A DNA stretch of 64,000 nt from Botryllus schlosseri (lineage: Eukaryota). The stretch covers positions 3,846,001-3,910,000 of the forward strand of contig CM119372.1 of assembly GCA_051294905.1 (NCBI GenBank), in the 5' to 3' direction. Of the stretch, positions 1 to 64,000 are shown in pieces (the stretch's first letter is position 1; each line of letters starts with the position of its first letter). The notes below the pieces were generated by a model. It worked only from the letters and a program-made list of their open reading frames with translations. It made no database searches and was not told the origin of the DNA. The position numbers were made by a program, and so were the translations under genes.

Positions 1-799
1 AACAAGCTATGAGGAATTGTACGCGAATCAAGCGACATAACTGTGATATGCTCACATCGATTCCGTCATATGAGCTGCGATGTGAGCGGCCACGCAGAGG
101 CGTTTTTCGGTATTTTGGGTGGAGCTTTGTAGAAGTCTGCTGGTATACTGGCCCATTCCGGTTGACGTTCCCCGCAGCTACAATGCGTCACAAATATTAT
201 AAATTTGTCAGCTCAACCGCACTATTAGGGTCTGAATGCTTCAACAAGAATATGTTGACAAAATGGGCGTCGGAGATCGAAATCGTTGCGTAACCTTAAA
301 AATGTATTTGTTGATATAGGGTGGGAATCGCTTTTGTCCGTATCCATAGAAGTACACAATCTACACATATGTATCACTGGGGTGTTTTTTGTTTATCCCG
401 TGTTTGCTCCTGTTAATCCCATTAAAATGTACCCGCAATCAATGAAAACGCACGCTCAAGTCGCATGGATGATGTTAGTAGCTTTTCAGTATACATACCA
501 TGAAGTATGGACCAGTTTCGGGCATCTTGTGACGCCGCGCGCGGAGATGACACTATGCAGTGTCTGTAGGATTTGAAATTGCATATCAAATCTGTACTTC
601 ATGCACACGAACTTGAACAATTGGATCGTTCTTGTCGTCTAATTCGACGAACGAAATGCCGGTAATTGAATTCGAATGTAATTAGTGAAGCGTCACTATG
701 TTCTAATTTCAATTCTAATCTAATTTCTCGTGTTACTGAAAATGCTGCAGGAGAACTGTGTTGTAGGAAACGAGTCAAGCTTTGTGTACAGAAATTTGC

Positions 800-1970
800 T
801 AGGGATGGTGTGAACGTGAGGTTCACGTTCGCGTTCTGTGTGTGAACCTCGGAAATTTAGAGGTTCGCGTTCACAACAGAACCTTGGTAGGTTCTGCACT
901 GTGAACCTTTCTCATGTATTACAATTTTCACTTCATTACAACATCGATGGTTCAAATTTATTGCATTTCAACTGCAGGCCACTCTATACATGGCGCTATA
1001 GGCATAAAAAATCAACACTAAACGAGCATGTACCTTGACAATCTCAAAAGTTTTACTTGGTTTGTTGCAACAGTTTGCTCGAAATATCCAACTTTCCGTT
1101 TGTAAATATTTATTGACTCTCTGCTGCGAGCTTGACCCACAATCACAAAACATCACGATCGAAATAAGCTACGTAGTCAGCGAATGATGCTTATTCAACT
1201 AATCAATCTAGCAGGTGTATGGGGTCAACCTTGACTTCATATGTTTACTGGATCATTAAAACCAAATCGGTGCGATTGAGGTGTTGGCTACTGCTGTATA
1301 ACTTGTTAATAGGGTAATATTGGTAGCAAGTATAGAAACCCGTTTCACACTCCGCTCAATATCAATGTAGCAATACTCAGACACCGAATAGATTTTCCGA
1401 CCTGTCATACAAAAACGGTGACTCAAGTCTGACTTGAGTCAAGTCATGACTCGAGTCTTCCCAACACTGCTACGAGGCTATATCTGCATCTTCCTTGTCC
1501 GACGGCATATGCACATCATGTACCCATGGTATGCATATATGCAGATCGTGTGTTTGTATAGATATCATGAATCGGTGTGTATACCGCAAGAACATCAAGG
1601 ACAAAAATAAACTACGTCCCTTGATTCCCTTATATTCCCTGGTAAGTCCTCGTCAAAATTGTTGGCAAAGCGACGGAAGATATTGATTTTATGAGATTAT
1701 TATATCAATAGATTGCCCCAGTTGATACATTTGGCGATGTTTAAAATGTCAATATGTAGTTCAGCATTGTGACGTAATGTTGCCCGAGTCGTCGCTAGGT
1801 ATCTGTACATGTACATTAATATAGGCTATCATTTCATTGAAGGATAGGTTGGAATTAGCAATATGACGTCCCGTGACGTCATGAGGTTCACGTTCGTGTT
1901 CACACAGAACCTTTCAAAAAGGTTCGCGTTCACACGAACCTGAACCTTTTAGAGGTTCACACCATCCCTA
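800..1970. mobile_element. Non-autonomous hAT-like MITE (TAGGGATGGTGTGAAC termini) carrying nested repeat fragments
   Basis: TIRs tagggatggtgtgaac...gttcacaccatcccta; exact 8-bp TSD AAATTTGC (792-799, 1971-1978); second copy at 62018-62351. Confidence 0.85.
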
Positions 1971-2833
1971 AAATTTGCCATTCTCATGAGATTAAACTGA
2001 TACGCACTGAATTTTTGTTGTACTTCCTTCTACTTTGGATTTTAACTCAATTTCCAAGTGTTCGGTAATTCAAATTCAAATCTAATTCATTGGAGAAAAT
2101 CGTATCGCTATAATTGTAATTCTAATCTAATTTGGAAAAGATGAACATTTTATAGTTGCAAGACTCAGCATCAGCACGCGGCGGATGCCGGAAAAACGAC
2201 GATATCATACTTAAGGTCGTATTCGAGCCACCACATAACCCATCACTCGGACTGCGTGTGTGGAATATCTCATGGATTTTAGGCACGTCTTATGCCATCG
2301 TAATTTGTGAATATTAACAGCCAACTCGAGCGCGCAGGGTTCACAGCCTGAAATTGTCCACTCCGAGCAAGGAGCAATCTAACATCTTAAACATCCTGCT
2401 ATATCTATTGTAGCGGCATATGGGGACAGCGAGAACTGAAGCTAGCCCGCGACATACAGAAGAAGTCGTGATATTTACATGCTAAATTCCAAGGCTGCGG
2501 AAGCCCCACCAAAAGCAAATATCGCCGAGTGTCGTCCAACGCAGCGGTGAATTTTATTCACAATTATATGTTTGAGGTTCGGAGCACAAAGCTAATAATT
2601 TTACGTCGACGTACGCGTCAAATCGAGGCAATAGTACGACGTTATGGCAGTTTCTATGAGTATCTACGGTTGTCTATGAGTTTCGAGTTACTGCAACAAC
2701 TAAACCGTATCGACGTAAGCATCGATACGTTTTCTTTTGGTCACATCTTATAACGACAACGTATGGAATGTAGTTGTGGGTATAAATATATGTTTGTGTT
2801 CGGACACGTATCAGGTGATGCAGATAGCAAGAT

Positions 2834-5800
2834 ATGACTAAACGTAGTACTATGAAGTCGTTAGTTCGCTGCGCGACATCAAGATACATCTGTTTCCCGC
2901 TCATCTTCACGATCACGACAATATCCATGATGGCCACCGTTCTGCAGCACACTTACGTGAAATCGGCAACGCAAGTCGACGTGAAAAAAGAAATCATGCC
3001 ACGGATGAATTCTGCGCTGCCGGAGAGCGAACCAGCGACCACGAAATTGGAATATACTATCGCATCCACAAAACGATCTTACGGCGGGAAGGCTGCATTC
3101 GGTATGATTACCACCATTTGATGATCAAGGTCGTGTCTCCACACTAGACACTATAGCCCTGCGCTGCTGTACACAGTGCACATAGTCCCAAAGCCAAGTG
3201 CTGGATATTGCTGATATATACAGAGTTCGACCAATTCTTATAATCGCACTTTTTATCACTATCACACATTTTCGTGACGTGGTATTAGGGAGTCAGAGAG
3301 CTATATAATCTGCTATTGCTTGACTGGCAATATTGCTGTATTTCTTGTAGCTTACTTGTGTTCAGTCCAGATGCAGCCGTTCTAGTTTATTTCATGCCGA
3401 ACCATAGCGATGGCCATAAAGCTGTTCAAATAAGTGCTATGAAGTTTTGGAAATGTGCCGTATCATATCATATATCATATGTCATATCATCTGAATATAT
3501 CGGAGTTATCGGTGAAGGTGCTATAGTTATCGGTTTGATCGGTATCAGCTCAAAAATCCGATATCGATCGAGCCCTAGTTATATAATATATATAATTAAT
3601 TTAGGGCAAGTTTTTGCAACTTTTGCAACTTTTTTTCACAACTTCCAGCAGCTTCCTAAATACTCAGAAGTTATGTAGTATGGTGTTTTAAGCTGTTTGG
3701 AAGAAACTTATAATGCAACCTTTGGCAACTTTTCTTCATTTTATCATTCAACTTTTTGAAACTTTTTCGATATTTCATGCAAATTTATGACACTCTGTGA
3801 TTTTTCATGGAACTTTTTGCAAGTTTTTTCGGTTTTTATGCAACTAACTTTTTACTGGAAATATTTGGAACTATACGTAAATAGATCGCTGGATTATTGC
3901 ACTGTCGTTTACATTTGAGGTTCTTTCTGCATTCAGGCTAAGGCCGACGAAAATGATATTTTCACTGGGTCTATATTTTCAGGCTATTGATTTTGTTGGA
4001 GTCGCCAACATTGAGTTTTGCTACAGTACCTTGGATACGGAACGATTCGAGTATCTCATACCCTAATAATTTCAAGGAACTTGTCCATAAACGCAACTTG
4101 TTAGTGCGACTTTTGTAAAAATTAAATGCAACGTTCTACTGCAACTTTAATGAAAAATAAGTGCATACTTCCACGGATTTGACTGCAAAAAAACTTGCCC
4201 TATAAGTTTGTTTTTTGGTATTGGACTTCATAGCATAAACTGTTGTGTTGAACTTGATAATTTCGATGCAGAAATTAGGATTCCACTATGTATTGTAAAG
4301 ATTATGGTAAAAGCGACTATTTCTCACCGACATAGCACAGAATAAATCCAAAAATACAAATCCGTTTGAAAGACACGACTATGGCTGGTGGAATATCGTA
4401 TCCACCAATGGTCGTCAATGGTCATTAGTCAACCACGCATGAGCAGTGTGCAATAGGCAGTGCACCCATGATCCAGGTCGAGTTCTCTAATGGAAGTATA
4501 GATATTTACACCCGCACTTTAAAGTGTATAATGCGTTATTATCGAGCTATTCAATCGGATTTCATCGCGTCATGGTGCCAACTTCGCTAATTCATACCCT
4601 AACGCCAACAGAACAGAGGCTAGTTGAGCGCAATGCTATTGGGCTAGGGTCCCGAGTATAAGCTTGCGTCTCAGAAATTATTTGCTGATTGTAATCGGAC
4701 TGGATTGCATTTTCCAACCAACGTTCGCAAAGCTTTGGAAGCAATGAACGAATGATTTCCAACTTTAAGGCATACACAAAAACACAATTTCGCGCTCCAA
4801 TCAAAATTACTGTCACGAAAATCTGGCTCACTTGCATAAATAGTTTCGAAAAAACATTTAGTATGAGCCTTCGGACTAGTCGACGAACACGATATGGAAT
4901 GGTTAGAACTCTCGAACTCGTCGTACGTTCGATACAGTGATAGCCCGTAGTTTTTGATCATTACGGAATGGATGTTCTGATGATAATGACCGTCCGTAAA
5001 AATGCTGCATTACAATGTAGGCCTGGTCAAACTATATTCAGGTCCGTGTAAGACAGAAGACGGAAGCACTTTTCGACAAAGGAGCCATACATACCCTATA
5101 TTTTCAATTGTCAATGTCATTCCACTGTTATGTCAGCATGTCACAATAAAAGATTCGTGACGACGTGGCTATAATAAGAAATTATGTTTTAAACAAGGGC
5201 CATGTTTAAAACATGTTTGTTTTAAATTTATTTTTGTTTTAAATGCAACCCTATTCACGATCCATCCGGTTGGGAAGCACTGATGTAGGCTGATAGGTGT
5301 TTTGCACAGTCAGTTACCGATGCGTGTTCGCCAGTCGCTATAGTGGAGTTACGACTATGTGCAAAATTTGAATGAATTCCATATTCACAGTCATTCATAA
5401 AAAAAAACATTCAACGTATTCTAATTTGCATTGCAGTACCTTTACGGAATATGAATCTTGATTCGCTACCCAATCCGAAACTACCCGAGTTACCTAAAAT
5501 TGAGAAAATCAAGGAAGATAAAGTAACTAAGGTAAGATGTCTCGCACTGCATAACGGAAATTCGAATGCGATTTGAACGCAGAATATCATCTGATCACAC
5601 CGTTTTATATCAGCAGAAAGGATTGAAATCGACCAGAGTTCACGCGAAATTCAAGCAGAATCAAGTTAATCTTCACGGAATAAACAGAGGGATACCGAAG
5701 GCTTTGTCAGAGATCGCGGAGAAAATGTCAGAGGCGAAAAATGCGAAGACAAAAATGAAAGGTTAGTCCACCTATAAACATGGGCCTATACTGACGAATG

Positions 5801-8800
5801 TAATGTATTGGTTATTTAAACACTCGGGGCCTATGAATATCGTAGGCCCCGGAATATTCCTGGCATGTCCGTGCCAATCGAGAACTCTTCTAAATATAAA
5901 CACGTCCTATGTTTGATATTAGTCGTACTTACAATCTCACATTTGTATACCAACTTCCCCCACGCAGCACACTCACAGTGGGTTTGTTATTCTAGATATC
6001 TGCACATGAACCTCTTTGTTTACAGAACATTGGCAAGCATATGTCTTTACAAAGTATGTACTAAAGTGTAGGTGACACGATTCCGCCCATTCAATACATG
6101 GTCTTTATATTGATTAACTGAATACCCGACTTCCTGTGTCATTTTTCAAAATATAATGTGATGGATTTATCCGTTACATACACAGATGCTTTGGGACGAA
6201 GATGTAGATCCAACGATTTCTTCTGTCTGAACGCATCAACAACAATCGATATGAACAATTGGTATTATAAATACTTCTGCAGCCATCTACAATCTACATA
6301 ATCAAACAACAACAATTCAAATGCTAGATGAGTAGGCGTATATGCTAAGTGCAGTGTACGTTTTGCACTCGAAGCAGTGTGTACCTTCATTGAAGTCTTC
6401 CGTTGAGGTTGCTCTCTTATCTTCCAGTGGCAACGCTGAAAATATTTAGCACGGGCAATCATAGTTACCGATACAGCACTGCAACAGCAGTTTTACGAAT
6501 ATTGTCTATTTTTGTTGAAATAGTCAATCAATATAGACTGTCTCGAAACTTTCACCTTCTAACACAGCTAGTAGCTGTTTAGTGTTAAATAAGCTACTTC
6601 ACATGTAGGCTATCGTTTATGTATTTCGCTTCTTTCCAAAGTATTGCAATTTTACTGTGAGAATCTGATAAAGTTGGAATTGATGTTTAGGTGTTTTGAT
6701 CGTTACGAACTATCGATCTGGATCGACATTTCTCGGGCAACTCTTCAATCAGCACCCAGACGCATTTTATACTTTCGAACCGCTCTTTCCATTCGGTTCT
6801 AACTGCTCGTTTGAAGTGAGTTTTTGTATGCATACAAGCTATAGTTCTTTCAGTTTGATGGTGGTATTCTTCAGATGCTGTGATGACAGGATAATTATTC
6901 TCATTTTAATTCAAGTATAAATGAGATCTAAAACATGACGGAGTTTAACCGTGATCTCGCATTCTACTGGTTTATAACATGTTTATGGGACGCACTTCGT
7001 TCGTTGGTCCCACCTTGGTTTGTGGTATTTGTGTTCGTCTCTATAATATCCTCGCAATACGGATGTGAGATATGCATCGACACTATAGCTACCTGTATGA
7101 TTATGGAAACGCGTGATCGGGTTACTCAGTTCATTCATTCGTAAATTTGTATCATTCCAAAACATGAGTTTGTGATACTATAAACATATATGAAGAGACG
7201 GCTTGAGCGGAATTTCACGACGGTTCAAATAAATGATCTCATCACAACAGGGTTGTAACCAAGTCACAAGGCTCCGAGTCACAAGTCAATCTCCCTTTTA
7301 TAGTTTTGACTCGAGTCAAGTCGAGTCATTTCAATTCACCACCGAGTCAAGTCCGAGTCCAAGTCATTGAGCAGAGGGTCGAGTCCGAGTCAAGGGCGTA
7401 GCCAGAAAAAATATTTGGGGGGGGCGAAAAATTCGATGACGTAAAGGAACCTTAAAGATAAAGAAAAATAGGTAAAAAAACGATTGACTTGGGCCCTTAT
7501 TGGATGATTAACACAACATCTGGGGCGATCGTTATATATATATATTCCATTCACAGACATGATGTGATAATATAATGATTGTGTAAAACTCCGATGACAA
7601 CACCTTCGCGCGAAGCGCGAAAATTTTTCTTGGTTAATGAATGAAATTGGTTCATTCTATTGTTATTTGCATATTGCAAATACGTTTTCATGATCAGATT
7701 TACTGGCAGTGCTGATAGAAGTGTGGTGTCATCAAACATTCAGGGGCACTTAATTATACATCTTGAGCTATATGTTCCATATGAACTATATATGAATGTT
7801 GATGAGCTTTTTTTGATCTTCCGATAAGAGAGCACCGGATAATAGGTAACGGTGAAAACAATACTTATATTAATACGTATCAAAATCAATAACAATTATG
7901 ACATGAAGACTTCTGGTGGATCCCCGACCTAGCCACGCGAAATATTGTACATTATATAGGACGATCTACGAAAAATGTGGCTGGCCCCTGGCTACGCCAA
8001 TTCGCCGAAACTGATTGTTTAGCCGTCAAAATCCCAAATTTCGCGGTCAAGCTAAACAAAATTTGGTTATTTGGTTTTGGTAATTTATTTTTTGATAATA
8101 TTAGTAATATCGAGAATTAACCCGCGGGCCACTCAAAATCTCAAGAGATCACGCACACGTAAGGTCGCAGCCAGAAAAACAATTTTTTTAGGGGAGCTAT
8201 CCCGTGGGAACATCTCGCAGAACCGTACATACTGCCATGGGAAATTTCATACATGCGATTCTTAGACGCACACATACATATACCCGATGGAAGTTTCCAG
8301 TTGCCAACTAAGCTTGTATTAGGTGGTCGTTTCGCGGACGAGCCCAAATCGCTGACATTAAGTGATGAACAATCAGTCTGAATTTCGGCCATAGTCGCGC
8401 AGAACGTAAATGTTTTTTTGTTGTTGAATAAATGAAGGATTAATTTGATCAATAATATTGGTTCGTCTTTATGAGTAAGTGGTGTCCATTCTTATCACTT
8501 CGTTGAAGCACGCGGTTAGTACGTAACCTCTGGTACAGATTGACGCTATTATACTTTAAAGATTGGAATCGCTGATACAAATCAGACCAAATAATAAAAC
8601 TCCTTTGATCAGACTCGTTCAATTTCAAATCAGCACTTTTTAACGTGAGGTGGTGATATTTTCCTGTTCCAGTCGCATTTATGTTGTAGGGGTCTGATTG
8701 CAGGGACAGGATCATTAGGCGCCATGCAGCCATTTTTAAGCACCAGAAAATGTTTCTCGAAGGCTTTCGGAATACATGGGTCGGTTTTATGGCCGTCAAT

Positions 8801-11800
8801 CATTTTGGAAGCGCACTTTGCGGAGTCGCATGTAGCCTACTTTATATATATATATTCGTGTGTCCCGGAACGGAAGTTGCCGGAGTTATCAGTCCCCAAC
8901 CCCGTACTGAACTGACACTCCTATAGACTCAATCAACCCAACGACCTCGGGCTACTGTATTTTATCTACTGGTACTGTTGTATTTTCATAATAGAGAATT
9001 CTAAATAATAGCTAAATTCTATAATGGGTATTTGCGGAAGAGTTTTTTTTTCGTGATACCGATATTAAAATCAAGACATGAATGGACAATAAATCGCGCG
9101 AAGCGCGAAGAAAAATTTGAGGTTACATACATCTACGCCAAAATACTGTAATATCTATTGATTTTTAAAAAAATTCCAAAAATTTGGGGGGGGCGACCGC
9201 CCCTTTCGCCCCTCCCTGGCTACGCCAGTGGTCCGAGTCATGCTATAATGACTCGAGTCCGAGTCCAAGTCATTGTGTTGGCTGCTCAGTTTCCAGGTAA
9301 AGTCTTGTTAAACCCACTTTTTATAACTCTGTTTGATGATATCGAATGGTTCGCATTTATAATATACTAATTTCCCTCACTTTTAGCAGTTTCTGGTCGC
9401 ATTTTCAATTACCAGTATCGATAGATGAAATCCCAATAGTGTGGTTTCTTTACTATTGTTCGAAATTACAATGAAATTTCAGTATTGACCGTCTGAGTCT
9501 CGAGTCATATGACTTGGTTCAAGTCATGCTCAATGGCTGAGTCCAAGTCGAGTCAATACACAGATTGACTCAAATCGAGTCGAGTCATTTCCGTATTTTC
9601 AGAAAATGACTCGAGTCAAGTCGAGTCATCCGAAAATCGTGACTCGAGTCGAGTCGAGTCATTTCCGTATTTTGAGAAAATGACTCGAGTCAAGTCGAGT
9701 CATCAGAAAATCGTGACTCGAGTCGGACTCGAGTCGAGTCATGACTCGAGTCATTACAACCCTGCATCACAACCATAAGCAGCGGTTCTGTTTTTTCATC
9801 CGTTTAAGACACACCGTAGGCCTACAATCTGATGCAATCATAGGAGGATATCGAAACGACCTAGTAAGGTTTATCCATCTAACACCCGCCTCAGTCCAAA
9901 GTTGGACAATTAGAATTTTTTTATATTTTAAAAATTAGTTTAAAATTATCGCTACCCAGTTATTTCACAAATTAGAGTTACAGAATTCGCAAAAAACTTG
10001 GAGATTGAAGTCCAGCTCTTACCAAATCAGAGTTCATTCTCATATACATGATGATTGTATATTTCTGTACACCATAACATGGCTCGTTTCCCACGGGACA
10101 GTTCTCCTGAAGCATTTTCAGAAAAAACAATAAATTAAATTGTAATTGGATTACCAGCATTTCGTCCAAATTAGCCCGATTAGACAACTATAATGATCTA
10201 GAATCTATAGATCACCTAGATCAGTGGTGCCCAACCTTTTTCGACTCATCGCCGCCTTTTCAAGCTCCACACCTATCATCGCCCCCCAAATGTTGGGAAC
10301 CGAAAAATGGGCATACAAACTGTAATGACCAGCGACTGAGTTGACTAAAAAAGGTCAACTTTTCGGTTTGACCTCGAAATTAGACTTTTACAACTACATT
10401 TTCGTGAGTTGACTAAAAAAAGGTCATTTCTCCGACTTGACTCCAATATAGCCGTTTAACGCGCCATCGCCCCCTTCATCCGTTTTCGCCCCCCTATCGC
10501 CCCCTTCGTTATTTTCGCCCCCCTAGACAGCCAAATCGCCCACTGGGAGGCGATATCGCCCACGTTGGGACCCAATGATAGATGATCGAGTCTGGCCCAG
10601 CCTACAAGGTATTTGCTAGTAGCAATGTCCCATGTGACATCGTTCGACGTTTCGGCTTTCTTAACTATGATGATACCAATCTCTTTTAATTCTCTTCCTT
10701 GCAGTCGCCGCTGGGCTACGCAACGCAAAACTTACGTTTTTGGTATATATACAGCTTCAAAGAAGAATCAGGACAATGCATGAAATGATGAAATGTAATT
10801 TTCCGAACATGGATCGATTGTACCGCGAACTTCATAAGAACCCGAATAAGACCGGGACTCACAAATCGTGCGTTGGTAACAATTTCTGCTTCAGGTATAC
10901 AAATTGGCTATCGTTAGGTTTAGCTACAACATAGTGAACTATGTACGCAATCTTTGTAAAGATACAACCACAAAGATTTGTGTGATCACGACACCTGTCC
11001 GCACGGAAATAAAGATACGTGCATGGGTTGCGGTCCGGTGGATCTTCGCTCTGTGAGATATAAATGCAGATCCAGAAAGGTATTCCTCAAATCTCGTAAT
11101 TGTGTGTAATATATGTACTTATGTACGTCGTACGCTTAAATTATGGACGCGCTGTCATCTAATGATATGTAGGCTACGTACACGTACAATAGTACATTTG
11201 ATTTACGTCAGCATCTTAACCGTGCGTCACTGACTAATGCCATGACATTTTTATGTTATATACCGGGGCCTGTTAGCTTTTCTCAAGAAGTCGGTATGGA
11301 CTTTACTGAAAATATTGACTGAAGAAATATTTGTCTTGTTCGGCACACATTGTTATGAAGAAGCTCATATGGACGATACGACTTAGTCGCTTAGCCTACC
11401 TATGAGACGAATGATGCACGTCCACCGTCCAGTCGTCCAGTTTGTCATGTCACAATATTGTTTTTCTGTGTGTTTCCAATTATTATGTCTGTTTATTGAC
11501 AGGTGGTGGCAATCAAACTCATACGACTCTGTTACATTGAAGAATATAGATCGCTATTTGAAGACGCCAATTTGGACTTAAAAGTAATTATCTGACGCAA
11601 AAACGCTGTATTCATTTGTGGCCGACAGTGATTATTTGAAACATTGGTGCACCCTAATTGACTCTTCTTAATTTGAGGATTCATTATATCCAGTAGCTTA
11701 GACTTTCAATTACAGCAGGGGCGGGCAACTTCTTCCGTCGGCCGGCCTGATATAGGAAAATAAAGTAATTGGCGGGCGGGATTACAGAATCGATTCATTA

Positions 11801-13803
11801 ATCGCGTCTTTATCCACATATACAAGGAATAAATGGCATTTGCGATAAACAATAAGTTTATACCATAAAGAGCAAAACATTAATAAAAATATGTACTTCA
11901 ATAGTTGTTGAAGTCAATGAGACATGTGTTGTCGATCAAAGTTATCGACAAGTTCTTTGAACTCTGGCTGCATTTCGGATGTTTAAACCCTTAGTAAAGA
12001 CTGCACGTGAACATCAGTTATTTTGGAACGCAGCCTTGTCTTGTTAATGTTCATGGTCGAAAATGCTTGCTCGCAAATGTATCTAGACCCGAATAGAACA
12101 AAGGTTCATAATCATCTTTCTCAGGTTTGTCAATACTTTCAGATTAGAAATTCACTTTCACGGTAGAAACTCTCTGCGTCCGCTCAAAATCCCTTCGCGG
12201 GCCGGATCTGGCCATATTTTGCCAGTCCCTGATTTACAGCACGTCATGCCATGTACCTTATTTACTAGTACATTGTGAAAATCATCCTTACTAATTACTA
12301 TAACTTGTTATTACGCGATCCTTAGTTACCGCCATCTTTTATGCTTGCGATTGACGTTCTCCAAATTCTATACTAAAATTCGGATTCCCCGGCTCTAAAG
12401 ACTCCTTTTCTGTATGATATATATAAATAAGGCATAGTTTCACACAGCTGTTGGAAATGCGAATCAGCATGACCATTGACCAACCACAATGCACATGTCT
12501 TCAGGTTATTCATCTGGTGAGAGATCCGCGGGGAATCTCGAGCTCCCGATTAAAAATCCATCCGGATTGGGACATTGTCGAGAACATACGAAGTACCTGC
12601 CACAGGCAAGTGATGAATTTGAAAGCCGGACGAAATGAGGACTGGCTGGCGAACAGATATAAGTTGATAAGGTGAGCGGATAAGTTAAACGTTCCCTATG
12701 GGATATCAACAATTAGAAGTGTTATTTGCTTAATTAAAGCAATGGTTCTCAAACTGGGGGGCGCGCCGCCCTAGGGGGATGTGAAATTATCTGAAGGGGG
12801 CGCGAAGCAGCGGTCAACTGATTTTTTTCTATACGCGCGATTTACCTCCAATTCATTGGTTTTGCTCCGTGTATGGTCCAAATTTCATATTTGAGAATGC
12901 TCTCATCAACATTCATAACCTCCCATGCCATCAAACTATCCGTTAGGATTGCCAGAATTCGTGTTGCAGTTTGTGATATGTCGATAAAGGGGGACGCGAA
13001 ATTTTTCACTATCGTAAAGGGGGCGTGCCTAAAAAAGTCTGAAAAACACTGAATTACAGCGCAATGCCGGTAATCTAATTCTAATCTAAGTTGTGAAATT
13101 TTCAATGTTCTCATTTTTATTCTATATTTAATGTCTGGTTTTCATGAAAATGCTGCAGCAAACTGTAGCCTATAGTATAGGCTACAGTGCGGAAGCGAGT
13201 CAAGCTTGGCGCACAGGCATTTGTGATCCTCAGGCTTATGAAAATGAACTCTAATTTGATATGAATTGAACTCGACTGTCGTTAGTTGTTGTTTTCAAAA
13301 TTAGGAATTTAATTCAATTTCCAAGATTTCAAGAATTCTATAATTATATGTATAATCTAATTTGGAAAAGCGAATATTCTCTATAGTTGCATTTATCAGT
13401 TTTGCTCACATTCCCATATCTGATTCAATAACGCAGATACGAAGACTTGGCCCTGAACCCGTTGGAACTGGCCACGGAAATATACGACTTCGTCGGTTTA
13501 CCGCTCACAGACGAGATTCGCGAGTGGATCGCGCAGAACACTCAGTTGAAAGTCAAAGCGAAAGCAAATATCAGAGAGAAACTTCTCGGCCGCAAAATGA
13601 ATGGCACTTATCAAGCTGTGGCGGATCCTTACGCTACACAACGTGATTCCAAAGCCGCGATGCAAGCGTGGAGGAATCATATATCACCTGCGGTTACAGA
13701 TAATATTCAAAAACATTGTTACGAGAGTTTACGAAGCTTGGGATATTATGACTTTAAAACTATCAATGAGCAGCTTAATATGAATATTAGTTCCATTTTA
13801 TGA
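2834..13803 (+). CDS. Golgi carbohydrate (Gal/GlcNAc) 6-O-sulfotransferase, CHST1/3/4/5/6-like, ~462 aa, 9 exons
   Basis: Exons 2834-3101, 5437-5531, 6026-6053, 6691-6815, 10755-10894, 10962-11079, 11503-11583, 12505-12671 and 13437-13803 are all GT-AG bounded and phase-compatible. N-terminal TM segment; 5'-PSB motif ([27 protein letters not shown]); KLIR; 3'-PB motif ([13 protein letters not shown]); RYEDLA. Confidence 0.9.
3602..4202. mobile_element. MITE with TAGGGCAAGTTTTTG termini
   Basis: TIR tagggcaagttttt...aaaaaacttgcccta; related copy at ~28229-28577 flanked by gttatcag/gttgtcag. Confidence 0.6.
7248..9764. mobile_element. Non-autonomous hAT-like element rich in GACTCGAGTC palindromes
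   Basis: TIRs cagggttgtaa...ttacaaccctg; exact 8-bp TSD CATCACAA (7240-7247, 9765-9772); related partial copies near 16.8-17.2 kb, 26.7-26.9 kb and 28.7-28.8 kb. Confidence 0.85.
7391..9230. mobile_element. Nested non-autonomous hAT-like element
   Basis: TIRs caagggcgtagccag...ctggctacgccagtg; exact 8-bp TSD GTCCGAGT; lies inside the 7248-9764 element. Confidence 0.8.
11716..12231 (-). mobile_element. Deleted Charlie/SPIN-type hAT element with transposase C-terminal remnant
   Basis: TIRs caggggcgggcaa...ttgccagtccctg; near-identical TSD aattacag/atttacag; the minus strand reads [37 protein letters not shown], the hAT dimerisation motif. Confidence 0.75.
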
Positions 13804-13914
13804 TAGTTCGTGTTGATAAACTCTATGCCGTCTCTAGCAGACCTTTGATATCTTGTTGAATACATAAATTATTGCTTTATAAAGACGAGTGAAATTGTGG
13901 AGGATCATAAGTGG

Positions 13915-14176
13915 TTTCCTTGGCATATCGTGATAACGGCCCGGCTTCTTGGTCAGTAGGTCGTCGGTTCAATCTGCTGTCAGACCAAAGACCTGATTAG
14001 TAACACTGGTATCCATGACTCCCCCGCTTGGCGCTCAGCATCGCAGGGATAGCACGCAGGGGTGGTGCAAGACTTAGAAAGTCTTACAAGGCTATTTCTG
14101 CACCTGCCTTGTCCAGCGTCATATGTAGGCAAGCCTACATCATGCACTCACGGTATGCATGCATTGCATATGCACA
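13915..14176 (+). mobile_element. Degenerate copy of the tRNA-derived SINE
   Basis: Shares cagaccaaagacctgattagtaacactggtatccatg...gggtggtgc with the 34610-34948 copy; a 3'-half copy lies at ~1476-1630. Confidence 0.7.
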
Positions 14177-17100
14177 TTAGGGCTGTTCAAAAGGAATTGT
14201 TTTCTGGATTCCAGCCATTCACTGAATAAATTGCCAGGTTACCCTAAAAAACGCTGCGCACCAAATTTGGTTCAATTCTAACAAGTATAAGGCTCCACAG
14301 ATCCAAATAAAATTTTTAATTTATATGGGAAAATTGAAAAAAAATTCAAATTTTTCTGTCAACCCCATGAAATTGTTGAGCTGTCTTCAAAGGCTAGGCA
14401 AAACAAATTTGACTCAATTCCAACTAGTAGAAGAGGAGTGATCTCCGTGTTGCTCTTCGGCTAAACTATGGGCCTTATGATACGGAAGAGGGCGCCATAC
14501 CGTGATATTTTCTAAATCGGGGTGTTCGAGTAACAGAGGATTCTTATCGCATACCCATACCAATGCTATCATCTTCATCCCATGATGCGGACGAATGCTT
14601 ATTCTGTCGAAAATTTAGACCTCCTGGGATACATCAATATGAATAAAGCTCTGCAGCTGCACCTTTCGCATAGCTCATTGCAGTTTTTGACACTGCATGC
14701 GAACGAATCACATCGATTTTACAACTACTTACTGACTTGAGTAGATATAAAGTCGGTCAATTCTACTTCTAGTAGTTTTAGGCTGCCTTTAAAATGGCTA
14801 TTTCTACTCGTATTTGCGTATATTTGTGCGTCGCTACTTCTACTTGAGTAGCTTTCGTGACTACTTTGATCACCTCCGCTTTCATTTCTACTCAAGTTTC
14901 CAATTTTTTTGACAGGCTTTGAATATCCTCCTTACTTGGAAATTGTTACTTCCACTTTGATAAAAATTTGCGACGTTTAATTCTACTACTTTGAGTAACG
15001 ATGGCTACTTTGATCACCTCTGCCCGTGGACTCCAGCCGAGAAGCTAGACGCTCTACCACCACGTCACTGGTAAAAAATAGAACTCTGAATACGAGAAGA
15101 CTTGCGTCATGCACAAGTTGGCCTGCTTTGAAAAACAGGATAGGCCTACATTACTTTACTATGCAGCCTATGGCTCTAGTTGCGCAAGAAATCACCTCCA
15201 AGTTAACTACGCATGCGAACATGTTCTCCTTCTCGCCGGTAGCCGACGCGTCGGAGGTTCATTTGGGCTTCTCTTTCCCTGTGTCCAGGCAGCAAAGAAG
15301 CCCAGAGAAAGACCCGATGAAGGACAAAAAGACCTAGTGTGATCTGTAAATAATGGCGGACGATAAAAGATCATGATCGAACGATGTCACATCGGGCGCT
15401 AGGCAGACGTGGATGCCGGAATGATAGACCGTAAACTGGCCGTTTCGGCGCATTCCTATCTGTTCATTATAACGCACTGTGTCTTGTATGTCGCATTGTA
15501 CTGGTGTGTCTCTTGAGCGGATGGATATATACGATCCGCGGATTATCGTCCCAAATGACTTGTTCCTAGTCTGACTCTGAACTGAACGCATACCAAGAGC
15601 GCCAACTAACGTAATAACGTTCCGCAGCTACTATCCATAACCAAATTAAGGGATATCTAGATATCACTGGTCAAATTTAACTATAACGCAACGAGCCTGT
15701 GCAGCAGGGTAGTTTAAAAATAACAATTGTTTCAGATTCCAGGGATTCATTGATTAAATTGCTAGGTTGCCTAAAAACGCTGCACAGTGCACATCCAATT
15801 TACCTCGATTCCAACTGATGGATGAGAAGGTCCAGGATCCCAAAATTATTAATGGAAGACTCGAATAACTTCGTTTCTACGGGTTGGAATTGCGTCGAAT
15901 TAGTTTTGCATTGTTTTTGTAAGCAACTAAACAATTTCATGTAAAATTCAATTTTTTTAAAACTGTGTTATACTACTTTCAAAATTTTCAAACTCCTCCC
16001 GTGCCTTCACTTCTAACAGCTTTTTTAACGACCCTACCGTGCAATAACCCTCAAGGTGAGATATCGTAGTGGACTAGTGATACGAGCCACAGCTGCAACG
16101 CCAATGGGTTGTCTTTCCGAGGTCGACTCCGGAATTCCTACCTAAATGTAGAGGTTTATATAGGCTCCTCCTCGCCATCTCATCCGCGTAAGCGGTGTCT
16201 TACAGAAGAGCCTAGAAGTGGGCCGTGCTACAAGTCGGCAGATACGGAATCAAAAATAAAGGATATCGGCCTGATGTAAATGACCATAGTCGTCGACATA
16301 CACCACAAACACTCAAGATACCTGAAGACATATTTTAATGAATTTATCAAAGAACATATTTTCGTGACTCTGTTCTCCGGCATGCATTGTTAGATTCAAC
16401 ACCGCACTTGCGTACGTCCAGTTCCCTATATCTATTCCTCCATGACCTATCCTATATAGACAGCCACCTCAATACAATTACATATGCGACAGTAAATGGA
16501 AAACTATCAAATTTTAATATCCAGTCACTAACATGAAGCACGGAGTTGACAATCTCGTGCAACAGCTTTCATTCAAAGCACGATTGGGATACCGCGTGTC
16601 ACACGTGCAATTTAAACGTGCTACATTTCGACAGAGGTGGCCGAAGTACACAGCGTTGATGCTAGGTAGAAGTAAAAGTAAAGCCTTGAAAATTACCAGA
16701 AGTAGCAATTTCCAATGCATCTCGATCTCAAACCAAATTCAAGAAGTCATGTGTTGACTGTTCAGGTTCGAGTTTAAGTCTTGTGCAACCCACTCTGTAC
16801 TACGCTGCTTAGTGATATCGAATACTTCGTATTCATAATATACTCATTTTGCTCACTTTCAACAGCTTCTGGTCGCATTTACGAGTACCAGTACTAATAG
16901 AGGAAATACCAATAGTGTCGACTGGTAATTTTACTATTCTTCGAAATTACAATGAAATGTCGGTCTTGGCAATCCCAGCCTCGAGTCATATGACTTGGTC
17001 CGAGTCATGCGCAATGACTCGAGCACAAGTCGAGTCAATACACAGATTGACTCAAGTCGAGTCGATTCATTTTCCGCATTTTGAGAAAATGACTCAAAAT

Positions 17101-18874
17101 CAAGTCGAGTCATCAAAAAATCGCGGCCAGAGTAGAGTCATGACTCAAGCCACTAAAGCCCTGACAAAAGGTTTTAAAAGTAGTTGAGCCTACAAACTGT
17201 TTGAGGACAAGTGAAAGTACTCAAAAATGATAACCAACGGAGAAAGCAGTGCAAAACCTACCGAGTACTCCAAAAAATTTAAAGTACCTCGTCACCGACC
17301 AATGACCACCTCCGAGTTAAGGAAAGTACGACGACAGCGCAATATCAAACGATAGACCAAAATGGAAACATTATTCAAAAATAGAAGCGTATCAAAAAAT
17401 ATTGTCTCGTCAATCCTGATGAAGATTTCGTGTAGGCCGTTTCAGTTTTGATACTGCTGACGGCACAGGACACAGCTCATCACACACAAAGAATACTGCA
17501 AAAACAATGAACAACAGTGAAATATAACAGTCTGACAATTTTTACATTCAATTTCTGGTACTTGGGCGGGTAACCTATCCCAGTGTTCATCCAATGAGGC
17601 TTTGTACTAAAATATTTCCATTATTTAAATAGAAGAACTCCAGCCTTCAATGATTCCGGTTCCTAAAGTCAAAGCCACCTCATCGGGGTACCACAGTTGG
17701 AATTGTACATGGTTACTACAATGCACTTGGCACAGTATTATGCCAGCACCACGCTCAAGCGTTTCACAGATGCTTCTTGGCCTATAACTAGAACTGGACG
17801 CAATGATTCGAGTACTCGAATCTGAATCTAGTATTAATTCTAACGATTTGAGTAGTAAGTGATGATCTTTTAGAGTATTGAAATTATACGCTCCTTGCCA
17901 CTAAGAGGTAATTTATCAATGGCAACTGTAGTTTAGATCCTATTTTGCACTGTTCAACGCTGTAAACCTCGATTGGTCGTATTGCAGCATAAAAACATGC
18001 GGCACAAAGCTATTACACATGTAAGTGGAAATGATATATCTGTGAAGTAGTGATCAATCCACAACACTGTCTTAAAGTGCATTGGAATTGGTGTGGCCGA
18101 AAAAATAACAAATATTCATTAATCCTTGCGGTAGCAAAAACATACATGTTTGAAATTTCCACATATTCATACTGCCGTGACGTCATCACGAGCGATACTC
18201 AAATGCTCGAAAACTAATACTCACTTCAGAAATAAAATACAAAGACGAGCACAGATGTCAGTCAAGGCACCAGCGGTTCTCAACCGGGATGCCTATCGGA
18301 CGGTGAGAGTTGCTGACGACATAAAAATTACGGGCATAAAGATTCTGAGCAACATTGGGAAGCTTTTGACTAACAAAGGCCACAGGCAATGATGTCGTGA
18401 TACTGAGGTTTAGCTGAGAGTTATGACCATTTTTTTCATATTTTTTTCCTACCACTACCAGAATCCGGGGGTGAACACTGTTGCTGTCATCACTGAACAG
18501 TGATGACTTATGCTGATGACCTATTTTCTCTGTCATTAGCTCCCCAAATCTTGTACTAATGGCATTCGAAGCGCTAGGGGGCCTCAAGTGATTTTTTCCT
18601 TCCATAGAGAGCGCCAAGGTCAAAATGGCTGAGAACCAGCGCAATACACAAACTAAAACAGATTTCGCTACTACTGTGAGCATCATGATGAGTAGCAAAG
18701 TAACATGCAAACACGATTCTATCTCCGAACCACAAGAAGAATATGGGATGTCATACCACCCCCGATCAAACCCGCCGCTAATACGGCAAAGTATATCGAT
18801 GGTATCAGATTCGCAACCGGACTACGCGTTTCAATGCACGATATTGACATTCGCAATGTGCAATTATAGTCTTG

Positions 18875-20017
18875 TCATTTATCTATAGCACTGCTGCAGC
18901 AAGGCGTGCTGAAAACTCCATACCGCCCGTATACGTCTCTGCCACGGACAGCAAAATAGTACTTGAACTTGGACGAGAATTGGCTCAAAGTACACGCCAT
19001 TGGTAACGTCATAGCCTTTATAGGATCACTCTTGATCTTCCTCCATCGAATTGAATTAGTGGTCGCGTTGGAATCGTGCTGGTAAACATACAGCTCGTAA
19101 TAATCCATTTTTGCATACATTGATGTGTTGCTATGGTCCCACGACAACTCAATGCCATCATTGCTCTTCCGAATCTTCAACTCCGGTTTAAATGGGGCCG
19201 GTAGAATATTTGCAGGCAGATTTTTAGGTGGTAATGGTGGGTAAGGCAAGGGCGGGTACGGAGGGACTTGTTCCTCGCGTTTGACAGCCGAGCTTGATTG
19301 TGACGGCTTTCTTGAAGGTGTTTTCACTTCATTTTTCACTGGCCCAGCTGTTGCCTGTGATGCACCAGCTGAATTATTGCATTTACTTTTTGAAATACTT
19401 CGTGTTCTACTGAAAGTATCGCTAGTTTTGACACAATTTGTTGGTGTGCGTATATCAGCCTTTACATCATGCGGAAGGCTGGTCCGCTTCGAGCTGGGGG
19501 TAATCTGGTCGCTATCATCTTCCGTGAGGTCAATGATATCATCAGGCTGAGTGATCTTCTTCATTTTAGGCTGATTTGGAAGGTATTCCTTTTTCACAGG
19601 CTTCGGTTCACATACGCCAGGCTTGGGAGCTTTGATTCCGTTTTCTTGTTTAATTAAAAGTGGCGGCAAGCCGGGTACATCATCCGTCTGCGTCATGGCA
19701 TCGGCAGTTTGCACTTGTTTTTTCAACTTCAAGTTTTTAATCGATTCCTGCTGCCTGTTCAGTACCATGGCCATGCGCTTAACGCGTTGCTGCATTTCCA
19801 CGGCGAAATCGTGCCAATTTTGGCAGTTTTCATCCACTTTCTCGTGTTTAGCGATGAGTTTCTGGCACAGATTGTCTTTGAACGTACGCTGTTCGATTGA
19901 TTTCATTTGAAAACTTACTCCTTCTTCGATTAATTGTTTCAGGTAATCCAGGTCTGTACGTGGCCTCTTGTCGATGTTTTTCATGCTCATTGGGCTCAAC
20001 GAGCGTTTATTTGACAT
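18875..20017 (-). CDS. ATF7IP: ATF7IP/MCAF1/Windei-like SETDB1 cofactor, compact 380 aa, intronless CDS
   Basis: C-terminal FNIII domain with family motifs (IELSW, YELYVYQ, WRKI, IKAMTLPMACTLSQF, YYFAVRGRDVYGRYG.FS.PC); preceding Pro-rich PPLP segment; SIM-like DDIIDLTEDD; N-terminal coiled coil; in-frame stop upstream of the ATG. Confidence 0.88.
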   Translation of the reverse strand: MSNKRSLSPMSMKNIDKRPRTDLDYLKQLIEEGVSFQMKSIEQRTFKDNLCQKLIAKHEKVDENCQNWHDFAVEMQQRVKRMAMVLNRQQESIKNLKLKKQVQTADAMTQTDDVPGLPPLLIKQENGIKAPKPGVCEPKPVKKEYLPNQPKMKKITQPDDIIDLTEDDSDQITPSSKRTSLPHDVKADIRTPTNCVKTSDTFSRTRSISKSKCNNSAGASQATAGPVKNEVKTPSRKPSQSSSAVKREEQVPPYPPLPYPPLPPKNLPANILPAPFKPELKIRKSNDGIELSWDHSNTSMYAKMDYYELYVYQHDSNATTNSIRWRKIKSDPIKAMTLPMACTLSQFSSKFKYYFAVRGRDVYGRYGVFSTPCCSSAIDK

Positions 20018-21423
20018 GATGAAAATTATTTTATAACAGTGTACTTAGCCTAGTGTGTGAACTAATGTCTGGAAAATATGTCAAACTCTTATTTGAATCT
20101 GATGATGATCATGGTAATGTGAAGAGTTACACATACAGGGACAGTCACAAAGAGAGACAGAAAGTGAAAAAAAATTCATCATTTCATCACAAAAAAATAC
20201 AAAATAACAAAAACTTCAGACACATAATTATACTAGTCAATAGGGCTGATTATTTTTCAAATTTTACTGGCTGCAGGATAAAATTGTTAGGTTACCGGTA
20301 GCTAAAAATACGCTGCACACCAATTGTGGCTCAATTCCAACCTATAGAAGCATTGCTATATAAGAAAAAAGTTTTCAATTTATTTAATAAAAATATATAT
20401 AGAATTTTTTCTAATTTTACCGGCTACGGTACCCCATGAAATTGTTGGTTGTCTGAAAAAGCGATGAACAACAAATTTGACTAATTCCAGATTTGACTAG
20501 TTCTCGGTGCTGAAAATTTGTGATTTGAAATCATAGTAGGCTATTTACGGTGGGTATAGATCTATAATAAATATTGAATAGACTATATTTCCAAATCCAA
20601 AATGTGGGGTTGACAGTAAACTTTAAAAAAATCTAAACTTTTTTTTTTAAATAAATTCAAAATTTTCAAACTCCATTGCATGTAGAACTGCACAGTGCAC
20701 ATGCGCAACTACCAGTTCAGTTGGAAGTTCAAGTTTATTCATAAAATTTCATCATTTCAAAACATCACAAGACTGCGATACAATGAAAGATGAACGGTGC
20801 TGAATTGACTTGGAGTAGTCTTTCAGATCAGACACCCATCTGGGAAACTTGAAACGAACCGAATTTGGTGTGCAGCGCATCTTTAGACAACCTATAAAAA
20901 TATAATCAGTGAATCCCCGAAATCCGGGAAAAAGGTATTCGTGAACAAACCGCGCACATATACACGAATTACATAATAATATAGCCTGCTAATAGGCTAG
21001 AACCCAGTATCTCGCGAAGATCACGAACGCTACCAGACTTTCATATATGCAATTCATGAGACTTAACCTGTTGACTTCTTGTCTATACGCTACGCCAAGG
21101 CCCCGACGCCCCTGCCTCGCCTACCTATGCTGCGCAATTGCCCATTAGCAACATGCAGCGCTGCCCCAAAAGCAACCTACGACACCGGCAATCCTTGCAG
21201 AACAAAGGATTTGTATTGGAAATTTTATTTTAGTGGATTTGGATTTACTGATTTTCAGGTAGATTTACTTAAATAGTTTTAGACAGTCGCGAGCTTTTCT
21301 AATCCAGTATTGAGGTGATTAGTGGATTAGTATAGCGGCGTGGCTCAACTTCACAAAGATGTTATGAAGTGTACGTCATGCACGACTGGATCTGTAATCC
21401 GGTGCAGCTCCACTTGTGCGATG

Positions 21424-21456
21424 CAAAGTCACTCAACTCATAGTTGAGTGACTTTG
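21424..21456. mobile_element. 33-bp palindromic mini-element consisting of TIRs only
   Basis: caaagtcactcaact-cat-agttgagtgactttg flanked by exact 8-bp direct repeat GTGCGATG; second copy at 48104-48136. Confidence 0.75.
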
Positions 21457-22123
21457 GTGCGATGCATATTGAGTTTTTCCACCTGGTCGAAATATCGCTC
21501 AGAGTGGGCCCTGAAGATCGTTCAAGGCTTTACAAGACGTTAGATTTAAACAGATCGATTACAGAACAAAGGTTAGTTGGATCAAAGCGTGTCATGGAGT
21601 GGAGAAACTTTTCCTGGAATACTGTGACCAAGAAGACTATATTATACTCCATTCGACATCTTCCGACCTTCCTTATACCTTTTCTTTCATTATTATAAAA
21701 TAATGGAATTACAAATTTTTCTGCTGCAATAACTTCGCTTCTAGTGGTTGGAATTGAGCCGAATTTGGTGTGCATCATCTCTACTGACAGAGTGACAGCC
21801 TAACAAAGTAACAATTTTATGGGGTAGACAGAAAAATTTGATATTTTATTTTCTATATAATAAATTCTATAACATAGTAAGAACCTCGCTTCTACTGGTT
21901 GGAAATCAGCCAAATTTGGTGTGCAGCGTTGTTTTAGCCAACCTCACACAATTTTATCACTGATGGCCAGTGAAATCTGAAGTATTTTTTTTTGAACAGC
22001 CCTAGCTGTGCATAGATACAGGTCAATGACTCCGCCCATTTGCTTAACCATAATGATCATATTTTCCAGACAATATTACGTCACACACTAGTTTACATAC
22101 ACTGTTATAAAAGGATTTTCATC

Positions 22124-22609
22124 ATGTCAAATAAACGCTCTCTGAGCCCGATCGACATGACAAACAAGAGACCACGCACTGACATCGATTACATTAAACA
22201 ATTAATCGAAAAAGGAGTAACTTATCAAATGAAGGCAATCGAACAGCATACATTCAAAGACGCTATGTGCCAGAAACTGATCGCCAAACACAAAGACATG
22301 GAAGAAAACTGCCGAAATTGGCACGAATTTGCCGTGGAAATGCAGCATCGCGTTAAACGTATGGGTATGGTGCTGAACAGGCAAGAGGAGTCTATTAAAA
22401 ACTTGAAAACAAAAGTGAAAACTGCCGATGCAATGATGCAGACGGATGACGTACCCGGCTTACCGTCGCTTGTTAGTAAACAAAACGGAATCAAAGCGAC
22501 CAAGCCTGACGTAAGTGAAGTAAACCCTGTGAAAAGGGAATACTTTCCAAATCCTCCGAAAATGAAGAAGACTGTCACTCGGTACGATGATATCATTGAT
22601 CTCACGTGA
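22124..22609 (+). CDS. Truncated inverted paralogue of the ATF7IP-like gene (161 aa; coiled coil and SIM, no FNIII); possibly a pseudogene
   Basis: MSNKRSLSP...DDIIDLT* aligns with the N-terminal part of the 18875-20017 protein; homology continues with stops and frameshifts to ~22742 and then ends. Confidence 0.7.
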   Translation: MSNKRSLSPIDMTNKRPRTDIDYIKQLIEKGVTYQMKAIEQHTFKDAMCQKLIAKHKDMEENCRNWHEFAVEMQHRVKRMGMVLNRQEESIKNLKTKVKTADAMMQTDDVPGLPSLVSKQNGIKATKPDVSEVNPVKREYFPNPPKMKKTVTRYDDIIDLT

Positions 22610-24144
22610 GATGAAGTAGCAAATGCAAAGTAGCCTTCGGCATGTTGTAAATACGGCACTGAAATACACACACCGCCACCCGCACATTGTTTCAAAACTG
22701 GTTAATATACCATCAGTAGAACATGCGTTATTTCAAAGAGTAGGCCTAAAGGTGTCAACTGCCATAATTCTGCCAGTGTGTAGTGTTCCTTTCAATTCTC
22801 TTCTAGTCACTAACGATTACCCCTGAGCCTGAGAGCCTGACTACTGTCAATCGGAAATATCCGAGTTTATTGCAATATGATTATATTGTTCAATTGTCTA
22901 CTGCAGTTCTGTACCTCCACGAGTTTCTTCGATTGAAAATAGTATACTTATACAACAATATAAGTTCGACAGAAGTGATTTTGCGGCAATTATGTTGTAG
23001 TGGTAATAAAATTACAAAATATCTCAGCTGGACTCATAGCACATAAAATCCAAATTCCGAACAGTAGTAATGAATGATGAAGATACGGTAGTATTGGAAA
23101 TAGTTGCGAAATTCTATATTGAAATTATTGCATTCACTAATGTGTTGAAGATACTCTTGGAGGTACAGAACTGAAATCACGTATGTTTGTTACATATTAT
23201 TATCGTTTTCAATGCAAAATGATCATAACATGATATAATGTAATGATAGGAAGTCACACAATGGACTAATCAACTATCCATGAGTAGATAATTTTAGAAC
23301 TGTCAACATCATCGTGACATTAGAAAACCTATCTTAGTCGATAGCTTCTGTTCCGAAAGTATAGTAGGCCTATACTGCTGAATATGACATCGATATCACC
23401 AAGGACGCACGGTCTTCGGGACAGCATAGTCTTGATGTTTTTGGTGTTAGGATGAGGACCGTGATGTCTGACTGTATGTCAATAACGATGTTTTAGCTTT
23501 TGGCGGAGTCCCTGACTATAAAGCATGTTGCACATAAATTGGTGCTTTGTCTGCCTCATAAAAAGAAGAACAGTTTCATTCATCGTATTTTAGTCCTGTT
23601 GACTTCTAATTATTTTGAATTACTTCATTTTCATGAAATACAATGAAAAATTATAATTTGCATGCTCAACCACTTAGATATACAATCTTCTTTTCAATTC
23701 GCCGTATAGCTGCTGCCGCTAATCTGTTGTGTGTCAGGGTATATTTCAATATGAATATATTATTCAATTGGATACTTTGATAATTCTATATCCCAATGCT
23801 CACACAGTCGTACTAATGAGGGGGCTGAGCAGCCTGGGGGCAGATACCATCATCATGCCTTTATACCATCCTCATGACTTTGTTTCTATATCTTGTTATT
23901 TATGTTGCCTGAAATCATATTGATTTCAAACAAACTGGTGATCCTTGTCCGCTGGGATGAGGCAATGACATTTATTCGTCTTCCAATTTCTTTCTACATT
24001 TCAGCTCGTACATATATATAAGATATGTTCCGGCGTAGACTTCTAAGTTGAGCGGCTGCGCCTCTAGATTATCTCTACGTGCAATATTCTGTTCCATACC
24101 TGGACCGGGTAAAGATCTGTTGTGCTGCGGTCGATTGGATTATA

Positions 24145-27100
24145 ATGTTCAGTAAGATTGGCAATATTCTGCAACAAGCAGTCGACGCACTTGCCCCGGA
24201 ATCGACTCCTAAAGATGATTTTTTGTATCATTGGAAATGTATTACGAACTTTTATGTTGACAACACGGATGATAAGTGTCCTGTAAGTATTTGAATGTAA
24301 CTTTATTCTTGTGTTGCAACTTTTCTCAATAATTAGGGCTCGTACCCTTCAGGCGTACGAAAATAATATAATGCCAGTTTGAAACAACAACAATAATAAT
24401 TTGAAACTGAAATCAATTTCAGCATTTCAAAATGCTTTACTTCGCATTCTTTCAAAATCACAAATCAGACGCGTCTTGGTCACCCCTTGGTGTACAGACG
24501 TTAACCATTCTGGTGGTTATGGGAATGCGCTGTGATTTGATATGAACTGAACTTCTATTTCTGCCGTATTTATTTCTCATTCGCAATTTCATTCTATTTC
24601 CAAGTTTTTTGAGAATTCGGCAATTCTAATCAAATTTGGAAAAAGCTGTGTAGCTCGAATTGTAATTCTAATCAAACTTGGAAAAAGCCGTGTAGCTCTA
24701 ATTCTAATCTAATTTGGAAAAGCTGGAAATTTTCTAGTTGTCCAAGTCTGGTTTCCAGAACTACATACAGCAATGTATATGTATATGTGTTCACATATTT
24801 CTGAATTTGTAGTTATGCTCGTAAAATCAATGAATTTTCATCCAATGATTATAAGATAAAATCTGATCATAATAATACTTAAATTACATCCGTTCCTTGA
24901 CATTGTTGCCCTGAAGCTGTTAATAAAGGAACATTGTGCTTGTACATGAAAATTCTCGTAATTAGAAATTTCCTTCCTAGCCTAATCTTGCTGACATGCT
25001 CTGTCCATGTTCAGAGTCAATATAACTTGATTCGTGTAACACTGTCCCTGTGAGTTATGTAGCAGGATTAATGTCGAAATCAAGTGAATTGTGTTTGGCA
25101 TCTCAGCTTTGACGTTTGATTTCCAGCCTTTCCTTCTCACAGGTCAGTTCGACCAATATCCCATCGCATTTAAACCAAATGCTGGTATTTTTGGTCGAAG
25201 AGGAGCAAGAAAGAGAATCTGGGAATACGGGACCTTGTATGGAATATTTATTGCAGGTTTGTAAGGTCTCGATTCTTACTGTGTTGTTTTGTTGCATCGC
25301 GATTTGAAATTACATAAGAGTCAAAAGAGTCACACGTTCTTGCATAGTATCTAGGATTATAAATTTATTATTGTATTTTTATCGTCATTTCAGCAGTTTC
25401 TTTCATTCTACGAAACAAAAACTTTGTATTGTTGATTCATTCACAAAGAGCTTTTCGGCTGTATTTCATCAGTAACAGTGACAGTAGTAGTATATTATAA
25501 TTAGAATTATAGCTACACAGTTTCTCTAAAAATTCGATTAGAATTAGGGATACTGAATTTGCAAAAACTTTGAAATCTATCCAATTCCGAATTAGTAAGA
25601 AATACAGCAAATTTCAAGCTCGATTCATATCAAATGAAAGGTACCGTAATTCTCATAAGCATGAAAATGGAAAATAGCCTATCTATACACCTAGCTTGGC
25701 CCGCTTGTTACTGTGCAGTTCTCCTGCAGCATTTTCAGGAGGATTAGTTTCGATTTAAAATGAGAGAATTGCAACATTTCACAAATTTGATCAGAATAAG
25801 ACTACCTAAATTTCTCCCTCGATTAGTCTAATTAGAATAGGCCTGCTTGAACTATATAGTTTCTCAAGTCTGATAGTAACGGTACACAACAAGAATTCAC
25901 ATATTCAGTAATTAATAGCCCTAAACAACAACACATTAATGAAGTACTCCAAGGTAGAGGCAGTGTTTAACTGTAATTTCTATTCCAGCATAAATTACTG
26001 GAAACAGTGCATACCCTGGGCCGTGCCGATTGCCCGCCCGGCATGAAGACCCAGGTGCTACGATTCTTCACAAGTCTACTGGGCAGAATCCACCAGCCCC
26101 TGCTTCCTCACGTCAATGTCCACAGGTAGGGAATTTATGGTTCATAGCCAAAAAGCATGCCATCAAAGTAGCCTATTGCTGTTGTAGGCCTGTATCGAAA
26201 CTGGTCCGGGTCTGCGGAGAAGTGGCGGCAGCTCCAACGGAACCAGAAGAGATCGCGTTTCTTTGCACGGTATGCGCGCGACTGAAACAGGAGCCTCACC
26301 TGGCGCATTTGTTCCTGCGGAGCAAAGAACAGAACCCAAAGGTACTTACCAATGTGCTCTCCCAGTTAATTGCAGCTCATAACGTGCCACGGTTCACGTA
26401 ACACCCTCTAATTCAGTTCTGCGCCGTGATTCTAATGATAAAATCCTTATACAAGTGAATACTATACTATATTCTTATTCAATATTTCATGCTTGTGAGT
26501 TGTGACGTCATATTTTGTGACACGATTGCCCCTGGCGAGTGTCAGCCGAAAATATTCGGGTTCATTTCATTGTGAATATACTAACTCAATTGTATATTGA
26601 AGTTCTTTACCTCCAAGAAGCTCTTCATATATCCATAATGAAATGAACCCAAAGATTTTTGGCTGACACTCGTCAGGGATCGCCCAATAGTTTCACGGTT
26701 TGAGCGAGTCGAACCTAACTTGAACTCAATACTGAACAGTAAGCAATATGGCTTGGATTCGGACTCGAGTCTTAACACTGTGACTCGGACTCGACCCGTT
26801 GCTCCCTGACTTTGGCTCGGTCGTGAAGTAAAAATGACTCGAGTCTAAACTATAAAAGTCAAATTGACTTGTGACTCGGAACCTTGTGACTTGGTTACAA
26901 CCTGTATTGCCGGTCATGGGTCTGTCGTTCAATTTCAGACACAAAAAGAGATGCAATACCCTTCCGGAAGCTCGTCATCGCCAAAGCCTCCCAGGTACGA
27001 CACCAACACTGCCGCAGACACCAAAACTTCGAAAGGAGGAGCAAAAACCGTTAGCAACCCAGGCGCTTCAAACGACTCTCAAGGAAACCTCCACTCGTAC

Positions 27101-30100
27101 GCGAGAAAACGAGAAGGCTACGACCTGGTGGACTCCTTGTTGAACCTGTCCAAGTCCGAGGACGGCAGGGTGGCGGTGAAGGCGTGCGAAGGGTTGATGC
27201 TGCTGGTTTCTCTGCAGCATAAGGACGCAGCACGGGCTTTGGTGCAGGATACGGCACTGTGTTACCTGCTTAATTTGAGGTAGGCGGCTTGGTTGGTGCG
27301 GTTTTTAGGCCGGTTTTGGCTATGTTACGTTGATCTACGTCATCTAGGGTCCTAGGTATACCATATGTCCTCTTTTAGGATCTGTCCCGTTTTCTTTTCA
27401 ATAACAGTAAATGTTCTCCTAGGACACCCAAATGACCTCTTTTTTTGCATTGCGGCACGATTACTTTGACCAGCTCTGTTATCCGAGCAGATTATCATCA
27501 CTTTTCACGGCGCTGCCCGAGGATATGGACCCCGTCGATGTGGAGAGCGTAGAAGCCAAATGGGGGCTCGATTCCGGACTGCACGACGGGCATAAATTCA
27601 AAGGGAAGCGTGCCCTCGTGTCTTTTTTATCCTGGTTCGACTATTGTGATCGTTTGGCCGCGGAAGGCGGATCGGTAGGTGGCTTCAGTAAAAGGCGCTG
27701 TGGATTATGATTTTGTGTTGTGGGTATCACACCTGGTATCATGTCTGGAGTGTGTCTAGGGCAGGGGTTCCCAAACTTTTTCTGCGTGTGGCACATTAGA
27801 AAAATTATAAAACGCTTGCACACTCACAAAAAAGTTACTTAAAAATCTATTAACGTGGACATAGCTGTTCTTGTTTATACTAGTTGTAAACAAACATACC
27901 TGCATTTTGTCATTTTCCAAGCAGCCTCTCTCGGTTACAGCTTTTAATTCCATTCGACACGAAAAGTAAATATGTTTAGATACCAATTAACTAGCCACCT
28001 ACGCTTGTTTACAGCAAATCCTGAGAAGTATTTTCGAATGTAAGTTGAAGTTGAGATAATGCTATCGCTCGCGATTTGCGGCGTGATTTCTTGTTTATGA
28101 GTTGATTTGAGACAAATCAAATAATTTCTTCGTGACGTACCAGCCCAATGACGATGTCGACATTACCATACTCATCAGCAATGCCATGATTGGTTTCCTG
28201 GACATGGTCACATCTGCTCAGTTATCAGTAGGGCAAGTTTTTGTTGCACTAAAAACCTGAGAAAGTTGCATTTTGCTCGGTTGACTAAAAAAAGGGCAAT
28301 TTTCCGGCTCAGCTCCCAAAATACCCGTAAAAGCGTTATTTTGGTGCTGATTTACGGTGTTACAGTCGAATTTGGCCGTGTATTTCACCAAAATCGAAAA
28401 TACTTTTCATGAAAAATCGAAAAGGTTGCAAAAATTGGCAAAAAGTTGCATGAAAAAAATGGACAAAAGTTGCACTATAAGATTCCTTCAACGGGCTTAA
28501 AACAGAATTCTACATATCTTACGAGTATTTAGGAAGCTGCCGGAAGCTGTAAAAATAAGTTGCAAAAACTTGCCCTAGTTGTCAGATATTGGAGATATTA
28601 CTTATTCAAGTTTCGTATTTCAGAACCCATAAATAGGCCCAAAAACTGTCTTTTCTCTGTTTCACACGCGCAGAGCGATAAAATGAGTATATTATGAATC
28701 CGAGGACTTCGATATCACCCAAGAGTTTCAAAGAAGTGTCGTGAACTCGAAACTGAACACTGTGACTTGGACTCGGACTTGACTCGAATTAAAACTGTAA
28801 AAGTCGAATTGACTTGTGGCCCAGAACCTTGACTTGGTTACACTCTTCGTCTAGAATCTCACGCTAATATTTTTTCCTGCATCCTTACAGAGAGAGTGTC
28901 GCGAATACATTTCCCGTTCGATTCGGGAAGAGTTTTTCGAGCAGACGCTCGGCCCGATGCTGTGCGCCACCAACGAACGGACGATTCTTACCTCCACGTC
29001 TATTTTTGCCAAACTTTTCTATTCCGTCGAGTGCAAGGACCTCCTGCACGAGATGCTGAATTTTCTACTCGCCGAACCTAAGGATCAGGTGACGATACCT
29101 ACTTACAATTCTTGAAAAAACTCTGGAAGATACAGAACTTCAATATACAGTTGAATAAAATATATATATTGAAGTAAAACCAAATATTTTCGCATTCTCG
29201 TCGGACACTCGTCAGGGGCAATTGTCAGCAACAAGAGAGAATTTTAATATACAATTGAATAGTATACTCATATAGTATATGCAACTAGTAGAGAATTCTA
29301 TTCAAATCTATTCTCATCTCTGTCTGTTTTCACATCAGAACTCGCCTTCGCTGTTGCTGCGTCTTCTGGAAAGATGCGATCATCTGTCGGACGAGATTTC
29401 GATCATGTCATTGCAATTGTTTGAGACGGTACTGCGTAAAAACGACCCGATGGCCATCGAGGCTTTGATATTGAAGTATTTGTGCGACAGAGGGTATCAT
29501 ATGGAAAACCCCGGTAAGTGAACACCGAACAGCGCAGGATCGTTACAAGTGCATTTAGCTATACTACGTCTACATTCTAACGTCGAAATGAATAGACTTG
29601 GCTCAACAGCCGTACGAGAATTCTGGATACAAATCTATGATGCTAAATTCCAAACGAAGCTGTCTAGATATGGTTCAAACAGTTTCAGTTTTGGTTTGAC
29701 TCTGAGACAAATACCCACAGGTAATATTGTAATCCAATCGGAGCCCGCGGAACTAGAGTGGGACCTCGAGCCCGGGCTGGACGTGCCCCCGTCCGATGTC
29801 GCGGAAGCCAACAGAGAGGCCGGCGTCCAAGAGACAGAGTCCAGACAAGGTGAGCCGTTGATGGAAGTGAACATTTTTCACACTTTCCAACTTGAATATA
29901 CGATTGAATAATATGTTATGTTTTCGGCCAACACTTATCAGGGGTAATAATCGGAAGCTAATAGAGAATCGGAAAGAACATTGCATATCAACAATCACGT
30001 CACAAAATCTGACATCGCAGGCATGAAAATTCTAATAAAGGCGAGCAGATGGCTCAAGTTGAAGTACATTGAGCGAAAATATTCGGGTCCATTTCAATAC

Positions 30101-33100
30101 GAATGTTTTTCAATTGTATATTGAAGTTCTGTACCTCCGAGAGTCTCTTGAAGTAATGTATTGGTATTGAAATGAACCCGAAACATGTTATGGTATGGTG
30201 ATACGATTGTTGAAGTGCAAAGTTCTTCTCAATTCTCTACGAGTTGCTGACGATTACCCATGACAAGTGTTGAGCCGAAAATATTCGGGTCTATTTCAGT
30301 ATAAATATATATTATTCAATTGTATGCTATTGCCTTTCATCTTTATCATTTTATTGAAAATTGTATCAAATCAATACTCCACAAGACTGCGATGTAATGA
30401 AAAGAAAAGGAAGAAGGTGTTCGAAACTGCTTGGAGTAGTGTTTTGATCAGACACGCACATTGGCCTACAGCATGTAAATAAGAGGCATGCGCACTGGAT
30501 AATAGAAAGGATAACTTGAAAGGAAGCGAACAAAATGAATGCTTCATGTGTCTTGTAGGTGAGGTTGATATGTCAGATTATGGTCTGGTTATCTTAAGGG
30601 CTGACTAGTGATTTGAGACCGCAACATTTAGAGCGGAGTGCCCCTATACAAATTATTCGCACTTACGGACTTAACAACTTGAAATCTTACCGCCAGCCAT
30701 GAACGTCGCGAAATACAATCCAAGACTACACGTGCAACAAGCTGTGAACTGCTATTTGAATGTTTTGCCGGAGGCGGCCAAATCGTCGCAAACGTTTGAT
30801 GATGATTCAGGGTAGGCGTGCTGACTGTTTGCTTGTGTGCTCGCGAGGGTGATACATCTACTGATATCGCAGGCATGACAGCTATCTGAGGGAGGCACAT
30901 CGGATGTACCGGGACGTGCAGTTTGTGTGCGGACGTTTCGGCTGGCCGAAGGAATTTGAGAGTCCGGAGAGATGTAAGGCTGTCGCCAACTTTAACGAAG
31001 GTAACGCTCTGATAACTAGGGCCGGCTTCGTATACTAGCAACGCTCATCAACTGTTCATTTTCCGTCGCAGGACCTTTCATGCGTATGCTGTTGAATAAG
31101 ATATCTCGACTCTTGGATCAGCCCTACGAGGTGAACCTCGTCGCCACATCGATTGCGTCGCGACTGTGCCTTACCCCTCACTCGCTGCTACATGAATATT
31201 TTGTGGACCCTCTCACGCCGACGCGACCAAACATCAAAACTCTTTACGGCACGATTCAGGTGCGCATTACCGCCACTATATTGAGTAGTTGTTCGAGCTG
31301 TTCATTTCAAATTTGACATGCATCGTGATTAAATTGTTTGATTGCCAAAAATATTGTTACACGCTAAATTAGGCTCAATTCGACCAGTAGAAGAGACTTC
31401 TGGGTAAAGAACTTCAATATACAATTGAATTATAATATATTCATATTGAAACAAACTCAAATCTTTTCGGCTTTTTGGGTAACTTGCGGCTTCGGGTAAC
31501 CGCAACACAATGGCCATAACATTGACCCGTTGCGACTCTCCGATTGTTCGGACAATGCCGATATTTCAGACTTGGAGGACAGATTGTAGATGGATCAGTG
31601 CCTCATCATTATTTTAATTTATATTTTAGGAATCGGTGCAACAGTAGCTTTCGATAAGACCAGATTCAATAATTTCTGTGCTCGGAAAGATAGCATTTGG
31701 ATTGCCAAAAATCCTACAGTCGCTTACGCAAAACAATTCTCCACTCCAGCCTCGGCGAAGCAGAACGAAGTTGCAAAATCGGTCGTTGCCGTTCCATGTT
31801 TAATTTCTATAGTTGAAGACTCGAAAAATCAGGCCAGCAACGATAGCCGAGTTCGCGTCAATCAACGACCTAATTTGGCGATTTTCTCAGCGGGAGATTG
31901 CGTCGCGTTACACAGTGCATTGACGTATCCCACTAATTGGCGACACGCTTCTCGCTAATTGGCCGCGCGAAACACTCATAATACGACTTATTGAAGCTTC
32001 CTAAAAGTTTAAAACACATTATTAACGATACTATTTTATCCGGTTAACCGGAAGATTTATATCCGGATATCGGATAATAAAAAAAACCTGCGGTTAACTG
32101 GTTAACCGTTATCCGGATAATCCAGCCGTAGTTGGAATCGAGCCAAAGTTGGCGTGCAGCATTTTATTTAGGCAACCTAAGTGTTAAATCACTTTGCAAG
32201 TGAAATTGGGAGAAAAATATTATAGGACAGCCCGCATGTGCAGTAAAACTACAAAAATCACTCTTCTAACTATCCCCAAGTAAACCGTATAATCATCTGG
32301 TCGTTTTTCCGATAGCAACTCACGACCGAGATGATGGCGAGATTCGCGAGAGTGCCGAACTTCAAGCACAAGCTCGTTTTGACGAGGAAGTCTTTGGTCG
32401 GGAGCAACGCGTCGCCCGCTAAGGGATCGCTAGGTAAGGAGATCTATGATGGTGGCCGTAAAAAGAAGACGGGCATTAAGAATTAGTGTGTGTCCGCCTG
32501 AGGTACTCGAGGAGGTATTTTTCTGCACTAGGTATGGCTTAACCCAAGCGGATATGCGTTTAGTCTAGTTCAGAGGTGTCAAACATACGGCCCGCGGGCC
32601 GCATCCGGCGGTCCGGCCCGCAAAGCAATTTTGAGTAGACTGAAAAATTCTTATATTTTCCAGCACATTTGTAACAAATATTAGGACATTTTGCAGGAAA
32701 TACTTCCATGTTCGTAAGCCCCATTATGACCACCCGACTACGGCGCTGCGGTTTCACTCTAGTTAGTAGTTACCCCTAGTAACAAGTCGGTGAAAAGGAA
32801 ATAAGTCCACACTATAAGTTCAAAGTTTTATACAAATAGAGACCAGAAAGTAGTTATTCATAGAAGCGAAAACGCCAATGCGGAACCGTTAAATGCTGTT
32901 CACATGGAAAATATATTAGTTTCACTGATATGTAATTGAAATATCTATGGTCGCACTGCTATGCCACTTTCGGCCCAATAGAGACACCGAATTCGGGGTC
33001 TAATAATAATAAACCAAATTCCAACGTCTGCGTTTCTAATTAAATATCTTATATTCCTCACAACAACGAATATGTCTGGCTAATGCCAGATTACTACTAA

Positions 33101-34323
33101 ATCAAAGGGAGCATAGAATATGACAACTTATAACGCCACTGTTTTAGCGGTTTTCAACTCTATTCTACTATGGACTATTTTGGCGAATAAAGGGGTTGTG
33201 ACTTGCTACTTCAAAAACCCTATGATCTGTGTAGTATTATCTATATATGCTTTAAAGGTATTCAAGTGAAAAGATAGATAACGAGGTAACATTTTGCAAT
33301 CAGTTGACTGATCCGGCCCGCGAGCGATTTGAAGGCTTGAATCCGGCCCGCGACGCAATTTGAGTTTGACACCCCTGGTCTAGTTTTACTCCTACTGTGC
33401 GAAATAGCCTCCGGTCGAGACATGTTCTCGGAATTGGGTTCCAATATACAATTTAATAGAATAGCCTACTCATTGAAATGAACCCGAATATTTTCGGCTG
33501 ACACTCGTCAGCACTAATAGAGAATTGGAGGAAGCATTGTATATCAGCAACGGTATCACCAAATATGACACCACAGGCGAAGAGATCACTATTAAGCTCA
33601 ATGTACTAAAGTTAGAGGGTGCATGAACTTCTTCTGTTGGCGGATTCGGGAATGAAATTTGAAAAATTGCACCTAGTGCATTAGATGAAAGTAGTTGTGA
33701 TAAGCTAGCCTCGCTATTATGAGTGAAATAACCCCTGTGTCGCGATGTTTTTGGATATTGCACCTAAATTTGCAAGTGTCACTAGTAATTGTGCATCAGA
33801 CACATCTTGCAGCTTCGAATGTAGCCACTGTCAATTCACTGTTAAAAGCCGAACAAATGTGAATTTTGAAACTACTTTGCTAAATTACTTTTCTGAGCTC
33901 CAATTTTGATTCTAATCTCATTTCTGGTTCTCCTGAAAATGCCACAGAATAACTTTTAGCGTGAAACTGGCCAAGCTCGGTTTAGTTGTTTGCCATTCTC
34001 GTCTCTGAGAACGAACTGAATTAATTCAATTTCCAAGATTTTGTGAATTCGGTCATTCTAAATGTAATCTGTAAAAGACTGTAACTGAAATTCTAATCTA
34101 ATTGGAAGTAGTAGCTGAAGATTTTCTAGTTGTACAATTCCTGTCCACATTAATACATAAATCTTCGTGGCATCCAGGTTCCCATTCGAGTCAAGCCATG
34201 AACGTCGGAAACGAACTCTCCCACTTGCTTGAAGGCGCCATCGTTCTGGAGGAATTTTGTAAGGAGCTGGCCGCAATCATATTCGTGAAGCACCACGCTA
34301 CAACTGCATCCACCAACCCGTGA
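24145..34323 (+). CDS. FHIP2A: FHF complex subunit HOOK-interacting protein 2 (FHIP2A/FAM160B1-like), ~754 aa, 14 exons
   Basis: Exons 24145-24282, 25143-25256, 25989-26125, 26188-26341, 26939-27279, 27491-27674, 28891-29088, 29339-29513, 29721-29849, 30697-30811, 30873-31000, 31072-31259, 32316-32433, 34178-34323. Motifs MFSK...[87 protein letters not shown]. Confidence 0.92.
32571..33377. mobile_element. Charlie-like hAT MITE in a FHIP2 intron
   Basis: TIRs cagaggtgtcaaac...gtttgacacccctg; subterminal cggcccgcg motifs; exact TSD GTCTAGTT. Confidence 0.85.
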
Positions 34324-34609
34324 CTGTGTGCATCTGACGCAATCTTTTCCTGATCCTTATCTGATATTAAGAATTCTAACTATATAGTGTACTGCTATGT
34401 AAGGTAACGACCTAGAGTGCTTTTATTGCGATGTAAGAAAATGTGCATACAGTAGTTTTTATTCATTTCAACGAATGCCGTATTCATGTGTTTTGAACAG
34501 CGAACGAAGCGTGCAATGGATTTGCATTGAATTATGTGCTCAAGTACGGAGAATAAAATATATTAAAACTATGAGAGTGTGACACATTCTTGTATGTGGA
34601 ATCCTGAGA

Positions 34610-34948
34610 CTGGAAAGGAAAGGACGCAGTTTATTTTTGTCCTTGATGTTTTTGCGGCATATACACCGACTCATGATACACATACACGCGATCTGCGCAT
34701 ATGCATACCATGAGTACATGATGTGCATATGCCGCTGGACAAGGAAGTGCAGATATAGCCTTTACAGCTTTCTAAGTCATGCACCACCCCTCCACGCTAT
34801 CCCAGTAATGCATGAGCGCCAAGCAGGGAAGCCATGGATACCAGTGTTACTAATCAGGTCTTTGGTCTGACCCCGGCCGGGAATCGAACCCACGACCTAC
34901 CGATCAAGAAGCAGGACGCTTAACCATTACGCTATCTTGTCGGTGGAC
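34610..34948 (-). mobile_element. tRNA-derived SINE (~340 bp)
   Basis: Minus strand has Pol III A box (TAGCGTAATGG, 34924-34934) and B box (GGTTCGATTCC, 34880-34890), followed by a tRNA-unrelated body that recurs at ~13915-14176 and ~1476-1630. Confidence 0.8.
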
Positions 34949-34987
34949 TAGGGCTGGGAACATTTGAGTACCCTAGTGATTCAATAA

Positions 34988-35923
34988 CAGTGTTGGGATG
35001 ACTCGAGTCATGACTTGACTCGAGTCACATTTTTTGTATGACTTGACTTGACTCGAGTCACTTTGCTAAAATGACTTGACTTGACTTGACTCGGCGTATC
35101 CAAAATGTGGATTGACTTGTGACTCGGAGCAACATTCACGAGTCAATTTCAAGTCATCAAGTAATCGGTGTCGATAAAATCATTGTATCTTGCATATGGT
35201 CGGATTGCTCGCGAAACGCTCGTGTAACCCGTGAGAGCGACTAATCATTCAATGATCGTGCGTTTCACTGTGCCTTCATTGTTCTTTCCCAAATAAATTG
35301 ACCGCAAACGAAGTGATCGAAGCTTATAGCTTACGATCTCGTAAACTAGTATAGTAAAGAAATTTAATAGTAAAATGTATATTTCTGTTTTCTGTTCTTA
35401 CCTAACCAAACCTCTTGATTTATTGAAATTGACTTCAAATATAGTTTATATAGTCATCAACCATTGGCGCAGGCTCGAATGTATAGTGCATCTTATCAAT
35501 TCGTTTCTCTATTCTCTATTTTGGCTGGTAACTATAAACTGAGGCTATGCAATTACTTACGTAGTTTAGCAGTTCTACGTACATGTGAGTGATACAGCGT
35601 CTTCTTGCGTGTATATTTAACTCTATATTCGTTCATTGGTTCAGAATCAATGACCTACTGAATCTGTATTTCAGACAGCCAGCAAAAGGCAATGACATAA
35701 TCATGCCTCATACTTCGAAAAGCCAACTTGACTTGAATTGTGACTTGACTCGTGACTTGACTTGACTTGACTCGACTTGACTCGAGTCAACTCTAAAAAT
35801 CGAATGACTTGACTTGACTCGAGTCACCTTCCAAAATCGATTGACTTGACTTGACTCGAGTCAAAATGTGCAATGACTCGAAATGACTCGTGACTCGAAG
35901 GTAGTGACTTGATCCCAACACTG
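34988..35923. mobile_element. hAT-like MITE with (GACTT)n/GACTCGAGTC subterminal repeats
   Basis: TIRs cagtgttgggat...atcccaacactg; exact TSD TTCAATAA; appears nested in an older tagggctggg...cccagcccta element (~34949-36622). Confidence 0.85.
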
Positions 35924-36976
35924 TTCAATAATCGAGTATCACTCATTATGACGTCAAACAGAATGTAAGATGTCCAAGTGCAAATCTACATCACATCAAA
36001 GATTCTTCGACCATACCGATTTCGTTGCACTTCGTGACAATGTTGTGGGATCGACTTCGGCACTGTGTTCGGCACAGGAACGGTCGTAGCTTTTTACTAT
36101 GCTTCGCATGGTACGATAGAGTATTCAAGGTTGAAGTCTTCCAGAGTGGGAAATAGCAACGAAACTACAATGTAGCTACAATTTTCGTTGATAAATTATC
36201 TTGCAGGGTGAGAAGCGTATAATTTCGATACAGATGCATCATGCTCCAGCAGTCACGTAGCGATCGAACTTTATATAGTTGTCGGCCGATGTCATGAAGG
36301 AAATTATTATGTCATACACACCAAGGTGGTTTAGATAATGGGTTTAACGCAAGATGTCCAGTCAGGAGATTCATGTCAAAATCGGGCCTAGTGTATCCTA
36401 TTTCCTTCATAACATCGGCTGACAACTATATAAAGTTCGATCTCTGCGTGATGCATGTGTGGAAATTTCAATACATTACAGCTCCGTTCTGAAGAAAACG
36501 GCTGCGGCCAAAAATTTTCTTTCGTTTTGCCCTTCCATTTGAAACCACATCATTCTTAGAGTGCAGTGCCCCTTTAATACTCAATTCAGCTTCGAGTACT
36601 CGAATCATTGCGCCCAGCCCTAAATTGCACATGTACATATAGAACTACATTTCCTCATTAGATCAGTCTTTATTTTGGTCACCATGCTAATTACCGCACT
36701 CTCCAACTAGTAATCAGTGCAGACTGAATGACTAGTAATGGAAGATATCAAATGGCAAGGGCCGAAAATGACGTGGCATGCGACCGAATCAATACTGACA
36801 AAGCTGCTATGGTAGAACATGAGAAGTCAGGACGAAATTGCATAACACACCGCCAAATTTAGCCCATGCTACAAGTCGTTGACAAGCTATTTCTTTGCAA
36901 TAGGCAGAACATGGTTGAACATTGTGGCGCTAATAGACGATTCTCAACTTCATCAATACCGGTAGCCATTTACATG

Positions 36977-38387
36977 CAGAGGTGGTCGGTAACAAAGTAC
37001 TTCTACTTTGGAAGTACTCAAGTAGTTTTCCTCTAGTTCTGGTAATTACTCAAGTAGATCTGATTTTCTGTACTTCCACTTAGTAATATATTTTGTCATC
37101 TACTTACTTACTTTTCGCTATTTTCAGTTTGTCAATTAGAAGTAGTTCAATCTCCAACACCAGGGACTGGCAACTTTCCAGACGGCGGGTCGGATATAGG
37201 AAAATTAAGTACTTGGCGGGCCGGATTGCTGAATCGATACATTATTCTCACATTTTTCCACATATACAAGGAATAAATCATATTTATTGAATGTATTTTA
37301 ACCACAGCAATGTCATTTCAAAGCCATTTCTCGCCGAGAATGACGATGACAATGTGGATTTGAGAAAAGCATTGCCATACAGGCGCGGCCATGTCTGCTT
37401 CTCTCTGATCAATTTACACACGGTAACCTCATAGTGTCCTACAGTGACCGGCTTGCTGAGCGCGAAATTTAATAAAACGGGTATCAATCGAAAGCTACCA
37501 CGGTACTGATTGCGAAAATACATATTTCATTCTGCTCGTGGCCCTGGAACCCCCCAAAATCAGCCTCAAATGTTGCATTGTAACGGAGTTTGGTATGGTG
37601 ACACAACCATGCCGTCTGGGAGCAACTGAGAGCAGCGCAAACCGCAAGCATATTGGCCAATGTTGCGCAACCGATTGAGCATTCAAACTCTCACTCTCGT
37701 GAGCACTTGCTCCTGAGCCGCTCGGACGGCATGGTTGCGTCACAATACAAAACTCCGTAACTCCCAGTTCTTTTGTCTGCAGAACATACATGTTGAAGCA
37801 TAAAAGCAAGTGTAGTAATGCCTCTATTTTCCGAAAATAAAGCTACACACTAAATAAATACAAATTCTCCGATCTACTATATCTGTTATTAACGTGTACC
37901 AATCGCGCAAAGTGTTGAAACCGCATCCTATACAACTTTTCCGTATTGCTCTTCGCCTAAACTTGGGGCCTTATAATATGGGGTAGGGCGCCATGCCATG
38001 ATATTCTTTAAAATGGGGTCATCTAGTAAACAAAGAGTTAGTATCGCATTTTCATATCACTACTATAATTTGCATTCCATGATGCGGAAGAATGCTTAAT
38101 CTGTCGAAAATTGATACCTCCTGGGATGCATCAATACGAATCAAGCTCTCTGCACCTTCCGCATAGCTCAATTTGCAGCTTTGGACAGTCCATGTGAACG
38201 AATTTGAGATTGTTTTTAAAACTACTTACTTACTTGAGTAGATTTCAAGTCGGTCAATTCTACTTCTACTTCAATTAGTTTTAGGTTGCTCATAGAAGAG
38301 GTACTTCTACTCGTACTCGAGTAGATTTTTTCCTCGCTACTTCTACTTCCACTTGAGTAGCTTTCTTGACTACTTTGACCACGTCTG
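36977..38387. mobile_element. Non-autonomous hAT-like element inserted in the 3' part of the THAP9-like remnant
   Basis: TIRs cagaggtggtc...gaccacgtctg; exact TSD TTTACATG; (ctactt/aagtag)-rich subtermini; related sequence at ~14470-15025. Confidence 0.8.
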
Positions 38388-39759
38388 TTTACATGCAGCA
38401 GTGAATTGCGGAAAAGGAGTATTACTGTTGAAGTCTGCTTTATTTAAAGCACAAAAACTGACCATTTTTGTAACCACTGACACTAAGTCAATAAAAAGGC
38501 GACAAGTGCTGTTTATGCAAACCAAAAATCCAAGGAATCCTGTTTTCCCGCCATATTCAACAATTGGCTTTCCTGAGATGTCCTGTAATTTGACAATAAA
38601 GCCCATCATTTCAGCCATAAATGGATGCCACAAATGCTGGTTTGACTCCTTTAGTAGTGATTTATATCCTTTTGCAATTAGGATTCTCGAATTAAGAATA
38701 TCAGAACTCAGGAAGCATCTCATTCTGAGGAGGATAATACTGCAGCCTCATCCCAAATGATTGCAGTTCTTTCGAGTAGTTGACTCCTCTTCCGCCAGCG
38801 TGCGGCTTCATGCGATGTACCAGCTCACTTGGTAGACCACTGAATTTTTGTGGCAATACCTCTCCACACACATCGCTCATCAAACTGCGTCTTTGAGAGA
38901 TGCGATCACCTGATCCTGAGATTTCACTTTTTTTTCCAGACGGTATGCCCGCATTCTTGCTGCATGCAGCTTCCTTTTCATGTCTTCCACTCTTCGGCGT
39001 TGAAGTTGCAAGACTCTTTGAGTAGAGATACCTGCGCAATAACTGTGGTCTTGGAGAACGATTTCAGCCGTTGGTGCTTTAAAATCACGTTTCTTTTCAG
39101 GTGCTATAAAATCACGTTTCTTTTCAGGAACTGTTGCAACAGCTATCACAACTTGCCGTTTGTTGGGAGCCTATAATTTGTGAATTTCGCTTCAGCAAAG
39201 GCTAAGGTAATAGCACCGATTGAAACTCAAACTACTGTACCTCTGGCCTCATATGCTTCGGAAAGTTGAGAAATCTTGTTGGCACCGCATTCTCTCTCAA
39301 ACTTGTTTTCTGGCCATGACGGTAAATGTCACTTTCTGAGAAGTGATCGGAGCAGACGACCGAGGAGCTAGTTGGTGCCCAATCTTTTCTTCCGATACAT
39401 TTTATCCATCTTCTTTTCATTGATTCATTGGCAGGAAAGCTGCATTGTACAGAACATTATATCAGTTTGCAAGCTATTGTGTGAACTGTGAAGCACAGCA
39501 CACCAAATAAATTGTGTATGAGCCAGGGCTGTGGAGTCGGAGTCTGGGTAATTTTCGCTTGGTGGAGTCGGAGTCGTGAAAACTATAATTGCTGGAGTCG
39601 GAGTCGGTGGGAAAATACTCACTGGAGTCGGAGTTTGTAAGAATGACCCTTACTTCGACTCCGACTCCAACTTCTCTATCATGAAGACATTTGCTTTCAA
39701 AGAATTTTCAATAGAATTTTTATGTACCACCAATCACTGTTATTAATAACCATACAGAT

Positions 39760-40615
39760 CAGGTGCGGCCAGCCCGTGGCACGCAGGCCAAATTTAGCAC
39801 ACGAGAAGGTTAGGTGTGGCCTGCGAGGTAATTCTCGAAATTATTTATGACATCAGGTACAATTGCAAGGCCAACCAAAATTTGATTAGCATGACCGCGA
39901 AATTGGATGATGACTAAAACAACAGTTCTGACGCGTTGATGTATCCAGGGGCCAGTCACATTTATCCCAGATCTTCCTATATGACCATAAAGTAGAATAT
40001 TTCATAGCATATGTATTTGACTTGAAATTTTTCTCCGTACTTCGCATGATTCATTGTCACTAGATTTCTTGCATTCAGTATTTGAGCCCCCTTCGGAAAA
40101 TTATAAATACATATTATTCACAGAATTGAGTCTAAGTATATTCGCAATTAGGAGATAACGTGTCGTCCAACATGCGGCTTCGCTTGTGCACTCGCAGCGA
40201 GATCGTCGACAAAACATTTGCGCAAAATGACAGAGGCATGTTCAGTTGTTCACTGATACCATCGATTTTGCTATGTCTAAACGTCGAATAAACCTGTCCT
40301 TGCCAAATGAGCCCAGTGGTATACAGATGTGACCCCCAATGTATGTTAGCAACATATTTATTGATATAATTCAGTCATTATCTTGCAAAAAAATTTTGCG
40401 CTTCGCGCGACCAGGGCCTGATTGCGCGCTGCACAGTTGCAGGACATATTGTTAGCAATTTTAGAGCGTATTAATCTAAGTCTTTGTTTGCAATGTTACC
40501 TAATTCGGTTCGCTCCTATCGGACGACTGAAAAAAGGTTATCAACATTCCAGTTGCCCGCGCAATGGTTCGTAAATCTCATGTGTCCCTTTGGCCGAAAA
40601 AGTTGCCCACCCCTG
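39760..40615. mobile_element. Nested Charlie-like MITE
   Basis: Imperfect TIRs caggtgcggccagc...gttgcccacccctg; TSD atacagat/atatagat. Confidence 0.6.
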
Positions 40616-41078
40616 ATATAGATAAAATTAGAAATTACTTGCAAATTACAACTCAGTTGCACAGTCAAAATTGATGAAATTTTTGGAATTATACCATGAT
40701 ACTGTGACAGAGCAAATGCATCGGCTGGTTTTGTAAAATTGTACAAATGATGTGAATATGACCAAACAATGCATTCCACTTGACAAAATTAAAGATATTT
40801 GTAGTGAAGCTTAGCTGTTTGGGTCGAATAAATCATTAAGAAAGACTGCAAGTCCCAATCCTTGAATACTTGATTAAGTACATGTAGACTAGACATAGGC
40901 TATGGTCTTTGACTACTAAACTAAATTCCATTTATCACCGATGTCTATTAGTAGTAAGAGTGTGTGTGCTTGTAATCAGGATAGTGTGCAATGACAAAAT
41001 TAGTATGTTCAATCTCATTATTAGTTGCTGACTCATACACAAGAGCTACACTTGGATTTTTTATCTACATTTTTATTA

Positions 41079-42796
41079 GGGGGGGGTGGGGGAACTTGAG
41101 TAGGTAGGGGAATTTGAGTACATTCGACAAAAACTTTTGCTTTCTCAACATATCTGCTTAAAATTCCGCAGTTCTGCATTTATTCATTAGCTCACTATGT
41201 AAGCTCTAGATAAGACTAATAACCATTTCTATCAAAGGCCGATTATAGCTTCCACGTGGAATTGAAAGTTTGTGAATTTTTTTTTCATTTTTGACACCAC
41301 TTTTCAACTTCTTTGCAGACAGCATAAAAATGGTTGTTGCATATCCAAATATTGCTTAAGTTTGTGATAGTTGATCATGCTACAAGGTATGGCAATGCAT
41401 TTTGTCGATGGTGGTGAGAGTAAGTTTTAATTTGAAGAATATTTTTTGGGGGTGATTCGGGTATAGTATAAATTAGGGGTGGGTTAAATTGAGTATACTA
41501 CTAAATGATAACTTTTTTTGTTGCACTGTCATCAGAGAGGTTGTAGATACTCTTTTTAATCTTGTTATTCTGATTTTGTTACACAATTAGAGAGTTAAAA
41601 CAATAACAGACATGCTCAGGTATTATAAGAAGAAGCGAACCCCTAAATATGCACCACATGAATTCGATCAGGCCATCAAAGAAAGTAAGACAGGAAAGAG
41701 CTGTTATAATAGAGTCTGGGATTCCCTATGAAGCACTCATAACAAAGTTAATTAGAGCAACACAGAAAATTGTAGCCACAAGAGCAAGAATCGGTCGAAG
41801 AAAGTGACTAGATGAAAAGTTTGACTCGGGCAATTACTACACAGTACTCTCACAAATATTGAAAAAAGAATCAAGAAATTATTTAGCTAGTCATAATGTC
41901 AAAAGAAGGCATGTTCACTTGATCAGGCCATAACTAGTGAGGTGCTGACATCAGAAGAAAGCATGACCAGACTTTAAGATGAGGAGAATGTATGAAAGCT
42001 AAAACGCAAGAGCAATGATGTTGTGGTCAGTGACGATTATGAGGAGGAAGTGGCCACTCTAAGTACAGTTCTGAGATGGACTTGGGGAATTTGAAACAGT
42101 TCAAAAAGAGGAAGGATATCAACGAGTTGGATTGGCTCGTTATACAATACAGACAGACAAAGTTTCTGGGGCAGGTGGAAAATATGATGGGTGGCGGTGA
42201 AACATTTGTACATAATTTTTTCAACCAACGGGTTGCATATTTTCCTATCCCTGAAACATTGATGACATCAATTTCATGTTGAGAATATTCTCCATTTCAT
42301 TCAATGAAGTAATTTTCAAAGTGAAAGCACCAATTTCAGAAAGAAGAGGGGTTGTCAAATTTAATTTGAATCCAAACAACTAGTGAAACTTTGACATCTA
42401 ATTATTTCGTTCTGCTGTTCCTCCTAAAAAAGTTTCTCTTTAAACAACAATAAGAGATCTTGTTCCAGTTTCTTTTTTAAAAACATGACAATATACTCAG
42501 TTTTCCCATACAATGGGTCATTTGGGTATAACGTGGGGATAAGGCTTGCTTCAAGTACAATTTAGACAGTATACTCAATTTTCCCACAAAATTGGGGTAA
42601 ATTGAGTATACGAATTTGTAAAAAAAAAATCACAATATTTTTCCACTGCGAGCAAATTGAATCTTCAATCAATTTGCAACCGAAAATTCAACCATACAAT
42701 GTAACAAATATCAACCAGCCACCTATTTATTTGACTGTTTATGAAAATGACAGCTGCTCAAACTTGAAAATATACTCAAATTCCCCCATCCCCCCC
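41079..42796 (+). mobile_element. Nested degenerate pogo/Tc1-mariner-like element
   Basis: TIRs ggggggg(t)gggggaacttgagta...tactcaaattcccccatccccccc with TA on both sides; decayed HTH-psq-like coding remnant near 41610-41750 (YYKKKRTPKYAPHEFDQAIKE...GIP). Confidence 0.6.
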
Positions 42797-44391
42797 TATA
42801 CCGGATTGGACATCTGTCATATTTGAATGATTCATACATTTCAGGATATTAGAGAGTCCATGTTATAAAAACTTGAAAAAGGAAGGATATTAGCAAATCT
42901 TTCTTTCATGTTAATTGCATAGTGGATAATTCGAGCTGTTCCACAATGAAACAATTTAGCATGCCACCGTTAATCATATGTTTGCATATGTTTAATGGTT
43001 CTATGATAGTCATTCAACCGACAATGTGGCATATAATTTACGAAGTAAATTGTTAATACTGTTGGAGTCGGAGTCGGGAGTCGGTACGTTTAAAGACTCT
43101 GGAGTCGGAGTCGGTACGTTTTAAGACTCGGGAGTCGGAGTCGGAGTCGGTATATTGAAAATGTGTGGAGTCGGAGTCGGAGCCGGAGTCGGTGGTAAAA
43201 TTTACCGACTCCACAGCCCTGGTATGAGCACGAGCTATACGTTGCACTTACCGGTGAAAAGTTCTTGGATGCCAACGCTTTACAATCGACTCTTCGTCAC
43301 TACTTCCATCACTATCACTTCTTTCATACGACTCTGTAGATATCTTTTTTTGCCTCTTACTGCACCCGTAGGCGACACAAAGACTGCCACCACCACCTGA
43401 ACGCACTGTCTTTGGCATGTTGAGCTACACAGATTTTTACACAGACACAGCTGAAAAAAATCTTGACTGTTAGAAAATTTATTCATTCAAAGCTCTATGT
43501 GCATAGATTACAACAAAGCCATAATTAATTAAATATATTAAAACATCAATCGATATTCCATAAGGGATTTCACGCCGGTCGCTTCTACGGTCACACAAGC
43601 ATGTCTCATGTCTGTTTTACCTCCAAATCTGGATTTAATCTTCCTTTACCACACTGTCTACATATAGCTACAGGCTAACTTTAGTCTTGGTTAATTTTCT
43701 TGGTCATTTACAACCCAACAACCCCTATCTTTAGCTATTCGCAACCTTTCTTGGTCATTTACGACGTAAACCCTCATCAGTAGAGCGATTTTTTCTACCT
43801 AAAAGACGGAGGATTTGACCGGAAAATCAATAATTTGACATTTTTTTACTAAAAAAAACCTCAATTTTGACCTTATGTATGCAAATTAGGTGTCTTTGCT
43901 CATGTTAAAATTGTACTACTTATGTTCATTTCTGGTTGGAACTGTCTGTCCTTACGAAGCAGTTTGGCCTGACTACACGTTTTTGACATAAAAACTGACA
44001 GATTTTTACAGGAAAAACTTAATTGCAACGAAATCTGGCCCTATGAAGAATTCCAGTAGGTATATCCAGTAGTATGGTAGAAATAATCAAAATTTGCTGC
44101 AGTAGGCCTACAACGAAAGGTATATTTTCATAAATTCTCGGGTTGAAAGTGTCAGTCCTGACTAAATAGCTTGCCAAGAATGGAGAAAGAACGTTCAACA
44201 GCAGCAGTTGTTGGCTGACAACAACACTGATGTTGTGCGTACTATCGAATGTTAACATTCAATGTTTGCTTCACTCTATCAATGTTATCTACATCACTAT
44301 TTTTTCATCACGCGGTTCTTGATATCGGAAGCGCGCAGTGCCCAAGCAGTCTTGCTTCATAGGGTAGTGCAGTACGTTGACCAGTGACCAC

Positions 44392-47300
44392 TAGGGTTGT
44401 CCAAAATTTGAAAAATTTCGAAAATGCTGCGTTGTAATGTCTTATTCTATAGATTATTGATTAAAAACATCAACAAGCCTGAAAGAAGCTCTCAGGAACG
44501 TCGTTAAGATTTCTTACAAAGCGTTTGAAAGTAGCTGCCAAAGAGTGGGCGGGCCACCGACGGCGAAATTGCAACTAGGCGGGCAATGACGAAACCACGA
44601 TTCTTGATTGGGTAATCGGTTATGCTTCAATGATGACGGCGGCTGTCAGCTCTGATTTGGGTGCTTCACCGTGTTTGACAGAAGGAGTAGGTTTTGCTGC
44701 TGCTGAGTCTGTTGGTGACGGCTGTAATACTGTAAAAGCGTGTTGTGGTTTGATGAGTCAATAGTAGTAATGTAACAGTGGTTCTTCGAATGTATCAGTT
44801 GTAGCAGTAGTTTCTGTTTTGCGGAGGTCGAGTCTGTTAGTAGAGACGGGAATTTGTAAAGCGCATTGTGGGTTGATGCATCAATAGTTGTAATGCAACA
44901 CTTGTTCCTTGCTCAATGTTTTAGTTGCAGCAGCATTTTCTGTTCTGATGAGGTCGATTTTGTTAGTAGTGGTTGTGGTTATGTACAAGGGCATTGTGGG
45001 TTGGTGAGTTAATAGTCGTAATGTAACACTTGTTACTTAAATGTATTAGGCGTAGCTGTAATTTATGATAGAAGGCAAAAATATTACTGTCATGGCAGAG
45101 GCAAAACGGCGGAAGACTGTGCACTTGCCACAGAGAAGAACAAGATCTCGATCTGAGCATTACTTGGTCGGATATGCTTGCGATTACATCTGTGGCTCGA
45201 GATTACCAACCTTGCGAGAAGTAATGAGTTACTTTCTGCATCTGAAAGACCATTGCCCTCAGTCAACCCCTACTCGTGAGCTATGTAATGTGGTGATTCA
45301 TGATGTCATGACAGTGTGGCAAATATCGAGAATTGCCACAATACTTAAAGGAAATGCGGTGAAATTACTTGAAAAACTGAACAAAAAATATATTTTTCTG
45401 AAGGCGACCATGAAACGGGAAAGTGATCCCAAGGGTAAGAGGAAAAAATTCACGGAAGATTTGGACAAGTTGTGGGATATTGGAAGTACAGATGCGATAG
45501 CAATAATACAAAATGACATTTGTCTATCACATGATAGAAAGCTCGAAGACATTGCATTCTATGAAGATCAACAGCAATCTCGCAAATGCATAATGTTGGG
45601 AAGAGACAAGATTCTCGCTAAAGACATCGAAAAGAAAACAGCAACCATGGCGGATAGAACTGTTAAAAACATTCAACATGACTCAAGTGATGACTATGTT
45701 GTTTTAGCATCTTCTTCATCTTCAAAAGAGGGTGATAGTTTGAGTTCAAGTTCTGATTATGATGCTGATGTTGGTCTTGGCACCTCGACAGCCATTAAGC
45801 TGATGGCACCTAAAAATATTATGAATAATACCCATGTGTCCCAAGCTCTGGATCGATTGCAAATAACAGACAACAAGGCAACAATGCTGATCGGAGCATT
45901 TATTACGGCTTGTGGCGGTGACATAGCAATGTTCTCTCTGTCAAGATCTTCGACAAAGAGAGCCAGGGAAACAAATCGTCTTGAAATTTCCAAGGATATT
46001 TCAGAAAAATTTGCAGAAAATAAACCTCAACATGTTGCTATTCATTGGGATGGAAAGCTCACAGAGGATAGATTAGGAAATCGGTATGAGGCTCTGTCAA
46101 TTGTCCTATCTTGTCATCCTCAATACTCAGAAGGAAAACTACTTGGCATTCAAAAGATGCAAAATGCTGCAGGTCAGACGCAAGCAGAAACCACTTTCAA
46201 CATAATTGAAAGTTGGAATATAAAAGATGCTGTAACAGCTTTGGTTTTTGACACTACAGCAAGCAACAGCGGCTGGAAGAAGGGTGCGGCAAAGATTCTT
46301 GAAGACCTTCTAGGAAGGAAGGTGTTCTACCATGCATGTCGGCACCATGTGTATGAGCTGGTAGTGAAAGACGTTTGGAAATCTTTATTTGGAAAGGCCA
46401 CAACTGGACCAGAGAATGCATGGTTTGCCCACCTTAAAAGGAACTGGAGCAGTCTTGACAGGGAACAGCAATTCAAGACTCTGACTATTCCTCTATGTTT
46501 TGCTGAACGAGCTGCAATGATAGTTGATAAGTTCAAGCTACTGTTGAACAGAAAAGATTTTTTCACACGGGATGACTACAAGCAATGTGTGACTAATGCT
46601 CTTGCTCTTCTCGGTGCAGATGAAGATATACGTCATCACAAACCTGGTGCAGCACACCATGCGAGATGGATGGGTACAATTCTGTATGCTCAAAAGATGT
46701 TCATGTGGGCCGACCAATTAGATTACAAATCTGAAGAAGTTGAACTGCTGCGCCGCTTCAATTTATTTTTGGTTCTCTTTTATATCCCTGCGTGGGTGGA
46801 TTCAAGCATTGGTCGTGATGCAGCTGGTAATGACTTGAGATTCGTTCAGCACATGTTGAGTTATAAGGAATATGATGAGCAAGTTTCCACAGCTGCTTCA
46901 CGAAAGCTTTTGAAGCACGACTGGTATATTGTTGAGGAAACCGCTGTATACGCCTTGTTTTCACCGACGGAAAGCAAGGAAACCCGGGAAAATATGGCAA
47001 AGGCGCTCCTGCAAGTAGAGCGAACTTCCAGTTTCAGAAGGGGCCCACCCTCATTGAATGCAACTATACAGATCAACAAGGACAGTACGTTGTCTGACCT
47101 TATTGGGCCCCAGTCGTGGTACATATTTGAAGTTTTTGAATGCTCTGGGGATTGGCTGCGTCAACCGGTTGATGATTGGCACTTTTCAGATTCATTCAAT
47201 AAAATGAATTGCTACGTTAGTTCTGTCAAAGTCGTTAATGATGCCGCAGAAAGAGGTGTCAAGCTAAGCACAGACTATGCTGCAATCTTGACTGACAATG

Positions 47301-48095
47301 AACAGCAAAGAGACAGTTTGCTTCAAGCTGTGGAACAGCATAGGAAGATTTTTGGAGACAGCAGGAAGTCTACTCTTATCAAAGGCCAGTGATCTGCAAC
47401 ACTGACCCTGCGATATACTTTTTAATGATGCCTTTTGTAAATAGCATTTTTGCCTTTGTTAAATCTTGAATAAAAAGTGTAATATGCGTTCGTTTTAGAG
47501 AGAGACGTCGACTTACCATAACAAGCCATAAGGAGAAATTGACTACTGGTTTGCAATTTATGAGTTACAGTCGTTGTCAACTGGTATGTTTTAGAAGGCT
47601 CGAAGGTAGCACGATGCATGCATCTAGCTCATTCTTATCTTAATTGGCCAAGCTCCTGTGCAAGAAGTAACAAAACTGTTATACACAGTGTTCAGGTAGA
47701 AAATATATTACTGGATCGTTATGCTGTTGTCGATGGCAGCATTAACAACGTCAATTTACCATATCGCCAATGCCACGAACAGAAATGGCTGCAAACCAAC
47801 ACAACAGAGTAGAACGAAATCGTGACCAGCAATGATCACAAAATCAGTATTTCAGCCAATCAGTAGCTTATTATTACAGGTTCCAACCAATCAAAATTCT
47901 AGGTTCGTGATTGCCCGCCCACTTCATCGATTCCCCGCCCACATGCAGACGGCTACTTTCAAACGCTTTGTAAGAAATCTTAACGACGTTCCTGAGAGCT
48001 TCTTTCAGGCTTGTTGATGTTTTTAATCAATAATCTATAGAATACGACATTACAACGCAGCATTTTCGAAATTTTTCAAATTTTGGACAACCCTA
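44392..48095 (+). mobile_element. Apparently intact autonomous hAT-superfamily transposon (hATm-like)
   Basis: Long near-perfect TIRs (~150 bp, tagggttgtccaaaatttg...caaattttggacaacccta); exact 8-bp TSD GTGACCAC (44384-44391, 48096-48103); single uninterrupted transposase ORF. Confidence 0.92.
45065..47392 (+). CDS. hAT-like (hATm-type) DDE transposase, 775 aa
   Basis: Motifs IHWDGK (D1), FDTTASNSG (D2), ACRHHVYEL (CxxH), PGAAHHARWM, VVNDAAERGVK (E); no stops or frameshifts. Confidence 0.9.
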   Translation: MIEGKNITVMAEAKRRKTVHLPQRRTRSRSEHYLVGYACDYICGSRLPTLREVMSYFLHLKDHCPQSTPTRELCNVVIHDVMTVWQISRIATILKGNAVKLLEKLNKKYIFLKATMKRESDPKGKRKKFTEDLDKLWDIGSTDAIAIIQNDICLSHDRKLEDIAFYEDQQQSRKCIMLGRDKILAKDIEKKTATMADRTVKNIQHDSSDDYVVLASSSSSKEGDSLSSSSDYDADVGLGTSTAIKLMAPKNIMNNTHVSQALDRLQITDNKATMLIGAFITACGGDIAMFSLSRSSTKRARETNRLEISKDISEKFAENKPQHVAIHWDGKLTEDRLGNRYEALSIVLSCHPQYSEGKLLGIQKMQNAAGQTQAETTFNIIESWNIKDAVTALVFDTTASNSGWKKGAAKILEDLLGRKVFYHACRHHVYELVVKDVWKSLFGKATTGPENAWFAHLKRNWSSLDREQQFKTLTIPLCFAERAAMIVDKFKLLLNRKDFFTRDDYKQCVTNALALLGADEDIRHHKPGAAHHARWMGTILYAQKMFMWADQLDYKSEEVELLRRFNLFLVLFYIPAWVDSSIGRDAAGNDLRFVQHMLSYKEYDEQVSTAASRKLLKHDWYIVEETAVYALFSPTESKETRENMAKALLQVERTSSFRRGPPSLNATIQINKDSTLSDLIGPQSWYIFEVFECSGDWLRQPVDDWHFSDSFNKMNCYVSSVKVVNDAAERGVKLSTDYAAILTDNEQQRDSLLQAVEQHRKIFGDSRKSTLIKGQ

Positions 48096-48103
48096 GTGAC
48101 CAC

Positions 48104-48136
48104 CAAAGTCACTCAACTCACAGTTGAGTAACTTTG
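48104..48136. mobile_element. Second copy of the 33-bp palindromic mini-element
   Basis: caaagtcactcaactcacagttgagtaactttg, flanked by gtgaccac/ttggccac; abuts the hAT right TSD. Confidence 0.65.
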
Positions 48137-49099
48137 TTGGCCACAACTCTATCGAATGTAAACATGGAATGGCAACAACCGATTTTGCAGCTTCGTTCCG
48201 CTTCGCTGAGACCTTCCGAGAGAAAGCACTCACAAGGAATGGAAAGAACTAAAAAGGGTCGAGGCTTAAAAAAAATATCAACATCGAAAAGAACTGTGAC
48301 ATCAGGCACGCTAGGCCGAGGGGGATATCAGTCTAAAAAGATTGCAACTGCGTGTCGTTCGATTTCGATATCCTCCAATCTGTTCATTACATCGCATTGT
48401 ACATTCTGTGCAATGCTATATATCATTGATTCTGGGTGACTTGTTCAGATGAAAAATATAACTCAACGGATGGTTCGTAATTCCCTAAATGCAAGATTTT
48501 GTGGCCGGAGACGGATTGATTCCGACTGCAGAATTTGAGAATCTGCTTTCTGATGGCGACTTCGGCGAAGAAGCAGGGTTGCCCGATAGGATTGCCGCCG
48601 GACGTATACACCATGGCGTATTTTCTGGGTTGCGTGAGGGAATCTTTGCTGTGACGTATGCTTATTTGAAAGCCCTAACTTTTGAGGGAATTGATGAAAT
48701 GAGCTGGATATAGCTCAGTGGCTGGACCCGGCTGTACACATTGCACGGTTCATTGCAAGAATGTATCGCGCCGGATGTCGTATCCGACCCGTGCGCGCGC
48801 GGTATGCTTGAATAGGGCCTGTCCGAATGTGCAGACTGGCACTGCGGAGACACCACTGTGATGCTAATAGCACATCAGCAGAAATATGATGACCGCGTGA
48901 ATCATTGTGAATGTACATGGATAACATGATTTTTTTCGGTCTATAAAATTTGGGAATAACTGGAATATGTGTTGCCAGATTTCAAAATTCTCAGAAAAAC
49001 CGGTTGCTACCTCATAATATTTAGAGCTGGTCAACAAAAAGGATCCTGTTCCGTCAAATAGACATCCAAATGCCTACATTCTAACGATAAAACCGAAAA

Positions 49100-51600
49100 A
49101 TCATATTCACCCTTCTGCGACCCCAAGGGCAGATCCACTCCTTGCTACAAGTCGAAAAGACTATCCCAACATTACCCCAAAATATTTCAGCCTTCGGAAC
49201 ACAATAGGGGACCCAGCAGAATCTTTTGAAAATGAATATTTTTCTAAGAAATAGATATGAACATGATGATATTATAACGGATATTTAAAATATCAGTTTC
49301 ACCCCTCTGCGGCCCCAAGGGCAGAACTACTCCTTGCTACAAGTCGAAATAACTATGTCAATCTTACCCCAAAAGATATTTCAATCTTTGGAACACAATA
49401 GGGGACCCAGCAGAATCTTTTGAAAATGGATATTTTTTCAAGAAAAAAGGATGCCCGTAATAATATTATAACGGGTATTTAAAAAATTATTTTCACCCCT
49501 CTGCGACCTCAAGGGCAGATCCACTTCTTGCTACAAGTCGAAAAGACTATCCCAACATTACCCCAAAAATATTTCAGCCTTCGGAACACAATAGGGGATC
49601 CAGCAGAATCTTTTGAAAATGGATATTTTTCGAAGAAATAGGGATGCCCGTAATGATATTATAACGGATATTTAAAAATTCATATTCACCCCTCTGCGAC
49701 CTCAAGGGCAGATCCACTCCTTGCTACTAGTCAAAATGACTAACCCAACATTACCCCAAAAGATATTTCAGTCTTCGGAACATAATAGGGGACCCAGCAG
49801 AACCTTTTGAAAATGAATATTTTTCTAAGAAATAGATGAACATGATGATACTATAACGGATATTTAATAAATTATTTTCACCCCTCTGCGACCCCAAGGG
49901 CAGATCCACTTCTTGCTACAAGTCGAAAAGACTATACCAACATTACCCCAAAAATATTTCAGCCTTCGGAACACAATAGGGGACCCAGCAGAATCTTTTG
50001 AAAATGGATATTTTTCGAAGAAATTGGGATGCCCGTAATGATATTATAACGGATATTTAAAAATTCATATTCACCCCTCTGCGACCTCAAGGGCAGATCC
50101 ACTCCTTGCTACTAGTCAAAATGACTAACCCAACATTACCCCAAAAGATATTTCAGTCTTCGGAACATAATAGGGGACCCAGCAGAATCTTTTGAAAATG
50201 AATATTTTTCTAAGAAATAGATATGAACATGATGATATTATAACGGATATTTAAAATATCAGTTTCACCCCTCTGCGGCCCCAAGGGCAGAACTACTCCT
50301 TGCTACAAGTCGAAATAACTATGTCAATCTTACCCCAAAAGATATTTCAATCTTCGGAACACAATAGGGGACCCAGCAGAATCTTTTGAAAATGGATATT
50401 TTTTCAAGAAATAAGGATGCACGTAATAATATTATAACGGGTATTTAAAAAATTATTTTCACCCCTCTGCGACTTCAAGGGCAGATCCACTTCTTGCTAC
50501 AAGTCGAAAAGACTATCCCAACATTACCCCAAAAATATTTCAGCCTTCGGAACACAATAGGGGATCCAGCAGAATCTTTTGAAAATGGATATTTTTCGAA
50601 GAAATAGGGATGCCCGTAATGATATTATAACGGATATTTAAAAATTCATATTCACCCCTCTGCGACCTCAAGGACAGATCCACTCCTTGCTACTAGTCAA
50701 AATGACTAACCCAACATTACCCCAAAAGATATTTCAGTCTTCGGAACATAATAGGGGACCCAGCAGAATCTTTTGAAAATGAATATTTTTCGAAGAAATA
50801 GATATGAACATGATGATATTATAACGGATATTTAAAAAATCATTTTTACCCCTCTGCGACCTCAAGGGCAGAACTACTCCTTGCTACAAGTCGAAATGAC
50901 TATCCCAACATTACCCCCAAAATATTTCAGCCTTCGGAACACAATAGGGGACCCAGCAGAATCTTTTGAAAATGGATATTTTTCGAAGAAATGCCCGTAA
51001 TGATATTATAACGGATATTTAAAAAATCATTTTCACCCCTCTGCGACCCCAAGGGCAGATCCACTCCTTGCTACAAGTCGAAATGACTATCCCAACATTA
51101 CCCCAAAAATATTTCAGTCTTCGGAACACAATAGGGGGCCCAGCAGAATCTTTTGAAAATGGATATTTTTCGAAGAAATAGGGATGCCCGTAATGATATT
51201 ATAACGGATATTTAAAAAATCATTTTCTCTCCTCTGCAACCCCAAGGGCAGAACTACTCCTTGCTACAAGTCGAAAGGACTATTCCAACATTACCCCAAA
51301 AATATTTCAGCCTTCGGAACACAATAGGGGACCCAGCAGAATCTTTTGAAAATGAATATTTTCTCAAGAAATAGGGATGCACATAATGATATCATAACGG
51401 ATATCTAAAATATCATATTCATCCCTCTGCGGCCCCAAGGGCAGAACTACACCTTGCTACCACCATAGAATCCTATGAAAATTGATCATTTTTCAGGAAA
51501 TAAACATGCTCGTACTGATATTATAACGGCAATTCGAAAAATCATATCCAACCATCTGCGGCCTCAACGGCAGAACTACACCTTACTACAAGTCGAAATG
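49100..51600 (+). repeat. Left subterminal tandem array, ~12-13 units of ~193-194 bp
   Basis: gacccagcagaatcttttgaaaatg recurs at ~49210, 49404, 49597, 49791, 49982, 50176, 50370, 50562, 50757, 50950, 51137 and 51330. Confidence 0.95.
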
Positions 51601-52339
51601 GCGATCCCAATCATGAACTTTTCCGAAAAAAAACACGAATAATGTAGACCCACGGCATGTTCGTTGGTGTTCGACTAAAGTCAAACAATCACTTTAGATG
51701 GCACATTCACATGCAAACATAGAGGATATATAGAGTTCGTCGCAAACATAGAGGATACAAGTTTCATTCGAAATCAGTATTCGTTCATAGTATAAATACA
51801 GAAATATCAAATTGCGAGTCCATCATCGCTTTAGCTGCAATGTAGCTGAGGCTGCGTTTGTGCATTACATATTTAATGCAGATCTCTTTCAGTATAACGT
51901 ATCGGAAGAATTCATCAGCATGAAAATCGGGCTCCAACACTTTCATCAGTTCACAATTTTTTTTGATGACCGATGGATTGAACACATTCGTGATACGTGG
52001 CGCTGAGTACGCGTGCACAGTGACAGTCGAATTGACGCACTTTCTGAAGAGTTTCTTATGCAGGCATAACTTCGACATCAAATATCAATACGAATTTCCA
52101 GTGTCATCTTCTGGTAATAAGTCTGGCGGCGCTTTGCACTTAGTACGCTGAGCCAATTTGAATTGCATCATCAATTTCTTGTTGATAAGAAAAGTTCCGT
52201 GAGTTTGATGATTTGGTTCCTGGCACGCGTTTCGAGGCCTTTCACACAAAGCTGTGAAGTACGAGACTAAACTGTCAGCAAAGATTTCGTCAAATTCTCG
52301 TGGCATTTTAAACATTATCATTTGGAACTCCGTGACATT

Positions 52340-52771
52340 TTACATCCTGATTTCCAAATTTTCAATTGGTCTCATTCTTTTTTTCTTCACAATTTTTGGT
52401 TTGGGAGTCTCAGCTTCGTCGGCGGTAGAATCATCGTCGCTTATAATCAGACGCTTATCTGGGCGTCTTACATAAAAAAATATATATCCATTCTGAGTCT
52501 TCACAGTAGATGAAACGTCACGGCTTTCTCGATAAACGTTATTGTCATCATAGACAACTGTGGTACCATCCTTCTTCATTACGTTGGTGACGTAGTGTCC
52601 CGCGTTGACAGATTCGCCAAGCCTTGAAGCTATGGCGTTTAAATTAAAGAACTTGCCTCCATACTTAATCTGTTCCTCTGCTGCAAGGCTGTAGGAAAGA
52701 ATATTGCTACGATCGTTCCTTGGTGCATGAACCACCAGTAAACTCGGAGTCGACAAGATCTGACGATGCAT
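52340..52771 (-). pseudogene. C-terminal fragment of a USP (peptidase C19) deubiquitinase carried by the foldback element
   Basis: PSLLVVHAPR, FNLNAIASRLGESVNAGHYV (His box), VYDDNNV and GYIFFYVR; the Cys box is absent. Confidence 0.75.
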
Positions 52772-53744
52772 ATTGCATACCCACCACAGAGGTACATTTC
52801 AAACAAGGTTCTGTGGTCGAATCATCGAATTGCTTTCGGATATTGATATCAGAGCATTGTAGCAGTAGGCCTACAGCCTAATCGGGGTTTCGGGCATGCA
52901 TATTGCATACTCCTGATAACTATAGGCTATTGATCAATCCATTACCAAAGTCAAATTAAATCAGCGTTAGATTTACCATCCAATATTGGAACAGATCTAT
53001 ACAAACTTGAATATAATGATTACTGTGCCATAGCAATAGAAATGTCAAATTGGCGAAGAATCCATTGCTGTTACAGGCTTACAGCCGTGAAGGCTACGAC
53101 TACTCCATACTTGCCACATTTAAATGGCGACGATAACAAGGATAAAGATACCTAAGATGACACAGGGTGTAACTAACTATACAGTAAGAGGGCAACATAA
53201 TGCCAATGTTTGCCATACCGAGCTGCTTAGATATCTAAATACGCAACTCAAGCTAAGACCTTTTGATAACCATTCCCCATACCAGTTTGATAGTTTGGTG
53301 CGTCGGTGGTTGTACTAAGTCCAGGGTTTCTGAGTCACAATAATTCCTTCTCTGATTATAACGTTTGACCCGACTCAACTCAATTCATTTTTATTTTATC
53401 GCACATTGCGTCCGGGATCGAGTAATTCTACAAACATTCGCGCCGAAGTCCAAATCTCAATTTTCAGTCACGATTCATCAGCGGGTCATGTTTTACCATC
53501 ATAAACAAGTAGTGTAACGTAGTAATTGCTCTTCTACTGCGTGGTAACTTTTGAAAATGATGTAATAGTTAAGTTTGATGAGTAGTTTCAGGCTTCTGGA
53601 GTAGTTATAGAACAAATTTCCAGTTCTCAAATAAAAAAAATATATATTTTGCAGTTAAATATTGTCGAATACTTGAAAATTCGAAATGCCGTCGCGGGCC
53701 GCACAAAATGGTCTCGCGGGCCGCGTGTATGAGACCTCTGATTC

Positions 53745-54990
53745 AAGGGGTCAATTGTCAGAAACTGAGAGAATTTGTGGCTCGCATACATATATCACAT
53801 CTGCATCTGTTCTCAAACAGGTAGAGAGTAGTATTGGACTGCCTCAGAACTGGACACATGTTGTCTTCCAAAATCTTAATATCCCGGCCGAGGATTATAT
53901 AAACGACGGTTCTAACCTTTTTGCGTCACTGGGAAGGATTTTCCGAACCAGGGGCAACGCTATTCAGCGAAGCGCAGTTGGAACTATTGGAACTATTTTT
54001 GATCGATGGGGCTCTTACTCTGTGGAATTCAGTGGTATGGCTGTATTGCAGGGAAACCAGGTTACCATATACCGAGCGAGATAGTGTAATGGCGATGTGT
54101 CCGGCTTCTTGATCGGTATCCTCCTATCAAGACAAAACGTTCCAGAAGTGGTTATCGTGCTGTCGACGTCTACAAGAACACAAAAGTATTGACAGATCAC
54201 GCGACTTGACGTCTGAAGAATAATAATTTGACGATTTCGGCAATTATGGAGATTTTTTCTACAATGTTGCGTCGCTGGACAGAAAACAGGAGCTCAAGTC
54301 GCCTTTTATTTACGATATGAGAAAATGATCAACGAACTCAAGCACAGTGAATCATACAGAAACGGAAATTGTAAAGAAAAATTATCCGAGGAAAATGCAT
54401 ACATCTCCGACATTTTTATGGACAATTGATGTCGAAACTTGCAGAAACATCGCGCCTTTTACTTGGTGATTTATCGCGACATGTCTTTGAAAATTCTGTC
54501 TCTGCTTTTTATGCAAAATATTCCAATTTCTACAACAATCTCGAAAAGCAAAGTAATGATAAGGTAATACAGTGTATATGTAAAAACAATCGAACCCAAG
54601 GAATAATTGAGGAACATTTTTTCCAATTGAAAAATATTTACTTTGAACATACCACATCGAAATGCTCATTGGATAAATTTATTCTAACATATTGCAACGA
54701 AGTGTCAAGGTCTTGTGAGAGATGTTGCGATACAGTTTTCCATAAAAAGTATAAACGGTAAATCAGATAAAACGCAAAAAAAGTTTCAGGGATCGTCTTC
54801 ATCGAAAGCTAAAACTTCCCATCCAAATCACCAACTCATCAAATCAGTATTCAAGAAACGAAACAAGATAGGGAAAGTGTTGAAGCAGGTAGACAACAGC
54901 AGCTGCGGGGTTTGCATTTGCCTTGTCGCCGGGTGATATGCTCCGCAGGAACCGTCAAATACCCATTGGACCAAACACATTTCCACTATT
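53745..54990 (+). pseudogene. Frameshifted Mutator-like transposase remnant followed by a Ulp1/C48-like catalytic motif
   Basis: Across frames: FLIDGALTLWNSVVWLYCRET (D2-like region), KSPF, LLLGDLSRH, NNRTQGIIEEHFFQLK...LDKF (catalytic E region), then KQVDNSSCGVCIC (Q-x-D-x-x-S-C-G). Confidence 0.55.
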
Positions 54991-54992
54991 GG

Positions 54993-57130
54993 ATTCTTTT
55001 TTAAATATCCGTTATAACATCATTACGTGCATCCCTATTTCTTGAAAAAATATCCATTTCCAAAAGATTCTGCCAGGTCCCCTATTGTGTTCCGAAGGCT
55101 GAAATATTTTTGGGGTAATGTTGGGATAGTCATTTCAACTTGTAGTAAAGAGTAGTTTTGCCCTTGGGGCCGCAGAGGGGTGAAAATGATTTTTTAGATA
55201 TCCGGTATAATATCATAATGTTCATATCTATTTCTTCGAAAAATATCCATTTTCAAAAGATTCTGCTGGGTCCGCTATTGTGTTCCGAAGGCTGAAATAT
55301 TTTTGGGGTAATGTTGGGATAGTCATTTCGACTTGTAGCGAGGAGTGGATCTGCCCTTGAGGCCGCAGAGGGGTGAAAATGATTTTTTAAATATCCGGTA
55401 TAATATCATAATGTTCATATCTATTTCTTAAAAAAATATTCATTTTCAAAAGATTCTGCTGGGTTTCCTATTGTATTCCGAAGGCTGAAATATCTTTTGG
55501 GGTAATGTTGGGATAGTCATTTCGACTTGTAGCAAGGAGTGGATCTGCCCTTGAGGCCGCAGAGGGGTCAAAATAATTTTTTAAATATCCGGTATAATAT
55601 CATAATGTTCATATCTATTTCTTAAAAAAATATTCATTTTCAAAAGATTCTGCTGGGTTTCCTATTGTGTTCCGAAGGCTGAAATATCTTTTGGGGTAAT
55701 GTTGGAATAGTCATTTCGACTTGTAGCAAGGAGTGGATCTGCCCTTGAGGTCGCAGAGGGGTGAAAATGATTTTTTGATTATCCGGTATATTATCATCAT
55801 GTTCATATCTATTTCTTAGAAAAATATTCATTTTCAAAAAGTTCTGCTGGGTTTCCTATTGTGTTCCGAAGGCTGAAATATCTTTTGGGGTAATGTTGGG
55901 ATAGTCATTTCGACTTGTAGCAAGGAGTGGATCTGCCCTTGGGGTCGCAGAGGGGTGAAAATGATTTTTTAAATATCCGTTATAATATCATTACGGGCTT
56001 TCCTATTTCTTCGAAAAATATCCATTTTCAAAAGATTCTGCTGGGTCCGCTATTGTGTTCCGAAGGCTGAAATATCTTTTGGGGTAATGTTGGGATAGTC
56101 ATTTCGACTTGTAGCAAGGAGTGGATCTGCCCTTGAGGCCGCAGAGGGGTGAAAAGGATTTTTTAAATATCCGGTATAATATCATCATATTCATATCTAT
56201 TTCTTAGAAAAATATTCATTTTCAAAAGGTTCTGCTGGGTTTCCTATTGTGTTCCGAAGACTGAAATATCTTTTGGGGTAATGTTGGGATAGTCATTTCG
56301 ACTTGTAGCAAGGAGTGGATCTGCCCTTGGGGTCGCAGAGGGGTGAAAATGATTTTTTGATTATCCGGTATATTATCATCATGTTCATATCTATTTCTTA
56401 GAAAAATATTCATTTTCAAAAAGTTCTGCTGGGTTTCCTATTGTGTTCCGAAGGCTGAAATATCTTTTGGGGTAATGTTGGGATAGTCATTTCGACTTGT
56501 AGCAAGGAGTGGATCTGCCCTTGGGGTCGCAGAGGGGTGAAAATGATTTTTTAAATATCCGGTATAATATCATTACGGGCTTTCCTATTTCTTCGAAAAA
56601 TATCCATTTTCAAAAGATTCTGCTGGGTCCGCTATTGTGTTCCGAAGGCTGAAATATCTTTTGGGGTAATGTTGGGATAGTCATTTCGACTTGTAGCAAG
56701 GAGTGGATCTGCCCTTGAGGCCGCAGAGGGGTGAAAATGATTTCTTAAATATCCGGTATAATATCATCATATTCATATCTATTTCTTAGAAAAATATTCA
56801 TTTTCAAAAGGTTCTGCTGGGTTTCCTATTGTGTTCCGAAGACTGAAATATCTTTTGGGGTAATGTTGGGATAGTCATTTCGACTTGCAGCAAGGAGTGG
56901 ATCTGCCCTTGAGGTCGCAGAGGGGTGAAAATGATTTTTTAAATATCCGTTATAATATCATTACGGGCATTCCTATTTCTTCGAAAAATATCCATTTTCA
57001 AAACATTCTGCTGGGTCCGCTATTGTGTTCCGAAGGCTGAAATATTTTTGGGGTAATGTTGGGATAGTCATTTTGACTAGGAGCAAGGAGGGGATCTGCC
57101 CTTGGGGTCGCAGAGGGGTGAATATGATTT
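54993..57130 (-). repeat. Right subterminal tandem array, ~11 units of ~194 bp, inverted relative to the left array
   Basis: ttcaaaagattctgctggg recurs every ~194 bp from ~55060 to ~56997. Confidence 0.95.
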
Positions 57131-57540
57131 TTCGGTTTTATCGTTAAAATGTAGGCATTTGGATGTCTATTTGCCGGAACAGGATCCATTCTGTTGACCA
57201 GCTCTAAATATTATGAGCTGGCAACTGGTTTTTCTGAGAATTTTGAAATCTGGCAACCGATATTCCAGTTATTCCCAAATTTTATTGACAGAAAAAAATC
57301 ATGTTATCCATGTACATTCACAATGATTCACGCGGTCATCATATTTCTGCTGATGTGCTATTAGCATCACAGTGGTGCGGAGACTGCTGATCTGCATTGC
57401 CATCAGGGTTGCCACTCCTAGTGATTTTACCCTAGATCTATTGTTTTGACTTGACCTTGTGTTCTATAGTGTATTTTTTTCGAAATTCGGCAAATCCAGT
57501 CTTTTTTCTGAGAAATTATTTGTAAATCAGCAAATATTAG

Positions 57541-58192
57541 GGGTCAAGTGTAGAATCCGGCCAGTGATCCCCATGACCATCACCGATCAGTGTTGTACCT
57601 GAACCTGTCGAAATTAATAGTGTTTCACGTAATTACCGACTATGCTCCCCACAAAACCCTATAAATCAGGGGTTCTAAACCCGCGGGCCGCGGGCAGAGG
57701 ATTCGGGTCAAGTGTAGGAGGGATATTAGGGTTGCCGGAGGTGGAATATTAGGGTTGAGGGAGGTGGGATATTAGGGTTAGGGGAGGTGGGATATTAGGG
57801 TTGCCGGAGATGGGATACCCTAATGTCCCTCCTCCGGCAACCCTAACATCCCACCTCCCCTAACCCTAATATCCCACCTCCCCTAACCCTAATATCCCAT
57901 CTCCCCCAACCCTAATATCCCATCTCCCCCAACCCTAATATCCCACCTCCGGCAACCCTAATATCCCTCCTCCGGCAACCCTAACATCCCACCTCCCCTA
58001 ACCCTAATATCCCACCTCCGGCAACCCTAATATTTCTCCTCCGGCAACCCTAATATCCGACTCTCAACAGGCAAAATAAAAACAATATATTTTGACGTAT
58101 TCATGTGAAGCACTATGAGTTTTGACATGTTCATGTGAAACATTGATCGGTGATGGTCATGGGGATCACTGGCCGTATTCTACACTTGACCC
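57541..58192. mobile_element. Non-autonomous TIR element (GG termini, 8-bp TSD; Merlin- or MULE-like) with internal inverted G-rich minisatellite
   Basis: ~49-bp TIRs gggtcaagtgtagaat...attctacacttgaccc; exact TSD AATATTAG; ~20-23-bp units gggatattagggttgccggaggt that switch strand near 57816. Confidence 0.85.
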
Positions 58193-58295
58193 AATATTAG
58201 TTATAGTTATTTAGACAGACCAGTGTCTTATGATTTGTAAACACGAATCTCAAAAACTCTCTTCTCTCAATATAGGTTTCATTAACTTGAATGGT

Positions 58296-61200
58296 ATGAC
58301 AATGTATTATTCATTATCCATAACAATCCTGTTGTGTTGCGGGTGGTTTTTGATTGCCGTTAGTTGTAAACAAACCACAGGTAAACAGTATATGGACGAA
58401 TTGAACCTCTTGCAATAGCTTTATTTGATCTCTGCAGAACGTTGCTCGAAGATAATAACTGGGGATTCTGAAAATCATTTCGGAAAAGCATCCTGCTTCA
58501 AGTTGAATGAAAGTTCTGAGATTTGGAAGGTGATTGAAATTTTTCCAATCTCACAACGTTATGCGATCTCTTTCGTTGTGCTGTTTAGGCATTGAGCTGC
58601 GTCAAAATCTCTGTGAACTCATCTGAGTGTGAGATTCTGCATGGAGCAACACTTGAAGATGTTGAAGAGGATACATCGATTGTGTCGCTTGTTACTTATG
58701 TAAGTGATAAAATTATAACAAATTGATCATTTACGTTCCTTTTTCAAAATTTTCTTACACACACTAATGATCTGTTATCTAATTGATTGTGAAAGAATGT
58801 TCTGAATAAAGAAGAATTTTAACTTGTTATAATACTACCAATATATTTACTCAATCGACGTTAACTCTTATATAGCTTCAACCACCATAATTTGCGAATT
58901 AATGTAGATTCAATTTTATTTATTGCAAAACACTTTGTATTATGTTATATTTACTGCTATATCATCAATGTATGCAATTCAATTACTCGATGGTAATTAC
59001 TGCGGTGTACTCAATGAACACCAGATTACTTCACTGCAGCTTTATACCACAATACTTTGATGAACACATTTAGTGTAGGCCTACTGTATTCAATCAATTA
59101 TTTTGTGTCATATAAAATTAGAATTTGTTGGGTCTCTTTCTGGTTCTGAATTCAGGTGAATCTTAACTTGTTTTTTCCCCGCACTGCTTTCCATTTGTGA
59201 TACACCCTAAGATTAGCCAGTCTTGCTAGTTTGCTTTTCAAGAGAGCTACAAAACTTCAATATACAATTGAGTACGGTAATATATCGGTATTAAAATAAA
59301 CCTGAATATTTTCGGCTCGTCAGAGGTAATTGTCAGCAACTAGTATAGAATTGGAAAAAACATTTATGCGATTGTTGATATATAACGTCGATATGAATTA
59401 TGACGATACCTCTGATGAGTTTCGCATTCATTTCAATATGAATATAGTAGTCAATACTATGTTTTTGATGTTGAGGTTTCTGGAATTTATTTCTTGCCTT
59501 GAAATAACCTTAGATATTTCGATTTGCGTTACAGGCATTCGGTAGAATGTTTTCTCCTAAAAATAGCAACCAACTGACAACGGTCTGTCTGTCTCCATTT
59601 GAAGCGCAATATATTCGTGTGGATAATGCAAAAGAAGAAGTATGCGAAATCAACATTTCTACTGGTACGACGTGCTTGAATTTACTGATGACTGTTTATG
59701 CGATAATATTTTTTGCAGTGTTGGATAAATCCTGTGTAGCGTGTTTGTTGATTGGGATCTTGATCTTCAACTATGCGGAAGGACTGTCCACCTCTGTCCA
59801 TTTTTATTACACTAGTGGAGTTGGCATTGGCATTCTGGCTTCCCTTTTGATCTTGACATTTTTACTCAGCAGACTGGTTCCTAAGGTGAGTGTAGTCTTT
59901 CAAAACTTGCTATCGCTGTGAGATCCTTCTAAAACAGTGGTTCTCAACTTTTACTAACCTGGACAGCCCTTCCGCTGATCTCCAAGCCCTGGCATAGCCT
60001 GCATTTTTACGAGTCACAAACGCAAAAATCTACGACAGTACAAATCAAATACATAACTATATGATACTGGTGCACATAATGAACTGTGCATCAACAGCAG
60101 TGTTAAACATGATTTTCACACAAAACAAAAAGCTGATGATGAATATTCCCTGCAAATCTGTGTTACTTCTGTTCTGACAATGTCCCCTGACGAGTGTCAG
60201 CCAGAATTATTCAGCTTCATTTCAATATGAATATATCAATCAATTGTTTTAAAGTATTGACATCACAGTAGGAAATGAGATGGTCGAAATAGCCATCGTT
60301 CGTACTCAGAGTAGAAGTAACATAATAAATTTTTAGTCAGGAAGTCATGATTTCTAAGTAAGTAAAAAATATATATTCTAGGCCTATTTAAAAAAAAAAA
60401 AAAAGGAAACTATCATGTAGAAGTAGGTACAGCCTACTTGAAGTACCGTACTAAGTTGATAGACTTCGTTTCTGACCGCTTGGGATTAGGATGTAGTGCA
60501 ACTCGGAAAAATTAGAACTGTGCTTAATTACCGGCTTTTTACCGGCTGTCAGTTCAACAATCTATACTAAAAACCCACTAGTAAAATAAACCCACACAGC
60601 ACTCAGTTTTCATCCCATTTGTTATCATTTCTATCCTGGCGACATTGCTTCAAGATACATTACACCAGGGTCGAAACAGTACTTGTCTAAAATGTCTATG
60701 CGCTGGTGCAGTCACGCCAAAGCGCGAAGAAATTCACGTCAATTTCATTGCATCGTTTTCCAGTCCACATGATCTGATTTATTGGTAGAGCTGAGGGACG
60801 TGATCACTTCAGATAGCAGACTCGGGACTATTCCGCCCCAATCGACACTAGGCTATTTGGTATCTATTAAATGGTTTCGGCCAACATGTGGATGTAATTT
60901 TCGGCCAAGGTTTTATTTGATAATACACTTGACGAATTCGCATATTGGCCGGAGCTGAAATGATGAGTATTTTGTCTAGGGGAGCTGCAGGTGCCCACAT
61001 TAAAAAGCACACATTTAATTACACTAAATTGCGCGAAGAATACTTTCAAGTCGTACAAAATCTCCCAGAAAATACTGTATATGGTTTTGTTGATTTGCCA
61101 AATAGTTTTGTGCCTACTTCGAGCTCCCTCCCTCTAAATCATAGGGTTTGTAGTGCGGCAGTTATGGCCCTGCATTCGATCACCCTACTTCCTCCATTTA

Positions 61201-61987
61201 GAAACCGGCCGTTTACACCATCCTTCTTGGAGGTTGGAGTTTCACGGCGTGGATTTTCAGATTGTTGTGGAATAATTGGACCGATGTGTTGCGAAAGTAT
61301 TATTCGTATCTGTTTTTATACGTTGCGGTGACCGGTAAGTTTCTCGCTAAGTAGTCCCTCTCCGATGTTAACCTTAATGTTTCACGTTGCAGGCCTTTTA
61401 AGCTTCGGTTTCTGTTACTGGAAAGGGCCGATAGAGAGTCCAAGGAGCCAAAACCTGATGAAATGGACCCTTCAGCTAGTTGCCTTGCTTCTTATATACA
61501 ACGGATCACATCTACCGATGGTAATGTACTGACAGATTCGTAGAGAAAGTTTGCAAAACCAAACTAATTGATGCACAGATATCACTGAGTGTGGTTCTTG
61601 GGGCTGTTGTAATCAAGATACAATCTCAAGAAATTTTATGGAAAAAGATGACTGGATTAAAACTATGGTAATTTCTTTCGGCCACCTTGGCATTAAAAGA
61701 GATGCTAACATTAAAAACAGCTTGAATATCAATTGATATAAACCTGAATATGTTCGGCTGGCGCAAGTCAGGGGTAATCATCAGCAACTACAACATTTTG
61801 GTAAGATCATTGTATATTTCGCTTGCAGGTTTGATAAGCCGAAACCACGGCGGTTATTGACAGAAGAGGAATTCAAACTTCAAGGTGAAATCGAGACTCG
61901 GAAGGCTTTGGAAGAATTAAGGCAGTACTGTAGCAGTCCCGAATGCTCGCCGTGGAAAACGCTATCGAGGATAAAGACTCCTGACAG
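58296..61987 (+). CDS. NEMP1: Nuclear envelope integral membrane protein (NEMP1/TMEM194-like), 3'-incomplete
   Basis: Exons ~58296-58380, 58438-58529, 58589-58699, 59535-59664, 59719-59885, 61202-61334, 61393-61520, 61579-61667, 61829-61987. Signal peptide; [27 protein letters not shown]...[47 protein letters not shown]. Terminal exon not found in the window. Confidence 0.9.
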
Positions 61988-62017
61988 GTGTTGCAAAATT
62001 CTCGAATGGGTGCATAG

Positions 62018-62351
62018 TAGGGATGGTGTGAACGTGAGGTTCGCGTTCTGCGTGTGAACCTCAGAAAGTTAGAGGTTCACATTCACAAACGAACCTTGGA
62101 AGGTTCTGCACCATGAACCTTTTTCATATATCACAATTTCACTTCAAAATAACATCATTGATTGAAATTTATTACATTTAACTGTGGGCCACTCTATGCG
62201 TGGCACTGTTAGCATAAAAAAATCAACGCTAAACAAAAAGTTTACTTGATCTGTTACAAAATTTTGCTAGAAATATCCAGCTTTCCATTTGTGACTCTCT
62301 GACTGTGAGCTTGACGGAACCTGAACCTTTTAGAGGTTCACACCATCCCTA
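62018..62351. mobile_element. MITE, same family as 800-1970, internally deleted
   Basis: Same TIRs; exact TSD GTGCATAG. Confidence 0.85.
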
Positions 62352-63109
62352 GTGCATAGTGTATTTTATTTAATATCTGGTGAAACAAGACTCAATCTTC
62401 GCATAGCGAATGGACAAAATCTAGAATGCAAGTAGTTTGGATGAGTCATAAACTAAGCATTAGAACAGGGAATCGTAACTACATAGTAACCAAGCAACAA
62501 TATTAGTACTACTCTACTCCGTACTGACTATTTCTGCAAATTACCGATAGGGCAATTCCCTGCACAGGCAACCGATGTTCCCACCACTACCTCTTCAAAT
62601 CTTCTGAAATTTGGTACACGCACAGATGAGCTAATTCCAAACAGGATGAACTTTATTTCATGAAAATTGGACTTTGGGGTCAAAAGTTACGTCACTTTGA
62701 AAATTGACAATTTTCTGCTCATTTCGGGTCTGCACTTTCAGGTTTTATCGATGCAATATTCAAGAAGGTGTAGCTAGATGATAGACGACAGTTGAGATAC
62801 GGCACTTGGATTTATTTGAAGCTTGTCTGATCGTCTATATTTTCAAGTGAAATTTAATGCCCTGTAGGTTAGGGTCAAAGGTTAAATTGAGGGGGAATTT
62901 GGTCAATGGTCTAAAATCAGTCAGGCGTTACACGATTTAGACTGCGGATTGCTCAAAAACATATTAAAATATTTTGGAAAATAGGATCTTAAATGAAAGT
63001 TTGCTTCAAGAAGACTTCGTTCATAGCTGTTTGATTTTGGTTTTTAGACCGTAAAGTGATGAAATTGCAGTTTCTAGAGCACACTTCATTTGCACATGGA
63101 AATGCAATA

Positions 63110-64000
63110 GTAGTAGGGTGTGTTCGGACATCTATTCTGGGGTGCGTGTGGACATCATGTCTGGGGTGTGTTCCGACATCATGTCTTGGGTCTATTAGGA
63201 CTGTGTTGCCATTCGAACATCGTGTCTGGGGTGAGTTCGGGCTGTTTTGTCCCTCGGACATCGTGTATGAGGGGGGTGTTCAGACACCATGCCTGGCGTG
63301 TGTTAGGACTGTGATGTCACTCTGACATAGTATCTGGGATATGTTTGTGTTGCGCCAGACATGACTCAGACCTGATATCTGCGCACTAATTTTATCCGGA
63401 CATGCTCTGGAGCTGATACCTGCCCACTAAATACCCCCAGGCATAGTCTGAACCGGATATATGCGCGCTTAATGGACGCAGATATGCGACAGACGTGATA
63501 CCCGCGTCCTAAACGACGCGTTTTTGCTGATATCTGCGATAGCTGGGTATATCCACAGTAGTGGTAGCTGAGTATATTCACAGTCACAGTAGAAATAGCT
63601 GAGTACATCCAAAGCTATCACTACTGTGGTTATACTCAGCTATCACTGCTGTAGATATACCCAGCTATCGCAGATATCAGCAAAAAACGCAAATATAAAG
63701 GTCATATATAGGCCAAATGTCGTTTAGGACGTGGGTATCACGTCTGACGCATGTATGTGTCCATTAAGCCCGCAGATATCAGGTCCGGACTATGCCTGGG
63801 GGGTATTTGGTGCGCAGGTATCAGCTACGACACATGTCCAGATTAAACTAGTGGGCAGATATCAGGTCTGAGGCATGTTTGGCGTATCACAAACATATCC
63901 CAGACACGATGTCCGAGTAGAAAACACAGTCCGGACACCTTCCAGACACGATGTCCGAATAACAACACAGTCCGAGCTCACCCCAGATATTATGGCTCGG
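63110..64000. repeat. Long imperfect palindrome with flanking short tandem repeats, running off the window end
   Basis: ~63336-63555 is the reverse complement of ~63655-63900; tgtctggggtgtgttcggaca-like units on the left are mirrored by ccagacacgatgtccga units on the right. Confidence 0.8.

Follow-up and report, generated by a model that had tools for sequence, protein, structure and literature searches.

The transposases of Mutator-like elements (MULEs) are recognized by a DDE triad whose second Asp and Glu enclose a C/D-x-x-H motif, and the elements lie between target-site duplications (TSDs) of 8–11 bp, usually 9. The foldback Mutator FB-NOF has composite terminal inverted repeats (TIRs) with internal repeats. 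Ulp1 domains occur in Mutator elements of hydra, lancelet, Arabidopsis KI-MULE/Kaonashi, maize, rice and melon, as a first-pass annotation of the present DNA had stated for Kaonashi, and Ginger1 elements bear Ulp1 or OTU, sometimes with a PHD finger; the reason for Ulp1, OTU or USP domains in transposases is posed in the same source as an open question (PMC2836005). Each add-on domain considered below is known singly in transposons. No description of a MULE with both a USP (UCH, Peptidase C19) and an Ulp1/SUMO protease was found in the literature searched (Repbase Reports, most subscription papers and supplements lay outside its scope), and the accessible parts of PMC6431247 and PMC13359780 mention none.

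The element presented here occupies 48852..57375 (8.5 kb) of the window, the 64,000-nucleotide stretch of Botryllus schlosseri DNA that was analysed. It is very probably a dead copy of a Rehavkus-like foldback Mutator whose intact relatives encode a one-strand polyprotein, and the layout of its gene remnants on opposite strands likely arose from inversion and deletion within the copy. Its features are as follows.

48843..48851, plus strand: left copy of the 9-bp flanking direct repeat
48851..49095, plus strand: left unique terminal inverted repeat, 245 bp
49096..51623, plus strand: left array of ~194-bp units, 12.3 copies to 51460, period 193
51785..52339, minus strand: conserved C-terminal domain of the family polyprotein (P0007 residues ~1990–2186), with two stops
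52340..52798, minus strand: C-terminal half of the USP (C19) with acidic and basic linker; His box AGHY, DD and GYIFFY, no Cys box
52863..53740, no strand assigned: unrelated high-copy repeat fragments, ~880 bp, at the junction between the oppositely oriented gene parts
53746..54743, plus strand: MULE-type transposase pieces, colinear and frameshifted (P0007 residues 802–852, 966–994, 1097–1169 and 1174–1282)
54071..54118, plus strand: tRNA-like head piece (likely SINE), 48 bp, at a transposase deletion junction
54874..54930, plus strand: Ulp1/CE-clan Gln-Cys motif QVDNSSCG (P0007 residues 1591–1609)
54997..57132, minus strand: right array of 194-bp units, 11.0 copies, period 194
57133..57377, minus strand: right unique terminal inverted repeat
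57376..57384, plus strand: right copy of the 9-bp flanking direct repeat

The foldback structure is confirmed. The window contains the terminal 23-mer CACCACTGTGATGCTAATAGCAC at two places only (48851, plus strand; 57377, minus strand), against none in 100 shuffles; no second terminus lies inside the element, and the unique 245-bp termini are identical at 234 positions. The two arrays are mutually inverted with 87–93% identity, which brings each inverted end to 2.4–2.8 kb, in agreement with the earlier description of an 8.5-kb Mutator-like foldback element with ends of more than 2 kb made of tandem 194-bp units. Their block patterns differ: in the left array, blocks of three and of five units are duplicated internally and a degenerate inner tail runs to ~51623; the right array starts abruptly, 66 nt past the Ulp1 motif, without such a tail. 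The flanking direct repeat TGCGGAGAC is exact in both 9-bp copies (48843–48851 and 57376–57384), as had been reported; its reading as a 9-bp TSD does not stand unqualified. The repeat overlaps a perfect inverted repeat, and the TSD length is therefore ambiguous in a single copy: symmetric ends give 8 bp (element 48852–57376) or 6 bp (48851–57377), and 9 bp needs ends unequal by one base. The true TSD is 8 or 9 bp, with a boundary ambiguous by one base. Terminus patterns had no match in metagenome or viral contigs. All 28 sub-threshold Rfam matches fall outside the element, at 57705–57978. Elsewhere in the window, ~29 kb from the element, lies an ATF7IP-like gene; this is an observation of proximity only.

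The coding remnants were mapped on P0007, an intact relative of 2193 residues. This copy is dead, non-autonomous and without a working enzyme, since it keeps only 497 of the 2193 residues (~23%) and 4 of 10 catalytic residues, the other six being deleted, and since its transposase part is inverted. The longest stop-to-stop frame wholly within 51624–54996 has 152 amino acids. In the transposase the second Asp and the Glu are retained, and the first Asp, the CxxH motif and the PHD finger are deleted; gaps between the plus-strand pieces measure 94, 135 and 130 nt against 339, 306 and 924 expected, the pieces otherwise keeping to the order of P0007. The tRNA-like piece at one of these junctions is 83% identical to window positions 34898–34944, and loose ends there carry a B-box. 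Of the Ulp1 triad, His and Asp are gone and only the Gln and Cys remain, in a motif (Q.[DN]...CG) that has a single occurrence, at 54886, when all six frames of the window are read. The minus-strand USP fragment announced by the annotation is corroborated by Pfam UCH (E=1.4e-6, profile positions 196–254 of 254, in one of six frames); a few further residues of the finger region may extend it to 52877 in another frame. A search for intact Cys and His boxes yields the USP His box alone, besides the incomplete Ulp1 site. The other earlier observation, a decayed plus-strand transposase ending in an Ulp1-type Cys motif, holds through the relatives: with a profile built from eight of them, eight pieces inside the element score 8.7–70.7 bits, and the best of 943 window pieces elsewhere scores 2.3. 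Pfam MULE and Peptidase_C48 find no match in the six frames of the window, so the MULE and C48 assignments of the window rest on the relatives, whose identity to the window pieces is only 25–40%.

Three full-length close relatives (P0007, P0028 and P0029; 1905–2193 amino acids) join a PHD finger, a MULE-type DDE transposase, an Ulp1-like protease, a USP and a C-terminal domain of unknown kind, all encoded by a single ORF and hence by the same strand. P0007, with P0009, represents a 14-member cluster (2193 amino acids, 96–99% identity) on contigs of 190 kb–1.1 Mb; P0028 has 2074 and P0029 1905 amino acids (4 matches among 1955 candidates). The D..D..CxxH..E residues, the CE His and Cys, and the USP Cys and His boxes are present in all three, and the motifs of both proteases in 5/5 proteins covering them, at 25–51% identity to P0007. 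A second clade (P0030–P0032) has the USP before the C48 domain. The DDE triad with its C/D-x-x-H motif is found in P0007, P0028, P0029, the L001 ORF, P0030 and P0031. As in the window, Pfam MULE and Peptidase_C48 are silent, here on P0001, P0007, P0011, P0028, P0029, P0019 and P0021, and no scanned relative has a Pfam MULE match. Transposase matches in the Atlas score 0.95, 0.93 and 0.90 (MULE clusters 0.90–0.93), the best 10 family-bearing matches all belonging to the MULE family or clan, and 29 of 30 Atlas matches of the middle domain carry PF02902, the best at 0.94. The PHD finger passes the cut-off in P0029 (E=1e-5) and lies below it in P0028 and L001 (~1e-4).

The predicted fold of the CE domain (residues 79–241 of 288) resembles SENP7 (Z 7.1, rmsd 3.4, 117 aligned), Ulp1 (Z 6.8, rmsd 2.6, 93 aligned) and a NEDD8 protease (Z 6.4); with CE-clan Z scores of the P0019 model, itself weak (mean pLDDT 50.8), all below 8, SUMO, NEDD8 and ubiquitin enzymes appear tied in the range 6.4–7.2. 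The His-Asp-Cys triad with its Gln is present in all five close relatives. Their USP is recognized by Pfam UCH (1e-19 to 5e-25, one at 1.3e-21) and by fold (Z 13–15), with Cys and His boxes in 5/5, and the P0019 model has only USP-fold chains among its listed Foldseek matches. For the C-terminal domain (P0016 model, pLDDT 60.6), none of 48,161 chains reaches Z ≥ 5 (best 3.4) and Foldseek returns nothing at E 0.001, an absence of match that is not equivalent to a new fold. Foldback ends are shown for the window copy and for no intact relative; upstream of the relatives in L001 (3.8 kb) and L002 (9 kb), no tandem array or inverted end was found. Searches with the family alignment recovered relatives among 2 of 178 metagenome candidates, 0 of 64 candidate stretches in viral contigs and 0 of 23 in prokaryote genomes, and the element has no phage match.

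The annotation had inferred an autonomous parent encoding two proteases, one of each modifier type, and the intact relatives bear this out. What they do not support is the proposed arrangement as separate cargo on opposite strands: the transposase is followed in frame, on the same strand, by both proteases in 3/3 close relatives of full length. A parent with two divergent genes, one for transposase–Ulp1 and an opposite-strand one for the USP, is what the orientation in the window literally displays, the wider group has more than one domain order (P0030–P0032), and the relatives compared belong to other subfamilies. Such a parent is nevertheless very unlikely, as all six long relatives with both proteases hold them in one ORF together with the transposase, and as the USP of the window lacks its Cys box and starts at the same foreign repeat block at which the transposase lacks its N-terminus. 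Summed contig depth is 3,000–350,000 on these repeat fragments against 200–1,400 on the gene pieces. In addition, one contig of run X5 (272 nt, depth 200) joins 53740–53836 (plus) to 52123–51952 (minus), so that transposase and C-terminal domain read in one direction; being a single contig, this joint could also have arisen when a copy like that of the window was inverted later, and no reciprocal joint is seen among the 15 listed of 106. A somewhat less improbable origin, still unlikely, is a chimera built from two oppositely oriented sister copies, in which the 3′ end of one and the middle of the other, trimmed by deletion, would each have kept one end. The differing block patterns, the abrupt right array and the foreign repeats between the halves speak for it, yet it needs extra deletions because one flanking direct repeat encloses the whole and there is no second terminus inside; moreover, mapped on P0007, the pieces cover separate stretches, as expected if they came from a single gene.

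Since the intact relatives join all domains in one protein, the opposite-strand layout is likely damage and not design. Under inversion and deletion of a single gene, the parent gene would have read leftwards with its C-terminus beside the left array, and the transposase-to-Ulp1 segment would have been flipped. Deletions would have removed 800 residues from the N-terminus, the USP's first half and three or more internal stretches, repeat DNA coming to lie at the junctions. Such an outcome would be expected of abortive gap repair or of recombination promoted by the long inverted ends, and the copy could still be mobilised in trans.

That the USP piece was captured once from a host exon, the outcome that would have undone the two-protease parent, is extremely improbable. 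In its favour, the His-box region obtains its best pairwise scores with five USPs outside the family, and a His-box tree (19 rows, 134 columns) places it, unsupported, with P0018 and P0015 and not with the element-borne USPs. The tree, unresolved, did not group the piece with its presumed kin; its family origin is supported by sequence context: it continues in frame through the acidic–basic linker into the C-terminal domain (P0019 over 51833–52648, E=3e-11; P0016, E=6e-19), a domain found only in family members P0016, P0019 and P0025 in a search of 1.84 billion proteins, and sister copies of ~95% identity cover it in runs X1 and X5 and in RNA run X22. In a Pack-MULE the host-derived piece is absent from the autonomous element, whereas here USP and C-terminal domain sit within the relatives' transposase ORF.

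As to function, the transposase of active relatives would attach to the repeated units, and both enzymes of the chain, the SUMO/Ubl protease and the deubiquitinase, would thereby be held at the chromatin of the element itself. An anti-silencing role of the proteases is plausible, but nothing connects it with the SETDB1–ATF7IP pathway that the annotation had given as an example. The form favoured, tentatively, is that they remove SUMO and ubiquitin both from the transposase complex and from silencing factors close by, the element so escaping SUMO-dependent repression and SUMO-targeted degradation. There is close to an even chance that they serve transposition instead, by steering DNA repair, by stabilising the transposase, or through a CE domain whose substrate would be NEDD8, ubiquitin or the polyprotein, which it would cleave. 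A DNA-repair role has been proposed for Ulp1 and OTU in transposases (PMC2836005), and protection from proteasomal degradation for Helitron deubiquitinases, whose demonstrated activity concerns ubiquitin and NEDD8, not SUMO (PMC9741609); the modelled CE domain would fit this, its matches to the NEDD8 protease and to CE enzymes of the bacterial DUB type lying less than 1 Z from that to SENP7. Against it, the chain also carries a PHD finger, which would suggest a chromatin target, and published work describes transposon silencing as dependent on SUMO. The most far-reaching proposal, on balance doubtful, is that an animal Mutator branch combines chromatin reader, deSUMOylase and deubiquitinase in one chain, in two domain orders (Ulp1–USP–new C-terminal domain; USP–degenerate USP–Ulp1), the tethered pair forming on the arrays a cis-acting enzymatic anti-silencing shield against SUMO-dependent silencing and SUMO-targeted ubiquitination. 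This locus itself, a decayed copy, adds little. The family matters because its SUMO-type protease and its ubiquitin-type protease both retain intact active sites among members that share 25–50% identity, and because it has recent, near-identical copies in one collection (the P0007 cluster); it offers single-exon enzymes that can be assayed directly.

Among described systems, Zisupton, Galileo/P and Polinton, considered by their general features, were rejected because the relatives' transposase is MULE-like. Helitrons and Helentrons with VTD plus OTU likewise unite two isopeptidase classes in one transposon ORF, with VTD activity shown, but they are rolling-circle elements without TIRs and both classes are of ubiquitin type (PMC9741609); UCH and Peptidase_C48 also occur in them as stable add-ons (PMC11417382), and P0015, one of the matches found here, is a PIF1–UCH protein. 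The Trichomonas transposase_11–Peptidase C19 fusion (XP_001314237.1) shares a USP-family domain fused to a DNA transposase and differs in transposase family, with no Ulp1 or PHD mentioned in the portion available; Ulp1-bearing Mutators and Ginger1 share the SUMO-type protease but have one protease each, no USP being described there (PMC2836005). Tm1 and Phantom share composite TIRs with internal repeats, 8–10 bp TSDs and a MULE transposase, of the FLYWCH-MULE kind and, as far as the source available goes, without proteases (PMC3169594). Closest by description is Rehavkus (Repbase; sister to or part of MULE), with its MULE-type DDE transposase. No named Rehavkus or NOF protein appears among the matches of the protein searches with the family. 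Its TIRs are given as 26–400 bp, against 2.4–2.8 kb with arrays here (PMC6446971). The accessible text of that paper and of bioRxiv 2024.12.02.626372 names no USP or Ulp1 (Table S1 of the former may add domains); the earlier statement that Rehavkus carries Ulp1 finds no backing in PMC6446971, where neither Ulp1 nor C48 occurs in the part available. Rehavkus is listed with a 9-bp TSD, against 8 or 9 bp here (PMC6446971, Table 1). What it shares with the present element is foldback ends with tandem repeats (bioRxiv 2024.12.02.626372), together with a single ORF and a PHD finger (PMC6446971, Table 1), the last present in the relatives and deleted in the window copy.

The foldback Mutator-like (MULE) element at ~48851-57377 is real, and its USP (ubiquitin-type protease) and Ulp1-type (SUMO-type protease) domains were correctly called, by the profile of its relatives and by Pfam UCH; the architecture proposed in the first-pass annotation is wrong. 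The window contains two copies of a 23-base terminal word, at 48851 (+) and 57377 (-), against none in 100 shuffles, and the unique terminal 245 bp of the left and right ends are identical at 234/245 positions. The inverted termini, arrays of 194-bp units and flanking repeat first described are borne out by sequence analysis.

Features of the element, with coding pieces numbered on the 2193-aa relative P0007
49096-51460, degenerate tail to ~51623: left array, ~194-bp units, 12.3 copies
54997-57132: right array, ~194-bp units, 11.0 copies, inverted relative to the left array, abrupt start
Residues 802-852, 966-994, 1097-1282 and 1591-1609, plus strand: coding pieces, P0007 order kept
Residues 1882-1995 and 2085-2186, minus strand: coding pieces found with the relatives' profile

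Each array has its own block duplications (unit pairs 97-100% identical, three or five units apart), so the array lengths changed separately. The two flanking 9-bp copies match exactly, yet they overlap a perfect inverted repeat: with symmetric ends the target-site repeat (TSD) would be 8 or 6 bp long, and a length of 9 bp requires a one-base asymmetry. Either 8 or 9 bp is compatible with Mutator-type elements; the description of Tm1 gives 8-10 bp (PMC3169594). A pattern search of metagenome and viral contigs found no further copies of the terminus. Other repeats lie around the element. At 44389-48098, 750 bp to its left, is a separate element of 3.7 kb, which is bounded by 223-bp inverted ends (86.5%) and contains an open 776-aa transposase-like ORF (45062-47392) with no significant Pfam match. 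Immediately to the right, a small foldback element (57533-58198), its two inverted halves built of 23-bp units, accounts for all 28 sub-threshold Rfam matches, and a further imperfect palindrome of ~680 bp with short tandem units is found at 63279-63959.

In the six frames, the USP His box is the sole Pfam match (UCH, E=1.4e-6); the MULE and Peptidase_C48 profiles match none of these frames, and Pfam MULE matches neither the window nor any relative scanned. Although neither profile matches the window, both assignments are supported through relatives. The transposase core has Atlas scores of 0.95, 0.93 and 0.90, with 10/10 best family-bearing matches in the MULE family or clan. The middle domain has PF02902 in 29/30 Atlas matches and aligns along its length with the Pfam-positive C48 domain of the relative P0030 (14.4 bits); its weak model (pLDDT 50.8) matches SENP7, Ulp1, NEDD8 protease and bacterial CE enzymes at Z 6.2-7.2. 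It is a CE-clan protease, whose fold resembles enzymes of the SUMO, NEDD8 and ubiquitin types equally. Fold searches with a predicted model gave no structural match for the C-terminal domain. In a His-box tree (19 rows, 134 columns; 2/16 inner branches well supported), the window USP does not group with element-borne USPs, and five other USPs outscore these in pairwise comparison with it. Among the matches of the window USP piece is P0015, a Helitron-like PIF1 helicase fused to USP domains.

With a profile built from eight relatives, eight pieces inside the element score 8.7-70.7 bits, against a best of 2.3 among 943 pieces elsewhere in the window. The copy is dead, because only 497/2193 residues and 4/10 catalytic residues are kept, with repeat insertions at junctions. 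The Cys and His boxes singled out earlier survive in part: Ulp1 retains only its Cys and USP only its His, the other catalytic residues of both being gone, and the transposase is without its first Asp. A 48-bp tRNA-like SINE piece (54071-54118) lies at one deletion junction, with a related SINE head at 34898-34944; many reads of the RNA runs X22 and X24 start at this head immediately after the cDNA adapter, and the SINE family therefore appears to be transcribed from its own 5' end.

The family is best studied in its intact relatives, rather than at this locus. The 128-aa plus-strand frame has one relative among 78 candidates (P0001), whose 14-member cluster includes P0007 and P0009, both of 2193 aa; a further search (4 matches of 1955 candidates) added P0028 and P0029. 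P0007, P0009, P0028 and P0029 are single ORFs encoding, in order, a PHD finger, a transposase (D, D, CxxH, E), a domain with a His-Asp-Cys triad that closes with QxDxxSCG, and a complete USP; an acidic-basic linker then leads to the C-terminal domain. Searched against 1.84 billion proteins, the minus-strand frame has 13 matches, four of which (P0016, P0019, P0021, P0025) are parts of this architecture, the other nine being USP-domain proteins. All five close relatives that cover the CE triad and USP boxes, at 25-51% identity to P0007, retain them intact, a pattern that points to selection on both protease activities. In a second clade (P0030-P0032; three of four matches among 1691 candidates), the MULE-type transposase is followed by USP and then by a C-terminal Pfam Peptidase_C48, a protease order opposite to that of the window's family; a second USP-like stretch there is likely degenerate. 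P0033, sea-cucumber by source name, has the transposase and no Pfam match. Foldback ends are seen in the window copy only, since DNA upstream of the relatives' genes in contigs L001 (a 1426-aa open frame, ending at the contig end) and L002 has no tandem array or inverted end. Three small ORFs that look alike (104-191 aa stop to stop) lie upstream of the gene in L002 (6054-7353), with no counterpart at the same place in L001.

A parent with proteases on opposite strands, as first proposed, finds no support in the P0007-type relatives, which have both in one ORF on the same strand. In the window, the gaps between plus-strand pieces are far below the length expected from P0007, and ~880 bp of high-copy repeats separates the two oppositely oriented halves. 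Because the plus-strand order is kept with such short gaps, and repeats lie between the halves, the best reading of the divergent layout is that the transposase-to-Ulp1 segment was inverted, with deletions. Four of 24 listed runs were examined for sister copies (DNA X1 and X5, RNA X22 and X24). Coverage by X1 and X5 extends over every one of the 30 bins, with sister copies of the gene pieces at ~92-95% identity. One X5 contig, among 15 joints listed of 106, joins 53740-53836 (+) to 52123-51952 (-) so that transposase and C-terminal domain read the same way; a later inversion could have produced this joint. The window's stop at 52340-52342 is not shared by 488.5/512.5 of the depth in X1, 327.2/327.2 in X5 and 8/8 reads in X22. 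X22 reads over 51733-52749, which run in both directions at a depth of ~4-15 per bin (from 6% of the run), differ from the window at fixed positions, so the 3' end of a sister copy is present in RNA. No X22 reads fall over the transposase or Ulp1 pieces, and X24 has almost no reads over the gene pieces.

As for function, the transposase would bind the repeated units and pair the ends, and with it the PHD finger and both isopeptidases would reach the element. Silencing of transposons is reportedly SUMO-dependent. The role favoured here, tentatively, is that the proteases would strip the transposase complex and nearby silencing factors of SUMO and ubiquitin; a part in DNA repair, in transposase stability alone or in acting on a different substrate is at least about as likely, with a chance approaching even. 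The SETDB1-ATF7IP pathway had been offered as an example target. An ATF7IP-like gene does lie 29 kb from the element, by proximity only: an intronless-looking 389-aa ORF (18875-20044, -) with an fn3_4 domain (E=3.7e-29) at its end, which we take to be linked to ATF7IP/Windei. An inverted, truncated paralogue (77% DNA identity) is found at 22016-22742 (+).

Each protease has precedents on mobile elements: transposases of the Mutator and Ginger groups have been described with Ulp1, and one from Trichomonas with a C19 peptidase (PMC2836005); Helitrons are described with two DUB classes together (PMC9741609), or with UCH or C48 (PMC11417382). No description of a MULE with both turned up in the literature searched, which did not include Repbase. 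The nearest likeness, by description only, is Rehavkus, reported with one ORF, a PHD finger and 9-bp TSDs (PMC6446971) and with foldback ends bearing tandem repeats (bioRxiv 2024.12.02.626372); the single ORF and PHD finger are shared by the relatives, and the foldback tandem-repeat ends by the window copy.
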